DNA from: a virus
Length of the DNA: 58,999 nt
UHGV virus genome: UHGV-0092096
Reading direction: 5' to 3' (one strand)
Shown here: in pieces, positions 1 through 58,999 of the stretch
How the letters are laid out: each line of letters opens with the position of its first letter
How positions within the stretch are numbered: the stretch's first letter is position 1
Program-made: the position numbers and the translations under genes
The notes under the pieces: generated by a model
What the model was told of the DNA's origin: nothing
The model's input: the letters and a program-made list of their open reading frames with translations, nothing else
Databases searched by the model: none

Positions 1-30
1 AATCGGGCAAAAACGTGGCCAATTCGGTGC

Positions 31-74
31 TTTCTCCTATAAACAATCATCGGAATGATATTCCATAGGAGAAA
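31..74. repeat. Nested inverted repeat immediately 3' of the serine recombinase; candidate att core
   Basis: TTTCTCCTAT(31-40) ... ATAGGAGAAA(65-74) is a perfect 10-bp inverted repeat. It encloses ATCAT-CGGA-ATGAT. No T-tract follows, so it is not a terminator. Confidence 0.35.
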
Positions 75-75
75 A

Positions 76-1419
76 TTATTCGATATTAAATCTTATTTCT
101 ATATCATCATCCGTAATAATAATCTTTTCAATACACTCCTTGAGAATTTTATTCTTCTCTTGAGTGTCAAGCTCGTCCCATATGTCAGACATTTTTCTTA
201 TTCTTTTGATTTTCGATTCCTTATTTGAGTTTTCTCTTCGGATTTCATCCTCTAATTTTACTTTTAAGGAATTTAATCGCTTTTCTTCATCCTTTATTAC
301 TCCAAAAAGGACATCATTTCCGCTATCAGAATACAGAAGATACAATCTTTTCAACTTCTCATTCGACTTTTTTATCTCGTTCTTAACAAGTTCTTTATTT
401 TCTGATCTGTCTGAGTTTGGCTCGACATTGATGATAAACTTCTTGAAACAGTCAGTGACTTCTTTTTCAATGTATGAAGCTTTATTCCTTTTGTTATCAC
501 AGTGACTTGATTTCACCATGTTCTTTTTTGTTCCCTCTCTGGAATAACACTCAAGGATAAAGTAACTGCCCCACATTTTGTATCTCATCTTTGCGCCGCA
601 CTTTCCGCAAAAGCATAGTCCTGAAAGAATATGTTTATTGGCAAGGTAATAGTTGTTTGATCTCCGCTCTATAAGCTCTTGAGTATTCCAAAACACATCT
701 TCATCAACAATTGGCTCGTGCAGTCCTTTGTATAGCACTCCGTTATACTCAATGTATCCAATATTAGATTTTCTCCTCAAAACATCTCTTACAACCTTTT
801 CACATTTTATTCCGAGAATTTCGGATATGCTTCTGCAAGACATTCCGCTGTTATACATCTCAAACATTCTTCTGACGTTTTCAGCTTCGTCTTCTTTTGG
901 ATGAAGTATTCCATCGTTTCTGTCGTAGTAATATCCGTATGGTTGATTCCCGCCTCCCATCCACAAGCCTTTCTTGACTCTTTCGACCATCCCGGCACGA
1001 GTTCTCATATATATGACTTCTCTTTCATACTGCCCCATAATGGCATTTACGCCGACCATTACTTTATCCATGGGTGTTTCAAATCTAAGTTCTTCTGTAA
1101 CAGATTCTATCTTTACTCCGTATTTTGGAAGTGTCCGGTAAAGAAGAGTAAGTGTGTCAATCGCATCTCGGCTCATTCGGTCAAGTTTGTATACATACAC
1201 CGAAGAAATTTTTCCGTCTCTTGCATCATCAAGAAGTCTCTGCATTTCTGGTCTGTCAATATTACTTCCAGAATATCCTCCGTCAACATACCACCTTTCA
1301 ATTTTTGCATTATTCTTGTCAGCCAAGTCCTGAATCTTGTCCCTTTGCACGTCTAATCCGTACTTTTCTGTCTGAGCTTCTGTTGAAACTCTCATGTAAG
1401 CTACATTCATTTTTCCCAT
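76..1419 (-). CDS. Large serine recombinase (phage integrase)
   Basis: N-terminal resolvase catalytic domain (YMRVSTEAQ...GYSGSNIDRP...LDRMSRD), recombinase domain and Cys-rich zinc ribbon (CFCGKCG). Start placed at the MGKMNV ATG with a GGAGAA RBS. Confidence 0.85.
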   Translation of the reverse strand: MGKMNVAYMRVSTEAQTEKYGLDVQRDKIQDLADKNNAKIERWYVDGGYSGSNIDRPEMQRLLDDARDGKISSVYVYKLDRMSRDAIDTLTLLYRTLPKYGVKIESVTEELRFETPMDKVMVGVNAIMGQYEREVIYMRTRAGMVERVKKGLWMGGGNQPYGYYYDRNDGILHPKEDEAENVRRMFEMYNSGMSCRSISEILGIKCEKVVRDVLRRKSNIGYIEYNGVLYKGLHEPIVDEDVFWNTQELIERRSNNYYLANKHILSGLCFCGKCGAKMRYKMWGSYFILECYSREGTKKNMVKSSHCDNKRNKASYIEKEVTDCFKKFIINVEPNSDRSENKELVKNEIKKSNEKLKRLYLLYSDSGNDVLFGVIKDEEKRLNSLKVKLEDEIRRENSNKESKIKRIRKMSDIWDELDTQEKNKILKECIEKIIITDDDIEIRFNIE

Positions 1420-1478
1420 AATCAATTCTCCTTCAAAAAGAATTGACCAAGTTTTCACCCTAAGTCAATTCTAAACCG

Positions 1479-1814
1479 TTAGTCATTTTTAGTCAATTTC
1501 TCGGATAGAATTTTCTTAACATTTTCCATGTGAATCTCAATTTTATCAAGCTCTTCTTTTTTTACACGTTCTCCATTAACATAAACAGTTGTCATGTAAT
1601 CACCTTTTTCTAAAAAATCCAAAACTTTTTTGTTAACTTTCTTCTTACGCTTTGTCACAGACGAAGTGCTTATATTTAGTTTGCTTGCAATTTCCTGATC
1701 TGATTTCTGCTGACTTGCCATAGAAATCAATACTTTTTCATCCTCTGTGAAATTGCAATTCTCAATCAAAAAATCCAACTCGCATCTATACAATTTGTGA
1801 AAACGTGTTCTCAT
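1479..1814 (-). CDS. Small regulator with sigma-70 region-4-like HTH
   Basis: The SDQEIASKLNISTSSVTKRKKKV segment resembles a sigma region 4 / LuxR-type HTH. The gene lies directly upstream of int. Confidence 0.4.
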   Translation of the reverse strand: MRTRFHKLYRCELDFLIENCNFTEDEKVLISMASQQKSDQEIASKLNISTSSVTKRKKKVNKKVLDFLEKGDYMTTVYVNGERVKKEELDKIEIHMENVKKILSEKLTKND

Positions 1815-2049
1815 ATATCCTTCCCTCTTTCAAGGGAGTGGCTAAACCACTATGTCCCGGCTCAAATCCACTCCCATACGTTCTATTCACTCATGTGGCA
1901 ACTCGCTTAAATACTCCCCTTGTTTCTTCACAAGGTTAGCTGCTTCATATGGTTTGGTTCTGAAACGTCTAACAGCTTTTACGCTAGGTGCACTACTCGC
2001 AAGCTTTCCGTGCTTAATATCTCCACGGAACTTCATTGATTTTGATACT

Positions 2050-2232
2050 TTATTCATTTTCTTTTACCTCTTCTTTCACCCATTTTTCAAACCCAGAATG
2101 TCCTTCATAGCACATATCCTGCACAATGCACTCAGAGCAGACTCCTGAAATCTTGCAAAGTTCTCTTGACAGCTCCATGTCGGACATTGATCGGATTTTA
2201 TCTCCGTTTGTCATAATAATCGCTCCTCTCAC
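2050..2232 (-). CDS. Hypothetical small protein
   Basis: ORF in the minus-strand gene chain; no recognisable domain. Confidence 0.3.
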   Translation of the reverse strand: MRGAIIMTNGDKIRSMSDMELSRELCKISGVCSECIVQDMCYEGHSGFEKWVKEEVKENE

Positions 2233-2296
2233 AATTAATGCTTTTTCGGATTTTCTTTAATCTCTGCCGTGCATCTACTTCTGTCTGTACTTCTTT

Positions 2297-2575
2297 TCAC
2301 TGTTCATCACTCCAATCCAATCTCTGACCGCATTTATCACAATATGGTTTCTTGTTTCCGATTATGAATCCATCATCCCACTGATGCTGTAGCACTTCTT
2401 TGCATGTAGGACACAAATAGTCTGTTATTTCTTCGCCTTCATATTCTTTTTTAATCAATTTTTTCGGAATCTGTTTCTTCATAGCAGCTACCGCCATCTT
2501 CTTTGCTTTAATATTCTCCTCACTATTGGATGTATCCAATCCCTCAATGATTCTGATCGCATCTTCCATGCACAT
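2297..2575 (-). CDS. Hypothetical zinc-ribbon protein
   Basis: Paired cysteine motifs CPTC...CDKCG. Confidence 0.4.
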   Translation of the reverse strand: MCMEDAIRIIEGLDTSNSEENIKAKKMAVAAMKKQIPKKLIKKEYEGEEITDYLCPTCKEVLQHQWDDGFIIGNKKPYCDKCGQRLDWSDEQ

Positions 2576-2972
2576 TCTCCTCTTCTAGCAGTTCAGGATT
2601 GTCAAATATGTTGCCGACAACACGAACATTGCTCAAATATGCCCAGTATGCTAAATCGTGTCTGAGAAATTCTGAACCTTTCGTATTCCATTTAATTATA
2701 AATGCACCTTCTTCATACTTAATCACTCCGTAATAGTGTCCGCATTGCACAATATCGTTTTCCCAAAATTCTTCACCTAATTCATTTGTTAATTCGGTAT
2801 ACTGGCAAATCGTATTTTCATCAACCAGTAATTCACCCTCAAGGCTTTTATCATAGATATAATTCTCGTCACTAAGATAGCCGTATACCCATGTTCCATT
2901 AAGATGCTCGTTACTATCCATTGCATGGATATGTTTCCCTCTAAAAAGTATTTCTCTATTCATAACTGTCAA
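2544..2972 (-). CDS. YopX-family phage protein
   Basis: ILFRGKHI...NGTWVYGYL...ICQYT pattern typical of the YopX domain. Confidence 0.55.
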   Translation of the reverse strand: MTVMNREILFRGKHIHAMDSNEHLNGTWVYGYLSDENYIYDKSLEGELLVDENTICQYTELTNELGEEFWENDIVQCGHYYGVIKYEEGAFIIKWNTKGSEFLRHDLAYWAYLSNVRVVGNIFDNPELLEEENVHGRCDQNH

Positions 2973-3414
2973 CCACCTCCAAATTTTTCAAATCCTCGAT
3001 AAGCCACGGTTCGGAGTCTTCCCATTTGACCATTGGGAAATCAATGTTGAAATGTCTTTCCAAACACAAATGACTATCACAAATCCAAATCCAATACGAT
3101 TCCCCTTTTCTTGGTTGTGTTTCATATACAATCAACTTACCGTTTTCGTCCCTTGCAATATATTTATATTTTTCTCTAAGATACTCCAAGAATACCCTGT
3201 CTCTCTTGCTTATCACTGGCTTTTCGATGTACTCGGATTCTGCCCATTCTCTTGCTTTTTCTTTGCATCGTTCCGTATCAGAATGAAACAAGCATTCTCT
3301 ACACGATGTTTCATGACATGATCTAAATTCCCCTGTTTGTCTGATAATAGCAATTCTATTACCATCACAAGCAATCTCCACAATCTCTTTTGCATACTTT
3401 TCTTTATTTTTCAT
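2956..3414 (-). CDS. Hypothetical protein (Cys-containing)
   Basis: Uninterrupted ORF in the minus-strand chain; contains a CHETSCREC motif. Confidence 0.4.
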   Translation of the reverse strand: MKNKEKYAKEIVEIACDGNRIAIIRQTGEFRSCHETSCRECLFHSDTERCKEKAREWAESEYIEKPVISKRDRVFLEYLREKYKYIARDENGKLIVYETQPRKGESYWIWICDSHLCLERHFNIDFPMVKWEDSEPWLIEDLKNLEVVDSYE

Positions 3415-3418
3415 CTAC

Positions 3419-3658
3419 TCAACCTCTCTTTCTTCTTAATTCCTCATCTCTCAGCCTGATAGCTCTTTTCACTTCTCTATCGCTTCCGCTTACCGGTCTT
3501 CCACTTGCACACTTCACGCATTTTATTCGCCAACCACCGTTATGCCTTTCGAAATGTCCGAAACCTGTTGGAACCCAGTTGCCACAGCAATAGCATGTTC
3601 CTGGATATCTATTTCTCGCCATCTCTTCCACCTCGCTCAACAATCTCAATAGCTTCAA
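3419..3658 (-). CDS. Hypothetical zinc-binding small protein
   Basis: CYCCGN...CVKCASG motifs. Confidence 0.35.
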   Translation of the reverse strand: MKLLRLLSEVEEMARNRYPGTCYCCGNWVPTGFGHFERHNGGWRIKCVKCASGRPVSGSDREVKRAIRLRDEELRRKRG

Positions 3659-3956
3659 TAAACGCTTCGTATCTTCCTTGACTCACTCCGTCATTGTATT
3701 GACTTTCGCCATCGCCATTACCTAATTCGTCACACATATCAACTGTGTGGAGTTCTACTTCTCGAAGATTTTCAAATTCTTCAATGACTTTCTCCGCATC
3801 AAACACTGTCGGCTGTTCTACAATCGTCTCTATAAAATGCCTATGTTCCGAAACATGACAAAGCGCAGCGTTCCCGTTTCTATGCGTGTTATTTAGCATG
3901 CTCGCTTCCACACATTTCAGAAGCTTATCTGCATCAATCGGTCTCATCAATCTCAC
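3609..3956 (-). CDS. Hypothetical protein
   Basis: ORF in chain; the true start may be an internal Met. Confidence 0.35.
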   Translation of the reverse strand: MRLMRPIDADKLLKCVEASMLNNTHRNGNAALCHVSEHRHFIETIVEQPTVFDAEKVIEEFENLREVELHTVDMCDELGNGDGESQYNDGVSQGRYEAFIEAIEIVERGGRDGEK

Positions 3957-4369
3957 TCCTTATATGGCTCTGGTAACGGCAACCAGGCAACCACCTTATA
4001 CATCATCGTTCCTGCGCTCCCATTCTTGTATCTATCCCACCCAAGAAAACCATGTTTGATATCGTTCCAATGACCTCCATCTGGAAATACTAGATAGTTT
4101 GCAATGCTCATCAGTGTTTCCGGTATTCCTTCAGTTTTTTTCAGGGTTACCAGACAGTTTTTTTCGTCTTTCGGCAACCTATCACTCACTGGAATCCACT
4201 TCTGACTTTGCAGCGCAATAGCAATTTTCGCAAGTTCGATAGCGTCAAGCCATTCTCCACATTTTTCTTTTTCCTCAAACTCAGCTAACTTCTCAATAGC
4301 TTCTGACAGCTTATTCTTGTCTTTAAGCACTGCTTTTCCACAGTGGTATGTTGTTAATCTCTCTTTCAT
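3953..4369 (-). CDS. Hypothetical phage protein (DUF551-like)
   Basis: W-rich C-terminal portion (WIPVSDRLP...AWLPLPEPY) resembles the DUF551 family. Confidence 0.35.
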   Translation of the reverse strand: MKERLTTYHCGKAVLKDKNKLSEAIEKLAEFEEKEKCGEWLDAIELAKIAIALQSQKWIPVSDRLPKDEKNCLVTLKKTEGIPETLMSIANYLVFPDGGHWNDIKHGFLGWDRYKNGSAGTMMYKVVAWLPLPEPYKE

Positions 4370-4824
4370 TCCCTCACCTCTTCCAACAAGCCATTCACTA
4401 CCAATTCACACTCGATCTCGGTTGCTGTCCGCTTGTCACTGAATTTACAGTTTGGATTCTTGTGTATCCTTGCATCTTTGATAGGCCATTCAGATTCCGT
4501 AAAATGCTTACTGTCCACAAACATCACTCTGTGTCCGTTCTTCACGCAGAGATAGTAACTCTCTGCGCTTTTCGGAAGTCCTCGGCAAGGCTTAAATCCA
4601 AATCTCACAAACTCACTTGCCTTTACTACTGGTTTTAGTCTCATTTCTTTTTCCTCTCTCATACTTGTTACACACTTCAGGATTGCAACCACGCTCGTTT
4701 CCGGTATGTATGATATAGTCACAACCACTTCTTGCACCGGAAGCACGGTATTTACAAGTTCTGCACAAATGCCTGTCTCCGTTGAAGCATTTCTTTTCCC
4801 TCTCAGCTTTCTTAAGTTTCCCAC
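4366..4824 (-). CDS. Hypothetical protein; start uncertain
   Basis: Overlaps the alternative-frame Cys-rich ORF 4613..4912, so frame choice is ambiguous. Confidence 0.25.
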   Translation of the reverse strand: MGNLRKLRGKRNASTETGICAELVNTVLPVQEVVVTISYIPETSVVAILKCVTSMREEKEMRLKPVVKASEFVRFGFKPCRGLPKSAESYYLCVKNGHRVMFVDSKHFTESEWPIKDARIHKNPNCKFSDKRTATEIECELVVNGLLEEVRE

Positions 4825-5573
4825 CGTATATTCCGACAGTTCCAGGATGCTTCCGGTTCAGCTTTAACCTCAACCTCATCATCGTACATCTCCATAATAT
4901 CTGTGATATCACAGAACGCTCGATCTAACCGCATCATGAAAATGTCAAATTCATCTACGTATCTTAATGAATTGATATCAAGTTCGCTTTTGAATCCGGT
5001 GATACTGAATCTATTACTTTTAGATTCATACAAATGGATTACCTTTGTCAGCTTTTCATCCTCTTCGCATTCGAAAACTAAATTGCAAAATCTTCCTCCG
5101 AACATATTATTTCTTATATCCACACTTGCTCTTACTTCCACATTCTGGTAACTCGGTCCATCGTCTGTGCAGATTTCAAGTTCAGATGTATCAACATTCT
5201 TGCTGACATATTCCTTGTATTTCTCGAATACGTCTTTTAAGCTGATTACATCTTTGTCCGGCTCTGTCATAAGGTTTTTGAAGTTTCCTAAGATTTCCTT
5301 GTTGTCAACTAAATTCGTGCTGTTGATAATTTCTGTGAGAATTGCATCAAGTTTTACCACATAATCATCCAAACTTACTCTTTCGATTGCCGGTGTCATT
5401 ACTTCTTCTACTTTTTCATCGATAACCTTTCTTGCATCACCATTCCATCCGAACTGTTCTTCGATACTACTTTTCAGTGCTTTGGTCACGGCATCAGATA
5501 CAAGTTCCTCAACTGTGCCATCATTCAATTTATCTGTTACTGCCTTTGCTATTCTTTCTTCAAATGTACTCAT
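4812..5573 (-). CDS. Hypothetical protein
   Basis: Clean 253-aa ORF. Confidence 0.5.
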   Translation of the reverse strand: MSTFEERIAKAVTDKLNDGTVEELVSDAVTKALKSSIEEQFGWNGDARKVIDEKVEEVMTPAIERVSLDDYVVKLDAILTEIINSTNLVDNKEILGNFKNLMTEPDKDVISLKDVFEKYKEYVSKNVDTSELEICTDDGPSYQNVEVRASVDIRNNMFGGRFCNLVFECEEDEKLTKVIHLYESKSNRFSITGFKSELDINSLRYVDEFDIFMMRLDRAFCDITDIMEMYDDEVEVKAEPEASWNCRNIRWET

Positions 5574-5593
5574 AATTCGTTCCTTTCTCCCTA

Positions 5594-5878
5594 CTATAAA
5601 GGCTTCTCCATAGTCACAAACATTTTATAACCTCTATATCTTCCACTGCTATACCATGATACGCACGTATCTTGTTCCTTGAATCGATCTACAATTTTGA
5701 ATCCAATATCTTTTAAAGCATCTATTTTCTTCTTATTTCCCTTTATCGCAATGGTCAAACCGGCATTTATAGCCTTATTACTTTCATTCACGCCAAATCT
5801 TCCAAGTTTTAGATTTTCATCTATCTTTTTTAACTTTTCATTTAGCGCATCTATTTCTTTTTGATTTGTGTACTCCAC
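5594..5878 (-). CDS. Hypothetical protein
   Basis: ORF in chain. Confidence 0.4.
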   Translation of the reverse strand: MEYTNQKEIDALNEKLKKIDENLKLGRFGVNESNKAINAGLTIAIKGNKKKIDALKDIGFKIVDRFKEQDTCVSWYSSGRYRGYKMFVTMEKPL

Positions 5879-5954
5879 GTTGTTTTCGTTCCTTTCTCCT
5901 TAAAAATGCGTAAAAAAAATACCAACCACCGAATATTGATGGTTGGTAGATAAA

Positions 5955-6251
5955 TTATATATTTAAGCTTCTTACAATGTCTGCTAACACTGTTGCCGTT
6001 CCGTCTTCCCCTTCTTGGATTTTAGTAAGTAGTTCTCCTATCATTTTTCTAAGTTGGTCTATGTTGGTTGCTAAATAACCATCCATAGTAGCTCCGCTCA
6101 GTTCATAGATTCTTCCTCTTTCTAACTGATTCAGTTTATTACCAATTTCCAATAATTCATGAGAAAACTCCTTACTGATTTCGTAGTCTAATTTCTTTCC
6201 ATTCATTGGCATTCCCTCCCGTACATTTATACGGAAATTATACCATTCCAA
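5955..6251 (-). CDS. Hypothetical protein
   Basis: ORF in chain. Confidence 0.4.
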   Translation of the reverse strand: MEWYNFRINVREGMPMNGKKLDYEISKEFSHELLEIGNKLNQLERGRIYELSGATMDGYLATNIDQLRKMIGELLTKIQEGEDGTATVLADIVRSLNI

Positions 6252-6283
6252 CCATCAATATTCAATTGTCAAGGTGCTGTTAT

Positions 6284-7660
6284 TTAAGCAAATCTTAATT
6301 GTTCCTGTGTATCATCAATGCTCATGTTCGGCATTCTCTCACCGACTTTCAGATACGGACAGTTTGCTTCTACAAGCTTTTCTGCCATGATTGGCACAAC
6401 ACTGTTCCCGATTCTTGCGACTTGCTTTGCAATCGGATATTTCTTCCAGTTGTAATCCCTTTCGATAATGTAATCCTTTGGGAATCCTTGCATCAGCTTT
6501 AATTCTTCCGGTTTCAGCATCCTCAAAAAGATATCAGATATGATGTATTTCTCGCCCTTGATATCCAGGATTACATTCACCAGTCCAAAACGGTCTTTCG
6601 TTGTGATCGTATCAAGCGGTCTATCCAGTGTCTGTCCGCACCCACCGCCGTAATACTTAATCAGAAATGTTGATACCAATCCGAAATGCCCCGGAGATGT
6701 CGTAATTGTATGTAATGGTTCATCACAGCCCTGTCCAATCCCCGTCTTGTAATACTTCGTGATAAATGCTGTCACAAGTCCATATCTATTCGATGTATCA
6801 ATCGTCTTAATTGGTTCTGTTAAAAGCTGTCCTCTTGAATCACCGGCTCTCGTCTCTCCGTGATACTGGATGATGTATGCCAATGCTTCTCCGTTTCTCA
6901 CGATATAAGGAGACTCAGCATCGATAACGTATTTCTTGATTCCGTTTGCAATTCTCTTCTGTGTAGCTTCTGCAAGTGGCTTCTTTCGGTCAAATATCGA
7001 ACTGCCAAGATCTGACCAGTCAATGTAGTCTCCACAAGGTTTCCACTTCTCAAATCCGATGCCGTCTGCACTGTAAGTCTGCTTTGGGAATCTGATTTCC
7101 CGTCCATCTCTACGGAATACCGCATACCATCTCTTTCTTGTGGTTGGTGCTCCGTAGTCCGCAGCTATCAATTCTCTACTATCAAAACGGTACCCGAGGC
7201 TCTTCATTGCTGTAATGAATTTTTTATAATCCTCACCTTTTTTCTCCGGTATCGGATAACCTTTTTCGTCCAACGGACCCCACTGTTGTATTTCTTCTAC
7301 GTTCTCCATAAGAATTACATCCGGCAGAATAGCTTTTGCGTGCTTATATACCGCCCACGGAAGAATCCGAAGTCCTTTTTCTCTTGGCTTACCACCCTTT
7401 GCTTTGGAGTGGCTTGTACAATCTGGACTCGCCCACATAAGAGCTACATGCTGTCCTTTTACATATTTCTTCAAGTTGGCCTTAAAAATATCTTCTGTTA
7501 GATGAAGTGTGTCCTGATGGTTTGTCTTATGCATCAGAATAGCATCTGGATCATGGTTGATTGCTATGTCTACCGGTCTGCCGAGTGCCATTTCTATTCC
7601 TACGGATGCCCCGCCACCACCTCAACCAGCGAAACAATCAATGATTAACTGTTTCTGCAT
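6284..7660 (-). pseudogene. DNA (cytosine-5)-methyltransferase interrupted by an in-frame TGA at codon 13 (7622-7624), inside motif I
   Basis: An ATG at 7660 with a GAGGTGA RBS gives MQKQLIIDCFAG*GGGGASVGIEMALG.... The F-x-G-x-G-G SAM motif, PC (SPDCTSHS) and ENV (LMENVEE) motifs are all present. The stop sits where Cys/Leu normally occurs in FxG(C/L)GG. Confidence 0.7.
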
Positions 7661-8189
7661 AAGGCATCACCTCACTTTCTTGTTTCCACTGATATCCTCC
7701 GGCAGTTTTTCTTTGTCCTTTTATTACTTTTTCTATATTCTGCCTTTGTATTCCTGTGATTCTTGAAGCTTTCCCGATTGATTCATATCTATCAATCTTT
7801 ACACCGTTTTTATCCAGTTGAATCACAGGTATTTTCTTTCTTCCTGCTCGACCAGTCACATAGTTCAATCCGTTTTTATATGCATGAATCTGATTTTCCC
7901 CGTTTGTAACCCATTCCAAATTTTCCACTCTATTATCATCTTTATTGCAATTTATGTGATTTACTTGAGGCTTGTTCTCAGGATTAGGAATAAATGCAAT
8001 TGCAACAAGTCTATGAATCTTTGCTGATACTTTTCGGTCATGCAAACTCATTCTTACTCTCAGATATCCTTTATTATCTTTTTGAGGTATGAGAATGTTC
8101 TTTGTAATGCGGTTCCTTACTTCTCCCGTATTGCTTACTTCGTATTGTTCACCATACACATAAGTGGGTGTCCAAATTATATTTTTCAT
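7638..8189 (-). CDS. HNH homing-type endonuclease (HNH_3/AP2-like)
   Basis: HRLVAIAFIPNPENKPQVNHINCNKDDNRVENLEWVT motif. Its 3' end overlaps the methyltransferase start. Confidence 0.7.
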   Translation of the reverse strand: MKNIIWTPTYVYGEQYEVSNTGEVRNRITKNILIPQKDNKGYLRVRMSLHDRKVSAKIHRLVAIAFIPNPENKPQVNHINCNKDDNRVENLEWVTNGENQIHAYKNGLNYVTGRAGRKKIPVIQLDKNGVKIDRYESIGKASRITGIQRQNIEKVIKGQRKTAGGYQWKQESEVMPYAETVNH

Positions 8190-8249
8190 CTTCTCGAAAG
8201 GAGCCGATATATCTTTGCCCGGCCGGAGCTCCGTACTCCTTTCTGTAAT

Positions 8250-8522
8250 TTACATAGTTTCTAACAGTACGGTTTTAAGTTCCAAAGTACCATCCGCTTC
8301 TATCCATGCGACAGCCAGAAAATCATTGTCGTAGGCACACGAAGAAAAACCATCTTCAAATCTAATCTCGAACTGTATTCCTTTTTCTTCCAATGCAGAT
8401 TTAATTTCTTCGTCCATTCCAAACTGATTTCCATCTTCATCTTCACGGTATCTCGAATAGTATTCGTCACCTTCTCGATAATACTTTTCAATAATTTCTT
8501 CTATCAATTTTCTAATCATCAT
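8250..8522 (-). CDS. Hypothetical protein
   Basis: ORF in chain. Confidence 0.4.
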   Translation of the reverse strand: MMIRKLIEEIIEKYYREGDEYYSRYREDEDGNQFGMDEEIKSALEEKGIQFEIRFEDGFSSCAYDNDFLAVAWIEADGTLELKTVLLETM

Positions 8523-8737
8523 TTCACCTCATTCGCAAGCTGGAATCCCATTCTCGCCACATTCTTCAAGTTGTCCTTAATCAATGCTTTGTTCGGACTT
8601 CTGTGTGTATCAAGAAATTTCCACAGCTCTATCTGTTCACTTGGCATGTTTGCGACATAATCAGCTGTGTACTCATACTCAGCTTTTGCGACTTTCAAAC
8701 ACTGAATCATGTAATCTATCTTTTCTCCTGTGTTCAT
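8519..8737 (-). CDS. Hypothetical protein
   Basis: ORF in chain; overlapping stop/start with the next gene. Confidence 0.4.
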   Translation of the reverse strand: MNTGEKIDYMIQCLKVAKAEYEYTADYVANMPSEQIELWKFLDTHRSPNKALIKDNLKNVARMGFQLANEVK

Positions 8738-8739
8738 GA

Positions 8740-8922
8740 CTACTCCTTTACCTCAACAACTTTTCCGTCAACCATCGTGTACCATGTATCTTCTTTGATT
8801 GTTTCTCCGTCAACACGAACAATCACAGCATCTTTGAGTTCCCACATATCTTCTTTCCAGTAGCTTGATGATTCATTTCCTTTACACTTCCAGTCTGCAA
8901 GTACAAGGAACGAGCCTTTCAC
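8740..8922 (-). CDS. Hypothetical small protein
   Basis: ORF in chain. Confidence 0.35.
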   Translation of the reverse strand: MKGSFLVLADWKCKGNESSSYWKEDMWELKDAVIVRVDGETIKEDTWYTMVDGKVVEVKE

Positions 8923-8943
8923 GCCTTTTGCTTTTCCTTTATA

Positions 8944-9339
8944 TCACCAAGCCACAGCGACAGAGTTAGGGCTTTCTGCTGATGATGCTCCTTTGTAATC
9001 ATCAGAATCCGCTTCTGGTTTTACTCTTTCTTTCGTATATTCAATAGCCGCTTCTACTAATCCTGAAATACTAAGTTTTGCACCAATTTTATTTTTTGTT
9101 GATGCAACTTTGGTATCGTCTGATTTTTTCGAAAGCTTTCCACTCTGTTCAACTTCATGATATACACTTTCCGAAGGACTGTAATAACTAAGGCAATCCA
9201 ACGGATATTCACAAGCATGGAATCCATTTTCACAAACTAATGCATTGCTTTCTTCATATTCTTTACCTTCCTCATACTGAAAACCTCTGCAAGTCATGTC
9301 TTTGTTGAATCCTTTGTATGATTTAATAGCTTCACTCAT
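8944..9339 (-). CDS. Hypothetical protein
   Basis: ORF in chain. Confidence 0.4.
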   Translation of the reverse strand: MSEAIKSYKGFNKDMTCRGFQYEEGKEYEESNALVCENGFHACEYPLDCLSYYSPSESVYHEVEQSGKLSKKSDDTKVASTKNKIGAKLSISGLVEAAIEYTKERVKPEADSDDYKGASSAESPNSVAVAW

Positions 9340-9344
9340 ATTCT

Positions 9345-9875
9345 CTATCCTTTCTCTTCAATCATTCCAACATTTCTGTTATCTGTAACGGCATTTCTGA
9401 TAACTAAACTCATCTTACCGAACAGTGTTTCGTTTCTCACTTCTTCTCGGTAAGATCGCATGAAGTTTGAGCTAGCTACCTGTTCATTGTAATTTTTGTC
9501 AATTGCCCATGTTCTTAACTGACTAGGGCTGCCAACTGCTTTCTGAACAAGCTTCGGAAGTTTCTCAAATTCTTCATCAGCATAATACCCGCATCTTTTG
9601 AGTGCTTTGCTGACAAGCGACCACGCTTCTACTTCGTTCATCTGTTTTGGTTGAGTAATGAACTGAATCTTCTCCATTAATTGTCCTGGGACTGGTGCAA
9701 AACCTTTTGTGTCTGATCTGATGTAAGCCATTAAAGCTTGCTCGACGACACTGTATTCTTCTTCTTCGAATATCTTCTGCCACATATTGACGGTGTATTG
9801 CTTGTCTTGCACATCCCATTGAGGATACGTGGCTTGAATCATCATTATGATTTGAATTGTTTCATTTTTTGTCAT
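9345..9875 (-). CDS. G39P-like replicative helicase loader
   Basis: The N-terminus MTKNETIQIIMMIQATYPQW...VNMWQKIFEEEEYSVVEQALMAYI matches the SPP1 G39P loader pattern. It sits just downstream of the replisome organizer. Confidence 0.5.
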   Translation of the reverse strand: MTKNETIQIIMMIQATYPQWDVQDKQYTVNMWQKIFEEEEYSVVEQALMAYIRSDTKGFAPVPGQLMEKIQFITQPKQMNEVEAWSLVSKALKRCGYYADEEFEKLPKLVQKAVGSPSQLRTWAIDKNYNEQVASSNFMRSYREEVRNETLFGKMSLVIRNAVTDNRNVGMIEEKG

Positions 9876-10603
9876 GTCCGTAAATCACTCCATTCAGAAA
9901 TCTTTCCATTGGCAGAATTTGCAGTAGATACACTCTGATTTAAGTAACTCTCAAATTTAGTCCCGAACAATGTCTCTGGTCTCAAAAACTTGCTCATGTT
10001 TGTCCCGTTCCACTCAGCGTATTTCTTGTCAATCACTGCTTTGAAATCATCAACAGTGAAATGTTCATTCAGTCTTGCTCTAATATGCTTCTGAGTGCTT
10101 TGAGTTTGATATCTGTATCTTGCTCCGGTTCTCATATTCAAGTACGATATGATTTCTTTGATTGGCTCAATCTGACTGCTTGTTTCCTCAATTTGTGCGA
10201 TTTCTCTATCAGATGTAATCTTGTCAGTTGCCTGGATGCATCTCTTATCCATCTGAGATTCATCAAGAGTGTAAGCCTTGTTCTTTTTCAACCCAAGCAT
10301 TTTCTTTTCGTCAATGCAGTCGGTTGGCTTATATCGGTCAGATTGAATGTAGTTATGCATTCTCCAATGCTTGATTACGATAACACCACTTTCAAATGTC
10401 AGAATGAATCTCTTCATAATTAACAAGTCATAATCATCATTTGAAGCACCGCACATTCTCTGAATCTTCCGTGGATTGCTAACAAATCCATCATCGTCAG
10501 CATTCATCGAAAGATGGAAGTAAAGCATCTGAGAGCTGCTAGGCATTCCCAAAAATTCATCTGATTCTGTGATTCTTTTCGTAAACATTCTTCTCTCTCC
10601 CAA
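9872..10603 (-). CDS. Phage replisome organizer (DnaD-like, N-terminal replisome-organizer domain)
   Basis: MFTKRITESDEFLGMPSSSQMLYFHLSMNADDDGFVSNPRKIQRMCGAS matches the replisome-organizer N-terminal signature seen in many Firmicutes phages. Confidence 0.65.
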   Translation of the reverse strand: MGERRMFTKRITESDEFLGMPSSSQMLYFHLSMNADDDGFVSNPRKIQRMCGASNDDYDLLIMKRFILTFESGVIVIKHWRMHNYIQSDRYKPTDCIDEKKMLGLKKNKAYTLDESQMDKRCIQATDKITSDREIAQIEETSSQIEPIKEIISYLNMRTGARYRYQTQSTQKHIRARLNEHFTVDDFKAVIDKKYAEWNGTNMSKFLRPETLFGTKFESYLNQSVSTANSANGKISEWSDLRT

Positions 10604-10604
10604 A

Positions 10605-11033
10605 TCAAGCTCCCCCTGACTTTAATTCTGCCTTTCTTTTTAAATATCTCTTTCTGTCATATTCTTTCTTGTGTTCCATGTGAGATTTTCTCCACTTTTT
10701 ACATTTTTTCGTATTGCAATCAGTGTCATAAGAACTGGAACGATTCTTTTTAATCCTTTCCTTATTCTTCAGATAATATTGCTTATTGTATTCAGAACGA
10801 TCTCTTTTGACCGGATGCTCTTTCCTGTACAGCTTTTCTCTCTCTGCTCTGTATTCATTGTCCGTACCTTTATGATACTTTTCACCTGTTGACTCTTCGT
10901 AAAATTGATAGTCTCGATTATTAGTCTCTGACATATCGCTTGACGTAAGTTCGTCCCATATACAATCGGAATACGGACAATTAAAGCAATCTGGATGGCA
11001 ACACTTTTTCGGCTTATGAGAACGGGAGTTCAT
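10605..11033 (-). CDS. Hypothetical basic Cys-rich protein
   Basis: KKCCHPDCFNCPYSDC motif. Start placed at the internal Met (MNSRSH) to limit overlap with ssb. Confidence 0.35.
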   Translation of the reverse strand: MNSRSHKPKKCCHPDCFNCPYSDCIWDELTSSDMSETNNRDYQFYEESTGEKYHKGTDNEYRAEREKLYRKEHPVKRDRSEYNKQYYLKNKERIKKNRSSSYDTDCNTKKCKKWRKSHMEHKKEYDRKRYLKRKAELKSGGA

Positions 11034-11442
11034 CTTCAGCGCCTTCAGGAATAGACATAAAATCGTCTCCACTAGAACCATATGGTGATTTTCCAACTTC
11101 TGCATTGCTGTGTTCATTACTCTCTGATTTACTCTGAGCGATTTCCTGTGACTCTACGATAATCTCTGTCGTAAAGACAGTCTGTCCATCTTTGTTTTTG
11201 TAACTGCCAGTCTGAATTCTTCCAGTAATCGCAACTCTCATTCCTTTTCGGAAATATTTCTCTGTGAATTCTGCTGATTTCCCAAACACTGTACAATTGA
11301 TAAAATCAACTGTAGGCTCACCGTCTCTCTTCCATTTTCTTTCAACTGCCAGTGAAAACTTTGCTACTGAAACACTTTCATTTTGTCCATATCTCACTTC
11401 TGGGTCACGGACAAGTCTGCCAACTAAACTTACATTATTCAT
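11014..11442 (-). CDS. ssb: Single-stranded DNA-binding protein
   Basis: OB-fold N-terminus (VSLVGRLVRDPEVRY...) and an acidic C-terminal tail ending in DELPFS. Confidence 0.85.
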   Translation of the reverse strand: MNNVSLVGRLVRDPEVRYGQNESVSVAKFSLAVERKWKRDGEPTVDFINCTVFGKSAEFTEKYFRKGMRVAITGRIQTGSYKNKDGQTVFTTEIIVESQEIAQSKSESNEHSNAEVGKSPYGSSGDDFMSIPEGAEDELPFS

Positions 11443-11840
11443 TCTTCTACCTCTGATATAACCATTTTAATTCTCGGATTCTGTCTGTCAACATCTGTAT
11501 GAAACTCGCTGTCAAGTACGCAATCATATTTGTCAGAAGATAAGATTCCGCACTGTTGTAATGCATCAAGTGCAGATTTCTCTACTGCTGCATATACATT
11601 TCCTCTGTCGTGATTCTTATTCTCAACATAGATATAATAGGTGCATCTGATCGGAGTTTTCAGTTTTACCCCTCTCATGCATTTGTAGAAAGCTTTCTTG
11701 CACGTATCATCATTCATGCTTTTGACAAAGTTTCTGTACTTCTTTGTTCTAGGATCATATTTTCTCCCGGCAAGTAACTCATTAAGTCCCCTTATCGGAA
11801 ACTGACCGTTCTTGTTGTCTATAGTCACATGATATTCCAT
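11439..11840 (-). CDS. RusA-like Holliday-junction resolvase
   Basis: Size and the D/E-rich pattern (ALDALQQCGILSSDKYDCVLDSEFHTDVD) are consistent with RusA. Confidence 0.45.
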   Translation of the reverse strand: MEYHVTIDNKNGQFPIRGLNELLAGRKYDPRTKKYRNFVKSMNDDTCKKAFYKCMRGVKLKTPIRCTYYIYVENKNHDRGNVYAAVEKSALDALQQCGILSSDKYDCVLDSEFHTDVDRQNPRIKMVISEVEE

Positions 11841-12694
11841 TACTTATCACCCTTTTTCTCGTTCTCTTCTTCCTCTTTCATCAGCTCTGAAATCTGACTC
11901 GCTGTCTTCGGTTGCTCGAACCAATCTGAGACGGTTGTTTCTTTGTGAATCAGACCGTTATAGATTCCGGTATATTCAACAAGTTCGTCAGAAGTCATTG
12001 TCTCAACTTTGTGGTTCAGACGTTTCTCAATCATTTCCTGTGTCACGCCTTTCTTAGAGAAGTACGCAACCAGTGTTCTTACTCTGTCAGACAGTGGTAA
12101 GCTCTCTTCTCCCCTGAGAGTCTTCTTGCACTCATTGATACAGTTTTCGATAAGGTCAGGTGGCAAAATCGCAAGGATACGGCTTCTGAGTCTTCTTGCT
12201 CCATCGTTTGCGGTCTTCTCATAGATATCACGCTGAGATGTGAGCTTGCTATTCCCATATCTAGTCTCCCTGATATGCTCAACGGTAAAGTTCTGACTGG
12301 AAATAGTGTTCGTCTCCAAATCCCAAGCGTAGGCCTGCATTTCCGAACGTCCATCTTCATGTGAAAGCTCTTTAATACCGTAATCCATGTTCCCGTAGCA
12401 GCGAGCAAGCTCCTCAGCAAATCTGATCGTAACTCCTGTCACAGTCTCTTTTCCTCTTGGATAGGAATAGAACGCACTTTCAGCAAATCCTTTCCGCTGA
12501 CACGCTTCAATCGCCTTTGCGTAAGACTGTGTGTAGTTTCTAGGAAACTGTTTCGCCAACAGAAGCTTTCCCTGTGCTTCTACCATGGCTCTGCTTGACT
12601 CAATAGCAACGGTTCCCTGATTTATTTTTGATGTATCAGCCAGTGGAATTGCAGGTGTTCCTACCTGATACTCTTTTACTTCATTGTTTGACAT
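11840..12694 (-). CDS. Single-strand annealing protein (RecT/Red-beta-like)
   Basis: A 284-aa protein directly downstream of a YqaJ-type exonuclease; the classic exo plus annealase pairing. Confidence 0.5.
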   Translation of the reverse strand: MSNNEVKEYQVGTPAIPLADTSKINQGTVAIESSRAMVEAQGKLLLAKQFPRNYTQSYAKAIEACQRKGFAESAFYSYPRGKETVTGVTIRFAEELARCYGNMDYGIKELSHEDGRSEMQAYAWDLETNTISSQNFTVEHIRETRYGNSKLTSQRDIYEKTANDGARRLRSRILAILPPDLIENCINECKKTLRGEESLPLSDRVRTLVAYFSKKGVTQEMIEKRLNHKVETMTSDELVEYTGIYNGLIHKETTVSDWFEQPKTASQISELMKEEEENEKKGDK

Positions 12695-12708
12695 AGTTGT
12701 TTATCCTC

Positions 12709-13521
12709 CTATTCAAATTCTTTCTGTAACCATTTTGGCAATCCAAGACTCTGTACGTCACCGGTTTCGCCCATGTATCCATACCAATTGTCAGTAACCT
12801 TGCAGTTATGGTGTATTTCCATCAAATCGTGAAATAGATTCTTTCCCTCAATCATCATGTATTCATCAGCTTGAAGAATGTTGATCGCATACGGCGGTTT
12901 CTTTTCCTGTGCCACGAAAATGAATATCGCATCTTCACCAGTGTTCGCTTTGTACCCCTCGCAGTACATTCCGGCTTGCAGATCATATCCATATTTGATA
13001 GCCGTTGCTCTGAAAGCTTCTGTTTCTGCGTTGTCCGTGGTTTTATAGTCAACAAGGATGTGCTGATTTCCAATAATTGTAATATCATCCGGTCTACACT
13101 TGCACTCTTCTCCTGTCTGTTCATCAGTCCAGAAAAATGACTTTTCATGTTCACCGGAAAGAAGTCTCTTTGCAAACTTGTTGGAATCGACCACTTCTGC
13201 CATGGATTTTATTTTCTCCATGTCATCAGAAGAAACCACGTCTTTCCCCTCATTTTCTTCTAGCCACTTAGCATATTCTTCTTTTCCGGCTTTAGTTCTC
13301 CTGTCCACGTTCAAAGCAACAGCAAATTCACTGTCAAAATCATCACGCTCAAGAATATACTTGTGGCATGCACTTCCGAATATGAGTGCTGCTGTTTTGT
13401 CTTCCTTGTTCTCCATTGACCATTTAAAATGAAGTGGAGACTTTGTAATCTTGAACAAGTCTGATTTACTGATTGCCGGATGCGCTCTATATTCGCTTTG
13501 TGGAATTGATAATCCAGCCAT
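12709..13521 (-). CDS. PD-(D/E)XK exonuclease (YqaJ / lambda-exo-like)
   Basis: GSACHKYIL and ILVDYKTT motifs. Confidence 0.6.
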   Translation of the reverse strand: MAGLSIPQSEYRAHPAISKSDLFKITKSPLHFKWSMENKEDKTAALIFGSACHKYILERDDFDSEFAVALNVDRRTKAGKEEYAKWLEENEGKDVVSSDDMEKIKSMAEVVDSNKFAKRLLSGEHEKSFFWTDEQTGEECKCRPDDITIIGNQHILVDYKTTDNAETEAFRATAIKYGYDLQAGMYCEGYKANTGEDAIFIFVAQEKKPPYAINILQADEYMMIEGKNLFHDLMEIHHNCKVTDNWYGYMGETGDVQSLGLPKWLQKEFE

Positions 13522-13718
13522 CAGAATTCCCCTCCCTCGTCTTCCTTATTGAATGGAATAGAACAAATACTTGCGATTTTCTTTTTATCAATATAATCAC
13601 TTGATTCTGATTCGATTTCAGCACTGATATGTTCTTTCAATACCCTGAGTTCCGCTTCCTTTCTGAGCAATACCATGAGCGTTTCCATTGGAATAGTTAC
13701 TTTTACAATATCAATCAT
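13521..13718 (-). CDS. Hypothetical small protein
   Basis: RBS AGGAGGATTGT precedes the ATG. Confidence 0.45.
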   Translation of the reverse strand: MIDIVKVTIPMETLMVLLRKEAELRVLKEHISAEIESESSDYIDKKKIASICSIPFNKEDEGGEF

Positions 13719-14046
13719 ACAATCCTCCTATACTGATCGTTTAAACAATCCTCACATAATATTTCTCCTGATATGCAGTACATGTAATCTCCGTCATCGA
13801 TTTTGCATCCACAGCAAGTGCATTCTACATCAGGCTCTTCTGGTTCAAAGTTATCATCACATTTATACAAAGCTGATAAGCACTCCTTTCTCTTTGTCGA
13901 TAATTGCTCTGTTTTTGAAATCCTTCCTTATTATATGTAAGTATGCAAAATCTTCTAATGCACACTCCCATTCTTCCGGTTTTAATCCAGAAGCAGACAC
14001 GATCTCTGATTCTTCTTCGGTAAGTCCTCTTGTTTTCATGGTTCAT

Positions 14047-14205
14047 CTCCTAAATTTATCAATGCTCTTCGTCTTGTTCGTGTACTTATTGATAATCTTC
14101 AAGTAGAATTCTGTTTCCTCAAGAAGCATCCAGTCTTTGGCGTTCAGATAATGTGCTGCTACACACTTCTTTTGCCACAATGAAAGTTTCTTTGGTTGTT
14201 TCATT
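14047..14205 (-). CDS. Hypothetical small protein (~52 aa)
   Basis: Strong RBS AGGAGGAGAAATG. Encodes MKQPKKLSLWQKKCVAAHYLN.... Too short to appear in the supplied track. Confidence 0.3.
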
Positions 14206-14289
14206 TCTCCTCCTATGCTATTATTAAGTTGGTTTTATAGCCGAGTGCCAGAAGGTTGCCGCCTTTGTTATGGCACTCTTTTTAATATC

Positions 14290-14461
14290 CGCATATCGCC
14301 CATACCGCTGTCATAAGCAGTGGGATTGCTACTGATATAACTCCTACAAGAAATGGTGTCAGGTCATCGTCAGATTCATCTTCTTCCATCACTGGGAGTT
14401 CTCTTCGGATATCAATTACTTCAAGCTTCTTCCTTTTGATATCAATTACATCTAACATTTA
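14290..14461 (-). CDS. Hypothetical small protein with C-terminal transmembrane segment (~57 aa)
   Basis: RBS AGAGGATAAATAAATG. Encodes MLDVIDIKRKK...LVGVISVAIPLLMTAVWAICGY. Confidence 0.3.
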
Positions 14462-14470
14462 TTTATCCTC

Positions 14471-14710
14471 TTAGTTACGAGGAATCATGTCCTCTGTCAT
14501 TGCGTAGAAATCGCTGAGGTACGCTCCGTCTTCTGTGATACTTAAATCAACAGCAACGTTGTTTTCGTTCATCAGCATGATTCTCAACGCACACTCTTCT
14601 CCGATTGTTCCGTTACCAACAGATAAGACATTGAACCCTTTCAGTGCGTGAAGTTCTTCAGAATCTCCATTAATTCTCTTATCGACAATCTTTTTCTTCA
14701 TTGCTTTCAC
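14471..14710 (-). CDS. Hypothetical protein
   Basis: ORF in chain. Confidence 0.4.
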   Translation of the reverse strand: MKAMKKKIVDKRINGDSEELHALKGFNVLSVGNGTIGEECALRIMLMNENNVAVDLSITEDGAYLSDFYAMTEDMIPRN

Positions 14711-14730
14711 CTCTCTTCGTCAGTACCCAC

Positions 14731-15480
14731 TCACGCTGCCTGCTCAATCACCGGAACATAGCCATGTTTTTTCAATTCTTCGTAAAGAAATAGGCGACCT
14801 TTCTGTGACCATTCAGTCTGCATTGCAACATCAGGTCTTCCATCAGTCCTTGTAATATCAATCGTCCGGCTGTGAACATATCCATTATTTTGATATTTGG
14901 AATATAGAACCCATTGACCACCGACCTTGTATTGAATTTTTAATTCCTTAAGAATCTGATTAAACTTTCTTCCACTCATTCCGTAGTCTTTTGCAATCTG
15001 CGTGATAGTTACCAGCGACTTCGATTGAAGAATCTTGTCTACATAATTTGCTTTTGGCTGCAATTCAGTGATAATCTGCTGCTGTTCAATAACCTGATCT
15101 CCAAGAAATTTGCATCTGTCTTTCAGGGATTCGATTGACTGACTTGCCATCTTGAGCGCCCTAGCCATAATCTGCTCTGGTGTGTTCCAGGCTTTTTCCA
15201 AGTCCAAGAAATATTGTCTGATTTCTTTTCCTTCCGGTGTTCTCTGAATCATGCAAATCTGTTTTGCCATATCAATGGAAATGTCATACTCTGTTGAAGG
15301 TCTACCTCCTGTACTTTCAGACATTTTTGTCCAAAAGTCTTTTCCAGCTTCAAAACCGTAATCACACATTCTGTCTATCCACTTCTTAAATGGTGTTTCA
15401 ATATGAAGCTGTTCATGCAATTCTCTTGCCGATACTGTTGGTTCCTCTGTTTCAAAATTGATTTTTAGTAATTCGTTCAT
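14731..15480 (-). CDS. Phage antirepressor (N-terminal domain plus KilA-C/ANT C-terminal domain)
   Basis: C-terminal ITQIAKDYGMSGRKFNQILKELKIQYKVGGQWVLYSKY matches the antirepressor KilAC domain. Confidence 0.65.
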   Translation of the reverse strand: MNELLKINFETEEPTVSARELHEQLHIETPFKKWIDRMCDYGFEAGKDFWTKMSESTGGRPSTEYDISIDMAKQICMIQRTPEGKEIRQYFLDLEKAWNTPEQIMARALKMASQSIESLKDRCKFLGDQVIEQQQIITELQPKANYVDKILQSKSLVTITQIAKDYGMSGRKFNQILKELKIQYKVGGQWVLYSKYQNNGYVHSRTIDITRTDGRPDVAMQTEWSQKGRLFLYEELKKHGYVPVIEQAA

Positions 15481-15553
15481 CCTGCATCGCCTTTCTAAAT
15501 ATATTTTTCTGTGTTATAATCTCCTTAAATTGATATAAGGAGGTGAATTTGAA

Positions 15554-15736
15554 ATGGATAATAATCAACTTGCTTCTTCCTATGCAACTGCTAAGTGTTG
15601 CGGCTTTACTGGTTCTTTCGATGAGTTCAAGGAAATGTACGACCAATACTACTCTGAAATCATCAAAGAACTTCCTACCGGAGAAAACTCTGTCGATGTA
15701 GCTAAGAACCCATTCAATCTTTCTAACTACCGATAG
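15554..15736 (+). CDS. Hypothetical small protein (plus strand)
   Basis: Good RBS AAGGAGGTGAATTTGAAATG. Confidence 0.35.
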   Translation: MDNNQLASSYATAKCCGFTGSFDEFKEMYDQYYSEIIKELPTGENSVDVAKNPFNLSNYR

Positions 15737-15739
15737 TCG

Positions 15740-15902
15740 CTAATGCTCCAACAAGGGAATTGAGAATTTTGCATCTCTGTAATGTTCTTTCAATTCCCTC
15801 TCCTTTTTCCATGTCTTCGCAAATGGAAAGTGCATAAAATTCTACGCAATCTCTCAGCGTCTTCACCTCTTCTTCATTTGAATAACCCTTTGTCTTAACC
15901 AT
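15740..15902 (-). CDS. Hypothetical small protein (~54 aa) downstream of cro-like gene
   Basis: RBS AGAGGAGAG then ATG. Encodes MVKTKGYSNEEEVKTLRDCVEFYALSICEDMEKG.... The O1 palindrome sits just upstream. Confidence 0.3.
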
Positions 15903-15918
15903 CTTTTCTCTCCTCTCT

Positions 15919-16149
15919 TTAAAGTTCAGAATCTTGAACTTTCATCGTAAAAAAATAGTCATGAATATCGCTTTCTGATAAATTCAAAGCTTCAATCGCT
16001 CTGCAAATCTCATCCTGTCTCCACATGACATTTCCGTTGAGTTTCAGCGATAATGTGCGCTCTGAGCACTGCATAGCCTTTGCGAACTCAGTCTGACTTC
16101 CGTATTTTTCTACGATTTTTCCTCTTAGTTTGCTGTAATCAAATGACAT
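15919..16149 (-). CDS. Cro-like XRE-family HTH regulator
   Basis: HTH segment QTEFAKAMQCSERTLSLKLNG. Divergent from the cI-like gene. RBS AAGGAGAT. Confidence 0.7.
   Translation of the reverse strand: MSFDYSKLRGKIVEKYGSQTEFAKAMQCSERTLSLKLNGNVMWRQDEICRAIEALNLSESDIHDYFFTMKVQDSEL
15921..15942. promoter_or_regulatory. Operator-like palindrome O1 (AAAGTTCA-gaatct-TGAACTTT)
   Basis: Perfect inverted repeat sharing TTGAACT/AGTTCAA half-sites with O2 and O3. Confidence 0.5.
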
Positions 16150-16166
16150 CTTTTTATCTCCTTTCT

Positions 16167-16184
16167 AGTTCAATATCTTGAACT
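16167..16184. promoter_or_regulatory. Operator palindrome O2 (AGTTCAA-tatc-TTGAACT) between the cro promoter and the cro RBS
   Basis: Perfect 7-bp inverted repeat; same half-site as O1. Confidence 0.55.
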
Positions 16185-16190
16185 TCTTAA

Positions 16191-16219
16191 ATCATATCAT
16201 TGCAATTTCAGTATGTCAA
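16191..16219 (-). promoter_or_regulatory. Sigma-A promoter for the cro-like gene (TTGACA-17-TATGAT)
   Basis: The minus strand reads TTGACATACTGAAATTGCAATGATATGAT. Confidence 0.55.
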
Positions 16220-16258
16220 TACTTTTGTTCAACTTTTTTAACTTTTTAGTTTTGCTTA

Positions 16259-16287
16259 TTGAACTTTTATTCAAATAGTGTTATATT
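16259..16287 (+). promoter_or_regulatory. Promoter for the cI-like gene (TTGAAC-17-TGtTATATT) overlapping operator O3 (TTGAACttttatTCAAA)
   Basis: -35/-10 elements spaced 17 bp; an operator half-site overlaps the -35 box. Confidence 0.45.
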
Positions 16288-16312
16288 ATTTATCGGAAAG
16301 GAGGTGTTACAA

Positions 16313-16708
16313 ATGAAAATAAGCAGTTCTTCTATTAGATTAAAAGAAATAATGGAAAAACAAAATTTAAAGCAAATTGATATACTGAATAAAACATTGC
16401 CATTTTGCGAAAAATATAACGTAAAAATGAACAAGTCTAATATAAGCCAATATGTTTCCGGCAAAGTTGAGCCGAGTCAAGATAAAATTATGGTATTATC
16501 AATGGCTCTTGGAGTAAGTGAAGGATGGCTGATGGGATTTGATGATGAAACAAAAGAGTATTCAGAAGGTAAAGCTAAGGTTTCAAAAGAAATCGCTGAA
16601 GAAGATTTTGAATTTTATAACAAACTCTCTTTATTGAATAAAGAGGAACAAGAAATAATTATGAATTTAATAAATTATATGCTATCGCATAAAAAGAGCG
16701 AGGACTAA
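16313..16708 (+). CDS. CI-like XRE-family HTH repressor
   Basis: N-terminal HTH (NISQYVSGKVEPSQDKIMVLSMALGVSEGWLMG). RBS GGAAAGGAGGTG. Opposite strand to the lytic genes. Confidence 0.65.
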   Translation: MKISSSSIRLKEIMEKQNLKQIDILNKTLPFCEKYNVKMNKSNISQYVSGKVEPSQDKIMVLSMALGVSEGWLMGFDDETKEYSEGKAKVSKEIAEEDFEFYNKLSLLNKEEQEIIMNLINYMLSHKKSED

Positions 16709-16876
16709 CCCCACTCTTCTAAAAAAAGTTTAACGAATGTGTGCAGGTACTCTATTGTGCCTGCGCTTTCTATTTTAACGATCATTTCTATTAGTTGCAA
16801 TCTCAGTCTCTCTTTCTCATCCATAAAAATCACCCCTGACCCATCTATAAGAGAACCGAATAACGATTATTAAGAA

Positions 16877-17080
16877 TTAATCATCAATAAATTTGAAGAT
16901 ATCACTTGCAAGATTGTCAGCACTGGTGTAAGATGCAAGAGGAAATCGATCAAATTGGTCTGACTTTGACTCCGGGACAATCGTTCCAACATATGAGGAC
17001 AACTGTCTCATGTACTCAGTTTCACCAATAATCGGTCTCACAGATAATAAGTATGCAATAGTGTTTAAAAATTCTTTCAT
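16877..17080 (-). CDS. Hypothetical small protein
   Basis: RBS GGAGGG precedes the ATG. Confidence 0.4.
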   Translation of the reverse strand: MKEFLNTIAYLLSVRPIIGETEYMRQLSSYVGTIVPESKSDQFDRFPLASYTSADNLASDIFKFIDD

Positions 17081-17281
17081 GTGTTTGCCCTCCGTTTTTA
17101 AAATTTGTTTTTATTATAGCGGAAACGGGGGAAAAAGTACTTACTAAAATTTTTATAATTATGCATTAAATTTTTTATTCGCATCCGTGAAAAATAGACG
17201 TAAAATATTATGTCTTTATTTTTTTGGATTGGACACACAATTTTTTGGTTGCGAAATGGCAAAAAGGAGGTAAAATTTTTT

Positions 17282-17902
17282 ATGTCATCTGAGATTGAAA
17301 GAGCACAGAATTTTGGCAACATGCTTGCAAAATCAAGAACAGATGCCGGAAAAACAAGAAAGCAAATGGCTCAAGCTCTCGGAAAGTCAGTCACTACAAT
17401 TCAGAACTGGGAATCCGGAATAGGTGAGCCTGGTTACAGAACACTTGAGAAATGGTTTTCGGTGCTAGGATTAAACATGGAAAAGTACATTCTCAGCTAC
17501 CGATACCCGGACAAATTCTTAACTATTGAAAAAGATACAGAAATCGAAAAGATGGTTGACTGTATTCATGCTTACATAAACGCAAACTACACTGAGCGAG
17601 ATATTCGTCAAATGGCTTACTGTATGTTCGGAGATACTGGTTCCTCATGGCACGAGCAATTAAATATGCTGACAGCTAACAATCACTGCTCTATGCGGTC
17701 GAGAGTGAATATCTGTCAAGCTGTTTACGACAACTTCCTTATGGAAAAGGCAAGAGGTGAGCTTGCCAATGAAGATAATATAATGCCTGACCTTGCTTCT
17801 TTGAATATTGCTTTGCAAAGAGGTCGTGAAGCCGCATGCGAAAGTAAGAACGGTTACACAATGACTGGTCAAACAAGAAAGAATAACAATAAAAAGAAAT
17901 AA
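17282..17902 (+). CDS. HTH (XRE-type) DNA-binding protein with C-terminal domain of unknown function; second lysogeny-strand regulator
   Basis: HTH segment RKQMAQALGKSVTTIQNWESG. RBS AAAAAGGAGGT. No S24 peptidase motif. Confidence 0.5.
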   Translation: MSSEIERAQNFGNMLAKSRTDAGKTRKQMAQALGKSVTTIQNWESGIGEPGYRTLEKWFSVLGLNMEKYILSYRYPDKFLTIEKDTEIEKMVDCIHAYINANYTERDIRQMAYCMFGDTGSSWHEQLNMLTANNHCSMRSRVNICQAVYDNFLMEKARGELANEDNIMPDLASLNIALQRGREAACESKNGYTMTGQTRKNNNKKK

Positions 17903-17940
17903 AAAGAACCCGGGAATTTCACCCGGGATTTTTGCTTTTT
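17897..17940. terminator. Bidirectional intrinsic terminator (CCCGGG-aatttca-CCCGGG flanked by A and T tracts)
   Basis: A GC-rich hairpin lies between the convergent 17282..17902(+) gene and the endolysin(-). Confidence 0.55.
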
Positions 17941-17955
17941 AGAACAGTTGTAGTC

Positions 17956-19026
17956 TTACTCAATCCAAGCCTGGAACTTGTCAATGAATCTGTATTTGTC
18001 TCCGGCATATCCGTCCATGCCACTTGCTTTCAGTGTATCGACCTGATCTGCGTAGAAGTTCTTGTTGTTCTGTACAGAAACTCTGTAGTGAACCATCTTG
18101 TACTTGTATCCTTCCGGTGTAATGTAGTACAGCTCAACTGCAAGAATCTCTGAACCATCTCCGAGGATTCCATTCTTCTTATCATTCAGATCATAGCTAT
18201 TACCGAATGTGAGGTATGGCAACCAACCATTCTTTCTTGTGTATACTCGGCAGCGGATACTTCCCTTGCTTACCTTGATAGCAAGCCATTTGATTGAGAC
18301 ATTATCACCTTTTCCAGCCCAGTCAATTTTATTAACTACTGGCGGCCACCATCTGTCTGTGAAAGCCTGATATGTGATATCGACCTGTCCTAAGTCTTTC
18401 TTCTCTGCTGGTTTAGACGGTGTTGCCGGTGCAACACTTCCACCAAGCTCCATGTAGCAATGGTTGACGTCTACTCTTCCACTGACTCCATCTACCTGTC
18501 CATCAGAAGCATACTGCCAAATAGCATACTGACCTTTGTATGTATCTTCCGGAAGATTCTTGTATCTTGCCATCCACTCAACATATTTTCCGCGAACACT
18601 GCCAAGATAGTTGTTGAACCAGCTTAAGGATGCGTAGATTCCCGGAGTATATCCAGCTGCTTTAAGTCCTTCGCAGACAATCTCACAGCATTTAGGTGCG
18701 TATCCCTGTGTGCCTGGTTCCTCAACATCAATGAAGATAGGTAACTGGAAGGTATGACCTTTAATCAGTCTTAAAATGTGAGCAAGCTCGCTCTGTGCCT
18801 GTCTGTCACAAGTTGCGTAGCTGTACAGATAGACTCCTACCGGGATTCCAAGTCTTTCGCACTCTGCAAGGTTGCGGATCCACTGTTTATCATCCTGTGA
18901 TGCGATATCGTCTCCGTAACCACATCTAAGAATAGCTCCGGCACAACCTGACGCCTTGACTCTTTCCCAGTTGATAACTCCATTATGATAAGATACGTCA
19001 ATAATCAGATTACTCATACCATCCAC
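17956..19026 (-). CDS. Endolysin: GH25 muramidase with C-terminal cell-wall-binding region
   Basis: N-terminal IIDVSYHNGVINWERVKASGCAGAILRCGYG matches the GH25 signature. Confidence 0.8.
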   Translation of the reverse strand: MDGMSNLIIDVSYHNGVINWERVKASGCAGAILRCGYGDDIASQDDKQWIRNLAECERLGIPVGVYLYSYATCDRQAQSELAHILRLIKGHTFQLPIFIDVEEPGTQGYAPKCCEIVCEGLKAAGYTPGIYASLSWFNNYLGSVRGKYVEWMARYKNLPEDTYKGQYAIWQYASDGQVDGVSGRVDVNHCYMELGGSVAPATPSKPAEKKDLGQVDITYQAFTDRWWPPVVNKIDWAGKGDNVSIKWLAIKVSKGSIRCRVYTRKNGWLPYLTFGNSYDLNDKKNGILGDGSEILAVELYYITPEGYKYKMVHYRVSVQNNKNFYADQVDTLKASGMDGYAGDKYRFIDKFQAWIE

Positions 19027-19186
19027 CTTCTTTCAGTTCTGCTTTCTTCTGCTCAATCTCCGCTGCGTGTTCCTCTGCAAATTTCTCCATAGTTTCCAGT
19101 GAAGTCCCTTCGTTATCAGAGATTTCCTTTGCTGAAAGTCCGTAGGCGAAACTCTTAATAATTTCTTTTACCGTCTGTTCTGTCAT
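19010..19186 (-). CDS. Hypothetical small soluble protein (not a holin)
   Basis: Start at MTEQTVKE with RBS AAAGGAGAA. No transmembrane segment. Confidence 0.35.
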   Translation of the reverse strand: MTEQTVKEIIKSFAYGLSAKEISDNEGTSLETMEKFAEEHAAEIEQKKAELKEGGWYE

Positions 19187-19285
19187 GCTGTTCTCCTTTC
19201 TTTTCTCTGTTTTAAGTATAAAAATAAGACCTTTCGGTCTTGCTCTGATTTCCATATACGCATTCTTGATTAACTAAAGCCCTCT

Positions 19286-21886
19286 TTAGCTAATTAGATA
19301 ACTGGATAAATGCTTTATGAATATTTTCGCTAATTGCTTTTTCCCGTAATCATTCGGGTGTACCGTATCTGCGATATATGTTGCTCTGTTCCAACAGTTG
19401 ATGCCACATTCTTCAAAAATCGGAATATACTGAATGTTAAAAAACTCCGCAACATCTTTCGTTGCTTTTGCATAATCATAACTGGTTAGGTTTTTGCTAT
19501 TATAAACAGGAGTATCAAGGTTTTCTCCCGCGGTATTACCTCTACCACCACATAAAGAAGCTACAAATATTAACGCATTCGGACATCTGTTCTGAATCAT
19601 TCTTATAGTTGTAGCAAGTCCGCCTTTGAATTTTGTAGTATCAAATCCGTTTGAATACGTTAAATCTCCGATTTCAATACTTTGTCCGCAATCATTAGTT
19701 CCGCCCATTATTATAACAACATCACTGTCGGAAGAAATCGTATCAATTCTATTTTGTATACAAAAACTATCACCGTTTCTGTTATCAGCAACAGTTGTTC
19801 CGCCTATTCCTTTGTTTTCTATAATAAACCCAAAATAGTCTTTTAAATATGATTGCCAACCGCCATTTGCCGTTATAGAATCACCGTATGTTGTTAATTT
19901 TTTACCGTCAAAAATACTGTCAATTTTATTTGCTGTATCTACGGTAATACAATGTTCAACGAATACATTATCATTTAAAAGATACTGTCCAACTAAAGCA
20001 AGGATGTTTTTATCTGAATCTTGATTATCTGCAAAAAGCCATACATTTTTACAGATTCCGCTAATTCCAGTAGTAATATTAACCTCACTGTTCTTTTCAC
20101 GGAATCGGTTAAGTCCTAGTGTCCAATATATTTTGCTTGTTGCAAAACCATTCGTATTTATTCGCCCTAAAACTTTAAACGTTTTTTTAGCATTGTTTTT
20201 TAAATTTACATTTTCAAAATGAGCTAAATTTCCAGTTGCATATTTACCATCAGAATCGAGAACAGGGGCGTAATATATAACACCTCCATCTGGATTTCTT
20301 ATTACCAGCCCTTCTGATAAATACATGGAATTGATTTCGAAACCACTTTTGTTTTCAACTTCCAATTCGGCTACAAAAATATAATCTGTACCAATATTGA
20401 TGCTAGATGTATATGACGCTAAACTATCCTTATATCCTCTAAAATCTAATACACCATCCGATGCTATATTTTTAGTTGAAAATAATTTGGAATCAGTTAA
20501 CGGGTCAATACTATCTGCGTACTGCTTTATATATTCTTCATTCTTTTCTGTATAAATTTTATATAACCCATTTATCCCATTTTTTTTAAGATAATCACTT
20601 AATGTTGCTTTATTTGTAACATTATAAGCATAATAAGTGCCACTATATGGTGTATCTTCAACATTCAATCGTAAACTACCGTCAACAGTTATTTGTAGTT
20701 CACACATATTTTTCGAGTTCATTAGATTACTAATGTCAACCCAAGATGTAGTTAAGTTTCTAATACTAATATGGTCTGAAAATGTATCGAACAAAACAAT
20801 CCATTTTTCGCCAGCCTTTACATCTGCAATTTTTTGCGAATAGCCGGAATAATTTGCCACATGACCGATAGTATCGGGAATAGTAATTACCTCTTGAGTA
20901 CCATTCACCAAGTTATCTAAATCTTCTTTTAGCGAAGCAATTTTTTCTTTAGTTTTAATCCACTCATCTTCAAAATGTGTTGGATAATTAAATACTGTAT
21001 ATCCGTCTAACTGGTCGGATGTGACGGAGATGTTGGTTACTGGGTAGTAGGTGACAAAAGTTTGCAATTTAACTTGTATATCCCCAGGAAGAGGCTCAAA
21101 TATAGCATCTTGCAATCTGATATACATATCTACATCTATGGCTTTGGCAATTAATTCAGATTGTAAATAACCAATACTACGACTTAAAAGGTACAAGATA
21201 TTATTTTTTCCTTTATTATTTTGTAAAAAAGTGGTATTTGTAAAATTAGATATATAAATAACTCTTCTGGACTCTCCTACGGATTGATTACTGTAATATG
21301 TAATATCAGATACGCCTTCTACTTTATTCCATCCAGGATACTCTTCACTGTTATTCATAGTTTTTGTATTCGTATGGATTTCTCGGATATTTCTTTCGAC
21401 GCCAAATACACCGTCTTTTTCCGCAACTCTATCCGCAATATACTGCTGACCGTCAATAGTGACGTTGCCACCACTTGAGACTGGAATTGCGTTAAGGATG
21501 ACATTGTTAAGCGTAACAGATTGAACCTTTAATCCATCTTCATTTGTTACTTTAACTGTAGGATTTACCACACTCTTAATCTCAACTGGATTCTCTGGCG
21601 TTGGCGTTCCATCCTGTAATGATTTGCCATATATCATCATATCTTGAATCTTTCCATTATCAGAATCAGTAATATGAGTTTCACCCTGATTCGATGCATA
21701 GAACTTTGTAATTTTGGTGGATATATCTTCATTCAATTTATCTATTTGCTCTAACTTTTCTTTGCTTATTCCTCCTAAATCACCGTCAGACGGAGCCGGA
21801 GGGATCAGGGTTTTCTTTTCGATTTCACCCGTGTCTTTGTTCTTTACATTTAAAAATGCAGCTTTTCCAATATCACTCGTCGCCAT
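19286..21886 (-). CDS. Tail fibre / receptor-binding protein with C-terminal SGNH (GDSL) esterase domain
   Basis: C-terminal catalytic blocks LTTYGDSITANGG, IIMGGTNDCG and DTVHPN. Long N-terminal beta-rich region. Confidence 0.65.
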   Translation of the reverse strand: MATSDIGKAAFLNVKNKDTGEIEKKTLIPPAPSDGDLGGISKEKLEQIDKLNEDISTKITKFYASNQGETHITDSDNGKIQDMMIYGKSLQDGTPTPENPVEIKSVVNPTVKVTNEDGLKVQSVTLNNVILNAIPVSSGGNVTIDGQQYIADRVAEKDGVFGVERNIREIHTNTKTMNNSEEYPGWNKVEGVSDITYYSNQSVGESRRVIYISNFTNTTFLQNNKGKNNILYLLSRSIGYLQSELIAKAIDVDMYIRLQDAIFEPLPGDIQVKLQTFVTYYPVTNISVTSDQLDGYTVFNYPTHFEDEWIKTKEKIASLKEDLDNLVNGTQEVITIPDTIGHVANYSGYSQKIADVKAGEKWIVLFDTFSDHISIRNLTTSWVDISNLMNSKNMCELQITVDGSLRLNVEDTPYSGTYYAYNVTNKATLSDYLKKNGINGLYKIYTEKNEEYIKQYADSIDPLTDSKLFSTKNIASDGVLDFRGYKDSLASYTSSINIGTDYIFVAELEVENKSGFEINSMYLSEGLVIRNPDGGVIYYAPVLDSDGKYATGNLAHFENVNLKNNAKKTFKVLGRINTNGFATSKIYWTLGLNRFREKNSEVNITTGISGICKNVWLFADNQDSDKNILALVGQYLLNDNVFVEHCITVDTANKIDSIFDGKKLTTYGDSITANGGWQSYLKDYFGFIIENKGIGGTTVADNRNGDSFCIQNRIDTISSDSDVVIIMGGTNDCGQSIEIGDLTYSNGFDTTKFKGGLATTIRMIQNRCPNALIFVASLCGGRGNTAGENLDTPVYNSKNLTSYDYAKATKDVAEFFNIQYIPIFEECGINCWNRATYIADTVHPNDYGKKQLAKIFIKHLSSYLIS

Positions 21887-21897
21887 GTCGTACCTCC

Positions 21898-22065
21898 TTA
21901 CTCAATCGTGATTCCTCTTGTCTCTGGGTTGTATGTTGCTGTTCCTGCGGTAACTGGGTTTTCTTTGAGATACTCATTAACAGCTGTTGTCACTTGTTCT
22001 TGAGTGACAGGATTCTTTATTTTTTCATTGACAATCGCAAATACATCTTCTGCTTTCAATGCCAT
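21898..22065 (-). CDS. Hypothetical small protein (~55 aa)
   Basis: RBS GGAGGAAGAAT then ATG. Encodes MALKAEDVFAIVNEKIKNPVTQEQV.... Coordinates approximate. Confidence 0.35.
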   Translation of the reverse strand: MALKAEDVFAIVNEKIKNPVTQEQVTTAVNEYLKENPVTAGTATYNPETRGITIE

Positions 22066-22179
22066 AATTCTTCCTCCTTAAACAATAGATATGCGTATCC
22101 GTTTCAATCAGAGGAGAAAGAAAACTGTGCTTTCTCTATCCTCTGCTATTTTGCGTTGAATTTTAATGTTCTCATAACA

Positions 22180-22674
22180 TCACTCCCGCGATGTCATAAA
22201 GAATTCAGACACATTAATTCCTACTCCAACTTGAATATCTCCGCCGAATGGAGTGATACTAACTTGTCCACTGGTTGCGATTTTGAAAATAAAACCGAGG
22301 GTGTCAGAAATGTAGATTCTTCGAAAAACTCCGAACAGAGGTGCTGGTGTCACAGTAAACGGTCTATATTCGGTTCCGTTTGTAAGATTTGATGTCGTAT
22401 TGCTAGAAATTCTAAACCATGTTACAGCTCCTGCTTCCGTAACGTCACAAGTTAAATAGCCTCCCTTAACAGTTCTTGTTTTAGGCACTATAACAGAGTT
22501 AATAGCTTCCCTTTCTTCATTAACTTCTTTTGCTCCATAAGGACTACCTTCTTGAGAGTAATCAGTAACATCAGTGAAAGAAACTGTATTATTACTATTG
22601 TTTGTCATTTTATATTGTCTCTTACCAGATGTATTTTTTAATACGCTATCCTTAAAATCAGTTCTTAATGCCAT
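22180..22674 (-). CDS. Hypothetical tail-associated protein
   Basis: Ser/Thr-rich ORF within the tail module. Confidence 0.45.
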   Translation of the reverse strand: MALRTDFKDSVLKNTSGKRQYKMTNNSNNTVSFTDVTDYSQEGSPYGAKEVNEEREAINSVIVPKTRTVKGGYLTCDVTEAGAVTWFRISSNTTSNLTNGTEYRPFTVTPAPLFGVFRRIYISDTLGFIFKIATSGQVSITPFGGDIQVGVGINVSEFFMTSRE

Positions 22675-22685
22675 AACGATACCTC

Positions 22686-23096
22686 CTATAACTTCATTCC
22701 AAGCTTGATATCACCGAGCTTGTTCTTGTTTTTCTTGATGCTGTTCAAACCATTGTAGTAATCAACAGTCATCTGTTCATATCTGTTCATATCCTCATAA
22801 GATGGTGTCTGTTGATTTGGATACCAGTTCTTCATGTCTGAGAATGTGTATTTTACAAAACCGAACGACTTGTCATGTAAAAGCTTCAAGTTCAATTCAA
22901 TCAGATTGAATTCATCAGCATACGGGAAATCCGAATACGTCTTATCATCGCCCATCTTTTCATATTCGTATTCCGGGAACAACTCAAAAGACAAGTCGAT
23001 CAGATATTGTATGTTGTTCTTGATTCTGTTATATGCTCCATAACTGAAAAAGGAATTCGCATTCCAATCAGTTCTAGGTGCGGAAAATGATGCCAT
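22686..23096 (-). CDS. Hypothetical tail-associated protein
   Basis: Start at MASFSAP with a GGAGG RBS. Confidence 0.45.
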   Translation of the reverse strand: MASFSAPRTDWNANSFFSYGAYNRIKNNIQYLIDLSFELFPEYEYEKMGDDKTYSDFPYADEFNLIELNLKLLHDKSFGFVKYTFSDMKNWYPNQQTPSYEDMNRYEQMTVDYYNGLNSIKKNKNKLGDIKLGMKL

Positions 23097-23100
23097 GCTA

Positions 23101-25338
23101 TTACCTCCTTGTCTCAAGCGTTCCACTTACAGTTCCGTCATAGGTCAGCGACACGCTTTCCGCTACTGTCTTGACCATTTCTCCGTCACGGTTTTCTTGA
23201 TAGATTGTGTCTCCTGCATCAAGTGCCGGTTCTCCACGGTAATCAATAGAGTAGTCAATGCCTGGATTGTAATAATCAGCTACCCATTTGCAGACTTTAT
23301 CACAGAGTTCCTTATCCGAAATCAGCGGATTGCTCCAATCTTTTTCAACACCGTAATTGCTGATTTCCGCAACGGAATAAGCGTTTGACTGATTGAATTT
23401 TTTACCGTTAACGATGACTTGAACCTTCTTGCCCATGTCATTTCCGCTAAGTTTAAGTTCAACAAAGTATGCTCCACTGTCTGAAATCTCAACACTTTGA
23501 CCGCTTACTGCGTTCTCAAGGGAAGCTGTATAAGAATGATGTGGTTCGTCAAACGTATATAGCAAAGTCTCATTCGTCCACTCAACCTCTTCGCTTACTA
23601 CTTCTTCAAGCGTATCAGATTTTGAATAGACAGTTCTGATATTCTTTAACCGCTTGATATTCTCCGGCTTGCTCATAGTCGGACTGGAATACATATCATC
23701 TCTTTCGATTGTGTAATCGACGTTTTCACCAAGCTCAATATAATCAACCACAAGTCTTGTATTTGCATTGATTCTTCCAAACTCAATAACCATCTTGTCG
23801 AATTCTTTAAACTGGTGATCTGTAGTCCATGTTTTCACATCAGCATAGTTGATTTTTCCATCAGAAATTCCGATAGATTCAACAATCTGGTCTTTCAGAT
23901 AAGTGTTAATGCTCATCGTACGGGGGAACATATAATACACTTTTATTTTCATTCCATTGCTTTTTCTAGGGACCTCAAACGTCTTTACAATCTGTGGAGG
24001 TGTCGAAAACGTTCCACCTTTAGGAGCAATATCTTTTGTAACAAATCCGACATCATCTTTAACACCACTCCTCGGAAGAAACGGCGGTCTTTTACCGAGC
24101 TGCCACATTGAATCTTCATATGTAGCATAACGCGTCTTTTCATTGTCAATATTCACATTGGCAACATCAGAGAAGTATGCAGTCTCAGTAGAAGTTGTCT
24201 CTGCATCCGGGTCAAATGCTGACTTGATACAGATTTTTCCATATCTATCCACAGTCAAAACGCATCTTCCGGCATTAGCAATAATTTGCAATGCTTCTTT
24301 GTGCGACACTAATGGAATAGGGTTTCTGACCTCTACGGACTTTAAGTATTTGTCAATAAAAAACTTGTCTTGAGGAATCGAATAAGTACCTATTGCATCA
24401 GCAATCACATAATTTGCCAAAGCATACAGTGTAATTCCTTTTGCGTGCCAGTCTCCGCGGTAATAGTCACCATCACCGAACTGTTGAAGAACGTCTACGG
24501 CTTTAATGCTCGCTTCATCGTCACTGGCTGACCACTCACTCAGCTTTAATGTATGCAACAAAATCCACTCTGTTGTTCCATCATCAAGGTCATATCCCAT
24601 CTGAACAACTACATCCTGTCCGGTTCTCAGATAATTGATAATTGATTCCTTATTGTCGTAATCGAATTTCTTATCGTTATTATCAAGAGTAAGCGTGAAG
24701 TTAATCTCCGGCAAGTCCTCATTGATCTGTGACATCGTAGAAGCCGATTCTGCGTTGATTATGTCATTATCTGTAAAAACTACCGCATTTCCAAATAAAA
24801 TACTCTCAATACGCACACGATTGTTTGTAGCGGACATTGCAGTGACTTTTATCTCAAGAGAAGTTGTATTGTCGAATCTATCATCTGTCGTAAAGTTCAA
24901 ACTGCTGTTTGAATAGCTCTTTGATGTTCCGTCAGATGTGATTATGCTGAATTCGCTAGGATAATTCCCGGCAAACTTTATAGTCAATCCGGCAATGTCA
25001 ACATTCTCTTGAAATGTCATTTTCACCGAGAAACTGCTTGAAAACAGATTCTTCGATACGATTCCAACAGGTTCATACTGAGATGCTGCATCTGGCAGAA
25101 ATCTCATGGATCCATCTAGCAGCCAAAAATTATTCTCGTATGTTGCATACTGGCTTTGAACTTCTTTCTGTTCAAACACTCCATCAAAATCAGAAAATTC
25201 GGCATACTGGCTTTGATTACTCAGCAATGCCTGACTCTGTGCTGCATCATTTATAACGCCGAGTGTTACCTTCATGTAAGAAGCATTTCTCAGCGGATTT
25301 TTCATTGATTCTCTATATGCATCTGATACTTCGTACAT
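23101..25338 (-). CDS. Tail tip / tail-associated lysin-type minor structural protein
   Basis: A ~745-aa protein immediately downstream of the tape measure and a Dit-like gene; this is the usual siphovirus position. Confidence 0.55.
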   Translation of the reverse strand: MYEVSDAYRESMKNPLRNASYMKVTLGVINDAAQSQALLSNQSQYAEFSDFDGVFEQKEVQSQYATYENNFWLLDGSMRFLPDAASQYEPVGIVSKNLFSSSFSVKMTFQENVDIAGLTIKFAGNYPSEFSIITSDGTSKSYSNSSLNFTTDDRFDNTTSLEIKVTAMSATNNRVRIESILFGNAVVFTDNDIINAESASTMSQINEDLPEINFTLTLDNNDKKFDYDNKESIINYLRTGQDVVVQMGYDLDDGTTEWILLHTLKLSEWSASDDEASIKAVDVLQQFGDGDYYRGDWHAKGITLYALANYVIADAIGTYSIPQDKFFIDKYLKSVEVRNPIPLVSHKEALQIIANAGRCVLTVDRYGKICIKSAFDPDAETTSTETAYFSDVANVNIDNEKTRYATYEDSMWQLGKRPPFLPRSGVKDDVGFVTKDIAPKGGTFSTPPQIVKTFEVPRKSNGMKIKVYYMFPRTMSINTYLKDQIVESIGISDGKINYADVKTWTTDHQFKEFDKMVIEFGRINANTRLVVDYIELGENVDYTIERDDMYSSPTMSKPENIKRLKNIRTVYSKSDTLEEVVSEEVEWTNETLLYTFDEPHHSYTASLENAVSGQSVEISDSGAYFVELKLSGNDMGKKVQVIVNGKKFNQSNAYSVAEISNYGVEKDWSNPLISDKELCDKVCKWVADYYNPGIDYSIDYRGEPALDAGDTIYQENRDGEMVKTVAESVSLTYDGTVSGTLETRR

Positions 25339-25339
25339 C

Positions 25340-25729
25340 CTACCACCCCGCATCAATCAGATTCATTTTACAGTTGATATACGCAAGAGGACGGCCGGAT
25401 GAATCAATCTTGAAAACATCTGCCGTCCTGTCTCCGCAATACATTGTTAATGTACGCCACTTATTATTTACCATATCCCAAAATCGAACACTACTAAAGA
25501 AATTCTTATCAAACTCTTGTAGCATTGTTGACCAAATTTCCGCATCTAAGTACGGCCACTCCAATGAATCTATCTTATAGTTATCACGACTCATTTTCTG
25601 TCCGACTACTTTATTTGCCGCATTTCTAGCAGCATTTGTAGCAGTCGTAACTTGAAAATTCGGATAATATTTCGGTGCCGGATATTGATGACCATTTACA
25701 ATGATGAAATTACTCAATTTAATTGACAT
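25340..25729 (-). CDS. Putative distal tail protein (short)
   Basis: Located between the tape measure and the tail tip genes. Confidence 0.4.
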   Translation of the reverse strand: MSIKLSNFIIVNGHQYPAPKYYPNFQVTTATNAARNAANKVVGQKMSRDNYKIDSLEWPYLDAEIWSTMLQEFDKNFFSSVRFWDMVNNKWRTLTMYCGDRTADVFKIDSSGRPLAYINCKMNLIDAGW

Positions 25730-25742
25730 ATCCTAGCACCTC

Positions 25743-28700
25743 CTATGTTGTACTGAAACTGTATCCAGAGTTTCTACTTCCTCTTGACAGTTCCTTATTT
25801 ACTTTCTTGCTGTTCATCATCAGTGATGTATTCTTTCTAAGAAGTCTCTCATTCTGCTCGATAAGCTTCTGTAAAAGTCTTTCTGTATTTTTATTCGCTT
25901 CTGCAACTCCGTTGGATACTCCTGTCACAATCTGATTGTTGTTAGCAACCACGTTTCTATTTCCCATTCTTCCAACGTATTCCGGTGCTTTCTCATTCGC
26001 CACAAACAGCTCGCCATTCTGAGGGAATCCACCTACAGAATATTTCCCGACCACATCCGACAGTTTGAATGTTCCGATACCGTTTGCGTATCCTTTGTAT
26101 CCACGGGCAGTCCATCCAGCGTACAGACTTCCGTATTTTTTGACTGTGTAATTGATAGCGGCGATCATGTTTGACAGTGGATCGTAAATGTTTGTATTGA
26201 ATCCAGCCATCGCATTTGCACGGAATGTCGGGTCAATTACCTGCATCAGTCCTTTTGACGGAATACCTCTGATTGCGTTGATATCCCAGTTATTGATAGC
26301 GTTAGGATTTCCACCTGACTCATGCATCATCTGAGTTAACAAGGCATTCAGATTGGATTCACTGAACTGATTTGTCAGTAAAAGAGCTTGTTTCGCAAGT
26401 CCTCTCCACTGCTCCACTCCGGCAGATGGTTTGTAATCAACAGCACCGAAACTGTCAAAGAATCCTTTGATTTTGGAAACCGCTGTTTCAAACAGTGAAT
26501 TAACTGCCGTCTTCGCAAGTGTGATTCCAGGCTCAAGCGCTCCTGTCAAATCTGTGAATTTATCAATTGCAGCTTTAAGAAGCTTCTTCGGGTCTTTGAT
26601 GTAACTGAAAATGTTACTTGCAATATCGCTGATTTTTTCTGCTGTACTTCCAAAGAAATTACCGATTCCAGATTTATACTTCTTCACGCCAGTAATTCCC
26701 ATCAATGCTGCTGTTTGACCAGCTGGCATTACCTTTGTACCTTTTGGCATCGGAAGAACTACATTTCTTCCTTTTGGAATTACAGTCTGTCCGTTCGGAT
26801 ACTGGACAAGTTCTCTGTAGGTATTTCCTGACTGGTCATTGACAACGCCAAAGGAATCTCTCTCGACTCCGTTTGTACCGCTTGCGTATTTATCAAGTCC
26901 AGAAACGTTAATCAGATCGCCATCTCCACCTAATTTTCCGTAAACCCAGTTCACAGCCTTAGCGATTGCTTTTACTGCGCCTAAAACAGGGGATTTTATC
27001 CAATCTGCTACAGTATTGAAGTACCCACCAATCTTGTCAAAAATTGAAGTAATTCCGTTGTAGGCAGACTTAAAAATATCCTTAAACCACTGAGCAATAG
27101 ACTTCATATTTGACTTGATATCCTCACGTTTTTGACCAAACCAAGAACCGATGTTTGAAAATGCATTCGTTACGCCGCTTCTAGCAGCTTGAAATTTTTT
27201 CGAAAACCACTGTGCAATTGGTGAGAAAATCGCTGTAATTGTTCCGAAAAGTAATTGAAATAAAGATGAAACATATTGCTTAAATCCAAGCGCAATATCT
27301 TCTACTCCTTTCCAAGCCTTTCCCCAATCTCCAGTAAACGCACCTGTCACAAATGTAACCAATCCTTGGATTATCTCTATCGCTCCACTCACCATTCCGG
27401 TAATAGTAGAAACAACTTGTGCTATTCTTTTTATTATTATGGAAAGCACTGCTCCAATTGCTTTCACTGCGGCAATCATTGTTGATTCGAACAGCTCTTT
27501 CGCTCCACTTGATTCATATAAATCGTAAATAGAATTAAACAGTTCTTTTAGGTTCTCCCAAAGTGGTTTAAATCCGTTATCCCAAATTTCTTTTTTCGCA
27601 AAAGAAAATGCATCTCCAATTTCCCCAACAGCATTTTTTACAGCATCTCTGAATCCCTCAGATGTATTCCAAAGGTCTACAATCTCAGCAACAAATAGCG
27701 CAATTCCTGCGGCAATAACTGCAATTGGACCGAGTGAAATTCCACTGGTAATTTCTGAAATAATAGAAATTACATCTTTTACTTTTGACAGAGTGCTTAT
27801 AACAGGGGAAATTTTTGAAACGATTTCTCCAACAGCACCAACGCCAATAACCGCCGCAAGTATTCCTGTATTTTCACCACCGTCAGAAGCAAACTTGAAA
27901 GCATTCTTTATTCCTTCAATAATCTGTGATCCAAGTTCTTTCCAATTGGCATTCTGAATAAATGTTTTAATTGACTCTATTACAAGAGCAACCATTCTTC
28001 CGATGGATTCTCCGATTGTTCCAAGATTGATAGAATCTAACGCACCGTTAAAAGCATCAGCCAACGCCATTCCAATGTCTTCACCTTTAAGCTCTCTCAG
28101 AATCCCGACAAGGGTGTTCCAAGAAATCATAAAATACGCCCCGAGAGTGTATCCTATCGTTCCCCAGTCAATGTTTTGAATCCCTGTAGAAATAGCTGTT
28201 CCGATTCCTGTTCCAAGATTCGTCCAGTTAAACCCGGTAATCAAAAGCTGTGCAGTATTGAAGACCGTATTCACTCCGGCAGCAACAGTAGCTCCAATTA
28301 ATGGCCATTCAATATTGTCAACAAGGCTATTCATTGTTGTGGTAAAAGCATTGCAGAAATAAGTAATCTTTTCCCCATGCTTATTCCAGTCAAATATGTC
28401 ATACAATTTCTGCATTCCGGCATTTACGCCCTCTGCCATGATTGAGCCTAGAGAAGTCCAATCTTGAGCTTTGAACGCTTCTCTTAGCCGTTTAGCATAA
28501 TCAGAAATAGCTTTAGTCGGTTCAGTTGTCTCAAACATTTCAGAAACATCTGGTCCAGTATAAGCACCGGAACTTCCGTCAGAGCCACCACTTGAACTTG
28601 AGCTTGATGTTGTCGGCTGGATTACATTTAGTTCATCAATTCCAAGAGTATAGTTCTCAAGATCTTTTGCTGCTTTTGCTGCATCACTTCCAGCTTTTTT

Positions 28701-29804
28701 AGCACTACTTCCAGTGGATGTGAGTGTTTTTCCGTAGTCTTTCCATGCTTTCTTTGCTTGAACCACTGCTGTTTTTCCAGTCAATACAGCCATGAACTGC
28801 GCGACCTTATTCATTGCATTGGCGAGCATATCAATAAATGCTGAAATATACGGTCCGACTACATTGATAATCGGAGCAAAAGCAGCTGCCCATGCATTCT
28901 TCAAATACAGAAGAGATGTGACAATACCCGAAATGCTCTTGTTGTAATCAGAACTGTATTGAACAAGGTTGTTTGAACCTTCCTTGATTGCATTGTTTAT
29001 TGCGCTTAATGCTGAAAACACAGTGGAAAATACAAGTGACATTCCAAGCATTCTTCCCATTGACATTTGACCACCAGATTTGTTTGTTTTGGTAATCAAA
29101 TTCTTGAGGTCTTTTGCTTTAGAAACCACTCCACCAACTGTTTTCCCCATCTTCCCAAACGTATTGGAAAGAGATTTTGAAACTTTCTGAGTCCCTGAAA
29201 GAATCTTTGAAAGCTTAGACGCTTCTTTTGTCTCTTCTTCAGCAATTCCTTTGTCTTTATCTGGGACGATGCTCGAAAATCTTTGTCTCGTTTCTGCTCC
29301 GCTCAATACGGATTTACCATCAGATGCACCAAGTTGTCCGCTTGCCTTTTTGATGGTCTGAGCACTTGCTTTTAAACCGGAAGTTTTCTTTTTCAGTTCA
29401 TCGCAAGCTTTTTTTGCTGAATTAACCTCAGAAGAATCAACGGAAATTTTTATGCTTTTTGATGCTTCTGCAACTTTTTCCGAAAGATCTGTCACTTTCT
29501 TTGCGGCATTTTCTATGTCTCCAAGCTTGTTTACGCTGATTTTAATTTGCCGTCCATTGATTTTTGCCATATCTTTGGACATTGTTTTAATAGCGTTTTT
29601 TAAATCTTTTACATTCTTAAAATCAAGTTGAGAAATGCTATTGAGATTTCCAGTAAGTGCCTTTATTGTTGGTTGATAAGAGCAAACAGATTGAAGCTGT
29701 TTCGATACAGTACCTAATCTCTTTGCCAAATTAGTCAAACTAGCATTTGCTGACTTAGCCGACGCTTCAACTTTTACCTCAAGAGAGTCCACCTCTGTTC
29801 CCAT
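25743..29804 (-). CDS. Tail tape measure protein with C-terminal lytic transglycosylase (SLT) domain
   Basis: A 1353-aa helical repeat protein. SLT motif MMHESGGNPNAINNWDINAIRGIPSKGLMQVIDPTF near the C-terminus. Confidence 0.85.
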   Translation of the reverse strand: MGTEVDSLEVKVEASAKSANASLTNLAKRLGTVSKQLQSVCSYQPTIKALTGNLNSISQLDFKNVKDLKNAIKTMSKDMAKINGRQIKISVNKLGDIENAAKKVTDLSEKVAEASKSIKISVDSSEVNSAKKACDELKKKTSGLKASAQTIKKASGQLGASDGKSVLSGAETRQRFSSIVPDKDKGIAEEETKEASKLSKILSGTQKVSKSLSNTFGKMGKTVGGVVSKAKDLKNLITKTNKSGGQMSMGRMLGMSLVFSTVFSALSAINNAIKEGSNNLVQYSSDYNKSISGIVTSLLYLKNAWAAAFAPIINVVGPYISAFIDMLANAMNKVAQFMAVLTGKTAVVQAKKAWKDYGKTLTSTGSSAKKAGSDAAKAAKDLENYTLGIDELNVIQPTTSSSSSSGGSDGSSGAYTGPDVSEMFETTEPTKAISDYAKRLREAFKAQDWTSLGSIMAEGVNAGMQKLYDIFDWNKHGEKITYFCNAFTTTMNSLVDNIEWPLIGATVAAGVNTVFNTAQLLITGFNWTNLGTGIGTAISTGIQNIDWGTIGYTLGAYFMISWNTLVGILRELKGEDIGMALADAFNGALDSINLGTIGESIGRMVALVIESIKTFIQNANWKELGSQIIEGIKNAFKFASDGGENTGILAAVIGVGAVGEIVSKISPVISTLSKVKDVISIISEITSGISLGPIAVIAAGIALFVAEIVDLWNTSEGFRDAVKNAVGEIGDAFSFAKKEIWDNGFKPLWENLKELFNSIYDLYESSGAKELFESTMIAAVKAIGAVLSIIIKRIAQVVSTITGMVSGAIEIIQGLVTFVTGAFTGDWGKAWKGVEDIALGFKQYVSSLFQLLFGTITAIFSPIAQWFSKKFQAARSGVTNAFSNIGSWFGQKREDIKSNMKSIAQWFKDIFKSAYNGITSIFDKIGGYFNTVADWIKSPVLGAVKAIAKAVNWVYGKLGGDGDLINVSGLDKYASGTNGVERDSFGVVNDQSGNTYRELVQYPNGQTVIPKGRNVVLPMPKGTKVMPAGQTAALMGITGVKKYKSGIGNFFGSTAEKISDIASNIFSYIKDPKKLLKAAIDKFTDLTGALEPGITLAKTAVNSLFETAVSKIKGFFDSFGAVDYKPSAGVEQWRGLAKQALLLTNQFSESNLNALLTQMMHESGGNPNAINNWDINAIRGIPSKGLMQVIDPTFRANAMAGFNTNIYDPLSNMIAAINYTVKKYGSLYAGWTARGYKGYANGIGTFKLSDVVGKYSVGGFPQNGELFVANEKAPEYVGRMGNRNVVANNNQIVTGVSNGVAEANKNTERLLQKLIEQNERLLRKNTSLMMNSKKVNKELSRGSRNSGYSFSTT

Positions 29805-29849
29805 GTTTTCACCACCTTTTTACAAAAAATAAAGGATGGTGAACCCATC

Positions 29850-30167
29850 CTAATTTATCGATGTCTCCGGCAATCCTCTTGCCCTGTCTGCTGCAATCCA
29901 AGCATCCATTTTTCTGATTTCCTCTTCCATCTCACGAAGTTCACGTTCTTCATCAGTCATTCGCGATTCTTCAATTAATGTTTTCAGAATCGGTTTCTTC
30001 AGATACTTTTCTTCTTTGACAAAGCACGTATTGATTGCACTGATAAGATATTGCCCTGACATCCAATTCATATAATCAATATCAAGGAGTTGCTCTTCGT
30101 ATCCGGCAGATACCGCTTTCAGAATTCTAGGATTCATGCTCCAAAATTCTGTCCAGCCAACTCCCAT
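29850..30167 (-). CDS. Tail assembly chaperone (second ORF)
   Basis: One of a pair of small ORFs between the major tail and tape measure genes. Confidence 0.4.
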   Translation of the reverse strand: MGVGWTEFWSMNPRILKAVSAGYEEQLLDIDYMNWMSGQYLISAINTCFVKEEKYLKKPILKTLIEESRMTDEERELREMEEEIRKMDAWIAADRARGLPETSIN

Positions 30168-30226
30168 TTTTTTTGCTTGCGGATACCATTCACAGGTGAA
30201 AAACTCACGCTGAGAACGGTACGATC

Positions 30227-30580
30227 TTACTTCGCTGCTGCTGTTTTTCTGCCGCCAGTGTTCTTCTTCTCCTGATTCTTTGTAGCTTCCGCTTCCGCTC
30301 TCTTGTTGAGGTTGCGAAAAAAATCAGACTGTTCCATTTCTTCTTGCATTACTTTGGTCGCATCATCCATTGTGCCACCATTCAGAATATGCTCTTGAAT
30401 CTCAAGTCCGGCATCTGCACGTCTTTTTCCCATGCACAGCGCAATATATCCTCTAACCATGCTCATCGGTTTCTCTTCCATGGATTCAACTGATACGCCC
30501 ATGTCCTCAAGGTCGCAAACAAGGTTAAAGTCAAAAGGTTTCCCTGAATATTCTTTTCCATTAATTTCAAATGTTTTCAT
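30227..30580 (-). CDS. Tail assembly chaperone
   Basis: Small acidic protein immediately after the major tail gene. Confidence 0.45.
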   Translation of the reverse strand: MKTFEINGKEYSGKPFDFNLVCDLEDMGVSVESMEEKPMSMVRGYIALCMGKRRADAGLEIQEHILNGGTMDDATKVMQEEMEQSDFFRNLNKRAEAEATKNQEKKNTGGRKTAAAK

Positions 30581-30716
30581 GTCTTTGTATTCCTTCCCGT
30601 AATTTTATATGGGAAGGGCGCCCCTAAGAGCGCCCGTTCCTGTTGTTATTCTGCAATGTCAGCGTAATCAAATTTTACGTTCCGAGTATTCGCTGACCTG
30701 TCTTGCTCGGAACGTG

Positions 30717-31211
30717 TTACCCCTTTGTTACTGTAAATGTGCCGTTTCCAGCGTCAACGATTGTATACTCGTCTGTCACTTTCTTTGCGACAGTGTTCTG
30801 AATGATAGTTGCTGTCATCTCACAGATTTCATCGACACCACCAACGTCTGACGGAGTAGCGGATACCTGTGCAACGTATGCATATTTCGCAACGCCACCG
30901 ATACCGTCTGTTCCATATAACTGGAAGATAGCAACTCTTTTCTTCTCAAGTTTTCCAATATTGTCCAGATACTCTTTTTCAAGGTTTCCTGTTACCTCTT
31001 TTGCATCAGACTGTTTAATACCCATCTCAAATGTCTGTGCATCATCTTCCATAGTTGTTGATTCAACTGTGTTTGGTGCAGACACCGGAGCTGGCATTGA
31101 TTTTGCTTTCAGAAGTAGTTTGTAACTTCCGGCAAAATCAACTGCTGACAAATCCGCGCTATCGTCTAATTCTTTGTATATAGCTCTTACTTTATAACTG
31201 GTTGAAGCCAT
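30717..31211 (-). CDS. Major tail protein
   Basis: A 164-aa protein upstream of the chaperones and tape measure, in the conserved position. Confidence 0.5.
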   Translation of the reverse strand: MASTSYKVRAIYKELDDSADLSAVDFAGSYKLLLKAKSMPAPVSAPNTVESTTMEDDAQTFEMGIKQSDAKEVTGNLEKEYLDNIGKLEKKRVAIFQLYGTDGIGGVAKYAYVAQVSATPSDVGGVDEICEMTATIIQNTVAKKVTDEYTIVDAGNGTFTVTKG

Positions 31212-31260
31212 TTTTTACCTCCATTTCTGCCGTTTAGGCAATAAAAAAGATCCTTTCGGA

Positions 31261-31680
31261 TCAGTGTAACGCATCTATGTTTCCGAGAGTTCGCCTGACT
31301 CGCATTACACATCGGTAATATTCGTCTCCGTCACTCTCTTCTGGAAATGAATTAATTTCAAACCCCATATTTTTGTACACCAAGGCAACCTCTTTCAAAA
31401 CCGCCTTAGCTTCTTTAATACTTTTATCTGTACTTACTTCCACTTGCATGGAATACAAGATTCCGCTGATATCTTCACCGTCCAAAGTGCGTGCTTTTTC
31501 TGCCCCAGGCAATTCACGAATGTAAACTGTTGGATATTTTACGGTCACGCCTTTAGGTTTTGAAGTAGTCGTGAAACGAATGTTCGGATACTTACTTTTC
31601 AGCTTATCTCCTACTTTCTTCTGAACAATAGAGAAGATGTGTGTCTCTAAGTCGAAAACCCATGAATTATCCACTTCCAA
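31261..31680 (-). CDS. Tail terminator / tail completion protein (positional)
   Basis: Position in the head-tail joining block. Confidence 0.4.
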   Translation of the reverse strand: MEVDNSWVFDLETHIFSIVQKKVGDKLKSKYPNIRFTTTSKPKGVTVKYPTVYIRELPGAEKARTLDGEDISGILYSMQVEVSTDKSIKEAKAVLKEVALVYKNMGFEINSFPEESDGDEYYRCVMRVRRTLGNIDALH

Positions 31681-32206
31681 ACACCTCCTTCGCTACTTCT
31701 GAAACGGATTTAATCATCTCAAGGCTTGCATTGTACATCGGCATAGTTGCTTTGATACCGTAGGAATGATGCCATTTTCCATCATCTCCAAAGTAGTACC
31801 AACCGTTCGGATCAGCAGCATGAGTCTGTCCCGGATAACTGCCAACACCGAATCCAAGCTCTCCGGCTTTTGGGTTTGGGATGCTGTTGTAACGAACACC
31901 GGCTCCGAATTCTATAGCGAACAGAAGATTGAACGGTTCTCTTCCCTCTGGATACTTTACTTTACCAGTGGCAATCAGTACCGCTTTGCATCCCATCTCT
32001 TCTTCTGTCTTATCACTTTTCAGAGTCACTGTTTTTCCGAGCGGAGATTCTGTCAGCTTTTCAACTGCGACAGTCTGTCCTCTCTCAATCAATTTTTCAC
32101 AGAACAAGCTTAACTTTGAATCAAGCGATTTCTGGTAAGCTTCAATCTGTTTGATTGCTTCATCAATGCTCTTTTGTGATAATCCGAAACTGATTTTTGT
32201 GCTCAT
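31667..32206 (-). CDS. Head-tail joining protein (positional)
   Basis: Position only. Confidence 0.35.
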   Translation of the reverse strand: MSTKISFGLSQKSIDEAIKQIEAYQKSLDSKLSLFCEKLIERGQTVAVEKLTESPLGKTVTLKSDKTEEEMGCKAVLIATGKVKYPEGREPFNLLFAIEFGAGVRYNSIPNPKAGELGFGVGSYPGQTHAADPNGWYYFGDDGKWHHSYGIKATMPMYNASLEMIKSVSEVAKEVFGSG

Positions 32207-32208
32207 TC

Positions 32209-32655
32209 TTATCCCTCTTTAATCAATCGTTGAAGCAAGAATGTATCTTCGTGCATAGCTTCATCGTTGACATCCTTAACAACGTAATCTGCGGAGTTTT
32301 CATCCACGTTTGACGTATTTATCGGGTCTTTGTATTTAATGGCTGAATTGCGCCAAATACGCGCCCCTTTTGCCAATGGAAGAGTTCCTTTTGCACAGAC
32401 AATCGTTGCCTTGTCAGAGGAATCATCAATGCCAAACGCCCGAATAAATGTATCGGTCAATGTAGAATTGATATTCGCTCTGAATAACTTAGGTTCCGTG
32501 TAGTGTGGTTCAGTATCTCCTGACTCAACAGGAATCTGTTCTCCATCTACTTCGATGTACTTCACATTCCCATCATCATCAGTCATATATACCGGAGACG
32601 TACCATCTTGCAAGGAGTAGTACATTTTCTGCTTATTTCTGTTCAGTGTCCTCAC
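32209..32655 (-). CDS. Head-tail joining protein (positional)
   Basis: Position only. Confidence 0.35.
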   Translation of the reverse strand: MRTLNRNKQKMYYSLQDGTSPVYMTDDDGNVKYIEVDGEQIPVESGDTEPHYTEPKLFRANINSTLTDTFIRAFGIDDSSDKATIVCAKGTLPLAKGARIWRNSAIKYKDPINTSNVDENSADYVVKDVNDEAMHEDTFLLQRLIKEG

Positions 32656-32926
32656 TTACGGTCACCTTCTTTACTTGCTTCTGAACCTGATTTACACCAG
32701 TACTTGCAAGTCCGGATACAATTCCTACTGCAATTGCATCAAGAACGTCTGTTGCCGGAAAACTAGGGATTACATACATTCCAACAACTCCGAGAATTCC
32801 TCCGGCCAAACCAACAATTACAGGGATATAATTATCTTTTACTTTCGGACACAGCTTTGCTCCGAGTCCAACAAGATAAGTAATAACCACGATCGCCAAT
32901 ACGGTTTCCATTGAAAAAATATCCAT
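32633..32926 (-). CDS. Small membrane protein with 2-3 TM helices, holin-like
   Basis: VLAIVVITYLVGLGAKL...IPVIVGLAGGILGVVGMYVIP...AIAVGIVSGLASTG resembles small phage holins. Located inside the structural module. Confidence 0.4.
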   Translation of the reverse strand: MDIFSMETVLAIVVITYLVGLGAKLCPKVKDNYIPVIVGLAGGILGVVGMYVIPSFPATDVLDAIAVGIVSGLASTGVNQVQKQVKKVTVSEDTEQK

Positions 32927-33240
32927 TATTCTTCACCACCATTCATTCTGTTTTCCAGTGTATCAATTCTGTGATGTGCACTCTTTACACTGTCTTCCAG
33001 TTTGATTATTCTTCCATTGTGAGAATCAAGCTTATCTTTCATCTGAGAAATCTCACTTTTGATGTCCTCACTCAAAGAAGATATGTTATCAAGTTTCATA
33101 TTGATTTTTGTGTTCTGCCTAACTCTTTCTTCGATATCTTTCGTGTCCGAACGTTTATTGTTCTTCAAACCGAAGAAAATGGAAAAAGCAACTGACACCA
33201 CACTTATAATGATTGCTATCAATGTTTCAATAGTCATCAA
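32926..33240 (-). CDS. Membrane-anchored coiled-coil protein (XhlA-like?)
   Basis: N-terminal TM (LIAIIISVVSVAFSIFFGL) followed by a coiled coil. Confidence 0.4.
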   Translation of the reverse strand: MMTIETLIAIIISVVSVAFSIFFGLKNNKRSDTKDIEERVRQNTKINMKLDNISSLSEDIKSEISQMKDKLDSHNGRIIKLEDSVKSAHHRIDTLENRMNGGEE

Positions 33241-33345
33241 TCATTTACCTGCCTTTTTCTTATTTCCATTAGCTGCCCACCACCAAATTAGCTAATACCC
33301 TGCAACCATATTGCCTACATTAGCAAAATGGTCACGCACAATCTT

Positions 33346-33684
33346 CTATAAAAAATGAACATACGGAAGCACGTCATTAAATATCGAACTTGAAACATAA
33401 GCATTTTCATAAGAACGGCTGATTGAATTTTCACTATGGCTTGTCTCTCCCTCAGCTCCTTCTTTCGCTTTTAGGTCAACCACAGCCATGGCGATTGTGT
33501 TCAAATGTTTTTCCATGTCAGATTCTATCTTTGCATCCGTAAAAGACGGAGGATAGTTTCTGCACTGCTTAAATTTCTCAGTTACGAATCCGATTAACAG
33601 TTTTGATGGTTTTTCATCGGCAAGCTCTGGAATATCAGACAAGTATTCTACTGATTTCTCATAGATTCTGTCTTCAATTGCCAT
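33346..33684 (-). CDS. Head-tail connector protein (positional)
   Basis: A 112-aa protein just after the capsid gene. Confidence 0.4.
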   Translation of the reverse strand: MAIEDRIYEKSVEYLSDIPELADEKPSKLLIGFVTEKFKQCRNYPPSFTDAKIESDMEKHLNTIAMAVVDLKAKEGAEGETSHSENSISRSYENAYVSSSIFNDVLPYVHFL

Positions 33685-33700
33685 AGCTGCACCTCACGAT

Positions 33701-33952
33701 CTACAGATTGAACCTTGTAATAAAGTATTCTTTCAAATCTTGCCCAGTCATATCGTCAACATTTGATACTCCATGTTCTCTTGCCAATTCTTTCAAATCA
33801 GCAGTACTCATTCTGTTGATGTCTGTTTTCTTATACTTAAACTCTACCGGTATTTGCATTTTCTCAGAATACCGCCCCGGAGTTCCTTCCGGGACTTCTT
33901 CTCCTGCTTTGTACCACTTGCCGTTCATTTTGATAATGTTCTTCGCAAGCAT
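33701..33952 (-). CDS. Hypothetical small structural-module protein
   Basis: ORF in chain. Confidence 0.4.
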   Translation of the reverse strand: MLAKNIIKMNGKWYKAGEEVPEGTPGRYSEKMQIPVEFKYKKTDINRMSTADLKELAREHGVSNVDDMTGQDLKEYFITRFNL

Positions 33953-33963
33953 CCAATCACCTC

Positions 33964-35052
33964 TTACGCTACTTTCATAACAACAACGCTGTTCATTCCC
34001 TCAAATGATGGAAGACCAATCATGGATACTACGCAATGAGTATTGATTGGATGCTCTGTTGCATATGTGTAGACAGAAATACCAGTTTCAACAAGTTGCA
34101 GATTTCCTCCGGCGAGATCTCCGCTTCTCTCTTCCGGTGTTCTTCCGAATACGTAGTCTCCAAGATATACTCCTGCTGACTGACAAGAGATAATGTTTGT
34201 TGGGATGAAGTACTGTGTTGTTCCAGCTTCATCAACATACATCTTGTCGTATACCTCGATTTCGATTCCGTACTCTCTCAGATAAGAAAGAACATCTGCC
34301 TGTCTTACTCTGATACCGCCGTTGTAAGCAGTAATTCCGAGTACCTGTTTCTTTGTGTCTTCTGCTTTCAGAATCATCTCAAATGTCTCTGTATTCATAG
34401 AGAATCTTGTCAGGGAATATCCTGTCTTCTTTGCGAAATCACGTCTTGTGTCAATCAAGTCTTGAAGTGGTGTTGCTGTTGCCGGAACATTCCACTTATC
34501 AGATGTTCCTTGAATTTCAACGAAGTGATCTGCCTTGTGCTTTGCTCCATTGTCTGTTGTGTAATCAATTGTGTATGTCTTGTCTTTGATTTTAACAGTA
34601 ACTTTCGGAACACCGTCTGACGGAGCAAGTAACTGCCAAATCTGTCTCTCAGGAACTACCATCGCTCCTTGAATCAGATTCATAGGTTTCTTGCTAATCT
34701 GTCTGAGTACTTGATTTGCAAGATTTGAGTTTTCAGCAGACTGATAGTTCGCATACTGCTGCTCCTCTTTTTCTGTAACCATGTAGGACTCTCTGTAGAA
34801 CGGCATTTCGTTCTGGATATCCTGGAATCCACCGACATCTCTTAATTCTGCCTGTGCATCAAAGTTGGATGCTTTCAGAGAAATTGGCTGAGAATTTTCA
34901 CCAAGGATATATCTCATTTCCAGTGAATCCTGTTTTGTTGTTCCAAATTTCTGTCTCCCAAGATACGGTGGAAGTGCAAGAGACGCTTTGTAGTTATCCC
35001 ACATAACTCCAAGACTTCTCGCTGTAAATGCTTGACTTAATGGTAATGCCAT
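33964..35052 (-). CDS. Major capsid protein
   Basis: A 362-aa protein downstream of the scaffold and portal; size and position are typical. Confidence 0.6.
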   Translation of the reverse strand: MALPLSQAFTARSLGVMWDNYKASLALPPYLGRQKFGTTKQDSLEMRYILGENSQPISLKASNFDAQAELRDVGGFQDIQNEMPFYRESYMVTEKEEQQYANYQSAENSNLANQVLRQISKKPMNLIQGAMVVPERQIWQLLAPSDGVPKVTVKIKDKTYTIDYTTDNGAKHKADHFVEIQGTSDKWNVPATATPLQDLIDTRRDFAKKTGYSLTRFSMNTETFEMILKAEDTKKQVLGITAYNGGIRVRQADVLSYLREYGIEIEVYDKMYVDEAGTTQYFIPTNIISCQSAGVYLGDYVFGRTPEERSGDLAGGNLQLVETGISVYTYATEHPINTHCVVSMIGLPSFEGMNSVVVMKVA

Positions 35053-35071
35053 GTCTGTTATTCCTCCTTAA

Positions 35072-35416
35072 TTAACCTTCTGCAATCTTTGGTGCTCCGT
35101 AAAAAGTAACTCTCGGAGTCGCTTTTCTTGCTGCATCTGCAATTGAAAGGCCTGTTACTTTTTCCCAATCAATCGTTCCCTGATATACATATGTTCCAGG
35201 TGCATCTCCCTGTGTAACATCAACGTCCTCAAGAAGATATCCAAGGCATTCAGCATCATTGGACGGATACGGCGTTCCAGCTTTTACAATTTTCATTCCG
35301 TTGTCATCTGCCGCAGATACCATTGACTGCTGTACTACACAAGCAGCTCCCTCATACGGGAAGAACTTCAGAATCCCTTTACCTTGTGTAAAATCTCTTA
35401 CAATTGGTTTACCCAT
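35072..35416 (-). CDS. Putative head decoration / minor head protein
   Basis: Sits between the scaffold and capsid genes. Confidence 0.4.
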   Translation of the reverse strand: MGKPIVRDFTQGKGILKFFPYEGAACVVQQSMVSAADDNGMKIVKAGTPYPSNDAECLGYLLEDVDVTQGDAPGTYVYQGTIDWEKVTGLSIADAARKATPRVTFYGAPKIAEG

Positions 35417-35430
35417 TGCTTAATTCCTCC

Positions 35431-36021
35431 TTATTTCAAAACGTAGTAGTCTTTTACAGACTGCTCACTCTGTTTGTTGCCGAAAACAATAGATTCTGCA
35501 TTTTTCACATCTTCCGGCTTATCATCTTGTTTTCCACCGCCAGTATTTCCACTGCCCGGATTAATTGAACCGTTAGCGATTTCCTGTTCTTTCGCCTGCG
35601 CGGCGGCTGTTTCTTTATCGGCGATAATCTGTGACATGGAATCAATGGCTGTCTTTGCAAGATCGTAATTGTCTTGAAAACCAGCAAGAACATTCTCTGC
35701 CTGTTCACCCGTCAGTCCTTTTTCAGCAGCATAAGCACGAATATCTTTCTTGATGTTCTCTTTCTGCAATGCATCAATCTGTTTTCTCAGCTTCTCAATC
35801 TCGTCATCGTTCTGTGGTGACGGATTTTGGTTTGGCTGTGGATTTGGAACTGGTGCCGGTGTAGGCTGTGGCTGAGGTTCCGGCTTTGGTGCTGGATTTT
35901 GGTTCGGTGCCGGAGCTGGTCTGTTATTATGAAACTGATTCAAATAATTAGTTACCTGTGCATCTGTCGGCTCTTCAATTCCTAACGCAACCAAATTTTG
36001 TTTTGCTTCTTCTCTTGTCAT
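35431..36021 (-). CDS. Scaffolding protein
   Basis: Proline-rich linker (PAPAPNQNPAPKPEPQPQPTPAPVP) plus coiled coil, between the portal and capsid genes. Confidence 0.55.
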   Translation of the reverse strand: MTREEAKQNLVALGIEEPTDAQVTNYLNQFHNNRPAPAPNQNPAPKPEPQPQPTPAPVPNPQPNQNPSPQNDDEIEKLRKQIDALQKENIKKDIRAYAAEKGLTGEQAENVLAGFQDNYDLAKTAIDSMSQIIADKETAAAQAKEQEIANGSINPGSGNTGGGKQDDKPEDVKNAESIVFGNKQSEQSVKDYYVLK

Positions 36022-36157
36022 AGTTATTACCTCCGTGATCTACATTTGATTTCGCTGTTCTATCAGCATGGATTTTTTCTTTTTCCATTTGACGCATGGA
36101 TGCAAATTTATATAGAAAAAGCCAACCACTGATTTCTCAATGACTGGCTTATTTCTA

Positions 36158-36400
36158 CTATCCTAATTTCTGCCAACTCTTTGTCTCAGAGTTGAATTTG
36201 TATAATTCCGATGTGTCTAACATCAAACAGGAACTTCCTGCATCTACATAAGTCGGGAGCTTATCAACATCTTTTGACTGAGCTTCATAGCTTCTAACAT
36301 TTCCCGATGCTTCGGTACAAACAATGCTCCCCATATCCGGCACATCTGTTCCCGGAGGATACGTCTGTCCGTCTTGTTTTACTGTGTAGTTGTATTTCAT
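36158..36400 (-). CDS. Hypothetical small protein
   Basis: ORF in chain. Confidence 0.4.
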   Translation of the reverse strand: MKYNYTVKQDGQTYPPGTDVPDMGSIVCTEASGNVRSYEAQSKDVDKLPTYVDAGSSCLMLDTSELYKFNSETKSWQKLG

Positions 36401-37866
36401 TTTGTTACCTCCGGCGTTTTGTTGCCATTCAAATTCTGATTGTTTCCTAGTTTTTGATTCTGATTAGAATTATCATCTATCTGATTTTGCTTATTTTCAT
36501 CATCAGAAGTCTTGTAAAGCACATCCAGATAAGGCTTGGACAGAATGTAAGCTTTTTCACTATCCGGGAATAATGTGCTAAGCTCATATGCAAGTTTCGG
36601 ATGAGTGCCGTCTTTCAACAGGTAGTCCAGAAACTGTGCCTTTACTAGCATATTATCCATAGGGCTGTGATTAATAATCACTTCAAACTGGCTCGTATCA
36701 ATAGGACATTCATTTTTCCCTTTTCTTACACGAATAATATTCAAGATAACTTCATTCAGTCTTTGTTCTGACTCTTGAATAATCGGGTCTTTCAGTTTTC
36801 CTCTCGTCTTAGCCATATCCCATCCGTTGCGGAGTTGTACCGCCCCTTGAGTGTCACCACCTGTGTTTCCTTCAAGTTTAGGAATGGCAAGAATCTGTAG
36901 GATATTATCCAGCAAGTCTTGTTTTGCAACCTGTGACTGAGTTTGATTTAGCTCCTGTGTCATAATATCAACATCAGCCTTATTGTCAGTACCATTGTTT
37001 GATTTAACAACAAGAGCACCTTCCATTTTCATCTGTTGGAATGTCTCATGGTCAACTGTACAGTTTACAAATTTTACCCAAGCACTAACAAACTGTTCAA
37101 TGCTGTCCATTCTGTTTGACTGCATATTGTTAATTGCATCAAACATGGATGCTACAAGCTCAATATCAGAAATTCTCTCAAAATTGTTTGGGTATTCAAC
37201 AATAGGGATTCCACCAAACGCATGTACACCCCATTGTTCAACTTTTCCGTCTTTGATAATGCATTGGTTCGTTTTCGTGTGGCATGACTTATACCATTCA
37301 CCGTTCAAGTCCTTTAATTCTTGAACGGAAACAAGCGGTTCTTCCGTAATAGATGAATAAATGATGTAAGTATTCATGGGAGTTGGAACTGTAATTCTGA
37401 ACGGCATTTTTTCTCCAGGTTTTTCAAACTGAGCAGCTAAAAAAGCTGTTCCAGTTGCCGACTGCCACTCACCAGCTCTGATATTTCTAGCATGTTTATG
37501 AGCACGTCTAAAATAATTATTGAGCACGTCAACATATTCGCTGATATTTTCCTTTACAATACTCACGCACTGCAACGGTTCTCCATATGACTGTCCAACT
37601 TTAAACTGAACTGCTTCATAAGCGTGATTCTCTACTACTTTGTTTACCACATCATCTCTGATCGTCTTTGTACGGTACAGAATCGGTTGATCTCCTTTGT
37701 AGTAGTCCCACAAATATTTAGTAACTTGTTTGTTAAAGTAAAAGATTCCAAGTGTTTCTCCTACAACTTCCAAAATATTGCTTTGATCAACCTCTTCGAC
37801 ATTCGCATATGCAATTTTTCTTCCGTATTTGCCTTTTACAAGGTCTTGTAGAGTATTCTTGTTCAT
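36397..37866 (-). CDS. Portal protein
   Basis: A 489-aa protein immediately downstream of the terminase region; SPP1-like arrangement. Confidence 0.6.
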   Translation of the reverse strand: MNKNTLQDLVKGKYGRKIAYANVEEVDQSNILEVVGETLGIFYFNKQVTKYLWDYYKGDQPILYRTKTIRDDVVNKVVENHAYEAVQFKVGQSYGEPLQCVSIVKENISEYVDVLNNYFRRAHKHARNIRAGEWQSATGTAFLAAQFEKPGEKMPFRITVPTPMNTYIIYSSITEEPLVSVQELKDLNGEWYKSCHTKTNQCIIKDGKVEQWGVHAFGGIPIVEYPNNFERISDIELVASMFDAINNMQSNRMDSIEQFVSAWVKFVNCTVDHETFQQMKMEGALVVKSNNGTDNKADVDIMTQELNQTQSQVAKQDLLDNILQILAIPKLEGNTGGDTQGAVQLRNGWDMAKTRGKLKDPIIQESEQRLNEVILNIIRVRKGKNECPIDTSQFEVIINHSPMDNMLVKAQFLDYLLKDGTHPKLAYELSTLFPDSEKAYILSKPYLDVLYKTSDDENKQNQIDDNSNQNQKLGNNQNLNGNKTPEVTK

Positions 37867-37875
37867 TTCTTCACC

Positions 37876-38073
37876 TTAAATCAAAAAAGTCATTCCGCTA
37901 CTGCAATTTCTAATTGGCAGTGACTTCCTGACTGTTTCTCCCGTTGCTACTTTGAAAATAATCTTTTTGTTACACTTCTTGCATCGACATACTTTGTCGA
38001 TTTTTCCTTTTCCGTCATAAGTGCCAACTTTCCTGTTGCACTTCGGACAATAAATTGTTTGTTCTTTTACCAT
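37876..38073 (-). CDS. Small zinc-ribbon protein
   Basis: CPKCN...CRCKKCN motifs. Start placed at the MVKEQ ATG. Upstream in-frame codons lie inside the terminator hairpin of leader copy 3. Confidence 0.4.
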   Translation of the reverse strand: MVKEQTIYCPKCNRKVGTYDGKGKIDKVCRCKKCNKKIIFKVATGETVRKSLPIRNCSSGMTFLI

Positions 38074-38086
38074 GTTTTTCACCAAT

Positions 38087-38195
38087 AAAAAATGCACCTG
38101 GTTCGTCATTCCAAGTGCATCTTTGAGAAAGGATTATGAGAATTTTTATGTATCCTCAAGTTGTATTTCTTCGATTATTATTATAACACGTCAAG
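38087..38195 (-). promoter_or_regulatory. Promoter-leader-terminator cassette copy 3: TGTGTTATAAT promoter, ~85-nt leader, hairpin TGCACTTGG/CCAGGTGCA plus U6
   Basis: Same extended -10 box as copies 1 and 2, a GAATG start motif, and a GGTGAAAAACATGG RBS context. See findings. Confidence 0.5.
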
Positions 38196-38248
38196 TATTT
38201 GGAAAAGTAGTGAAAGAATGTGCAATTATGTGCACTTTTGTGAAATGA

Positions 38249-38671
38249 TTACAGATAGTAAGAGCCGAAAAGCTTCTCAAACTCTTGTAGTGCTCTTCCA
38301 TGGATTGACATCGCACCTCTAAACGAGCATTCCATTTCCGAAGTGATCGTTTTCCAGTTTTTGCACAAGACATATCTGTTGTACAGTACTCTGTACTGAT
38401 TTGTGTTTGTAATCATCTCAATCTGTTGAGTGATTTCCCTCTTTTTTTGAAAAGAATGCTCAATAGATTCCGCAAGCTCTACTTCTGCATCAGCAATTTT
38501 AGAGACAAGGCTTCCCATTTTGTCAGGTTCTCCGCTGCTCTGAACATTAACCTCTTTTAGAGACACAGAAATAGAACAAGCCATATCTCTCAACTGATTA
38601 ATTTCTTCAACTTTGTTTTTGATTATAAAATCTAACTTTGAAATCTGTCCTAAATATGTTTTTGTATCCAT
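38249..38671 (-). CDS. ArpU/RinA-type (sigma region-4-like) late transcription regulator
   Basis: C-terminal TITSEMECSFRGAMSIHGRALQEF resembles a sigma-70 region 4 HTH. Confidence 0.45.
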   Translation of the reverse strand: MDTKTYLGQISKLDFIIKNKVEEINQLRDMACSISVSLKEVNVQSSGEPDKMGSLVSKIADAEVELAESIEHSFQKKREITQQIEMITNTNQYRVLYNRYVLCKNWKTITSEMECSFRGAMSIHGRALQEFEKLFGSYYL

Positions 38672-40416
38672 TATCTGTATCCCCCTCTAAACGGATTGTG
38701 TACCGCTTCGACTCTTGGTGGTTCCCATGTTCCCTCAATAAAATATGCAAGCGACGCAAGGCAGTCAGGAGAGTCTTCGTGCTTGTTTTTCCCCTTAATG
38801 GTAAAAGAGTACAGATTCCTCATAAAGTTCCTATATTCTTGATTTCTGAACCCAGTATCGCGAAAATAGAACTCACGTATAGAACCAGCTTTGTCCCAAA
38901 TTCTCTGGCTTTTTCTCATTGATGTAGGTGCATATTGAGAGACAAGAGTTACCTTATGTCCTTTTTCTCTCAGCATTTCGTCTACTTCGTCTTTGTATCC
39001 TTCTCCACCTTGGTTTGACTCAAAATACACACTTCCTATATTGTGATCAATAATCATATTCACAACTTTTGGCTTTGTGATTTTCTTTTCTGAATTATCA
39101 AAAATGACATCATCAATGTATATGGACCCGTCTTCGTACATGTAAGCCACAGCAAATGCCAAGTAGTCTTCACCTCCGAGAGCCACATCACATGCAGCGC
39201 AAATTCTATATGGTTCTTGAGCTGGGAGCACTCCATTGTAGAATCTCATGTGTTCTTGATTGAATACAGCTCCGTCCCTTTCAATAGGTTCCTGCTGGCA
39301 CTGTGCATACCATCCGGCCATATCATCGTTTTCTTCAAATTTTGCACGTTTGATCCTATAGAATTTTGTTGAAAATCCAACTCCATAGTCATAATCAAAG
39401 TTACTTTCATCTGTAACTGGATCAAGTGCTGGAATCTTCAAAATATCATACCTGATATCTTTTGCCTCTGGATTGTTCTCTAAGAAATCCAATCTGTCCA
39501 TGTAGATATCTTTCAGACTCCAAATTGTACCGTTATAGATTATTTTGCATTTCTCTTTCTTACGTGTCATTACGTTGTTGTCAAAGATAGTCTGCTTTCT
39601 TTTGAGAACATCTGGGTTTAAAACATCCTGAATACCCTCGATAATGTCATCAACAATTAGCCATCCATACGCATCGTATTCGCCGTTAAGTCCGGATGTA
39701 AGTCCTTTTCCGGAAAGAGATTTATATTTTTTCTTTCTTCCTAAATCAACCTTATTGTTTTTTAAGTCAGTATCTTTGATAATTCCTTTTGGGAACACCT
39801 CTTTAAAGCAATAAGTCGGGTCAGTCCATATTTCCATAACTCCATCAAGGAACGCGCTTCCAAGGCCCTCTTTGTATGTTACGTACAAATTGCTTGCTTC
39901 CATATCTCTAGCGCATTTCCATGAAGTCGCGAGCGTAAGTTCTTGGCTTTTACCAACACGGGCCGGCATATGAACAAACAGTTCATCCAATAAATCGTCT
40001 TCAAGCATCTGAATCTTGTCAGTTACCAATTTCAGTGTTTTTCTTCTCGGCTCGTAGAATCTGTCTCTTCGTTTTCTGTTTTTTTCCACATACAGCATAT
40101 AGCTGTCAAGAATTTCCTGTGCTTCTATTTTCAAAATCTTATAATACTGATTAATCAAATCAAACTCTGTCTTATTCTGCTGTGCATAATCTTCAAGCCA
40201 CGCAAAATCTCCACCGTTTGTCTGTTTTTTTATGATTTGATTGACAATCTGCTTTGCTCTATCAGAAACTTGCAATCCGTACTTTATGTCTTTCTCTTGC
40301 TCAAATGCAGTCTGAACCGCAAGGATGTACGCATCAAGCACCTGTTCGTCAATACCTTTACGCTCTATGTAATTTTCATACCCTTTTACGGTTTTAATCA
40401 AATAATCGCTCGCCAT
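38671..40416 (-). CDS. Terminase large subunit
   Basis: Walker A-like HMPARVGKSQ ATPase block and a C-terminal nuclease region with acidic residues (DSPDCLASLAY). Confidence 0.85.
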   Translation of the reverse strand: MASDYLIKTVKGYENYIERKGIDEQVLDAYILAVQTAFEQEKDIKYGLQVSDRAKQIVNQIIKKQTNGGDFAWLEDYAQQNKTEFDLINQYYKILKIEAQEILDSYMLYVEKNRKRRDRFYEPRRKTLKLVTDKIQMLEDDLLDELFVHMPARVGKSQELTLATSWKCARDMEASNLYVTYKEGLGSAFLDGVMEIWTDPTYCFKEVFPKGIIKDTDLKNNKVDLGRKKKYKSLSGKGLTSGLNGEYDAYGWLIVDDIIEGIQDVLNPDVLKRKQTIFDNNVMTRKKEKCKIIYNGTIWSLKDIYMDRLDFLENNPEAKDIRYDILKIPALDPVTDESNFDYDYGVGFSTKFYRIKRAKFEENDDMAGWYAQCQQEPIERDGAVFNQEHMRFYNGVLPAQEPYRICAACDVALGGEDYLAFAVAYMYEDGSIYIDDVIFDNSEKKITKPKVVNMIIDHNIGSVYFESNQGGEGYKDEVDEMLREKGHKVTLVSQYAPTSMRKSQRIWDKAGSIREFYFRDTGFRNQEYRNFMRNLYSFTIKGKNKHEDSPDCLASLAYFIEGTWEPPRVEAVHNPFRGGYR

Positions 40417-40421
40417 AACGC

Positions 40422-40461
40422 AAAAAAGTGCCCCCTAACTCTTAAAATAAAAAAGTTAAGG
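40422..40461 (-). terminator. Hairpin (CCUUAACU/AGUUAGGG) plus U6 located 5-45 nt upstream of the terL start codon
   Basis: A stem-loop followed by TTTTTT on the minus strand directly precedes the terL ATG at 40416. Confidence 0.35.
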
Positions 40462-40512
40462 AGCATTCCCCTGTTCCCTGTCCGCATCCGGTCATGAGCT
40501 TCTGTATTTACT

Positions 40513-40815
40513 TTAATTTTCTCCAATTTGCAATTCATCAACCGGGTCTTTTCCGATCAAACTGTAAATTCCACAAACCGCACTACCACAATATGCAGTA
40601 AATTCTATTTTGTCATTTACAATGATTTCTGAGTATCCAGCAAACTGTTTTGCCGGATGACAGCATTTAAATATTGGTATATACACGTATTTACCATGTT
40701 CCAAATGCTTTTTCCCTTTATCATCAAGACGCCATCCCCCACCATACCATATTTCCTCATATTTAAGCTCACCTGAAACGCTTTGTCCGGTCTTTTTTAT
40801 ATAACAGATGTTCAT
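40513..40815 (-). CDS. Hypothetical protein
   Basis: ORF in chain. Confidence 0.4.
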   Translation of the reverse strand: MNICYIKKTGQSVSGELKYEEIWYGGGWRLDDKGKKHLEHGKYVYIPIFKCCHPAKQFAGYSEIIVNDKIEFTAYCGSAVCGIYSLIGKDPVDELQIGEN

Positions 40816-40825
40816 TTCATCACCT

Positions 40826-40978
40826 TTTCTTTGTGACTGGTAATCTTTGCCCCGTCTCTTGTCGGTCGAATTGTCACTGTATAACCGGAATTCGCCACCA
40901 AACTGGCAATATCTTCAATTTTGCAAGTAATCACGCGTTTTACTTCATTTTTTCTCATTTCATCGTTCATTTTCATCA
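40826..40978 (-). CDS. Hypothetical small protein (~50 aa)
   Basis: RBS GGTGATGAAA then ATG. Encodes MNDEMRKNEVKRVITCKIEDIASLV.... Confidence 0.3.
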
Positions 40979-40979
40979 C

Positions 40980-41171
40980 CTAAAACAGACAAATATGCTT
41001 AAATCCATGCTCAATGTCGTTTTCTTCAAAGAATCTATTTGCATCCTGTCTGTCATTGACATTTTCAAGACATTTCTTCGCTTTTTCAATGCGATCTAAA
41101 AGAATTTTTGCTTCTTTTTCAACTTCGCTTAAAGAATTTTCTGATTTTTCTTTCCACTCTTGAATATTCAT
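40980..41171 (-). CDS. Hypothetical small coiled-coil protein
   Basis: Start at MNIQEWKEK with RBS AGGAAG. Confidence 0.35.
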   Translation of the reverse strand: MNIQEWKEKSENSLSEVEKEAKILLDRIEKAKKCLENVNDRQDANRFFEENDIEHGFKHICLF

Positions 41172-41173
41172 AA

Positions 41174-41365
41174 CTATTTCTTCCTTTCGAACAGTTCTTC
41201 CGGCAATGTTTCTCCCATCCAAACCATTCTTAGATATTTGCGGAATGTAGGAGTACAGACACCCATTTTCTTTGCCGCTTCATCCATTGTAATTTTATGG
41301 CTGCAATAATCATTGATAGCATCGACGAAATTGTCTCTGTCAAGCACCTTGATTTTTCTTCCCAT
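41174..41365 (-). CDS. Small HTH protein
   Basis: KITMDEAAKKMGVCTPTFRKYLR has an HTH-like pattern. Confidence 0.4.
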   Translation of the reverse strand: MGRKIKVLDRDNFVDAINDYCSHKITMDEAAKKMGVCTPTFRKYLRMVWMGETLPEELFERKK

Positions 41366-41403
41366 CGGAACCTTCCTTTCTTCACATTTCCATTTTTTTC
41401 AAA

Positions 41404-41475
41404 CAAGCGTAACTGGAATCGAACCAGTACATCAGGAGTCAAAGTCCTGTGCTCTACCATTAAGCTATTACGCCC
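41404..41475 (-). tRNA. tRNA-Gln (anticodon UUG) with atypical acceptor/D-arm junction
   Basis: Minus strand shows D-arm GCTTAATGGTAGAGC, anticodon stem CAGGA/TCCTG with loop CUUUGAC, and a T-arm ACTGG-TTCGATT-CCAGT. The acceptor pairing needs G-U pairs or one extra nucleotide. Confidence 0.5.
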
Positions 41476-41479
41476 TTAG

Positions 41480-42205
41480 CTGCAAGAAATTTACCTCGAA
41501 AGCCGTAAGGAATTCTTGCACTGCTACGGTTCTTTATAATATTGGAGTTTATTATATGATCGATAAACCACGTCTTTTATTAACAAAACGTTAGTTTCCG
41601 AGTTTCAGCGAACTCCGCAGCTAAAACACTGATTGAATTTTAATTCAAACATGATTAGGGTTTCCCCTTATTCAATCATGGTAAAAGTCATATTCTGCCA
41701 CTGTGATGATAGGTCTGAGCTTCTGAGAGCGACTCTTGGCTTCCTACCACTGTCTAAGCACACATAGGATTGATACCCATAAATTTCACGGTTCTTTCAG
41801 AAGAATATGTTTTGCATCAATGGATTTCATTTCCACTGCAATATCTTATCAAAACTTGCCATACCGCTACTTTAACGAATTTCTTGTGTTATACCCTGAT
41901 TTCTCAGGCTCAAGGCAAATCAGCTTATTGAGAATTTCCATCTCTGTTGGTGGTCTCTCACACCACGAACTAAATGGATTATTTCTGCACCGCAGACGTC
42001 TATTAATCACTGACCACAAGGATTCTGCATTTGACTTCTCTATGATGATACACTGCAAGGCATTGTTGACGGTTTCCGTCTTCACCAATGGAATCACTCC
42101 TAGTGGAAAGAATCAGCTTATCCAATATCTCGAACAAGCCTATCTCGTTACCATTGCATCTCGGCATGACTGAAAAATCACTCTTCACCGAGATAATCAT
42201 GTTTG
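41480..42205. ncRNA. About 720 bp of hairpin-rich non-coding sequence between tRNAs; candidate large structured ncRNA (ROOL/GOLLD class?)
   Basis: No credible ORF in any frame. Many local hairpins (e.g. GTGGTctctcacACCAC). Bounded by tRNA genes inside a prophage. Confidence 0.3.
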
Positions 42206-42207
42206 AA

Positions 42208-42287
42208 TTTCCGTATAAGGAGTCGAACCTCAATCTTTCGTCCGGGTAGGGTAAGAACGAACGCTTTACCAATTAAGCTATACGGCT
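42208..42287 (-). tRNA. Aberrant tRNA-like gene (80 nt): canonical D- and T-arms but a 15-nt anticodon loop and two acceptor mismatches; possible pseudo-tRNA
   Basis: D-arm TAGCTTAATTGGTAAAGC and T-arm TGAGG-TTCGACT-CCTTA are present. The anticodon stem TTCGT/ACGAA encloses TCTTACCCTACCCGG. Confidence 0.35.
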
Positions 42288-42350
42288 TCCAGCTACACTG
42301 TAGCAAGGAAAGTAAGTTATGAAAAAGTTTTTTCTCCGAAACTCGGAGAG

Positions 42351-42424
42351 AGCTACCGTTCGGATTCGAACCGAAAACCTGTTGATTCGTAATCAACTGC
42401 TCTATCCATTTGAGCTATGATAGC
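42351..42424 (-). tRNA. tRNA-Arg (anticodon ACG)
   Basis: Acceptor GCTATCA/CGGTAGC (6 of 7 bp), D-arm GCTC-AAATGGATA-GAGC, anticodon arm GTTGA-TTACGAA-TCAAC, T-arm TTCGG-TTCGAAT-CCGAA. Confidence 0.7.
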
Positions 42425-42544
42425 ATTTCACGGTTTTTGAATTATTTTAATCACTTTAAACTTATAGGAATCAAAACTAATCTAAAGGAAAATGGCATAT
42501 TTACTGCACATAGGGCGCGTACATGAGGGGTGTTTCTGAGAACC

Positions 42545-42800
42545 GTGAAACTCAGAACGCCAAAAGGAGGATTCGAACCTCCAATTCCTTTATGGTATTG
42601 TGGCTTACGACTGGGTGAATCGTCATTCAATTACTTGCATGTCATCAGCAAAACCAGTCTTAATTACGTCAGATTACAATCAACAACGATATTCTGACGG
42701 CACCGATTTCAGAATCGGTCAAACCTACCGGGACTTGTGACGTCCCTTTGTTCATCTTTCCGCTAGTAGGTGGAGAATCGTCACATGGACGAATATATAA
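42545..42800 (-). ncRNA. Structured RNA (~250 nt) ending in a tRNA-like T-arm plus acceptor 3' half (GGAGG-TTCGAAT-CCTCC-TTTTGGCG)
   Basis: Several perfect hairpins (GGGACgtcacaaGTCCC; ACCGATTctgaaAATCGGT; CGTCAGA...TCTGACG; GACTGG...CCAGTC). No matching 5' acceptor strand and no tmRNA tag ORF. Confidence 0.35.
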
Positions 42801-42830
42801 AACCAAGTATTAGTAAATGTCTTAATTAGT

Positions 42831-43079
42831 TTATTCTTTCGGCATTGTAATTCCGAATCCCAGAAATCCGACAAAAATGATTACCGACATAACAATCACT
42901 GATAGAAATGCTTTTACGATTGTTGTCCAAATAATCGCTGCTGTAAGTTGTCCTGCATCCCAAGCTACGCAAGCTGTAAAAATCGGTTTAAACAGGAGAT
43001 CATAACCTCCGAAATAAAGTCCTCCGGCAACTCCGGCAACTAGAAATGCAATTGCCAAAACCCATCTTAATTTCTTCAT
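42831..43079 (-). CDS. Small membrane protein (2-3 TM)
   Basis: Hydrophobic helices VLAIAFLVAGVAGGLYF and FLSVIVMSVIIFVGFLGFG. Confidence 0.45.
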   Translation of the reverse strand: MKKLRWVLAIAFLVAGVAGGLYFGGYDLLFKPIFTACVAWDAGQLTAAIIWTTIVKAFLSVIVMSVIIFVGFLGFGITMPKE

Positions 43080-43184
43080 CTTCTCTCAATCCTTTCTCAA
43101 TATCTCAAAATGTAATACATCGATGCTCTTCTATCCGCTGTCCAGTCTTATGACCAGCCGGGCAGTAATACCAACCATTAGAAA

Positions 43185-43574
43185 TCATCGCACTGGATTT
43201 ACACAATTTTCAGTATCATCACCACGAAGCATTTCTACAACATCTTGAAAGCAATCGATCTCAAACATTGAAACTACTGTGTTTCTGATACCATATGATC
43301 TTGCAATTTCAAATTCAGCATTGCATCCACTAAACGGACTACAATAGCAAACTCCAATGAATAAATCCGCTTTTGAAAGTAGCTCAATGGATTTTCCAAG
43401 ATACCACACTGCGGGATTTTTAGTACCGTCACTCGGCTCTTCTGAAATAAATGTATCAATGACTTCTAACTCTTCTCCAAACATTGCTTCTGCAATATCC
43501 TTCATCTGCTTGAATGATTTCTGAATATTTTCTTCTGTGCGTCCTTTCATTGGAACGCTAATAAACAGTTTCTT
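43185..43574 (-). CDS. DUF4406 / nucleoside 2-deoxyribosyltransferase-like protein
   Basis: MKKLFISVPMKGRT...NPAVWY...ADLFIGVCYCSPFSGCNAEFEIARSYGI pattern (PM-G, NP-W, D, G-E). Confidence 0.45.
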   Translation of the reverse strand, partial: KKLFISVPMKGRTEENIQKSFKQMKDIAEAMFGEELEVIDTFISEEPSDGTKNPAVWYLGKSIELLSKADLFIGVCYCSPFSGCNAEFEIARSYGIRNTVVSMFEIDCFQDVVEMLRGDDTENCVNPVR

Positions 43575-43579
43575 CATGA

Positions 43580-43852
43580 TTAATCCTCCTGTTCTGCTTT
43601 CCACTTAGCCACTCTGTCACACATGATTTTTCGAACCTTTTCCTGAGTCATGTCTTTTGGAAATGTGGCAGATATTAGGATCATGCACCCATCATACGTA
43701 ATGCTATTTTCAATTTCATTTCCACCAAATGAATTAAACGGGTCGATCCAATATATGTTCTCCAACGTTCTGTAATCAAACGCTGCATCATAGCATAAAC
43801 TAACATCCTCATTGGTCTCACATTGAATTTCGTCTGTGTCATATACTTCCAT
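43580..43852 (-). CDS. Hypothetical protein
   Basis: ORF in chain. Confidence 0.4.
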   Translation of the reverse strand: MEVYDTDEIQCETNEDVSLCYDAAFDYRTLENIYWIDPFNSFGGNEIENSITYDGCMILISATFPKDMTQEKVRKIMCDRVAKWKAEQED

Positions 43853-43880
43853 TTCATCACTCTCCTAAATCAACAGCAAT

Positions 43881-44084
43881 CTACTCACTTCTCTTTTCCT
43901 TGTGCTTCATCTGACAAGAAATCATCTGCACAACATTCATTCTTTCTTGTCTGATTCCGTGTCCCTGTTTGAAAAGTTCGCATTCAAGAATCTCTCCGCA
44001 GTGAACACATTCATCGTTGATTTCTTTTCCGGCAATTCTCATTTCTCTTCCAACGCTTTCCAGATTTCCTAAATTATAGACCAA
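43881..44084 (-). CDS. Hypothetical small Cys-containing protein
   Basis: CVHCGEILEC motif. Confidence 0.35.
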   Translation of the reverse strand: MVYNLGNLESVGREMRIAGKEINDECVHCGEILECELFKQGHGIRQERMNVVQMISCQMKHKEKRSE

Positions 44085-44227
44085 ATAAATAAAACTGCAA
44101 GTATTCCGAGTATTCCGAGTGTTCCGAGTGTTCCGAATTCGTAATCAGCTAACGCTATCACCAAGAATACTAGCGCTGTGATAATTCCTTTTGTAACTCC
44201 AATTCCAATTGCTCTAAGCCATTTCAT
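44069..44227 (-). CDS. Small membrane protein containing a tandem decamer repeat
   Basis: Start MKWLRAIG with RBS GGGGAGGAA. The GTLGTLGILGIL segment is encoded by 4 copies of a 10-bp repeat. Confidence 0.4.
   Translation of the reverse strand: MKWLRAIGIGVTKGIITALVFLVIALADYEFGTLGTLGILGILAVLFIWSII
44101..44140. repeat. 4 copies of a 10-bp tandem repeat (T[A/G]TTCCGAG) inside a coding sequence
   Basis: gtattccgag tattccgagt gttccgagtg ttccgaattc. Confidence 0.8.
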
Positions 44228-44228
44228 G

Positions 44229-44426
44229 TCATTCCTCCCCGGAAATACGTTTCGTGATTCTCTCAGCGATAGCAAGTGTCTTTTCGCCAACCTCAGGTAT
44301 CTCATGCAGTGCCGATTCAACAGATGATACAAACGCATCATAGAATTCTTCGTGTTTCATCAGTTCACTTTTGACAACTGCACATGATGTTTGAAGAATC
44401 TGTTCCTTAAACCCGATATCATTCAT
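44229..44426 (-). CDS. Hypothetical small protein
   Basis: ORF in chain. Confidence 0.35.
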   Translation of the reverse strand: MNDIGFKEQILQTSCAVVKSELMKHEEFYDAFVSSVESALHEIPEVGEKTLAIAERITKRISGEE

Positions 44427-44790
44427 GCAAATTGCTCCAAAAGTCTCTTTCTTTGGCGTACAGATTGCTTAGCACCTTGACCGCTGTTTTCAATTCATTA
44501 TTTTTCACCATGATGCATCCGTATCTTTCTTTTGACATCTCAATCTCGCGAATAAGGTCTGATCTGTCGCAATCCTCATATGGGTCAAACGAGAATGGGA
44601 GTGATTCATCCTCAAGGGATTCGATATCTTCTCCGAATGCATCTGCATCGATTTCCTGTCCGGCAAATTCCATCGAACAGTCTCTGAACTCAAGAACAAG
44701 TCCGCACTCCTCGCACCACTGACTTGCCAAACACAGCATCTCTTTCAGTTCCCGTTTACTCAGTCCTTTTAGATCTTTCTTTGTAATCAT
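44419..44790 (-). CDS. Hypothetical acidic protein
   Basis: ORF in chain. Confidence 0.45.
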   Translation of the reverse strand: MITKKDLKGLSKRELKEMLCLASQWCEECGLVLEFRDCSMEFAGQEIDADAFGEDIESLEDESLPFSFDPYEDCDRSDLIREIEMSKERYGCIMVKNNELKTAVKVLSNLYAKERDFWSNLHE

Positions 44791-45106
44791 TTTCCTGATA
44801 TCACCTTTCCGCAGCTCTTACACCGCCAATAATGTTTTGTCTTGAAACTTCCGTCTTTCTGTCGAACAAGGTCTGAATGGTCATGTACTGTATGATCGTG
44901 TCGGCAGAACAGGCGTTGAATGATTTTCAGCATATTGTCCGCCCCCTATTCAATTCTCAAAATGTACTTGATATCTTTTCCATTGACAATTGCTTTTGTC
45001 TCCTCATCCTGTTCAAAGACAATCAAGTTATCTTCTCTGATCTTCATCGAATCCTCTGTTATCATCAGCGTTACTCTCTCTTGAACTACCTCGTATCTGT
45101 GCATAA

Positions 45107-45415
45107 TCAGCTTCTCCTGTTTGTTTTCCATCTCATTGGCAATCCGTGAAGTTTTCGATAGTTATTTGAACCAAGCGTATAACAAACATGGCAAGTGTTT
45201 ACATTAAATGTTCCAAACGTTCCATAGAAAACCGCAGATGCGTTCAATAAGTTGTCTATGTTTCTCATTTTCTGTTTTAGCATTGAAGTTGGTATTGTTG
45301 CCAATTCTTCGACCATATCATCACCGATTAAATATGAATCCTGTTGGATATAAAGTTTCCCTGTTGGTGGAAAGCCACCATACGCATATCTTCTCTTATC
45401 TTTCTCGCCCATCAT
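45107..45415 (-). CDS. Hypothetical protein
   Basis: ORF in chain. Confidence 0.4.
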   Translation of the reverse strand: MMGEKDKRRYAYGGFPPTGKLYIQQDSYLIGDDMVEELATIPTSMLKQKMRNIDNLLNASAVFYGTFGTFNVNTCHVCYTLGSNNYRKLHGLPMRWKTNRRS

Positions 45416-45612
45416 TTATTCCTCTTGCGTCCACTATCCCCAAACAAAAACGAAAATGTTTCTAATTCAGGCACTTTCACACCGCATAATGCACATGTCA
45501 GCTGAATCGCCGTGTTTCTATCTCCGCATTTCTTGTAAAACTCAGAATAAATGCTATAAAACATATCAACAGCTTTCTGCGTTTCTTTATCAATCATCAG
45601 ACAACCCTCCAA
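45412..45612 (-). CDS. Hypothetical small protein
   Basis: ORF in chain. Confidence 0.35.
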   Translation of the reverse strand: MEGCLMIDKETQKAVDMFYSIYSEFYKKCGDRNTAIQLTCALCGVKVPELETFSFLFGDSGRKRNK

Positions 45613-45788
45613 AGTGCTTTCACATAATCAAGGCTGAACATGGCTTGAACCGAATCCTTGTTTTTGAAAATAATAATCCCATCATCCTGAGCAATCTCGC
45701 AACGATTAGCCTCTACGCAATATGTCGCACCATCTGTGACAACATGGTATTCTGGTCGAATTGGTTTAACTTCGTCATAAATCAGCAT
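45597..45788 (-). CDS. Hypothetical small protein
   Basis: ORF in chain. Confidence 0.35.
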   Translation of the reverse strand: MLIYDEVKPIRPEYHVVTDGATYCVEANRCEIAQDDGIIIFKNKDSVQAMFSLDYVKALWRVV

Positions 45789-46046
45789 CTTTTATCTCCT
45801 CCATGATGGCTTTTTGTTTTTGAGTTAGAATTTTGGACTTAGTAAGCCGATTTTTCAAAGCTGTTTTAACCCCCTCCCCATACGGTCAGCGTGTCGAACA
45901 TTTGTTCCGAACATATGAATCTATACGAGAAATACTTATTTATCCAATAGAGTTGACCGTTTCCCATGAAATCCTGTTTAAAATCACTGCAAAGTCAATG
46001 ATTTATTTTAACTATCTGATTTCCCATTCTCAAATCTTAAAAAATA

Positions 46047-46727
46047 TCAATCGTTTTCCTCGATCTGTGGCGTTAGATCCTGTCCGAGCTGTGGCAATTG
46101 GTCAGCGGTCAGTGGTCTTGTCTCCACTTTCTCTCGGCTAACTCCTGGAAGGTTCCACATATGATGCCTGTTAAGCGATGGCAGCACCTTCATGGGATTA
46201 ATGCGTTTATCTTGCAGCATTGACTCAAGAGACTGCTCGTTATCATCCATTATTCTTTTGGCAAGGTCTGTACGTTTTCGACTAAGTATAATACTATCGC
46301 TCCCACTATTATGGTGTTTAATATTATATTTACTGTCTCTGTTCCAGTCGTATAGAGTCTGTTTAGTAATGCCTGTCATGTCCAGGAATCCTTTGATATT
46401 GACAACCTGGCAATGCCTGTTGCAGATTCTCTTGTAGATGTCATAAGCATCCATTACTTTCTCGTCGTTGTATTCTGTCCCAATCTTTCCATCAATCCAG
46501 AGCAGATTGCCGTTCTTCTCGAACAGTGTCACTCTGATCTCCTCGATTATGTCATTCCAGATCTGTGGTGGAATATCTGATTCGTCAAGATCATCTCTAA
46601 TGCAGTAATCAGTGATCACGTCATCGACTAAGGCTCTGAGGTTGACCGGATCAACTTCAACACTTTCAACACTGTTCACTGTCTCAGCTTCTACTCTCTC
46701 TGTTTTCTGTGTTCTTCTCTTAGCCAT
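46047..46727 (-). CDS. HTH DNA-binding protein; candidate terminase small subunit
   Basis: Internal HTH (MTGITKQTLYDWNRD). First gene after leader copy 1. Separated from terL by the tRNA/moron island. Confidence 0.35.
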   Translation of the reverse strand: MAKRRTQKTERVEAETVNSVESVEVDPVNLRALVDDVITDYCIRDDLDESDIPPQIWNDIIEEIRVTLFEKNGNLLWIDGKIGTEYNDEKVMDAYDIYKRICNRHCQVVNIKGFLDMTGITKQTLYDWNRDSKYNIKHHNSGSDSIILSRKRTDLAKRIMDDNEQSLESMLQDKRINPMKVLPSLNRHHMWNLPGVSREKVETRPLTADQLPQLGQDLTPQIEEND

Positions 46728-46910
46728 TGTTTTTCACCTCCGCATTATCAAATAATCTATAAACAAAAAAGCCTAGACACACCGAGATATTAAACAGCTC
46801 ATTGTCTGTTATTTTCTCGATATGCCTAGGCTGACGATTCCTAGCTCTTTTCGATCCAGCTCCCATTCGGCTTTCACGGATTTCTTGTCGCTGATGCTAT
46901 TATAACACAA
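46720..46910 (-). promoter_or_regulatory. Promoter-leader-terminator-uORF cassette copy 1 (upstream of terS-like gene)
   Basis: TTGCAA-17-TGTGTTATAAT promoter (-10 at 46899-46904). ~130-nt leader. Hairpin AGCCTAG(46770-76)/CTAGGCT(46826-32) plus U6. A 48-aa uORF from ATG 46866 reads through the hairpin and its TAA overlaps the terS ATG. Confidence 0.55.
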
Positions 46911-46962
46911 CGAAAATCTGTTTGCAATAGTGTCGAGTAAATTAATTTTAAATTTTTATCAA

Positions 46963-47015
46963 GGCGTGTGCGTCCGTGTATGTGCGTGCTCGTCTGTGCG
47001 CTGGCGTGTCCGTGT
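46963..47015. repeat. GC-rich alternating purine-pyrimidine GTGCGT/CGTGT tract; Z-DNA-prone
   Basis: ggcgtgtgcgtccgtgtatgtgcgtgctcgtctgtgcgctggcgtgtccgtg sits within an AT-rich 830-bp intergenic region. Confidence 0.7.
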
Positions 47016-47249
47016 TTTGATAATCAGGACGATCAATGCCCTGTTCTGTTGGCTGTGGTTGTCTCTTCCGGCCGTTGTTCGTTTCTTGTCTGATCGATTT
47101 GTTTTTACATCGATTTTGGGGAGGTACACAGTCGGTGTTTTCTCAAAACCCGACCTTTTTAAAACTATAGACTGAACGTAGTGAAGGATATAGTTTTGAA
47201 AAGTAATATATATAATATTATAAATTATTTAGTAAGTCGATTATTAGGG

Positions 47250-47281
47250 CTGTATCCATTCTGTATCCAATCTGTATACAA
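47250..47281. repeat. Three direct repeats CTGTATCCA / CTGTATCCA / CTGTATACA (11-12 bp period); candidate protein-binding iterons
   Basis: tgtatccatt ctgtatccaa tctgtataca. Confidence 0.6.
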
Positions 47282-47436
47282 ATAGCATAATAATTTGCAC
47301 AGCGTAACATTTGTGAAATCACTGTTTGCCCTTGCGTTTACTGGCTTTATTGACATTTGTTAAATATTTATCGTAACAATTTGTTAACACTTTTGTAACC
47401 CTACTTGCCCTGTTAGTTTGAACTAACAACTATTTT

Positions 47437-47477
47437 TAAAAAAATAGAGCAGGAATGACCATTTCTTGCTCTTTTTG
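47437..47477. terminator. Bidirectional intrinsic terminator (AGAGCAGG...CTTGCTCT with A7 and T5 tracts). It is preceded by palindrome GTTAGTT-tg-AACTAAC (47412-47427)
   Basis: Hairpin flanked by AAAAAAA upstream and TTTTT downstream. Confidence 0.45.
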
Positions 47478-47564
47478 CTGTGATGTGTTATGATTTTCTT
47501 TACTGGAGAGCGGTGGCAAGTTCCGCCCTCTCTTGTGTGTCTGAGTCGCTTTGTGCGGCTCTTT

Positions 47565-47720
47565 TTTAGTCGTTTTCCTTTGTCCTTGCTACTGTATCCA
47601 GAAGCTTGAGAATCTCTTCTTTTGTGTACGTTTCCTTTGTGTCTGCATCAATCAGCAGTCGAATTTCATAGATCATCGCTGCTCTTGCGTCTTTTCTCTC
47701 TTTCTCGTTCATAACGTCCA
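47565..47720 (-). CDS. Hypothetical small protein (51 aa)
   Basis: RBS GGAGAAAGGAGAAAAC then ATG. Encodes MDVMNEKERKDARAAMIYEIRLLIDADTKE.... Confidence 0.4.
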
Positions 47721-47777
47721 TGTTTTCTCCTTTCTCCGTCTTGCCACGGCAACTCGTAAGTATCTCTTACAAGTATT

Positions 47778-47805
47778 ATTATATCACTTTATAAAGTTAT
47801 GTCAA
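47778..47805 (-). promoter_or_regulatory. Consensus sigma-A promoter (TTGACA-16-TGaTATAAT)
   Basis: Minus strand reads TTGACATAACTTTATAAAGTGATATAAT, directly after the XRE stop and upstream of the small ORF. Confidence 0.5.
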
Positions 47806-47810
47806 TGCCT

Positions 47811-48050
47811 TTAAAATAATTCTTGTTTTTTCTTTTCTTCGTCTTCTGTCTCTTCATATATAAGGATGTCTTTTGGCTGTAAATCAAGAATCATGCAGAT
47901 AGAATTTAACGCCCCGAGTGTTATATTTGTTTCTTCATTTTTAATCTTTCTTAACGTGTCTTGGCTTAATAATCCTGTCTTTTTTGCTTTGTATGTCGTG
48001 AATCCAGCTCTTTCCAGTGCATCCCCCACATTGAATTTGTACTTAAGCAT
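47811..48050 (-). CDS. XRE-family HTH regulator
   Basis: GLLSQDTLRKIKNEETNITLGALNSICMILDLQPKDIL. Divergent from the plus-strand cassette. Confidence 0.65.
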   Translation of the reverse strand: MLKYKFNVGDALERAGFTTYKAKKTGLLSQDTLRKIKNEETNITLGALNSICMILDLQPKDILIYEETEDEEKKKQELF

Positions 48051-48137
48051 TTTCGTTCCCTCCTTTTATATTAATAAGGATAATACAACGCCTTTTATAA
48101 GTCAATGAAAATATTATCAAAAAAAGTTATAAAACCA

Positions 48138-48166
48138 TTGACAGTAACTTTTAAAAGTGATATATT
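48138..48166 (+). promoter_or_regulatory. Sigma-A promoter (TTGACA-17-TGaTATATT) driving the plus-strand two-gene cassette
   Basis: ttgacagtaacttttaaaagtgatatatt. Confidence 0.5.
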
Positions 48167-48213
48167 ATAACCATAGCAAAGAACAAAACAAACACTCAAG
48201 GGAGGATACAAAA

Positions 48214-48729
48214 ATGACAAATAGAGATTTATCACAGGCAATCAGAAAAGATTTAAAAGGACACGGATTTACAAGTAAGGATGTATCTGTAAGAGTCCGC
48301 GATGCGCTCTATGATACATCAGTTAATATCACTATCAAGAATCCCCTTGTCAGAGAATCAGACATTGAGAATATTGTGAAGAAATATAGCAAAATTGACT
48401 ATGACCAAAGATCAATGGAGATTTTAGCCGGATGTAACATATACGTTCATTGTGAATATGCTTACGGGATTTTTGATGATGTAGCAGCTCCACTTATTCC
48501 AATAGCTGAAAAAGTGTTTAACAATGAAAAATACGATGGTAAGAAGATCGCAGAAAATGAAAAAATTGAAATTCACATGATTAAGTTCAGCAACGTGGAA
48601 AGCCGTTTGTATGAATTTGATAAGAGTAAGAGACAGCAAAACACAATTGGCGGCTACATCGTGAGAAGTCCGAAAAGCTTAGCAATCGCAATGTGGAGAT
48701 TTAAGAATTTAAAAACAATATATGCTTAA
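48214..48729 (+). CDS. Hypothetical protein (172 aa), first gene of the plus-strand cassette
   Basis: RBS GGGAGGATACAAAAATG. No recognisable domain. Translationally linked to the downstream ATPase. Confidence 0.5.
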   Translation: MTNRDLSQAIRKDLKGHGFTSKDVSVRVRDALYDTSVNITIKNPLVRESDIENIVKKYSKIDYDQRSMEILAGCNIYVHCEYAYGIFDDVAAPLIPIAEKVFNNEKYDGKKIAENEKIEIHMIKFSNVESRLYEFDKSKRQQNTIGGYIVRSPKSLAIAMWRFKNLKTIYA

Positions 48730-48757
48730 ACGAAAGATTTATAGGGAGGTTGGCACC

Positions 48758-49519
48758 ATGAAAGCACAGAGAAATTGGATCACACCAGAGGGAAAGAGTT
48801 TTATCGATTATGAAAACATGATGGCGCAGCCACACTTGTTAGTGGCTGGAGCTACTGGATCAGGAAAATCGGTTGTAATTAATGGAATTATCACAACAGC
48901 ACTATTCGAAGCACCGTCGCAAGTACAGTTCATTCTTATCGACCCGAAAAGGGTTGAACTCGTAGACTATAGATATCTTCCGCATACGGCGTTCTATGCA
49001 TCCGAACCGGCTGAGATGGTCAGAGGATTACATATGGCTATGAATATCATTGAAATGAGATACAAGCAGATGCAGAGCGCACACGTAAAGAAATACCAGG
49101 GGGCGCAGTTATATGTGATCATTGACGAATTAGCGGACTTAATGACCACGAACAAAAAACAGGTAATGCCACTTATCCAACGTATAGCACAAATAGGACG
49201 TGCCGCCGGTGTTCATCTGATCTGTGCGACTCAGTGCCCACTTGCCAAGGTAATCCCAACAGAAATCAAGGTCAACTTTGATGCCCGTGTGGGACTGCGT
49301 ACGAGGTCAGCACAGGACAGCAGAAATATATTAGGCTTTAACGGTTGCGAGGATTTACCGCGCTATGGACAGGCATATTATATGAATCCTGATAGTGGAG
49401 TAAAAAAAATAGTTGTTCCGATGTATGACAATGGCGAAACATGGCGTTTGATTAATCACTGGATGCAGCAGCGCCCACCGAAAAAGAAAGGATTCTTTGA
49501 AAGATTGTTTGGAATGTAA
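48758..49519 (+). CDS. Soluble FtsK/SpoIIIE-family DNA translocase ATPase domain protein
   Basis: Walker A LLVAGATGSGKSV, FILIDPKRVEL, Walker B LYVIIDELADLM, and the IAQIGRAAGVHLICATQCP motif. No TM or gamma domain. RBS AGGGAGGTTGG. Confidence 0.8.
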   Translation: MKAQRNWITPEGKSFIDYENMMAQPHLLVAGATGSGKSVVINGIITTALFEAPSQVQFILIDPKRVELVDYRYLPHTAFYASEPAEMVRGLHMAMNIIEMRYKQMQSAHVKKYQGAQLYVIIDELADLMTTNKKQVMPLIQRIAQIGRAAGVHLICATQCPLAKVIPTEIKVNFDARVGLRTRSAQDSRNILGFNGCEDLPRYGQAYYMNPDSGVKKIVVPMYDNGETWRLINHWMQQRPPKKKGFFERLFGM

Positions 49520-49520
49520 A

Positions 49521-49552
49521 GAGAACCGGGAGAAATTCCCGGCTCTTTTTTC
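49521..49552. terminator. Intrinsic terminator (GAACCGGG-agaaatt-CCCGGCTC plus T8) after the FtsK-like gene
   Basis: GC-rich hairpin followed by TTTTTTTCTTT. Confidence 0.55.
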
Positions 49553-49580
49553 TTTCCAATAAACAGTGATTTAATCAGAA

Positions 49581-49802
49581 TTATTCTATTCCATCTCCTA
49601 ATATTTTTGAAATGCATCTGTCTAAATTAATACAGCAACAACAACCATAGTAGCAGCACCATTTGCAAGGCTCTTTGTCGCACCTTTTGACTAATGATTC
49701 TCCACATTGCCATTCAATACAAGGCCTGTTGTTTTGTTTGGCAACTAACTTTTTAAAAGCGTCAACGTATTTGTTTTCATCTGCTTGTGTTTTTAAATTC
49801 AT
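49581..49802 (-). CDS. Cysteine-rich small protein (73 aa; C-terminal CKWCCYYGCCCCINLDRC)
   Basis: Strong RBS AGGAGGT. 13 Cys residues, with a CC/CCCC cluster. Confidence 0.45.
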   Translation of the reverse strand: MNLKTQADENKYVDAFKKLVAKQNNRPCIEWQCGESLVKRCDKEPCKWCCYYGCCCCINLDRCISKILGDGIE

Positions 49803-49913
49803 TTACAATGTACCTCCTATTTTCATTTTAAATCCATTTTACACTATCAATCAATAAAGTATAGGCTAAACCAATTCAAACCGATTCTAGGCGCATTCTG
49901 CGCTGTCACAGAG

Positions 49914-50648
49914 TCAAACTCCGAATTCTTTGTTATTCTTTTTCTTCCACTCTTCCCGTTCTGCTTCTTTCTTCTTCTCTTCTTCGGTCATTTCAGAGCC
50001 GTTTCGCATTCTTTTAAAATGGTTCACGATGTCTTCTTTTTTTGACTCTTGTATATTCTTCCAGTAATTTTGACGGCGTTCTTCTTCTTCGGAAATTTTG
50101 GTAGCGTCTTCTGCTCTCTTCTTTGCAAGTTCTTCGTTTAATTCCTCAAGTGATTGAATTCCCTTTTCTTGTGGTTTGTTTTCCTGTTCCGGTTCTTCCA
50201 GCAGTTCCGGGTGCTTAACGTATTCTTTCGCTTTTGCAAAAATATCCACGCTGTAAGTGTTTATCAAGTCTTTCTGTATAACAATATCATTGATTTGTTC
50301 ACCGTATTTGCGAGCTAGAAATTTAGCCGATTTCTCTTTCTTCTTTTCCTCTTCCGACTCAGACAGAGGATCAACAAATCCCTCTTCCCATGGCATCACT
50401 TCAACTGCTGCCATCTGGTCGACCTCTTTCGTCTCTTTTTCGGTCGAAGCGCTCTCTGTAGGCTCTAAAATCGGGGCTGTTGGCGTTTCAAATGATTTAA
50501 GCATAGTTTCTACTGCTTCAACGATAAAAGCGTTTATAGTGTAGTCTAGGCTCTGTATTCGCTCTTTCGTTCCTTTCGGTAATCTAGCTTGCACAATATC
50601 AAACTTTGAGTTATAACGGTTTTGTGCGTCTTTCTGGTATTTTTTCAA
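49914..50648 (-). CDS. Ribbon-helix-helix (Arc/CopG/ParG-like) DNA-binding protein with long acidic/coiled-coil C-terminal region
   Basis: N-terminal FDIVQARLPKGTKERIQSLDYTINAFIVEAVETML has the beta-strand plus two-helix RHH pattern. The iteron array lies immediately upstream. Confidence 0.5.
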   Translation of the reverse strand: MKKYQKDAQNRYNSKFDIVQARLPKGTKERIQSLDYTINAFIVEAVETMLKSFETPTAPILEPTESASTEKETKEVDQMAAVEVMPWEEGFVDPLSESEEEKKKEKSAKFLARKYGEQINDIVIQKDLINTYSVDIFAKAKEYVKHPELLEEPEQENKPQEKGIQSLEELNEELAKKRAEDATKISEEEERRQNYWKNIQESKKEDIVNHFKRMRNGSEMTEEEKKKEAEREEWKKKNNKEFGV

Positions 50649-50674
50649 GAAAATCCACTCCTTTCAAACAATAT

Positions 50675-50830
50675 CTTTGCTATATATAATACTATATATA
50701 AAAGCTATATATCAAGCTATATATAAAAGGTATATATAAACACTATATATGCATACTATATATCTATCATATATATCTTTACTATATATCATTACTATAT
50801 ATCTTTTATATATATCTTGCATATATAGTT
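50675..50830. repeat. Array of ~12 direct CTATATAT(A) repeats with 12-13 bp period; iteron/centromere-like site
   Basis: gctatatataatactatatataaaagctatatatcaagctatatataaaaggtatatataaacactatatatgcatactatatatctatcatatatatctttactatatatcattactatatatcttttatatatatcttgcatatatag. Confidence 0.85.
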
Positions 50831-50956
50831 TGCATCTAATTGTATTTAGAATTTGCCACCAATTTTTTCTCAAAAATCTCAAATTTCTTCCCTAAAACCG
50901 CGAACTTTACTCCGTTCTGAAAAAATGTTATGATAAAAAGAAAAGGAGTATTGGCA

Positions 50957-51126
50957 TGTACGAGGACATTTTAGAGTACCTGGACAAACGTCTCAAGGAA
51001 AATACTCGCGATATCGGCTCCGCGATCACTTCCAGAGATGTTGATGACATCCACAGATATGAGGGCAGAGAGCAGATGATTCTTGAAATCAAGCGGTTTA
51101 TAAGGAAAAAGCAAGGGGAGAAATAA
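50957..51126 (+). CDS. Hypothetical small protein (56 aa)
   Basis: RBS AAAAGGAGTATTGGCATG. Confidence 0.35.
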
Positions 51127-51140
51127 TCTCCCCTCTTTGA

Positions 51141-51392
51141 TTATTTGCAGAAATTGTTCAGCAATTCTTCTTTTAACTCCATCTTCCCGGCTCTAAAACC
51201 GAGCTTGAAAGCGTAAATCAGTGCTTTTGTCTTCCCCATCTCCACTTTGTCGGCAATCGCAATCAATGGGAACAGGTCTTCCGCAAAGTAATCTGTAACC
51301 ACACTGTCGCTGATCGGGCGAATTTTCTCTTCAATATTATTCAGCGTGCTTCTCATATCGCTGACTTTTAATTTAATCTTCCTTACTACCAT
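51141..51392 (-). CDS. Hypothetical protein
   Basis: ORF in chain. Confidence 0.4.
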   Translation of the reverse strand: MVVRKIKLKVSDMRSTLNNIEEKIRPISDSVVTDYFAEDLFPLIAIADKVEMGKTKALIYAFKLGFRAGKMELKEELLNNFCK

Positions 51393-52065
51393 TCTTTTTC
51401 TCCTCTCTATGTTCTACCTTTAATTCGTAAAGGCCGTCAATCACGGTTTTTGCACGTTCAGCCATGTCAGGGAAGAAGTCAAATAAATCTAATTTGCTTT
51501 CAAGTCTCTTTCCTGTCCCCATAATATATCTGATTTCTGCTTCCTCAAGGTCGAATTTTTCTTCAATGTAAGGAAATATAAGCTCAAACAAAAATTTTTC
51601 TTCTACACCGTAGCTGCTACAAATAGCTGCTATTTTATATCTGTTTTTTCTGTAGAACGTCACTGGTTTAGGTGCCGGGATGCTAGATACCTTCGGTCTC
51701 TGCGGAATTTCTGCCACTTCTCTCACTCTGAAATAGGTATTCACAAGTCTTCTCTGAACATTCCACGACAATTCATCTTTGAATGTCTTAACAATCATCA
51801 GATAACCGCTTTCAGTCAAATAAGTGACTCCCTTTGGTGGGATTTCTCCAATGTGGTTATTAGCCACATTGAAATCTTCTCTTGTGATAACGAAATAATC
51901 TTCATTTTCCAAGAAGTGAGATTTGTTCTTATAGAAGTTATTTCTAGCAGTTCCAGACTTTCTCTGGTGAACTTCATCAATGTCCTTGAAAGTAACTACT
52001 CTCTGTCCTTTGTATTCTCTGATCGGTAATGCTATTTCACTTACTGCTAAATTTTCTTTTGCCAT
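51373..52065 (-). CDS. ORF6N-domain phage protein (antirepressor-related)
   Basis: RVVTFKDIDEVHQRKSGTARNNFYKNK...FLENEDYF...ESGYLMIV matches the ORF6N/KilA-N-type domain. Start at MAKEN with a GGAGG RBS. Confidence 0.5.
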   Translation of the reverse strand: MAKENLAVSEIALPIREYKGQRVVTFKDIDEVHQRKSGTARNNFYKNKSHFLENEDYFVITREDFNVANNHIGEIPPKGVTYLTESGYLMIVKTFKDELSWNVQRRLVNTYFRVREVAEIPQRPKVSSIPAPKPVTFYRKNRYKIAAICSSYGVEEKFLFELIFPYIEEKFDLEEAEIRYIMGTGKRLESKLDLFDFFPDMAERAKTVIDGLYELKVEHREEKKNGSKED

Positions 52066-52086
52066 CTTCTTAACCTCCATAGCAAA

Positions 52087-52272
52087 TTACACTGTTGCTC
52101 TTGCCTTTGATTTTGCTTTCGCTTTTTGTAGTTCCCGATAGCCAAATGCATAGTCAAGAAGTACCCTGATTGCATCAACATCTTCCAGTTCATCTACCAG
52201 CTTCTTAATGTCATCTCTATAAATCTCTCTGTAAAATCCATCTCTGTCTTCGTAAAAATCAACGTCTTTCAT
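52087..52272 (-). CDS. Hypothetical small protein
   Basis: ORF in chain. Confidence 0.35.
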   Translation of the reverse strand: MKDVDFYEDRDGFYREIYRDDIKKLVDELEDVDAIRVLLDYAFGYRELQKAKAKSKARATV

Positions 52273-52574
52273 TTATTTGTCCCCCTTAGACATCATTATA
52301 AAATCATACTTTGCTGCGTACATTTTACAAAATCCTGCAAGTTCGGCAAGACTGGTATAGCAGACAAGATTGTCCGCAATGTAATGGAGAATTGCTCTAT
52401 TATCCTCTGGCTTCATAATATTTACTTCTAAGTTAATTTCCTGCATAATAAAAACTCCTTTCAATTTAAAAAAATGTTCTTGAAAGAAGTCCCCGTCTGC
52501 ATTATAATATTTGCAGAAGGAAACTTCTAACATTGTGTGGAGATTCACTATTACTTTGGTCGGTAGGTGTGAAT

Positions 52575-52751
52575 CTCTATTTTTTGATTTCAGACTTTAA
52601 TTTGTGAATCCCTCTTCTTATTCCCTCTGTCTTCGGAATTTCTTCTTGCTGACAATATTCATCAAGAATTTCCTTTGTTTCATTGTCTAGCCTTACGTGA
52701 ATAGGGTTTGACTTTGGATTTTCACTTTTTGGTCTTCCTGTTCTTGGACTC
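52575..52751 (-). CDS. Small ribbon-helix-helix (CopG-like) protein (~58 aa)
   Basis: Encodes MSPRTGRPKSENPKSNPIHVRLDNETKEILDEYCQQEEI.... A sigma-A-like promoter (TTGACT-17-TATTAT) sits upstream on the minus strand. Confidence 0.35.
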
Positions 52752-52825
52752 ATATTTTCACCCCACTTTCTGTAGCCCTGTAATTATAATAATATATGTA
52801 GCCAGATAAGTCAATACCTAAATTC

Positions 52826-52857
52826 AAAAAAATAGAGAGGAATAAAAATACCTCTCT
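52826..52857 (-). terminator. Intrinsic terminator (AGAGAGG-aataaaaata-CCTCTCT plus U7) after the zinc-ribbon membrane protein gene
   Basis: Hairpin followed by TTTTTTT on the minus strand, 20 nt past the stop codon. Confidence 0.55.
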
Positions 52858-52878
52858 AAAATAATCCATATTCAATTG

Positions 52879-53448
52879 TTACTGTACGATTTCTTCAAGG
52901 TCAAGGCTGTATCCCATAACCTCTCCTACATCTGTACACTTTCCTCTTACTGTAATAGTGTCACCAGTTGAAAGAGTCTTCACAGCGTTAATGATATCTT
53001 CATCTCCATTTGTGTAGCACTGAACTCCAGTAAGTGCAAAGTCATCATCTTCAGGAAGAATACTAATGTATGATGAGTCACTATCTATATTTGAAAGTTT
53101 TCCTGTAATTTCAAGATACTTGTCTTTGTACTCATCAGAAGCTGCTGCTGCATTCTTGTCAAGAGCATCCACCATGTCACTGATAGAAACCTGTGTATAC
53201 TCAATTGTTTCTTCCTGTTTAGCATCTGTGTCAGCTTTACTGTTTGAATCACTCTTTGCTGTGGAATCGTCTGATCCACCACCGCCCATAGCAGCTCCGA
53301 TAATTCCAATCACTACAATTGCAATGATAATCCATTTCAGCTTGCCACCCTGTTTCTTTCTACAATTCGGACACACCTTTGCTTTCTTTGGTATTTCTGA
53401 CTGACAATGCTTACAAATTTTTGTTCCTGTGTTTTTTGAGTTTCCCAT
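52879..53448 (-). CDS. Zinc-ribbon membrane protein with extracellular C-terminal domain
   Basis: N-terminal CKHCQSEIPKKAKVCPNCRKK, TM segment IIIAIVVIGIIGAAMGG, then a Ser/Asp-rich linker and a beta-rich domain. Confidence 0.5.
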   Translation of the reverse strand: MGNSKNTGTKICKHCQSEIPKKAKVCPNCRKKQGGKLKWIIIAIVVIGIIGAAMGGGGSDDSTAKSDSNSKADTDAKQEETIEYTQVSISDMVDALDKNAAAASDEYKDKYLEITGKLSNIDSDSSYISILPEDDDFALTGVQCYTNGDEDIINAVKTLSTGDTITVRGKCTDVGEVMGYSLDLEEIVQ

Positions 53449-53580
53449 AATCCTTTTTTCCTTTCTTTCGATATACTGTAATTGTATTACATTCTTTTGA
53501 AAAACTCAATAGACTGCACAAAAAAAGCACGGATCAACCGTGCAATTTCCGTTACCAAAATATTATTCTTATAGTGTGGA

Positions 53581-54288
53581 TTATGCAGCCATATCAAACA
53601 AACCTAAGATAAACTTTCTTCCAAGCTGGGTTATTCTTCTGTAATAAATCACACGACCGCTATCAAGGGTTTCTTGCTTTATAGACTCATATCCAAGATC
53701 GCTATAATCGGAATACATAACCCATGTTCCATTTGACTTATACTGAATCTTCTTTTCAGCCAGAATCTTATTCAGTTCGTTTGCACTTTTCAGACCGATC
53801 TCTTTCGCAATTTCTGTCATGGTATATGTTTTGTTGACATGCATAAGGATAGCGTTTGTCTTTTCCGCTTCAATTCTTGCTGCTCTTTCTTCTTTCAGTT
53901 TGGTCAGAAGCTCAATACCGAAGTCCGGGTTGTTCAAGATATTATCAATAACGTTATCTGTTGCGTAGATTCCGTTCTTTCGGATGCATGGGAGGACTTC
54001 ATCCGTGACCCAGTGTTTGAAATTTTCAGCTGACTTCAATTTACTACCAAAAATCAGTGTGTAAACACCTGACTCATTGATTACTGTCACGTCTCTTTTC
54101 TGACCTGCACTGTCAATTTGGCAGACCAGCTTATCGCTATCCATTACGTGTTTCTTCAATGCTCCATATGTATCTGCGTACCCTAAAGCAACAGCTACGT
54201 CCTTTCCAACAATCCATGGCTTTCCATTTATTACAACTGTTCTGATTTCTCCGAATTCCTCATTTTTAAATACGCTTAATTCATTCAT
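53581..54288 (-). CDS. Phage antirepressor (Bro-N plus KilA-C/ANT domains)
   Basis: N-terminal FGEIRTVVINGKPWIVGKDVAVALGY (Bro-N). C-terminal ANELNKILAEKKIQYKSNGTWVMYSDYS (KilAC). Confidence 0.7.
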   Translation of the reverse strand: MNELSVFKNEEFGEIRTVVINGKPWIVGKDVAVALGYADTYGALKKHVMDSDKLVCQIDSAGQKRDVTVINESGVYTLIFGSKLKSAENFKHWVTDEVLPCIRKNGIYATDNVIDNILNNPDFGIELLTKLKEERAARIEAEKTNAILMHVNKTYTMTEIAKEIGLKSANELNKILAEKKIQYKSNGTWVMYSDYSDLGYESIKQETLDSGRVIYYRRITQLGRKFILGLFDMAA

Positions 54289-54690
54289 TTTTTCTTCTCC
54301 TTTTCATAAAAACGTTGGTTTTTCCAAAAGGATGTGCTATTATAATTTAGTAAGCATCCTTTTAGATTGGTTGTTTTAAGAGTTGTTCGCTTTGGTAGGT
54401 TAGCAACTCTTATTTTTTTGTCAGAAATAGCAGAGCCTAACTCAATAGACTCTGCTACGTTTAATTCGTAACCAGCCGCATCACTGGTCGGTATTCCGTT
54501 TTTCGTATCCAGCACCATCACTGGAGTATATGAGAGAAATAAAAAAGCCTGAGTACGCTGAAAGCAAAGACAGTATTTTTTACTATCCTTGTTCTCAGTA
54601 TACTCAGGCTGACGATTCCTGACCCTTGTTGATCTGAATCCCATTCGTTCTTCACATATTTCTCGTCGCTGATATTATTATAACACAAAT
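54285..54690 (-). promoter_or_regulatory. Promoter-leader-terminator-uORF cassette copy 2 (upstream of antirepressor gene)
   Basis: TGTGTTATAAT (-10 at 54677-54682). ~134-nt leader. Hairpin AGCCTGAGTA(54546-55)/TACTCAGGCT(54601-10) plus U6. The uORF (track ORF 54285..54644, MGFRSTRVRNRQPEY...) crosses the hairpin and its TGA overlaps the antirepressor ATG. Confidence 0.55.
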
Positions 54691-54694
54691 GGAA

Positions 54695-55021
54695 TTAATA
54701 AACAATACGAGCAAGCAAAATATTTTCAATCAAATCAGTCAATGAAATAATTTCTCTCGCATGGTCTGAGATGAAATTGCAGAGTCGTTCCTCTGTTTCT
54801 ATAGGAAGAGAAATTCCGTAGGTCATGCAAACAGCGTGAGTCAGCTCATGGGAAAGAACGCGGTCAAACATGGTATCTGAGAGACAGTTAGACAGATAGA
54901 TTGTATTGGTCATTCTGTCAGTAACTCCTAGCGTGTAAACACCGTCTGACCGTCTCAGTAGCTCGCTGGATGGATTTTCATATTGTACATGCCATAATTC
55001 ATCATTGATATAGAAATTCAT
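54695..55021 (-). CDS. ImmA/IrrE-family metallopeptidase domain protein
   Basis: HEXXH motif (LSHELTHAV) in a ~108-aa protein, typical of the ImmA-like domain. Confidence 0.5.
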   Translation of the reverse strand: MNFYINDELWHVQYENPSSELLRRSDGVYTLGVTDRMTNTIYLSNCLSDTMFDRVLSHELTHAVCMTYGISLPIETEERLCNFISDHAREIISLTDLIENILLARIVY

Positions 55022-55065
55022 CGAATCACCTACTTAAAAAGGGAAGGCTTTCGCCCTCCCGTGAA

Positions 55066-55698
55066 TTACATCTTATTAATAAGAGTAGCAAGCTTTGACT
55101 TTGCAAGAGTCCTCTCTTCTGGTGACATGCCGGAAATCAGATCGCTTACATCTTTTCCGAGTTCTGTCATGTAGGACTCAAGCTCATGCATCTTTGTGTC
55201 CTTGTCCTTGTGTGTATCTCTTGCGTCTGTATAGCCACGGCGAGCCATATCATAGCGACTGGATGATTTAGGCTCTGTGTAATACATCCTTCCGTGCTTG
55301 TCTCTGTCCATGTCACGATCAGTGTCCCAGTCACGATACATCTCCGGAGTCATGTGAAAATAAGGTGGCTCATTGTATCCTCTTCTCATTCCGTGACCTT
55401 TCGGGGCAAATCTGCCGGACTTATAACGGTATTCGTCATAATATCTCCTGGCATCCTCTTCACCGTACTGGTCTTTGAACATTTTCAGAAGATACTTCTC
55501 TTCCTCTTTTTCATCTTCATCAGATTCTTCCATAGCTTTTGAGATTCTTGCATGGTATTCGGCATCGGCAAGGTCTTTAATCATATCGATGACCTGTCCC
55601 ATCTCACAAGTATTAACATTTTCAATACCGCTAGAAAGTTCAGAACAAGCGCACTCAGAAAGTTTTTCAATCAATTCATGTATATGTTTGATATGCAT
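55066..55698 (-). CDS. Hypothetical highly charged protein
   Basis: Acidic/basic repeats (DRDMDRDKH); no recognisable domain. Confidence 0.45.
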   Translation of the reverse strand: MHIKHIHELIEKLSECACSELSSGIENVNTCEMGQVIDMIKDLADAEYHARISKAMEESDEDEKEEEKYLLKMFKDQYGEEDARRYYDEYRYKSGRFAPKGHGMRRGYNEPPYFHMTPEMYRDWDTDRDMDRDKHGRMYYTEPKSSSRYDMARRGYTDARDTHKDKDTKMHELESYMTELGKDVSDLISGMSPEERTLAKSKLATLINKM

Positions 55699-55712
55699 AA
55701 TATTCTCACCTC

Positions 55713-56135
55713 CTAAGCTTCACGAGTAACAACAAGGTTTGCATTTGCCACGTTGATTGCCTGTGTACTTGTATTCTCAACAGCAATGTTTACACAGCAT
55801 TGAGCCGGCACGTCGATATAGATACCAGCAGATACATTATTGTACTGGTCAACTGCTGCCGGAGTACTAATCATCTGAGAAGAAAGAACAGGCTCTCCGC
55901 TGATTGCAATTGCCAGTGAAATCGCTCCGGCGGTACCTCCTGTTGGAACGCTCACGTTAGCTGAAAAGTCGACAAAATAGCGCGCTCTGCACTGGTTTGT
56001 GATTCCTCTCAGAGTCACGATTCCAGAACCCTCACGATGTTTGATGCAGTTATTTCCTTGAACTGCCGTGTTTGTAAAGATAACATTTCCGTTCGCTGCT
56101 ACTTCTTGAGCAGAAACATTTGTAAACTCAGCCAT
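55713..56135 (-). CDS. Hypothetical beta-rich protein (BclA-C-terminal/C1q-like?)
   Basis: NVIFTN...ARYFVDFSANV...GTAGAISLAIAISGEPV pattern. Weak resemblance only. Confidence 0.4.
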   Translation of the reverse strand: MAEFTNVSAQEVAANGNVIFTNTAVQGNNCIKHREGSGIVTLRGITNQCRARYFVDFSANVSVPTGGTAGAISLAIAISGEPVLSSQMISTPAAVDQYNNVSAGIYIDVPAQCCVNIAVENTSTQAINVANANLVVTREA

Positions 56136-56784
56136 TTTTTTCCCTCGCTTTCTTATTTCTTTTTGAAATCATTGTTGGCTTCGAAATTGCTTCTTGAAAG
56201 CTCCATCCAAGTTTGTGTATTCGATTGTGTACCCTTTTGTAATTCAGGTCCATTTTTTTGCAAAAATCCATTAAATCTAATTTTTCTCCATCAAAAATTA
56301 TTTCGTAACTCGATCTCCTGTTTTTTGCTTGTTCTCCAAGAGAAATCCATTCGCAATTTTCCGGACAGTAATTTTGGTTAACATCTTTTCTTTCTATGGT
56401 AGCAGAATCAAAATACCCGTTTTCTAATGACCATTTTTCAAAATTCAAAAAATTATGCCATTCATCGCAAAGCTTAATCCCACGGCCACCGTAGTGTTTG
56501 TAGGAAAGCGAGTTTTTATTATAACATCTGCTTTTTATGCCGCACCAAATAGAATATAACCTTCTGCTTCCTTCTCTAACGTAACTATTCCAAGCTTTTC
56601 TATGTTTTAAGCAACCACAGCTTTTAACGCCACCTGTTTTTAAATTACTTCCGGAAACAACAGTATAATTTCCACAATCGCATCTGCACTTCCACATTGC
56701 CTTTCCGCTTTTAGAGCTTTCCATTCTTTCGATAACAGTTAGCTTGTTAAATTTTTTACCTGAAATATCATCTATTTTACTCAT
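56128..56784 (-). CDS. Phage zinc-finger protein with the GRLTVIE...W-C-CDCGN...SCGC signature (often annotated HNH-like)
   Basis: KFNKLTVIERMESSKSGKAMWKCRCDCGNYTVVSGSNLKTGGVKSCGCL. Confidence 0.5.
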   Translation of the reverse strand: MSKIDDISGKKFNKLTVIERMESSKSGKAMWKCRCDCGNYTVVSGSNLKTGGVKSCGCLKHRKAWNSYVREGSRRLYSIWCGIKSRCYNKNSLSYKHYGGRGIKLCDEWHNFLNFEKWSLENGYFDSATIERKDVNQNYCPENCEWISLGEQAKNRRSSYEIIFDGEKLDLMDFCKKMDLNYKRVHNRIHKLGWSFQEAISKPTMISKRNKKAREKNG

Positions 56785-56932
56785 TTATAAAATCCTCCCA
56801 ACTTCCTTAATGGCTACTTTTATTCTATCATAAAATAATGAATATTTCAAAGTAAATCAAGGGACAAACCGTTTACAGTCTGCCCCTTGTATTCGTAATA
56901 CTGCTTATAGCAGACATAACATTTAAGTTAAG

Positions 56933-57157
56933 TTACTCATTCGTCTTGGAAAGAATATCCAAGATTTGATTTTGATTGGAAATTATCTTCTCGAGATACT
57001 CCCTGTCCTGTCTCTGCAAGGCTCTTAGCAAGTCATCATTAGACGTTTGCTTCTGATCTTTGTCGTATCCAATCATCTGCAAGATAACGGAAAAGACGTT
57101 CAACATATCAAGAAAAGAGTAGTTTCCGTTTTGATTGTTGGTCATTAACAACCACAT
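56933..57157 (-). CDS. Hypothetical small protein
   Basis: ORF in chain. Confidence 0.35.
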   Translation of the reverse strand: MWLLMTNNQNGNYSFLDMLNVFSVILQMIGYDKDQKQTSNDDLLRALQRQDREYLEKIISNQNQILDILSKTNE

Positions 57158-57924
57158 CCATTACCGCATCCGTAATACACATTCGGGTTAGGTACCTGAT
57201 ATGCCGGAATTGGTGCCGGGTTCACAGCATTGATAATCTGATTTGTCTGAGCTGTTATTGCAGTAGTCAGAAGAGCATTCTGTCTATCCTGTGAAGCTGC
57301 AAGTCTCAGATCGTTGTTCTCAGCCTGTAATGTAGCGATCTTATCCTGGCAGAGGTAATCAAGGATTGCTCTTGTTCCAGCGTTCTGACTCTCAATGATA
57401 TCACGAGTGTTCGTGTTCATTGTGTTCTGCAAAGCGCATGTGTCCTGTGCCATGTCAAATCTTACCTGAGAAATAGCTTCTCTGTTCTGGCAGCAACAAT
57501 CGGCAAGCTGTGCCTGTAATGCATTCTGTCCCTGCATCAGAGCAACATTTGTTGTGTTGAATCCCTGCTGTGTCTGGTATCCCAGATTGCAGATTGCGTT
57601 GTCAATTCCGTGGAATCCATTCATCAGAGCTGTGTTCTGAGCGTAAAAGCCATCACACAATCCATTGTTGATTCCGTCCAGTTTTCCAACAATGTTCTGA
57701 GTATCGAATCCCCTCTGAATGTCAGCCTGTGTAGCTACTGTTGCTGCATAACCGCCACCATTTCCGAATCCGTTACCAAATCCATTGTTTCCCCAGCCAA
57801 AAAGCAGTGCGAATACGACGATGATCCATAACCATCCCCCGTCTCCCCAACCAGCTCCATCAGCGTAACCGCCTGTTGCTGGCATGACTGGCATTGTAAA
57901 AGGTGTGTTAGTTGAGTTAAACAT
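57145..57924 (-). CDS. Membrane protein with Gly-rich (GNNGFGNGFGNGGG) and Q/N-rich regions; C-terminus YYGCGNGCGC
   Basis: One TM segment (WLWIIVVFALLFGW) followed by low-complexity regions. Confidence 0.45.
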   Translation of the reverse strand: MFNSTNTPFTMPVMPATGGYADGAGWGDGGWLWIIVVFALLFGWGNNGFGNGFGNGGGYAATVATQADIQRGFDTQNIVGKLDGINNGLCDGFYAQNTALMNGFHGIDNAICNLGYQTQQGFNTTNVALMQGQNALQAQLADCCCQNREAISQVRFDMAQDTCALQNTMNTNTRDIIESQNAGTRAILDYLCQDKIATLQAENNDLRLAASQDRQNALLTTAITAQTNQIINAVNPAPIPAYQVPNPNVYYGCGNGCGC

Positions 57925-57991
57925 ATTAGTTCCTCCTTAATTTTATTCATAAAGAGGTTTCTCGAGTTTCTGTGCACAAACCTCTAATATG

Positions 57992-58210
57992 CTATAATCC
58001 AAACTTACTTCTTATTTGATTCATAAGTTCATCAACATTTGTTCCTTGTTCTTTCCCAAGGTTCCTTGCCAACTGCTCTATTCCTTTCATGTCTCCTTTT
58101 TGAGCCATATCAAGAGCATTCTTGGCCATAGGGTTGTTCATTACTTGATTATTCCCCATCATCTGCTTTAAAAACTGCTGAGGATTTCCGAAAAGGTTAA
58201 TTGGGTTCAT
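57992..58210 (-). CDS. Hypothetical small protein
   Basis: ORF in chain. Confidence 0.4.
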   Translation of the reverse strand: MNPINLFGNPQQFLKQMMGNNQVMNNPMAKNALDMAQKGDMKGIEQLARNLGKEQGTNVDELMNQIRSKFGL

Positions 58211-58713
58211 TCTCCGTCACCATCCTTTTTAACTGTAGATCGTGTTTTCGGTTTGCTGTTGCTCATAGAGTTTTCCAGTTCATCAAGCTTCCGTCCAAGC
58301 TCGTCAAATCTCTTCATAAACGCTTCTGTCGCATCGTCAGATAGCCCTATTTTCATTTCTGATTGAGTAGACGGTAATTTGTCTGTCTGCTGATTTTGAA
58401 CAGGCTTAAAGACGATTGTCTGAATAGTTCCGTTGGCAGTCCATGACTTCAAATAGATTTCTGACAAATCATTTTTAGGAAACAGCGCATAAGGAGCGTT
58501 CATTGGAACGTCACTTGCCTGTATCGTCTCTTGACCATCAACAATGTGACCAATCAGTTGCGGTTGCTGAATCTGTTGAGGGACCTGTTGCATCTGATTG
58601 TAAACAGGTTGCTGTTGAGCTTGCATTTGTTGAACTGGTTGCTGATATGGATTTCCGTACCTCTGCTGATTCTGCTGCAAGTACGGATTTCCAAAATATG
58701 GATTCTCGTACAT
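58207..58713 (-). CDS. Q/N-rich (prion-like) N-terminal protein with globular C-terminal domain
   Basis: Start at MYENPYFGNPYLQQNQQRYGNPYQQPVQQMQAQQQ with RBS AGGAGG. Confidence 0.45.
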   Translation of the reverse strand: MYENPYFGNPYLQQNQQRYGNPYQQPVQQMQAQQQPVYNQMQQVPQQIQQPQLIGHIVDGQETIQASDVPMNAPYALFPKNDLSEIYLKSWTANGTIQTIVFKPVQNQQTDKLPSTQSEMKIGLSDDATEAFMKRFDELGRKLDELENSMSNSKPKTRSTVKKDGDGE

Positions 58714-58723
58714 GATAGACCTC

Positions 58724-58900
58724 CTATCTTTCACACACATCCTCAAGTATCTCTTCTCTTGAAGCGAACGGTTTATCAGTGTAGAATCTTCTGTCAATCA
58801 CATCTTCTACAACATGAACAACCGTTGACTGATATTCAAGTGGGATGCCATTGAGACGATCATCACTGAATATCTGAACAAGTATCGCATCTGAAAACAT
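58724..58900 (-). CDS. Hypothetical small protein (~58 aa)
   Basis: Strong RBS AAGGAGGCGG then ATG. Encodes MFSDAILVQIFSDDRLNGIPLEYQ.... Confidence 0.3.
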   Translation of the reverse strand: MFSDAILVQIFSDDRLNGIPLEYQSTVVHVVEDVIDRRFYTDKPFASREEILEDVCER

Positions 58901-58999
58901 TTGACCGCCTCCTTATGGTTAAATTTTCGCATAAAAAAAGACGGTTAAACCGCCATCGAACATTATTTGTTCAGTAATCAAACCGTAAATCAACCGCAA

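Follow-up and report, generated by a model that had tools for sequence, protein, structure and literature searches.

ROOL belongs to a small number of large RNAs of bacteria and phages whose structure has been solved, in this case a striking RNA-only cage larger than the ribosome, but which have no known function (RF03087; Weinberg et al. 2017; cryo-EM 2025). Cryo-EM of three homologues, env-120 and the ROOLs of Enterococcus faecalis and Ligilactobacillus salivarius (PMC12286853; PMC12990946; PMC12191101), revealed several common features: (i) the RNA forms a protein-free closed homo-oligomer, an octamer and, in some, a hexamer, (ii) the linker is disordered and lies inside the cage (PMC12286853), and (iii) bridge B4, in which L8 meets J6/8, is a conserved inter-subunit kissing contact (PMC12286853). 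The L. salivarius ROOL, located on a megaplasmid, is a discrete and extremely abundant RNA of 520 nt with ends mapped by circular RACE, in a paper that is silent on neighbouring tRNAs; PMC12286853 cites this RNA as non-essential.

GOLLD RNAs resemble ROOL in being large, ornate and phage-borne, in lying beside tRNAs and in forming RNA-only cages, and some of them hold a tRNA inside the RNA (PMC12286853, PMC12990946). The phi29 pRNA shares with ROOL a phage origin and a symmetric homo-oligomeric state built via intermolecular loop-loop pairs (PMC12286853, PMC12990946). However, pRNA is about 120-174 nt long and assembles as a ring on the portal, where DNA packaging depends on it, whereas ROOL closes into a cage, is dispensable and is not known to bind a protein partner. 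Finally, tRNA-shaped border elements release non-tRNA RNAs in several systems, including mitochondrial tRNA punctuation, the MALAT1 mascRNA, and the tRNA-miRNA units of gammaherpesvirus 68. Such handles recruit RNase P and RNase Z, for which acceptor and T arms are needed and a functional anticodon is not.

The DNA analyzed here (the window) is the UHGV virus genome UHGV-0092096, 58,999 nt in length. It encodes terminase, portal, capsid, tape measure, endolysin, a CI-like repressor, an anti-repressor and a serine integrase, and is the genome of a temperate gut phage of siphovirus type. These structural, lysis and lysogeny genes, together with a GC content of 38.9% and related prophages in Clostridium sp. 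isolates and Lachnospiraceae MAGs, agree with the low-GC Firmicute context of the original prediction, which placed the stretch in a prophage; because no host flank was identified in the window, the integrated state is putative. The same prediction treated positions 41480-42205 as one hairpin-rich non-coding element of the ROOL/GOLLD class, flanked by tRNA genes. The flanks were found as described, all on the minus strand, and the locus consists of the following components.

41404-41475, minus strand: tRNA-Gln(ttg), the gene that comes after ROOL and its 3' element (ARAGORN; Rfam tRNA, 62.5 bits).
41476-41636, minus strand: ROOL-associated 3' element of about 160 nt, conserved and covarying, which fills the gap from ROOL to tRNA-Gln.
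41637-42216, minus strand: ROOL gene (Rfam extents, RF03087).
42210-42285, minus strand: tRNA-like element directly 5' of ROOL (Rfam tRNA, 42.4 bits; 'Lys(ctt)' at 42208-42287 in ARAGORN).
42350-42424, minus strand: tRNA-Arg(acg), an upstream member of the array (ARAGORN; Rfam tRNA).
42558-42604, minus strand: remnant of tRNA-Ser(gct) with acceptor and T arms left (Rfam tRNA, 24.8 bits, below threshold).

Segment 41637-42216 (minus strand) matches the full length of RF03087 (model positions 1-574 of 574) at 375.7 bits and E 1.9e-86, against a gathering score of 99.1 bits, and its identity as a ROOL RNA is settled. Its 580 nt compare with a family mean of 581 nt and a family range of about 500-660 nt. 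The GOLLD half of the proposed class was not borne out. Although GOLLD RNAs share the genomic context and size class (PMC5737381), the GOLLD model has no matches at the gathering score in the whole window and none even at E<=1 in 41000-43200, and ROOL accounts for all 580 nt; the probability that the stretch is a GOLLD RNA is therefore negligible. GOLLD differs from the window ROOL in its unrelated sequence and fold, and the tRNA-like element of this ROOL lies outside the closing helix, not in the linker. Instead of the single element envisaged earlier, the region holds two, ROOL and the 3' element, and the right limit of 42205 fell short by a few bases, as the ROOL core extends to the tRNA-like element. 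It is the minus strand that encodes the RNA.

The reconstructed ROOL fold has the following parts.

41642-42209, minus strand: structured ROOL core from P1 to P1, 568 nt.
42195-42209, minus strand: 5' strand of P1 (AAUUCAAACAUGAUU), which pairs with 41642-41656 over 15 consecutive complementary positions and closes the whole ROOL fold.
41642-41656, minus strand: 3' strand of P1 (AAUCAUGUUUGAAUU), complementary to 42195-42209.
41794-41861, minus strand: variable internal linker of about 68 nt (unalignable columns 379-469 of alignment A1).

Direct transfer of the Infernal consensus structure to the window yielded 116 of 154 canonical pairs, because P1 and four further helices beside indels were shifted by one nucleotide. 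The register was corrected helix by helix on an alignment of 44 sequences (the window copy and 43 relatives from viral metagenomes); P1 pairs in 85% of cases at offset -1 from the Infernal alignment and in 39% at offset 0. Since the best offset was chosen for each helix, the percentage paired is somewhat inflated; with this refinement, 139 of 151 pairs (92%) are canonical in the window ROOL, and 90.3% of cells are paired across the 44 sequences, compared with 33.5-42.7% for slid partners. Relatives score 265-377 bits against RF03087.

Covariation in homologous phages, which the original prediction had named as a check, is strong. In 94 of the 151 pairs both sides have changed, compared to 22-32 in slid controls and 53 +/- 3.4 in shuffled ones, and none of 500 shuffles reached the observed count; the covariation score over the 44 sequences is 0.343 vs 0.04-0.09. 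Thermodynamic folding gives an MFE of -169.9 kcal/mol for the 580-nt core vs -140.5 kcal/mol (z = -4.65), with none of 100 dinucleotide shuffles as good. Thus, compensatory substitutions have kept the ROOL fold in the lineage of the window, whose compared members are 77-95% identical to the window copy.

Indels of 1-2 nt are frequent in ROOL among the relatives. The linker, bounded by the invariant GUAGCGGUAUGGCA and UCUGAAAGAACCGUGAAAUUU, is wholly unlike that of relatives that are 90-93% identical elsewhere. The exact window ROOL sequence was not found, the closest relative fetched being 95.5% identical. A blastn search in 'distant' mode with 41400-42830 against 50,697 GenBank phage records returned just two tRNA-Arg matches, both in Rhodococcus phages, and there is thus no close relative among those records.

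These data bear on two readings of the region that dispense with a structured RNA. In the first, it encodes a protein, and an open frame of 145 codons is indeed present.

41736-42173, plus strand: ORF of 145 aa with a TTG start, on the strand opposite ROOL and every neighbouring gene.

Neither this ORF nor the two others overlapping the region (89 aa and 76 aa, both on the minus strand) match Pfam at E<=0.01, and substitutions among the relatives preserve RNA pairs and not the frame, and the frequent short indels also count against a protein; a coding function is scarcely conceivable. In the second, the stretch is a 5' leader, a promoter or a cos/pac region of the packaging operon, with hairpins acting in regulation or at the DNA level. 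ROOL is situated within the same-strand tRNA array between the early/replication and the packaging genes. Some 1.2 kb, including a small HTH ORF, separate it from the large terminase gene downstream, and it precedes TerL in 26 of 80 terminase-anchored loci. Late promoters and packaging sites are often found upstream of terminase genes. Nevertheless, a leader or packaging site is highly improbable, given the full-length, high-scoring match to the covariance model of a discrete RNA family, the G-U pairs and strand-specific covariation that point to a minus-strand RNA, and related phages with the same terminase that lack the region entirely. The earlier description of a real, non-coding, structured RNA region is confirmed.

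The motif of bridge B4 was located in the window ROOL.

41956-41959, minus strand: GAGA in a 9-nt hairpin loop, complementary to UCUC at 41930-41933.
41930-41933, minus strand: UCUC in a joining region, the partner of the loop GAGA.

GAGA/UCUC is the majority form, and compensatory variants occur as GAAA/UUUC (L151, L037) and CGUG/CACG (L116). The window ROOL therefore has the sequence motif of this conserved kissing contact between subunits, as judged by complementarity that would serve inter- and intramolecular pairing alike. The 3' domain was also inspected for a self-complementary kissing loop (B6; L15-L15''); on inspection of the sequence alone, no conserved palindromic loop was recognised. 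The palindromic AGCU at ROOL nt 496-499 is placed by Rfam within a helix.

Homology to the three solved ROOLs suggests that the window ROOL would assemble by itself, free of protein, into a closed cage of eight or six copies, with the variable linker inside. Comparison with the family shows the same size, P1-closed multi-junction fold, internal linker, kissing motif and phage tRNA-array context, and no family-defining feature differs, so that the window copy adds nothing to the family definition. Two additions set the window lineage apart within the family: a tRNA-like element that is fused to P1 and whose anticodon arm has decayed, and the conserved 3' element of about 160 nt outside the Rfam model.

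In the tRNA-like element, the acceptor stem is 7 bp long, the D arm contains GG and has the D loop UUAAUUGGUAAA, and the T arm (GGUUCGACUCC) is canonical, with a UUCGA loop; CCA is not encoded. In the MFE fold, the anticodon stem has 7 bp and closes a C-rich loop of 11 nt, whereas the canonical arm has a 5-bp stem and a 7-nt loop. ARAGORN forces a poor 80-nt 'tRNA-Lys(ctt)' at 42208-42287 (minus strand) with two mismatches in the five-pair anticodon stem, and it makes no tRNA call for the element in relatives L122 and L124. Among the relatives, some show covariation of the anticodon stem (G-C to A-U) and others lack the arm altogether (61-nt forms; L124, L126), and Rfam still scores these elements as tRNA, at 49-55 bits. 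The element at 42210-42285 thus deviates from a decoding tRNA in its anticodon arm, with acceptor, D and T arms intact. RNase P and RNase Z recognise acceptor and T arms, and loss of the anticodon arm with these two arms kept fits retention of the element as a processing handle. Its fold is no stabler than that of shuffles (z = -0.30), and the same holds for the upstream leader at 42690-42830 (z = -0.37). A candidate pairing of the C-rich loop (CCUACC) with GGUAGG at ROOL nt 469-474 was dropped, as it is not conserved in the L128 lineage.

P1 begins at 42209, directly after the discriminator base of the tRNA-like element (42210). To place this junction in context, we compared 110 ROOL loci, which were gathered by a ROOL sequence motif and related terminase, so that the frequencies describe a gut-phage sample and not all ROOLs. 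The 3' end of a tRNA lies -4 to 0 nt from the start of P1 in 61 of the 110 loci, where the abutting tRNAs span at least 12 different anticodons; the T-arm motif occurs at a fixed 18-21 nt before P1 in 68/110, and in 45/110 no more than 10 nt separate P1 from the start of the following tRNA. All flanking tRNAs are on the ROOL strand, none of the 110 loci having an antisense one, and the same arrangement is found in prophages of cultured Clostridium sp. In the window lineage, the downstream tRNA is 166 nt after P1 and not adjacent.

The abutment of tRNA and P1 in 61 of 110 loci suggests excision of ROOL by tRNA-processing enzymes. We infer from these sequences the following pathway: (i) ROOL would be co-transcribed with the tRNAs and then cut out by the tRNA-processing enzymes, (ii) RNase Z would cleave the tRNA-like element, which lacks CCA, behind its discriminator at 42210, so that ROOL begins at 42209, the first base of P1, (iii) RNase P cleavage where tRNA-Gln begins (41475/41476) would fix the outer limit on the 3' side, and (iv) the resulting precursor or mature RNA would be about 734 nt long and include the conserved 3' element. 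The known tRNA-punctuation systems are eukaryotic, organellar or viral and experimentally proven, whereas the ROOL case is built on junction geometry and selective decay of the anticodon arm.

The alternative scenario is a ROOL with its own promoter and 3' end, in which the 3' element stabilises or terminates the transcript and abutting tRNAs reflect shared insertion sites or array shuffling. It would fit the discrete, abundant 520-nt RNA of L. salivarius, reported without word of adjacent tRNAs, and the gaps of 31-150 nt upstream (38/110) and 31-200 nt downstream (45/110) of many ROOLs. A consensus scan of 41000-43700 for simple sigma-70 promoters and terminators detected four promoter-like sites, fewer than the shuffle mean of 7.5, and three terminator-like sites, within one standard deviation of the shuffled 1.9 +/- 1.5; none is plausibly placed as a ROOL-specific promoter or terminator, and hairpin B of the 3' element (see below) is not followed by a U-run. 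Such a scan can miss phage or Clostridial promoters. The lack of suitably placed sites, the abutment in 61/110 loci across so many anticodons and the decay of the window lineage's abutting tRNA in the anticodon arm only argue against this scenario, and we regard an independent transcription unit as rather unlikely.

The 3' element was found solely next to ROOL among the loci compared. Along the RNA, its hairpin A is followed by a variable A/U-rich stretch, a strand with complementarity to loop A, hairpin B and GCUAAG, after which comes the tRNA.

41605-41632, minus strand: hairpin A, with the 6-bp stem UCAGUG/CGCUGA and the conserved 16-nt loop UUUUAGCUGCGGAGUU (covariance model R1).
41523-41529, minus strand: CCGUAGC, complementary to GCUGCGG of loop A (41615-41621), a candidate pseudoknot or long-range helix.
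41481-41520, minus strand: hairpin B (UGCAAGAA...UUCUUGCA), immediately before tRNA-Gln.

No Rfam family matches the element, and at E<=10 the spacer alone gives chance-level matches only (archaeal sRNA, snoRNA). MAFFT failed on its short variable stems, and per-sequence scoring and a small covariance model were used. This model, R1, detects hairpin A as its sole match in the window (45.3 bits, E 4.3e-9). The stems of hairpin A have 10 different sequences, each fully paired, with 96.3% of cells paired and changes on both sides in 6 of 6 pairs. Loop A and its partner strand are complementary at 7 of 7 pairs in every one of the 61 distinct copies, which have two forms only, GCUGCGG/CCGUAGC (50 copies) and GUUGCGG/CCGUAAC (11 copies), and no mixed ones. 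In other lineages, at least seven unrelated stem sequences form hairpins at the place of hairpin B. The 3' element is thus a conserved, covarying RNA element new to Rfam, and a candidate partner or extension of ROOL. That 42209-41476 constitutes a single processed RNA of 734 nt, in which tRNA punctuation and a handle-only tRNA-like element delimit the ROOL core and a pseudoknotted 3' module, is a doubtful but possible extension of this result.

Some phages of this group have lost ROOL. Two deletion types, at nine loci, were observed in near-identical phages with 99%-identical TerL, and near-identical phages occur with a full ROOL, with a mini-ROOL (P1 and the last hairpin), or without ROOL. 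As near-identical phages deleted it, we infer that ROOL is dispensable for phage viability. The repeat AAATTCAA flanks ROOL at 42203-42210 and 41633-41640. A mobile cassette with this repeat as a target-site duplication was considered and rejected, since other lineages have no such repeats; the repeat more likely mediated the deletion in L126 and L206.

The repeated loss could indicate that ROOL is a passenger or relic in a fast-shuffling tRNA array, structurally intact and of no benefit to the phage. Consistent with this, the adjacent tRNA-Ser(gct) is itself a remnant without about 36 nt (anticodon and variable arms) that are present in 8 of 8 close relatives (alignment with L121-L127 and L145), and the L. 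salivarius ROOL is non-essential, as cited above. However, the fold is under clear purifying selection, with 94 of 151 pairs compensated across lineages 77-95% identical to the window copy, and this copy retains 92% canonical pairs and the tertiary/quaternary motif GAGA/UCUC, which together make the passenger reading improbable. ROOL would rather have an accessory function in lytic growth, plausibly in connection with the infected cell's economy of tRNAs and translation. Taken jointly, ROOL identity and fold, tRNA-array context, and the proposed cage, processing and accessory role form a reading that we consider very probable. For the window RNA, all parts of it past identity and fold are deduced from sequence, cage assembly being the most confident, excision by tRNA enzymes the next, and the accessory lytic role the last.

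The nucleotide-exact fusion of a tRNA to P1 provides a testable model for the formation of ROOL ends and also links ROOL with the tRNA programme of the phage. Since full, mini and null phages are available alongside related ROOL prophages in cultured Clostridium sp. (such as OF03-18AA and AM30-24), a loss-of-function comparison is feasible without genetic engineering. Should the 734-nt RNA prove to be real, a subset of ROOLs would be 'extended ROOLs' in which the 3' module could control cage assembly, stability or cargo, and the natural mini-ROOL and ROOL-null phages would serve as ready-made isogenic controls.

The stretch at 41480-42205 was originally predicted to be one non-coding region, a large structured RNA of the ROOL or GOLLD class. 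The longest mechanical ORF in it has 145 aa (41736-42173, plus strand), and no mechanical ORF there gave a Pfam match at E<=0.01; a 580-nt core is more stable than dinucleotide shuffles (z = -4.65; 0/100 shuffles as stable), and the flanking tRNA genes are all on the minus strand. A non-coding structured stretch among tRNAs is thereby borne out. A scan of the whole window with Rfam 15 at gathering thresholds returned four matches, three tRNAs and ROOL, the latter with 375.7 bits against a gathering score of 99.1 (E 1.9e-86).

Flanking tRNAs and ROOL
41404-41475, minus strand: tRNA-Gln(ttg)
41637-42216, minus strand: ROOL (RF03087; Rfam 15, model positions 1-574 of 574)
42208-42287, minus strand: call of 'tRNA-Lys(ctt)', at the same site as a tRNA-like element (42210-42285)
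42350-42424, minus strand: tRNA-Arg(acg)

In a permissive scan of 41000-43200 (E<=1), Rfam added only a sub-threshold tRNA and noise, with no match to GOLLD. Thus, the covariance-model check supports the original interpretation for ROOL specifically and not for GOLLD; the region exists as described, but it lies on the minus strand and holds two elements rather than one. The locus is essentially certainly a bona fide ROOL RNA gene, an additional member of the known family.

To analyze the fold, relative loci (L-numbers) were retrieved mostly from viral metagenomes: 120 IMG/VR loci by a ROOL sequence motif and 80 further loci by the terminase. With the window's ROOL as nhmmer query, homologues were found in 137/200 loci, and alignment A1 was built from the window and 43 non-redundant homologues. 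The Rfam consensus structure was transferred to A1 via the window row. In the raw mapping, 116/154 pairs were canonical in the window; the Infernal register was one nucleotide off in four helices beside indels and in P1, the helix closing the fold (5' strand 42195-42209, 3' strand 41642-41656), and the Infernal NC line marks negative-scoring mismatches only. The best register per helix gave 139/151 canonical pairs.

Support for the ROOL fold in A1, compared with partners slid by 1-3 columns and with column shuffles (0/500 as high for every measure)
Cells paired in 44 sequences (somewhat inflated by the choice of register): 90.3%; slid 33.5-42.7%; shuffles, mean 81.7%
Pairs changed on both sides (not inflated by that choice): 94/151; slid 22-32; shuffles 53 +/- 3.4
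Compensatory cells: 671; slid 46-113; shuffles, mean 198.9
Covariation score: 0.343; slid 0.04-0.09; shuffles, mean 0.173

Independently of A1, Rfam scored ROOL at 265-377 bits in seven relatives, the most divergent included. As read from these alignments, the covariation shows ROOL to be under selection wherever it is present.

By cryo-EM, ROOLs are RNA-only cages, octameric for the env-120 and E. faecalis ROOLs and hexameric for that of L. salivarius, with a disordered, non-conserved linker inside the cage and a conserved kissing contact of L8 with J6/8, bridge B4, that joins neighbouring chains (PMC12286853; PMC12990946; PMC12191101). The literature searched reports no function for ROOL. 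The corresponding segments of the window are as follows.

41794-41861, minus strand: linker, unalignable among relatives
41956-41959, minus strand: GAGA in the 9-nt loop GUGAGAGAC, complementary to UCUC
41930-41933, minus strand: UCUC in the joining region after the loop, complementary to GAGA

Compensatory forms of the loop and joining region occur in relatives: GAAA/UUUC in L151 and L037, and CGUG/CACG in L116. The linker of the window is wholly unlike those of L121, L122, L124, and L125, whose ROOLs are 90-93% identical elsewhere, while part of its sequence is common to L141, which points to exchange or hypervariability of this segment. A look through the 3' domain for the self-complementary interplanar kissing loop revealed no conserved palindromic loop. 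By homology, the ROOL of the window is likely to assemble into a cage.

The second element lies between ROOL and tRNA-Gln, where the distance from P1 to the tRNA is 166 nt in the window's lineage.

Components of the 3' element
41476-41636, minus strand: whole 3' element, a conserved, covarying RNA
41605-41632, minus strand: hairpin A, a stem of 6 bp that closes the conserved loop UUUUAGCUGCGGAGUU
After hairpin A: part 2, a variable A/U-rich stretch
Then part 3: AACCGUAGCAG, containing CCGUAGC (41523-41529), complementary to GCUGCGG of loop A
41481-41520, minus strand: hairpin B, after the CCGUAGC strand
End: GCUAAG, then tRNA-Gln

The 61 distinct copies comprise 10 different stem sequences for hairpin A, every one fully paired, and at least seven unrelated stems for hairpin B. 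Loop A pairs with the downstream strand at 7/7 positions in every copy, in two forms only: GCUGCGG/CCGUAGC (50 copies) and GUUGCGG/CCGUAAC (11 copies). With a covariance model built for hairpin A, the window contains a single match (45.3 bits, E 4e-9); once fitted to this model, the alignment has 96.3% of its cells paired, versus 35-48% when slid, and compensatory changes at 6/6 pairs. Matches of this model are confined to ROOL loci or their deletion derivatives, with none among ~50 ROOL-less phages with related terminases. In the reverse test, IMG/VR was scanned in full for the two motifs of the element alone, yielding 48 loci: 38 with ROOL ending 12-64 nt upstream, 1 truncated, and 9 ROOL-less. 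The 3' element occurs only 3' of ROOL or ROOL remnants, and no Rfam family matches it. The element could extend ROOL at its 3' end, serve in maturation or stability, or act as a leader for the downstream tRNA. In the ROOL lineage abutted by tRNA-Gly(ccc), hairpin A has a second copy, a weaker one (22.4 bits, E ~0.02), upstream of ROOL within the tRNA array (L128, 979-1006; L130, 3251-3278; L053, 979-1006; L068, 2709-2736).

The published descriptions consulted place ROOL 'near' or 'within' tRNA arrays, possibly co-transcribed, and go no further than that (PMC5737381; PMC12990946). In the window, the tRNA-like element (42210-42285, minus strand) is fused to P1: it has no encoded CCA, its discriminator base is 42210, and the first P1 base is 42209. 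Its 7-bp acceptor stem, D arm, and canonical T arm are intact, and its anticodon arm consists of a 7-bp stem and an 11-nt C-rich loop. In close relatives, covariation (G-C to A-U) is seen in the anticodon-arm stem and the element no longer gets an ARAGORN call; L124 and L126 have lost the anticodon arm by deletion, and their element is 61 nt long. The relatives' elements (L122, 4430-4508; L124, 4640-4700; L126, 5218-5278), the 61-nt forms included, score 49-55 bits as Rfam tRNAs, and phages without ROOL still keep the element.

The tRNA neighbours were surveyed at 110 distinct ROOL loci, a sample that a single sequence motif supplied and that leans towards phages of the human gut. A same-strand tRNA lies within 1.5 kb upstream at 106/110 loci and downstream at 103/110, and an antisense tRNA at none. 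At 61/110 loci, P1 starts at a tRNA 3' end (offset of the tRNA end, -4 to 0 nt), and among these abutting tRNAs at least 12 anticodons are represented (Met, Trp, Gly, Tyr, Lys, Asn, and others); a T-arm motif stands at a fixed 18-21 nt before P1 at 68/110, and a tRNA starts within 10 nt after P1 at 45/110. The Clostridium sp. prophages show the same tRNA/P1 geometry. RNase Z cleaves CCA-less precursors directly behind the discriminator, and the acceptor/T-arm domain is what RNase P and RNase Z recognise. Given these rules and the abutment geometry, the simplest reading would be that ROOL is cut out of a tRNA-array transcript; that tRNA-processing enzymes make its ends is a plausible proposal. 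The abutting tRNA of the window's lineage would then have lost its decoding function and survived as a processing handle.

Two further features lie upstream of ROOL.

42558-42604, minus strand: tRNA-Ser(gct) remnant (Rfam 24.8 bits, below threshold; no ARAGORN call)
42605-42830, minus strand: non-coding stretch of ~225 nt upstream of the tRNA array, conserved among close relatives, with several hairpins

The remnant lacks ~36 nt (anticodon and variable arms) relative to all eight close relatives and has a mismatch in its acceptor stem. The non-coding stretch folds no more stably than shuffles (z = -0.37) and has no Rfam match; L122, L124, and L125 carry an additional 100-140-nt insert within it. 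ARAGORN reports unusual tRNAs in relatives' ROOL arrays (L118, L087, L201 at 2552-2627, L202 at 2311-2386, L021, L001, and others), among them a 'tRNA-Stop(tta)' adjoining ROOL in L118 and tRNAs whose anticodon has four bases, caga for the Clostridium prophages and cccc for L087. Calls with 'anticodons' of two bases also occur downstream of the 3' element. Suppressor, frameshift, or decayed tRNAs may account for these calls.

The tRNA/ROOL block lies at the boundary of the early and packaging genes.

Phage genes (PHROG search, except the HTH protein)
76-1458: serine integrase
6284-7591: DNA methyltransferase
12709-13521: exonuclease
14731-15480: anti-repressor
17210-17902: CI-like regulator, opposite strand
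17956-19026: endolysin
19286-21886: tail fibre
25743-29804: tape measure
33964-35052: major head protein
36397-37866: portal
38671-40416: large terminase
41174-41365: HTH protein of 63 aa, between the tRNA/ROOL block and the terminase

It is sound to assign the window to a temperate phage with a low-GC Firmicute host, given the lysogeny genes, the GC content (38.9%), and the prophages with related terminases in Lachnospiraceae MAGs and in Clostridium sp. OF03-18AA and AM30-24. No flanking bacterial DNA was recognised in 1-58999, and the window, at ~59 kb, has the look of a whole or almost whole temperate phage genome; several IMG/VR relatives measure 57-62 kb. Nearly all genes of the window are on the minus strand, and the lysogeny switch lies near 14.7-17.9 kb.

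ROOL is absent from 4/8 phages with a terminase 99-100% identical to the window's and, by this genome comparison, is dispensable for these near-identical phages, in agreement with its non-essentiality in L. salivarius. Counted after adding loci retrieved by a spacer motif, losses are of two types. In the deletion remnant mini-ROOL (P1 and last hairpin, ~60 nt), the tRNA-like element is followed by both strands of P1, between which only six bases and the last hairpin are left; this form was seen in L123, L127, L145, L211, L213, L214, and L218, with slight divergence between contigs. In the complete losses (L126, L206), the deletion fuses the tRNA-like element to hairpin A and has its ends at short AATTCA repeats that coincide with an 8-nt direct repeat flanking ROOL in the window and absent from other ROOL lineages.

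42203-42210, minus strand: AAATTCAA, at the P1 start
41633-41640, minus strand: AAATTCAA, right behind the P1 3' strand

Since an Rfam search alone identifies the ROOL copy, the finding as such is of modest interest. Somewhat more comes from the natural deletion series, the ROOL-specific 3' element, and the putative tRNA-like handle, which make this RNA accessible to experiment.

Follow-up and report, generated by a model that had tools for sequence, protein, structure and literature searches.

Within the 58,999-nucleotide stretch of the virus genome UHGV-0092096, from a temperate phage of the human gut, that was analyzed here (the window), a terS-like gene and an antirepressor-type gene are each preceded by a predicted promoter that leads, after a short leader, into a strong predicted intrinsic terminator. 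This arrangement raises the question of how RNA polymerase would reach the two genes, and whether the leader itself decides it: by regulated readthrough, by translation of an upstream open reading frame (uORF) across the terminator hairpin, as a sequence-only reading had proposed, or whether the conserved sequence serves some other role.

Leaders, downstream genes and distribution

The features concerned are the following.

46765..46898, minus strand: leader RNA copy 1 (type 1), 134 nt, covariance-model score 159.9 bits
46899..46927, minus strand: predicted promoter of copy 1, with -35 TTGCAA, a 17-nt spacer and the TG-extended -10 TGTGTTATAAT
46047..46727, minus strand: terS-like gene (226 amino acids), the first gene after copy 1
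54541..54676, minus strand: leader RNA copy 2 (type 2), 136 nt, covariance-model score 146.9 bits
54677..54687, minus strand: TG-extended -10 element of copy 2 (predicted promoter)
54289..54540, minus strand: second conserved non-coding leader, between the copy 2 terminator and the antirepressor-type gene, from sequence comparison
53581..54288, minus strand: Bro-N/KilAC antirepressor-type gene after copy 2 (Pfam PF02498, 2.7e-25; PF03374, 5.3e-14)
54695..55021, minus strand: gene for an ImmA/IrrE-like metallopeptidase, immediately upstream of copy 2
38085..38190, minus strand: copy 3 cassette, analogous and non-homologous

Copies 1 and 2 have one layout, in which the extended -10 promoter is followed by a 74-nt 5' domain and then by a predicted terminator hairpin of 63–65 nt with U6; in copy 1, the 5' domain and the predicted terminator make up the whole leader. 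Alignment column c corresponds to position 46899 - c in copy 1 and to position 54677 - c in copy 2. The sequence TGTGTTATAAT stands exactly before both copies (46909-46899 and 54687-54677, minus strand); the copy 1 promoter scores a 10/12 match with the TG present, and the -35 of copy 2 is weak (TTGTTT). As had been described, both leaders close with a long hairpin that is rich in GC and runs into U6, and the whole-leader folds reach -42.2 kcal/mol (z = -4.3) for copy 1 and -48.4 kcal/mol (z = -6.7) for copy 2.

The two copies are 64% identical overall, close to the earlier figure of about 65%; their first 74 transcribed nucleotides align without gaps at 74% identity, and the terminator parts are 52% identical. 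Judging by this alignment, copies 1 and 2 are true paralogues. The third locus had been counted as another copy with an identical -10, and this part of the claim does not extend beyond copies 1 and 2: copy 3 has CGTGTTATAAT, with one mismatch, and shows neither sequence homology to the other two nor a covariance-model match. It comprises the predicted promoter CGTGTTATAAT (38190-38180), a leader of about 60 nt and a terminator hairpin at about 38124-38088 with a U tract, followed by a zinc-ribbon gene (ATG at 38073) and then the portal gene. Its ATG at 38109 is indeed in frame with the zinc-ribbon gene, but the "GAAUG" taken for a conserved leader motif is in copy 3 simply a 5-mer within the terminator loop. 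By its sequence, copy 3 is an analogue with the same layout and not a third copy.

The order of promoter, short structured leader, strong intrinsic terminator and gene is nevertheless real, and it extends across the clade. Of 43 distinct relatives, 36 have a terminator 23–48 nt upstream of the terS-like gene, and all 45 relatives (45/45) have one 17–37 nt upstream of the zinc-ribbon/portal gene, with terminator sequences before the terS-like and portal-proximal genes that are unrelated between lineages. Since promoter-proximal terminators before late genes occur throughout the clade, regulated antitermination, or readthrough, appears to be its general strategy for gating these genes. The late region also carries internal terminators in every relative.

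That the likeness of copies 1 and 2 might be coincidental can be ruled out, since both recur nearly unchanged, in about 100 copies, in human-gut viral and metagenomic contigs. A search of related phages with covariance models, which the sequence-only reading had suggested, was run on about 300 related-phage loci with one model of the full element (R1) and one of P2 plus AT, the two hairpins described below (R2); it recovered types 1–4 and a distant type 5 (locus L195) and nothing else, the weak matches at L152, L097, L145 and L121 being coding regions. Scans of IMG/VR and metagenomes returned types 1–4 only, a genome-collection scan gave chance matches only, and no further types came from a regex descriptor search for arrangements of AT plus terminator. 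The element is thus restricted to a narrow clade of human-gut phages (IMG/VR, metagenomes), with four clear types and one distant one. All types lie directly 3' of a TGnTAnAAT element, with a gene in the same orientation 40–300 nt downstream: a Bro-N/KilAC antirepressor-type gene for three types, a Rha-like gene for one, and a terS-like gene for type 1 only. Type 1 has a minor-allele fraction of 0.018 in its 5' domain vs. 0.30 in the upstream flank, and on this measure the predicted transcribed element is far better conserved than its flank. In type 2, the sequence past the U tract alternates between two unrelated versions, which places a mosaic junction right after the terminator.

Outside this clade, blastn of copies 1 and 2 against 50,697 INPHARED phages gave no match, and the terL protein of this phage is at most 38% identical to those of known phages. 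Rfam 15, at gathering threshold across the whole window, reported only ROOL and tRNAs; at E <= 10, the loci of copies 1 and 2 gave only spurious miRNA/lncRNA matches far below threshold. The element belongs to no curated Rfam family and is a candidate for a new one.

The genes behind the two leaders differ in character. The terS-like gene opens a same-strand block containing tRNAs, the ROOL RNA, terL, portal and structural genes. Copy 2 lies downstream of the ImmA/IrrE-like gene, an upstream context common to types 2 and 3, and between copy 2 and its gene the second leader (54289..54540) contains two CCAG-N8-CUGG hairpins, one hairpin followed by UAUUUCUG, and more hairpins; this leader occurs also in relatives without a type 1–5 element. 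The presence of hairpins with U-rich tails after copy 2 would be more in keeping with processive action than with a switch that acts locally.

Two conserved hairpins and the reading frame across them

The structural parts of the leaders, and the reading frame at issue, are as follows.

46852..46878, minus strand: P2 hairpin of copy 1, columns 21-47 (RNAalifold)
46826..46844, minus strand: antiterminator (AT) hairpin of copy 1, columns 55-73, with CUAGG, loop AAUCGUCAG and CCUAG
46765..46832, minus strand: predicted intrinsic terminator of copy 1, with a 63-nt hairpin (46832-46770) and U6 (46770-46765)
54656-54630, minus strand: P2 of copy 2
54622-54604, minus strand: AT of copy 2
54610-54546, minus strand: terminator of copy 2, followed by U6 at 54546-54541
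46720..46866, minus strand: uORF claimed for copy 1, 48 codons, judged to be no gene

P2 consists of a 2-bp P2a, a conserved internal loop (UGAA/GGAU), the P2b stem and the apical loop CGAAUGGGA. Its pairing is kept in 97.8% (P2a) and 94.6% (P2b) of cases, with changes on both sides at all six pairs. The conserved P2 hairpin and its loops are a candidate sensor. The closing pairings of the 5' domain are moderately supported (P0, 74.8% paired; P1', 89.6%); of the two registers for the closing helix, the RNAalifold register 8-11/62-65 and the alternative 10-14/62-66, the latter suits types 4 and 5 better, and neither is strongly supported.

The AT hairpin has an invariant 9-nt loop, AAUCGUCAG, and its 3' strand is where the 5' arm of the terminator begins. 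Across the alignment, 99.1% of the 115 cells of the AT helix (columns 55-59/69-73) are paired, with both-side changes at three of five pairs, whereas in slid controls pairing never exceeds 68% and no more than one cell shows a both-side change. No shuffle among 500 matched the covariation score of AT, a statistic that rests on few events because only about four independent lineages are available, and related sequences can outscore shuffles without any structure. The half-sites differ by type and keep their complementarity (CTAGG/CCTAG, TCAGG/CCTGA, ACAGA/TCTGT); a type 2 variant, U55C (four copies), disrupts one AT pair. When leaders ending before the terminator 3' arm are folded with RNAalifold, exactly P2 and AT are recovered, with compensatory changes at nine of 11 pairs, and in folds of the nascent leader up to column 74, columns 69-74 are sequestered in all four of the four types.

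AT and the terminator are mutually exclusive, because both use columns 69-73. The copy 1 AT hairpin is predicted at -3.7 kcal/mol (-3.7 to -8.3 kcal/mol across types), and the copy 1 terminator hairpin at -33.8 kcal/mol (-25 to -39 kcal/mol across types). The terminator stems of copies 1 and 2 do differ by compensatory changes, as had been noted, with seven pairs altered on both sides. Modeled in this way, the covarying second hairpin that uses terminator-stem bases is most likely an antiterminator. A helix of 5 bp could be quickly displaced by a terminator of 25–30 bp.

The proposal that a ribosome controls readthrough has to be judged against these hairpins. In this model, a uORF starting at the AUG of GAAUGGGA would be translated through the terminator, melting the hairpin and coupling to the downstream start. 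Within the window, the ATG frames do cross the hairpins of copies 1 and 2 and stop at the downstream start codons: the copy 1 frame (46866-46720) overlaps the ATG at 46727, and the copy 2 ORF (54644-54285) overlaps the ATG at 54288. Beyond the window, this reading frame is not maintained. ACG or AUA replaces the AUG in two of 26 distinct type 1 relatives, type 3 has GUG at this place, and type 4 lacks the codon. The uORF AUG is not preceded by a Shine-Dalgarno sequence, and the frame runs for 35, 36, 39, 43 or 48 codons or is fused to the gene in type 1, and spans 20 to 119 codons in type 2, its ends varying because the spacer tolerates indels. The supposed start-codon motif GAAUGGGA is instead the apical loop of P2, a hairpin with a covarying stem, and the claimed ATG of copy 1 (46866-46864) lies inside that loop, CGAAUGGGA. 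The likeness of the uORF N-termini is explained by nucleotide conservation of a structured RNA: substitutions between copies 1 and 2 are concentrated in helix arms, with no 3-nt periodicity or third-codon-position bias. Ribosome-mediated attenuation is, on this evidence, extremely improbable.

Proposed attenuation and competing explanations

Taken together, we consider it moderately probable that copies 1 and 2 represent a previously undescribed family of cis-acting attenuator leader RNAs that gate antirepressor and late genes. Regulated readthrough, for which the sequence-only reading had invoked lambda PR'-tR', is backed by the conserved hairpin that competes with the terminator. The transcript would start at the TG-extended -10 promoter, and its first 74 or so nucleotides would fold as P2, with its invariant internal and apical loops, and AT, a short hairpin with an invariant loop; as the AT 3' strand begins the terminator 5' arm, formation of one would exclude the other. 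Given how weak AT is against a very stable terminator, we infer that termination would be the default, yielding an RNA of about 130 nt and leaving the downstream genes silent, and that switching would need an effector. The genes silenced would be those for Bro-N/KilAC or Rha antirepressor-type proteins; in this phage they would include the terS-like gene at the head of the packaging/late operon. The terminator would be passed only when a trans-acting effector stabilizes the AT conformer, possibly by binding the conserved loops or through pairing of GACRA in the 5' strand with UCGUC in the AT loop; a phage or host protein, an RNA and a small ligand are all candidates for this effector.

A search for such an effector within the phage gave no lead. 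Among about 50 window proteins scanned, none showed a Q, N, ANTAR or CAT domain (the Q-family search, with Pfam and PHROG, covered these proteins and left out about 35 small ORFs), and a presence/absence comparison across 79 loci picked out no protein within +-10 kb that accompanies the element specifically. An extension of the attenuator hypothesis, which we regard as improbable, is that the 5' domain, with P2 (UGAA/GGAU and CGAAUGGGA) and a pseudoknot between the 5' strand and the AT loop, senses a signal derived from the host (for example a metabolite, second messenger, tRNA or host protein) and so directly licenses the antirepressor and, in this phage, the packaging/late operon. If this were true, phages abundant in the human gut would use a riboswitch-like RNA to control prophage induction and the timing of late genes.

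Alternatively, the element might be a gene for a trans-acting small RNA, in which case the RNA of about 130 nt would pair with phage or host mRNAs or sequester a protein, and its place near a gene would be incidental or reflect a dual function. The element is self-contained from predicted promoter to predicted U tract, a boundary also marked by the mosaic junction directly after the type 2 terminator; the very strong predicted terminator would make the short RNA the main product; and several invariant stretches are predicted to be unpaired (AGAAAU, AAAAGAG and AAUCGUCAG). Phage late-leader transcripts acting as sRNAs provide precedents, with StxS and IsrK as terminated-leader sRNAs of dual function (PMC7547250, PMC4825925). 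However, complementarity to targets inside the phage is not above background (the best runs are 11–12 nt with two G-U pairs, and there are many of them), and in all five types a gene follows closely in the same orientation. Further, selection on a terminated RNA would not maintain the pairing between columns 55-59 and the terminator 5' arm, yet this pairing covaries in every type. We therefore judge an sRNA function to be unlikely, and slightly less likely still is a third possibility, namely processive antitermination, in which the 5' domain would be a site that renders RNA polymerase resistant to the adjacent and later terminators, whether nut-like (a hairpin plus a protein), put/EAR/canT-like (RNA alone acting on polymerase) or qut-like (a DNA site with a sigma-dependent pause). 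Two paralogous sites just past two promoters in one genome recall nutL/nutR and putL/putR, the stem covaries around an invariant loop, and copy 2 is separated from its gene by more terminator-like hairpins, with terminators lying also in the late region of all relatives; the RNAs EAR, pLS20 conAn and Tn916 canT are precedents in Firmicutes and their mobile elements (PMC11658703). It is also conceivable that AGAAAT, which is invariant in the initial transcribed sequence of types 1–3 at about +9 to +14 from the predicted start and resembles a -10-like pause element in having A2 and T6, could cause a sigma-dependent pause. Against a processive site stand the lack of an antiterminator protein family among the roughly 50 proteins scanned, the lack of an Rfam match, the much larger size of canT (341–452 nt; PMC11658703), and the different leader found before the terS-like operon in type 3 and type 4 phages. 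Moreover, changes in the adjacent terminator are tracked by the AT strand, something that a processive model does not call for.

A site acting at the DNA level (for instance an operator, a recombination site or one associated with pac/cos) that by chance lies between promoter and terminator could account for the first 20 nt of the element (ATCAGCGACRAGAAAT), where sequence is conserved with little covariation, for CTAGG-N9-CCTAG, which is an inverted repeat in DNA, and for the position of copy 1 next to a terS-like gene. However, half-sites that change across types with complementarity kept are a signature of RNA pairing rather than of protein-DNA recognition, and the same element stands before antirepressor-type genes that have no packaging role, making such a site very unlikely.

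The decision between lysogeny and lysis in temperate phages of gut Firmicutes is little understood. If the attenuator hypothesis is true, an RNA-level gate stands before antirepressor-type genes and has been duplicated, in one lineage, before the packaging/late operon, a placement suggesting that de-repression and late expression answer to one common trigger. Short and with sharp boundaries, the element recurs in many metagenomes of the human gut.

Comparison with known systems

The layout recalls that of lambda PR'-tR' (6S RNA) and Q, where a strong-looking promoter is likewise followed within about 130–200 nt by an intrinsic terminator and then by the late/packaging operon of a temperate phage, and where a short terminated leader is the default product, as we propose here. 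In Stx phages, the late leader gives rise to the sRNA StxS as a by-product (PMC7547250). By contrast, Q uses a DNA site and a sigma-dependent pause, whereas the element here has an RNA hairpin that overlaps the terminator; in this phage no Q-family match was found among the roughly 50 proteins, and the leader also precedes an antirepressor-type gene.

The lambda nut site consists of boxA and a boxB hairpin (a 5-bp stem with a GNRA-like pentaloop) and is used with the arginine-rich N protein. Like nutL/nutR of lambda and putL/putR of HK022, copies 1 and 2 are two paralogous RNA sites that lie 3' of a promoter and 5' of terminators and contain a hairpin whose stem covaries while its loop is conserved. 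However, there is no sequence or structure similarity, the loops here have 9 nt and are not GNRA-like pentaloops, and no boxA-like consensus is evident in the leaders. In addition, the hairpin overlaps the adjacent terminator, which suggests a local switch that is not necessarily processive, and the host is Firmicutes-like.

Among protein-dependent leaders of Firmicutes, the RAT hairpin is bound by BglG, SacY or LicT, and ANTAR substrates are dual hexaloop hairpins. The likeness to these lies in a short, weak antiterminator that lends its 3' strand to the terminator 5' arm and, as proposed here, in termination by default and a binding factor that tips the balance; with ANTAR substrates the element also shares the succession of two hairpins of which the second overlaps the terminator. 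However, the loop and internal-loop sequences are unrelated, the loops are of 9 nt rather than hexaloops, the genes under the proposed control belong to the phage lifecycle, and the phage proteins scanned gave no ANTAR or CAT_RBD domain.

The c4 RNA of P1/P7, upstream of icd-ant, and sar of P22 act by base pairing with ant mRNA. Together with IsrK of Gifsy-1 (PMC4825925), they resemble the element in being small structured RNAs immediately upstream, on the same strand, of an antirepressor or anti-regulator gene, with a terminator that sets short and long isoforms. The element differs from c4 and sar in that the leader RNA showed no complementarity to either the RBS or the leader downstream, and in the absence of homology. 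Finally, EAR of the B. subtilis eps operon, conAn2 of pLS20 and canT of Tn916 are cis leader RNAs that pass polymerase through insulating terminators (PMC11658703). They share with the element a cis-acting leader RNA in Firmicutes or their mobile elements, but they act processively and without overlap with a specific terminator, and canT needs 341–452 nt (PMC11658703), whereas here the antiterminator hairpin is built in part from the strand of the very terminator that it would oppose.

Two paralogous leaders and a third cassette

The window is a temperate siphophage-like genome of ~59 kb, which also encodes replication genes (SSB, G39P-like, PDDEXK) and a GH25 lysin, and whose terL reaches no more than 38% identity to those of deposited phages. 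Its features are:

76-1458, serine recombinase
14731-15480 (-), AntA/KilAC antirepressor-type gene
16259-16708, 17210-17902 and 47811-48050, CI/Cro-type HTH genes
36397-37866, SPP1-type portal
38671-40416, terL
41405-42424 (-), ROOL RNA (375.7 bits, full length) with three flanking tRNA genes
48157-49519 (+), FtsK/SpoIIIE-like ATPase gene (265 aa) and 190-aa partner
51373-52080, ORF6N antirepressor-type gene
53581-54288, Bro-N/KilAC antirepressor-type gene
54289-54540 (-), second conserved non-coding leader, downstream of the copy-2 terminator and upstream of the Bro-N/KilAC gene
54695-55021, ImmA-like peptidase, unusually short (108 aa)

This single 59-kb phage carries three antirepressor-type genes plus the short ImmA-like peptidase gene. 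The ROOL/tRNA cluster sits within the same-strand block running from leader copy 1 into terL. With the antirepressor block on one side and the late-operon leader on the other, the opposite-strand FtsK/SpoIIIE-like pair resembles a moron or defence-like insertion.

A sequence-only reading had described three loci sharing one cassette with an identical extended -10 promoter, and two of these loci are confirmed. Copy 1 (upstream of the terS-like gene, which encodes 226 aa) and copy 2 are each preceded by an exact match to the 11-mer TGTGTTATAAT (46909-46899 and 54687-54677, both minus strand), and the copy-1 promoter scores 10/12, with TG. The two leaders align without gaps across the first 74 transcribed nt at 74% identity; their terminator parts are 52% identical and the whole leaders 64%. 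At the end of each is a long hairpin and then U6. Tested against shuffles, they fold at -42.2 (z -4.3) and -48.4 kcal/mol (z -6.7), and the compensatory changes claimed for their terminator stems are borne out by seven fully compensatory pair differences. Copy 3, the cassette at 38.1 kb, also folds into a leader hairpin and a terminator. However, its counterpart of the 11-mer (38190-38180) reads CGTGTTATAAT, the alignment shows no homology to copies 1 and 2, and the covariance model gives no match there. Therefore, the observation holds for two homologous copies and one analogous cassette.

A third exact TGTGTTATAAT lies at 15510-15520 (+), with the AntA/KilAC gene on one side and two plus-strand HTH genes of repressor type (16259-16708, 17210-17902) on the other. 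Upstream of copy 1, the region 46930-47830 contains a perfect 12/12 sigma-70-type promoter with TG (47805-47778, -), which faces an 11/12 promoter at 48138-48166 (+), the pair bracketing a small Cro/CI-type HTH gene. A 51-aa ORF and ~600 nt of mainly non-coding DNA follow, with an A/C-rich stretch (46960-47110) immediately upstream of copy 1; this region may have a control function or contain a packaging site.

Structure of the leader RNA

When the leaders are cut off upstream of the terminator 3' arm, RNAalifold predicts two hairpins, P2 and an antiterminator hairpin (AT), with compensatory changes at 9/11 pairs. P2 (alignment columns 21-47) has a 2-bp base that varies among four sequence types of the element (CG/CG, UG/CA, CA/UG, CU/AG), an invariant internal loop (UGAA/GGAU) and an upper stem of 3-4 bp (AGC/GCU, GAA/UUC, GGA/UCU, UGG/CCA). 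At the apex of P2 is the loop CGAAUGGGA in types 1 and 2 (the types of copies 1 and 2); type 3 has CGAGUGAGA there, and type 4 a 12-nt loop of unrelated sequence. The previously noted GAAUGGGA motif is therefore a hairpin loop.

The AT hairpin pairs columns 55-59 with columns 69-73 around the loop AAUCGUCAG, its stem being CUAGG/CCUAG, UCAGG/CCUGA or ACAGA/UCUGU across types. Among 23 distinct sequences, 99.1% of cells in this helix are paired and both sides have changed at 3/5 pairs. Its covariation score was reached by 0/500 shuffles. When the partner was displaced by 1-3 columns, pairing did not exceed 68% and compensatory changes were essentially absent. The terminator 5' arm has these same columns 69-73 at its base, so AT and the terminator are mutually exclusive. 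Nascent leaders folded to column 74 have columns 69-74 sequestered in 4/4 types, and folding energies are -3.7 to -8.3 kcal/mol for AT vs. -25 to -39 kcal/mol for the terminators. Two less well supported pairings are compatible with this structure: one between columns 10-14 (5' strand GACRA) and the AT loop UCGUC (89.6% paired, with A-U replaced by G-C in types 4 and 5), and one, possible in types 2-4, between columns 4-8 at the 5' end and columns 70-74 (74.8% paired overall).

Distribution and genomic context

The leaders match no Rfam family, whether gathering thresholds or E <= 10 is applied, and no INPHARED phage by blastn. In exact-pattern scans of IMG/VR and metagenome contigs, each of the ~100 copies recovered was on a human-gut contig, viral or metagenomic; together they comprise 17 type-1, 14 type-2, 3 type-3 and one type-4 sequence variants; types 1 and 2 usually co-occur in close relatives. 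The element is present in related phages: covariance model R1, searched on 62 loci carrying relatives of the 226-aa protein and on 80 carrying relatives of the Bro-N/KilAC protein, matched type 3 at 92 bits, type 4 at 43 bits and a distant type 5 (locus L195) at 42 bits, the last keeping the 5' end, AT hairpin and terminator with a different central domain. A 5'-domain model (R2) and a structural regex found no further members, and a genome-collection scan gave chance matches only, so that no host was identified. The element represents a previously undescribed leader-RNA family with a narrow distribution in temperate human-gut phages.

Types 2 and 3 have an ImmA-like gene upstream and a Bro-N/KilAC gene downstream; the downstream gene is likewise Bro-N/KilAC in type 5, and Rha-like in type 4. 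Type 1 alone lies upstream of the 226-aa gene, whose homologue in type-3 and type-4 phages has a different leader of the same layout (promoter, ~130-150 nt, long terminator, RBS). Therefore, the conserved association is with antirepressor-type genes, and copy 1, ahead of the terS-like gene, represents a duplication or replacement specific to its lineage.

The second leader (54289-54540) also occurs at L118:1790-1925, L155:1740-1990 and L195:1800-2000, and in relatives without the type 1-5 element. It contains two CCAG-N8-CUGG hairpins, with a compensatory change to UCAG...CUGA in L118. A covarying hairpin, a conserved UAUUUCUG and more hairpins follow up to the RBS, and this leader has no Rfam match.

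Proposed attenuation and its alternatives

The sequence-only reading had proposed that a uORF, starting at a leader AUG and running through the terminator hairpin, couples readthrough to ribosomes. The proposed start codon is ATG in 24 of the distinct type-1 relatives, while one relative has ACG and another ATA; type 3 has GTG, and type 4 lacks the codon. No Shine-Dalgarno precedes it in the distinct relatives. In type 1 the frame is 35, 36, 39, 43 or 48 codons long, or else runs into the 226-aa gene as a fusion; in type 2 its length ranges from 20 to 119 codons. Spacer indels and alternative downstream sequences are tolerated. For example, 1-nt indels in the 40-nt spacer between terminator and terS-like start (equivalent to 46728-46764; e.g., loci L061, L042, L053) shift or fuse the frame in 5/26 distinct copy-1 relatives. 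Further, differences between copies 1 and 2 cluster in helix arms, not third codon positions. On these grounds we reject the uORF with its ribosome coupling.

The broader attenuation or antitermination proposal is supported, and is sharpened by the conserved AT hairpin; a cis-acting attenuator is the best-supported reading. Transcription would initiate at the TG-extended -10 promoter, and P2 and AT would form before the terminator. By default, the weak AT hairpin would be displaced by the far more stable terminator, releasing an RNA of ~130 nt and leaving the antirepressor-type gene or late operon off. An effector stabilising the AT conformer, perhaps through the invariant loops or the pseudoknot-like pairing of 5' strand and AT loop, would allow readthrough. 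Pfam/PHROG scans of ~50 proteins and a presence/absence comparison over 79 loci yielded no candidate effector.

Alternatively, the leader might be a trans-acting or dual-function sRNA, as known for StxS (PMC7547250) and IsrK (PMC4825925). Its self-contained form agrees with this, but the tracking of the terminator arm by columns 55-59 is left unexplained, and no target within the phage stands out. A processive nut/put/qut-like site would be another alternative, for which EAR, conAn and canT are Firmicutes precedents (PMC11658703): two paralogous sites and extra downstream hairpins are as expected, whereas such a site does not need the terminator overlap, and neither an antiterminator protein (~50 proteins scanned) nor an Rfam family match was found. 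A DNA-level site is unlikely, because half-sites differ between types while their complementarity is preserved.

A common layout is seen upstream of late genes across the clade (window 38085-38190, minus strand, and loci L074-L152). A stable hairpin with a T tract lies 23-48 nt upstream of the 226-aa homologue start in 36/43 distinct upstream regions, and a strong terminator lies 17-37 nt upstream of the portal-preceding zinc-ribbon gene in 45/45 distinct relatives, with sequences unrelated between lineages. Therefore, a terminator just upstream of late genes, with promoter-like elements preceding it, is a fixed feature of this phage group. At the level of layout, this supports the earlier comparison with lambda PR'-tR'; the mechanism class of the leader-RNA family is a familiar one.

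Follow-up and report, generated by a model that had tools for sequence, protein, structure and literature searches.

The 119-codon open reading frame (ORF; 119 aa) upstream of the antirepressor gene in the virus genome UHGV-0092096 raises the question of whether this locus encodes a protein, a regulatory leader peptide or no functional product at all. We addressed it within the whole stretch of 58,999 nt that was analysed (hereafter, the window). The features are collected in Table 1. The ATG of the ORF (54644) is located within the conserved motif GAATGGGA, 26 nt downstream of the predicted start site near 54670. On the minus strand, its stop TGA overlaps the ATG of the antirepressor as ATGA. 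In between, the frame crosses a terminator hairpin, directly followed by T6, and five more hairpins. An earlier note on this DNA had described the start at the conserved motif, the terminator, the terminal overlap and two of the further hairpins, all of which we confirmed; the three hairpins that it did not mention are the twin CCAGTGATGnnGCTGG pair and the 11-bp inverted repeat.

Table 1. Features of the two cassette copies and of the antirepressor leader (positions in the window).
Feature	Position	Strand	Remarks
226-aa gene, no assigned function	46047..46727	-	First gene after copy 1; upstream of tRNA/ROOL block and terminase large subunit gene
Copy-1 open frame, 48 codons from the shared ATG	46720..46866	-	Crosses terminator, ends 8 nt into next gene
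Copy 1 cassette	46764..46895	-	Leader 46833-46895; terminator 46770-46832; T-run 46764-46769
Copy 1 antiterminator hairpin (proposed)	46826-46844	-	CUAGG-AAUCGUCAG-CCUAG
Copy 1 promoter	46899..46927	-	TTGCAA-17-TGtTATAAT
Antirepressor, Bro-N + KilAC	53581-54288	-	Ribosome-binding site AAAGGAGAAG at 54289-54303
119-codon open frame	54285..54644	-	Across non-coding leader; not a conserved protein gene
11-bp inverted repeat around TTATAAT	54324..54365	.	Just upstream of antirepressor ribosome-binding site
Hairpin AAGAGTTG...CAACTCTT	54378-54411 (element 54378..54419)	.	Sense strand without T-run
Hairpin AGCAGAG...CTCTGCT	54428..54457	-	Last element of cassette-2 module
Twin hairpins (T/A)CCAGTGATGnnGCTGG(A/T)	54508-54525 and 54471-54488	-	One copy missing in relative L172
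Copy 2 intrinsic terminator	54540..54610	-	18-bp lower stem and upper stem (54546-54610), T6 (54540-54545)
Antiterminator hairpin, copy 2 (proposed)	54604..54622	-	UCAGG-AAUCGUCAG-CCUGA; 3' arm is start of terminator 5' arm
Copy 2 leader, conserved, weakly structured	54611..54673	-	ATCAGCGAC...GTGAA...CGAATGGGA...GATC...AGGAATCGTCAG; ~63 nt
Copy 2 promoter	54677..54705	-	-35 TTGTTT (54700-54705), 17-nt spacer, extended -10 TGtTATAAT (54677-54685)

Coding status of the 119-codon frame

Judged from comparison with its relatives, the frame is not a protein gene and extends over a non-coding control region. Among related gut phages, the frame has its stop after 39, 48, 88, 93, 119 or 173/186 codons, and the region carries frame-breaking indels, an ~41-nt insertion and new stop codons. 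The earlier note had called for a codon-level comparison. Among 10 collinear relatives, the variable sites of the ORF were distributed over codon positions 1/2/3 as 13/19/14, with no third-position bias and thus no coding signal, compared with 7/3/20 for the adjacent M78-peptidase gene in the same alignment. The 119-aa translation had no Pfam or PHROG match, and its only homologues are near-identical DNA relatives. In two of the relatives (L171/L172), the "ORF" is interrupted midway by a real Cys-rich gene that has a ribosome-binding site of its own; hence, the ORF of the window is a fusion of two separate non-coding modules. With the frame broken or re-joined differently from one relative to another, the suggestion of the earlier note that the ORF is not an independent protein gene is well supported.

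It is highly improbable that the ORF encodes a real 119-aa protein. In favour of such a protein, a 118-codon open frame of this composition occurred in only 1.5e-4 of dinucleotide shuffles, making it rare by chance, and the frame was called by gene callers in public assemblies (P0001-P0012). However, these predicted proteins disagree on start, frame, end and fusion partner, and a complete intrinsic terminator is located inside the ORF; the frame-breaking changes, the flat distribution over codon positions and the lack of a family match also argue against it. Public records label the ORF a hypothetical protein (e.g., DAQ30364.1, "MAG TPA: hypothetical protein"), for which regulatory leader would be the better annotation. 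The best explanation is that the 119-codon frame is a by-product of module juxtaposition. This explanation leaves the rare length of the open frame unaccounted for.

Two copies of a promoter-leader-terminator cassette

The 5' part of the ORF lies in a cassette that has a second copy at 46764-46927, also on the minus strand; no other copy is present in the window. An ungapped alignment of 138 nt gives 70% identity between the copies (~75% in a gapped alignment), and at least 10 related viral contigs carry both. The 15-mer AGGAATCGTCAGCCT is identical in both, and the TTG of the -35 element and TTGTGTTATAAT are conserved between them, whereas the promoter spacer is not. In copy 2, the -10 hexamer at 54682-54677 places the predicted start site near 54670 (that of copy 1 would be near 46892), and the promoter overlaps the stop of the M78-peptidase-like gene (54695-55021). 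Copy 1 is followed, after only ~40 nt from its T-run, by the ATG of the 226-aa gene; further along the same strand come the tRNA/ROOL block and the genes for the terminase large subunit, portal and capsid, as in a late operon.

Both copies carry an intrinsic terminator, namely a G+C-containing hairpin (18-bp lower stem plus upper stem) with T6 directly after it. The whole cassette folds at -48.4 kcal/mol (z = -7.1) in copy 2 and at -43.5 kcal/mol (z = -3.95) in copy 1. As in an attenuator, the promoter precedes the terminator in both copies, and consensus scans detected no sigma-70-like site between either terminator and its gene. The terminator stem is kept by compensatory change: 6 of its 18 pairs change on both sides, and 96.9% of cells are paired, as opposed to 22-53% in slid controls.

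A second, competing hairpin consists of a 5-bp stem, whose arms are 54618-54622 and 54604-54608 in copy 2, and the invariant loop AAUCGUCAG, and 98.9% of its cells are paired. At two of its pairs, the copies differ on both sides (C-G to U-A and U-A to C-G), and a G-U pair occurs in one relative; slid controls were paired in 1-70% of cells, with no both-side changes. The two covarying hairpin positions also covary with the 3' arm of the terminator, so that three segments covary between the copies, which is what a terminator/antiterminator pair would predict. Since the covariation comes from only two lineages (copy 1 versus copy 2), each compensatory pair represents one event. That the 15-mer does not vary among relatives is in part an ascertainment effect, as its presence was a requirement of the searches. 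At -3.7 and -4.3 kcal/mol, the small hairpin is weak. Its formation in nascent copy-1 RNA is predicted with pair probabilities of 0.85-0.98. The alternative pairing uses part of the 5' arm of the terminator and covaries, in two independent lineages only, and it is absent from the minimum-energy fold of the nascent copy-2 RNA, in which GAUUC is predicted to pair with GAAUC instead.

We also considered whether the first 50 nt of the leader contain a conserved helix and rejected this, as the leader alone gave z = +1.4 (copy 1) and -0.35 (copy 2) and so folded no better than shuffles; the apparently linked leader changes (TCC to TCT with ATCG to ATCA) form no helix either. The remaining ~50 nt of conserved, unstructured leader are left over by the best explanation.

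The ~250 nt past the terminator of copy 2 appear to be further non-coding modules, comprising the twin hairpins, the third hairpin and an antirepressor-proximal module with the inverted repeat. A stretch of 266 nt with these hairpins folds at z = -5.6. The module junction GACAAAAAAATAAGAG is located at 54407-54422, after the AGCAGAG...CTCTGCT hairpin. The AAGAGTTG...CAACTCTT hairpin shows 1-nt loop indels in relatives; on the plus strand, it is followed by T7 and is terminator-like. The inverted repeat may act as an RNA hairpin or as an operator and overlaps a promoter-like site on the plus strand, TTGGTT-17-TGcTATTAT (54315-54343; below the scan threshold), which, together with the hairpin and its T7, might give rise to an antisense RNA of ~70 nt (~54350-54419). 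The putative antisense stretch of 75 nt folds at z = -4.6.

A proposed read-through switch and its alternatives

We propose that the promoter-leader-terminator cassette is the core of the non-coding 5' control region of the antirepressor, and that it probably works as a conditional read-through switch by factor-dependent antitermination. The strong sigma-A-type promoter, which is probably constitutive, would fire and transcribe into the cassette. By default, transcription would end efficiently ~125-130 nt after the start, yielding a short leader RNA. The downstream genes, that is, the antirepressor in the case of copy 2 and, in that of copy 1, the 226-aa gene together with the operon that follows it, would be expressed only upon regulated read-through of the terminator. 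The small hairpin would act as the switch: a putative trans-acting factor, most likely a phage protein, would bind and stabilise the 5-bp/AAUCGUCAG hairpin, which would block the lowest part of the terminator stem, beside the U-run, and transcription would continue. As the same leader is present at both sites, the antirepressor and the 226-aa operon would share one signal. Among the ORFs scanned, no Q, N, CAT/PRD, ANTAR or NusG-like protein was detected with Pfam, PHROG or NCBIfam.

In lambdoid coliphages, control of late genes through antitermination is textbook knowledge. To our knowledge, few cases of antitermination have been described in phages of Gram-positive gut bacteria. In such phages, the known route is through the promoter activators RinA, ArpU and Alt (PMC3753634).

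The lambdoid promoter PR' is always active and, during lysogeny, is terminated immediately downstream to give a short RNA (PMC7547250). The PR'-6S RNA/StxS-tR' unit, read through by Q, resembles our cassette in its constitutive-looking promoter, a strong intrinsic terminator within ~130 nt, genes directly downstream that are to stay off and, by default, a short terminated RNA as the product (PMC7547250). In contrast to that unit, we found neither a Q-family protein nor a recognisable Q-binding or sigma-dependent pause element here; there are two copies of the cassette, one of which would control an antirepressor; its leader hairpin shares sequence with the terminator arm, and the host looks Gram-positive-like (strong GGAGG ribosome-binding sites, GH25 lysin). 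In the RAT elements of BglG, SacY and LicT, as in our cassette, an upstream hairpin has several nucleotides in common with the 5' arm of a terminator, and a protein that binds and stabilises it would prevent termination. The hairpin described here is 19 nt and not ~29 nt long, its loop, compared by eye, does not fit the RAT consensus, and no CAT/PRD-domain (CAT_RBD) match was found among the ORFs scanned in the window. Nevertheless, the first gene after the terminator in the bgl operon encodes the antiterminator, and the 226-aa gene might be a parallel. Antirepressor genes of other phages are also under RNA control, by the sar RNA of P22 and the c4 RNA of P1/P7, with which our locus would share the silencing of an antirepressor by RNA-level devices in its leader (PMC12197685). 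However, sar covers the ribosome-binding site of ant, whereas the putative antisense RNA would stop ~60 nt upstream of that of the antirepressor, and the main device here would be a terminator and not translational repression.

The earlier note had assigned the ORF to a leader uORF with a role in coupling or regulation. In such a mechanism, ribosomes entering at the shared ATG would translate the 5' arm of the terminator and prevent its hairpin, unwind the downstream hairpins and hand over at ATGA, with a functionless peptide. We consider this rather improbable. The ATG is found at the same place in both copies, and in all variants of both copies seen here, no stop interrupts the frame before the end of the terminator. 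The copy-1 frame is not short, and its TAA overlaps the start of the next gene by 8 nt, so that both frames in the window end on the start of the next gene (ATGA in copy 2, ATGGCTAA in copy 1). In L171/L172, the frame continues in phase into the inserted gene; the even spread of substitutions over codon positions fits a peptide-independent uORF, and the rare length of the frame is also in its favour. On the other side, the Shine-Dalgarno pairing of the two cassette frames is weak, -5.6/-5.7 kcal/mol (-5.7 for the 119-codon ORF), against medians of -10.4 kcal/mol for the 54 scored genes of the window and of -3.1 kcal/mol for the background, and in some copy-1 cassettes that are intact otherwise (L018/L179; L027/L185/L328), ACG or ATA replaces the ATG. 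Relative to the downstream start, the copy-1 stop is found at -32, -29, -20, -6 or +8 nt, or the frame is fused in frame to the next gene; copy-2 stops come after 39, 48, 88, 93 or 119 codons, and most copy-2 relatives have 70-250 nt between the end of the frame and the start of the antirepressor. With the stop variable in both copies, the ATGA overlap is not a conserved feature. Attenuation by ribosomes also needs tight coupling of transcription and translation, which is reported to be absent in Bacillus subtilis, but the host here is a strong Shine-Dalgarno user. The leader peptides of trp and pyrBI are ribosome-mediated attenuators, which our frame resembles in starting within the leader and crossing the 5' arm of the terminator. 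It differs from them by its weak Shine-Dalgarno sequence, a start that is lost in some relatives, the lack of regulatory codons and the variable stop. The proposal of coupling is therefore weakly supported and not established.

Two further readings were weighed. Lambda Q/N-type processive antitermination, in which the leader, as DNA or RNA, loads a factor that renders RNA polymerase resistant to terminators and the boxB-like hairpin does not compete with the terminator, is unlikely, even though the layout is the same as that of PR'-tR' before late genes, the leader is conserved in sequence and not in structure, the 5-bp stem is like that of boxB, and basic N-termini are found in the 226-aa protein as well as in its homologues. 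Besides the missing Q- or N-family protein, the two initial transcribed regions have no -10-like pause element in common, and such a mechanism does not require the three-way covariation with the terminator arm. Somewhat less probable still is that the cassettes are two paralogous small-RNA genes (~125-130 nt, with a 5' "seed" and a terminator) acting in trans, with read-through being incidental or both roles coexisting as in StxS. They do contain a promoter and a terminator with nothing coding in between; their single-stranded 5' region is conserved while the terminator sequence drifts and covaries, as is usual for base-pairing small RNAs, and a short terminated late-promoter RNA with a function in trans provides a precedent (PMC7547250). 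However, the invariant 15-mer has no complementary target in the phage with up to 3 mismatches, each cassette directly precedes a gene without another recognisable promoter, and in many phages the arrangement accompanies one and the same gene family, which points to control in cis. Small-RNA roles would be compatible with the conditional read-through that we favour.

Relatives of the cassette and the 226-aa gene

We looked for further cassette types with three DNA patterns on IMG/VR, one on a metagenome collection, one on species-representative genomes and an nhmmer leader profile. No third type was found in IMG/VR or the metagenome collection, where only the two known types were recovered and the remaining hits were chance matches; the species-representative genomes contained no prophage copy of the phage, and the NCBI and ENA records stem from gut-metagenome assemblies. 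The conserved unit consists of the extended -10 promoter, the ~63-nt leader and the 18-bp terminator with its T-run. A scan of the whole window against Rfam at the gathering threshold gave nothing relevant at the cassettes or the antirepressor leader, and with an E-value threshold, the best matches of both cassettes (0.35-4.5) were to unrelated microRNA models. Searching GenBank phages with both cassettes (blastn, distant mode) gave no match. A long leader motif of other phage groups (GCCGTGaGA ... GAGCAAGGACGGCAA ... ACACGCTCACAG) is similar to our leader by eye only, and we rejected homology, as its nhmmer profile does not match the leader of the window (best E = 4.6, elsewhere in the window). 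Those phage groups have one copy of the motif per contig and no second leader copy.

The 226-aa family comprises more than 2,000 members and has no Pfam domain. Upstream regions of its homologues carry a promoter, a leader and a hairpin with a T-run directly before the ribosome-binding site in 41 of 45 cases; these 45 regions are non-identical, the homologues reach down to 32% identity, and the background is ~1.5 such terminators per kb. The protein received no name from Pfam, PHROGs, NCBIfam, a PDB sequence profile or a profile search of 5.8 billion proteins, nor from a Foldseek comparison of its AlphaFold model (pLDDT 67) with the PDB. As all these searches ended without a name, we do not call it a small terminase. 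Among the upstream neighbours, a 79-aa HTH_26 protein is unlikely to be the leader-specific factor because it is 75% identical in the phage L224, which has a different leader type.

It is tempting, if doubtful, to regard the 19-nt AAUCGUCAG-loop hairpin as the recognition site of a new phage-encoded RNA-binding antiterminator, with the 226-aa protein as one candidate. If this were true, the phage would have a self-reinforcing late switch that also turns on the antirepressor, and the group-specific leaders before the 226-aa family would constitute a family of cognate RNA-protein pairs. The RNA element itself is concrete and testable. A whole group of uncultivated human-gut phages has a promoter-leader-terminator unit before the same gene family, and in one lineage the unit has been copied to a site before an antirepressor, which would tie anti-immunity to the same signal. 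We also note that the 226-aa family is almost always preceded by such a unit.

Layout of the duplicated cassette

The elements upstream of the antirepressor gene (copy 2 of the promoter-leader-terminator cassette) are correctly described in the earlier note, provided that the minus strand is stated. The copy-2 promoter overlapped the stop of the M78-peptidase-like gene. The 140-nt cassette folded with -48.4 kcal/mol (z = -7.1), and five hairpins were predicted in the 256 nt after its terminator (z = -5.6). The stop codon of the 119-codon ORF overlapped the antirepressor start as ATGA.

Coordinates of the features in the window and of corresponding elements in related viral contigs (L-numbers)
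Feature	Position	Strand	Details
Serine recombinase	76-1458		
Replication genes	9345-13521		
AntA + KilAC antirepressor-like protein	14731-15480		
HTH_3 repressor-like genes	16259-17902	+	
GH25 lysin	17956-19026		
Capsid protein, portal protein, terminase large subunit	33964-40416		
Three tRNAs and ROOL RNA	41405-42424	-	
Competing hairpin, copy 1	46840-46844 (CUAGG)	-	pairs with CCUAG
Promoter of the opposite-strand genes	48138-48166		strong; TTGACA-17-TATATT
Opposite-strand genes (190-aa protein, FtsK/SpoIIIE-like ATPase)	48157-49519	+	within minus-strand gene array
ORF6N antirepressor-like protein	51373-52080		
Bro-N + KilAC antirepressor	53581-54288	-	by domains
Antirepressor ribosome-binding site		-	strong; AAAGGAGAAG
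119-codon ORF	54285..54644	-	
Terminator hairpin, copy 2	54610-54546	-	long; followed by TTTTTT
Competing hairpin, copy 2	54618-54622 (UCAGG)	-	pairs with CCUGA (54604-54608)
ATG of the 119-codon ORF	54644	-	within motif GAATGGGA
Putative transcription start, copy 2	~54670	-	
Promoter, copy 2	54705-54700 (TTGTTT)	-	17-nt spacer, TGtTATAAT (-10 hexamer 54682-54677)
M78-peptidase-like gene	54695-55021	-	Pfam; stop precedes copy-2 elements
Inserted Cys-rich gene	L171 2220-2530; L172 4740-5045		between two halves of antirepressor leader
~135-nt conserved leader	L254-L278, L192-L207, L222, L229		between strong promoter and 226-aa homologue gene

The sole long direct repeat within the window paired 54592-54729 with 46814-46951 (copy 1), ~40 nt upstream of the 226-aa gene (46047-46727). 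In the alignment of the two copies, conservation covered the -35 TTG, TTGTGTTATAAT, a transcribed leader of ~63 nt, the outermost hairpin bases and the T-run; divergence lay in the promoter spacer and the hairpin interior. The identical 15-mer AGGAATCGTCAGCCT occurred exactly twice. Both copies were present together in at least 10 contigs of the window's lineage, and the duplication before an antirepressor is peculiar to that lineage. Every true match to the cassette in public data was in a human-gut assembly.

Terminator and competing hairpin

In the cassette, the promoter is followed by the terminator, and promoter scans found no further promoter-like site before the antirepressor or the 226-aa gene. 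As the sequence stands, both downstream genes would depend on read-through. In a covariation alignment of 18 distinct cassette sequences, the 18-bp lower stem of the terminator was 96.9% paired, with six compensatory pairs, and a second pairing, mutually exclusive with the terminator, was also kept. This competing hairpin enclosed the invariant loop AAUCGUCAG in both copies. Between copy 1 and copy 2, two of its five pairs differed at both positions, with a G-U in one relative, and 98.9% of cells were paired, compared to 1-70% in slid controls, which had no such double changes. The 5′ arm of the terminator begins with the 3′ arm of the competing hairpin; therefore, three segments covary together. 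An upstream segment covarying with the 5′ and 3′ arms would be the pattern expected for a terminator/antiterminator pair.

At -3.7 and -4.3 kcal/mol, the competing hairpin is weak. Folding of the nascent RNAs predicted it for copy 1 (probability 0.85-0.98), and the minimum-energy fold for copy 2 lacked it. A stabilising factor would be needed, and none of the ORFs scanned matched a known antiterminator domain. The cassette is best explained as a duplicated conditional-termination unit with a small competing hairpin. It is analogous to the lambdoid PR′-tR′ (PMC7547250) and alike in logic to RAT-type antiterminators, but it is a member of neither family.

We also observed a promoter-like sequence on the opposite strand of the conserved leader, TTCACA-16-TATTAT with TG upstream (54651-54678, plus strand, and its copy-1 equivalent), pointing away from the cassette. 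It would give an RNA antisense to the last part of the M78 gene and could be part of the reason for the leader conservation.

The open frame across the leader

The weaker model is a translated uORF, in which ribosomes prevent termination. The ATG is common to both copies, and the frame runs open across the terminator in every variant seen, including copy 1, where it spans 48 codons and ends with TAA 8 nt inside the 226-aa gene. Moreover, a frame as long as the 119 codons arose in only 1.5e-4 of the region's dinucleotide shuffles, which remains one point against a pure accident. Against the model, the Shine-Dalgarno pairing of the two frames was -5.6/-5.7 kcal/mol (medians: -10.4 for 54 window genes, -3.1 for random sites), and ACG or ATA replaced the start codon in several copy-1 cassettes that were intact otherwise. 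The copy-1 stop lay at -32, -29, -20, -6 or +8 nt from the next start, or the frame was fused to it, and in most copy-2 relatives the frame stopped far upstream of the antirepressor start. The ATGA and ATGGCTAA overlaps are thus peculiarities of this genome. Relatives do not conserve translational coupling, and the earlier proposal of a uORF for coupling was weakly supported at best.

The same note's view that the 119-codon ORF is probably not a protein gene was borne out, and the ORF is no gene. Among 5.8 billion proteins searched, its homologues formed only 12 clusters (77 to 186 aa), all from close DNA relatives and differing in start, frame and end. In related contigs, the same-ATG frame had 48 codons where a ~41-nt insertion directly follows the T-run, 88 or 93 through 1-nt indels in a hairpin loop, 39 with a new TAA, and 119 in others. 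Variable sites at codon positions 1/2/3 numbered 13/19/14 in 10 collinear relatives, compared to 7/3/20 for the M78 gene in the same alignment. There was no match in Pfam or PHROG.

The leader beyond the terminator is composite. Two copies of CCAGTGATGnnGCTGG follow the terminator (0.22 expected by chance), their hairpins differing in the fifth base pair (U-A and A-U), and the hairpin AGCAGAG...CTCTGCT comes next on the 3′ side. In the related contigs L171 and L172 these elements travel with cassette 2 (L172 has a single CCAGTGATGnnGCTGG copy). The last two elements, a AAGAGTTG...CAACTCTT hairpin and an inverted repeat of 11 bp around TTATAAT, accompany the antirepressor gene and are constant though its 5′ end varies. 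A Cys-rich gene (MNKCDDCKFC..., ~100-110 codons), carrying a ribosome-binding site and flanks of its own and bounded by the short repeat AAAATAAGAG, is inserted in both contigs after GACAAAAAAATAAGAG (window 54407-54422); gene callers join it to the leader frame (173 and 186 aa). The insert separates the parts, and thus the window's ORF joins two modules separate elsewhere. In another related contig, L028, the antirepressor gene is mostly deleted.

On the plus strand, TTGGTT-17-TGcTATTAT (54315-54343) precedes the AAGAGTTG hairpin and T7. Transcription from this promoter-like site could yield a ~70-nt antisense RNA, recalling sar of P22 (PMC12197685), but the putative RNA leaves the ribosome-binding site uncovered.

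Leaders of the 226-aa gene family and genome setting

No family or fold could be recognised for the 226-aa protein, and its relatives include more than 2,000 metagenome proteins. We compared 45 upstream regions from IMG/VR, no two of them identical, with protein identities as low as 32%. A strong promoter, an 80-200-nt leader and a hairpin with a T-run, immediately followed by the ribosome-binding site, came in this order in 41 of the 45; the background of such terminators was ~1.5 per kb. Leader sequences differed among phage groups: the promoter-leader-terminator architecture is common to them, the sequence is not. The widespread ~135-nt type, present in several gut-phage groups, has invariant boxes GCCG.G.GA, GAGCAAG..CGGCAA and ACACGCTCACAG...TGTGGGC(G)TTTTT, and RNAalifold paired GCCG(U) with (A)CGGC. 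It is absent from Rfam, its profile did not detect the window's leader, and it may represent a new family of phage leader RNAs.

Upstream of cassette 1, ~600 nt (46952-47560) hold no convincing gene. Within them are a CA-rich run, CACGCACATACACGGACGCACACGCC, and, near 47446-47472, a hairpin that resembles a terminator in both directions; other phage groups have similar CACGCA-rich runs before the promoter. The first ~50 residues of a 244-aa protein (49914-50648, minus strand) recur as small proteins in many phage groups, 0.2-2 kb upstream of the unit in L195, L208, L212, L216, L229, L239 and L246. The motif ...RLPKGTKE... in this segment is ribbon-helix-helix-like by eye only, Pfam giving no match; the segment and its small relatives are a possible regulator.

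The window appears to be the complete genome of a temperate, siphovirus-like phage from the human gut. Among its three antirepressor-like genes, only Bro-N + KilAC carries the cassette. The opposite-strand genes have the look of an accessory module that was inserted. A ROOL RNA (41637-42216, 375.7 bits), flanked by the three tRNA genes, separates the 226-aa gene block from the terminase large subunit gene, and the equivalent place in related loci holds ROOL, tRNAs, RAGATH-18, type II hammerhead and int-alpA RNA.
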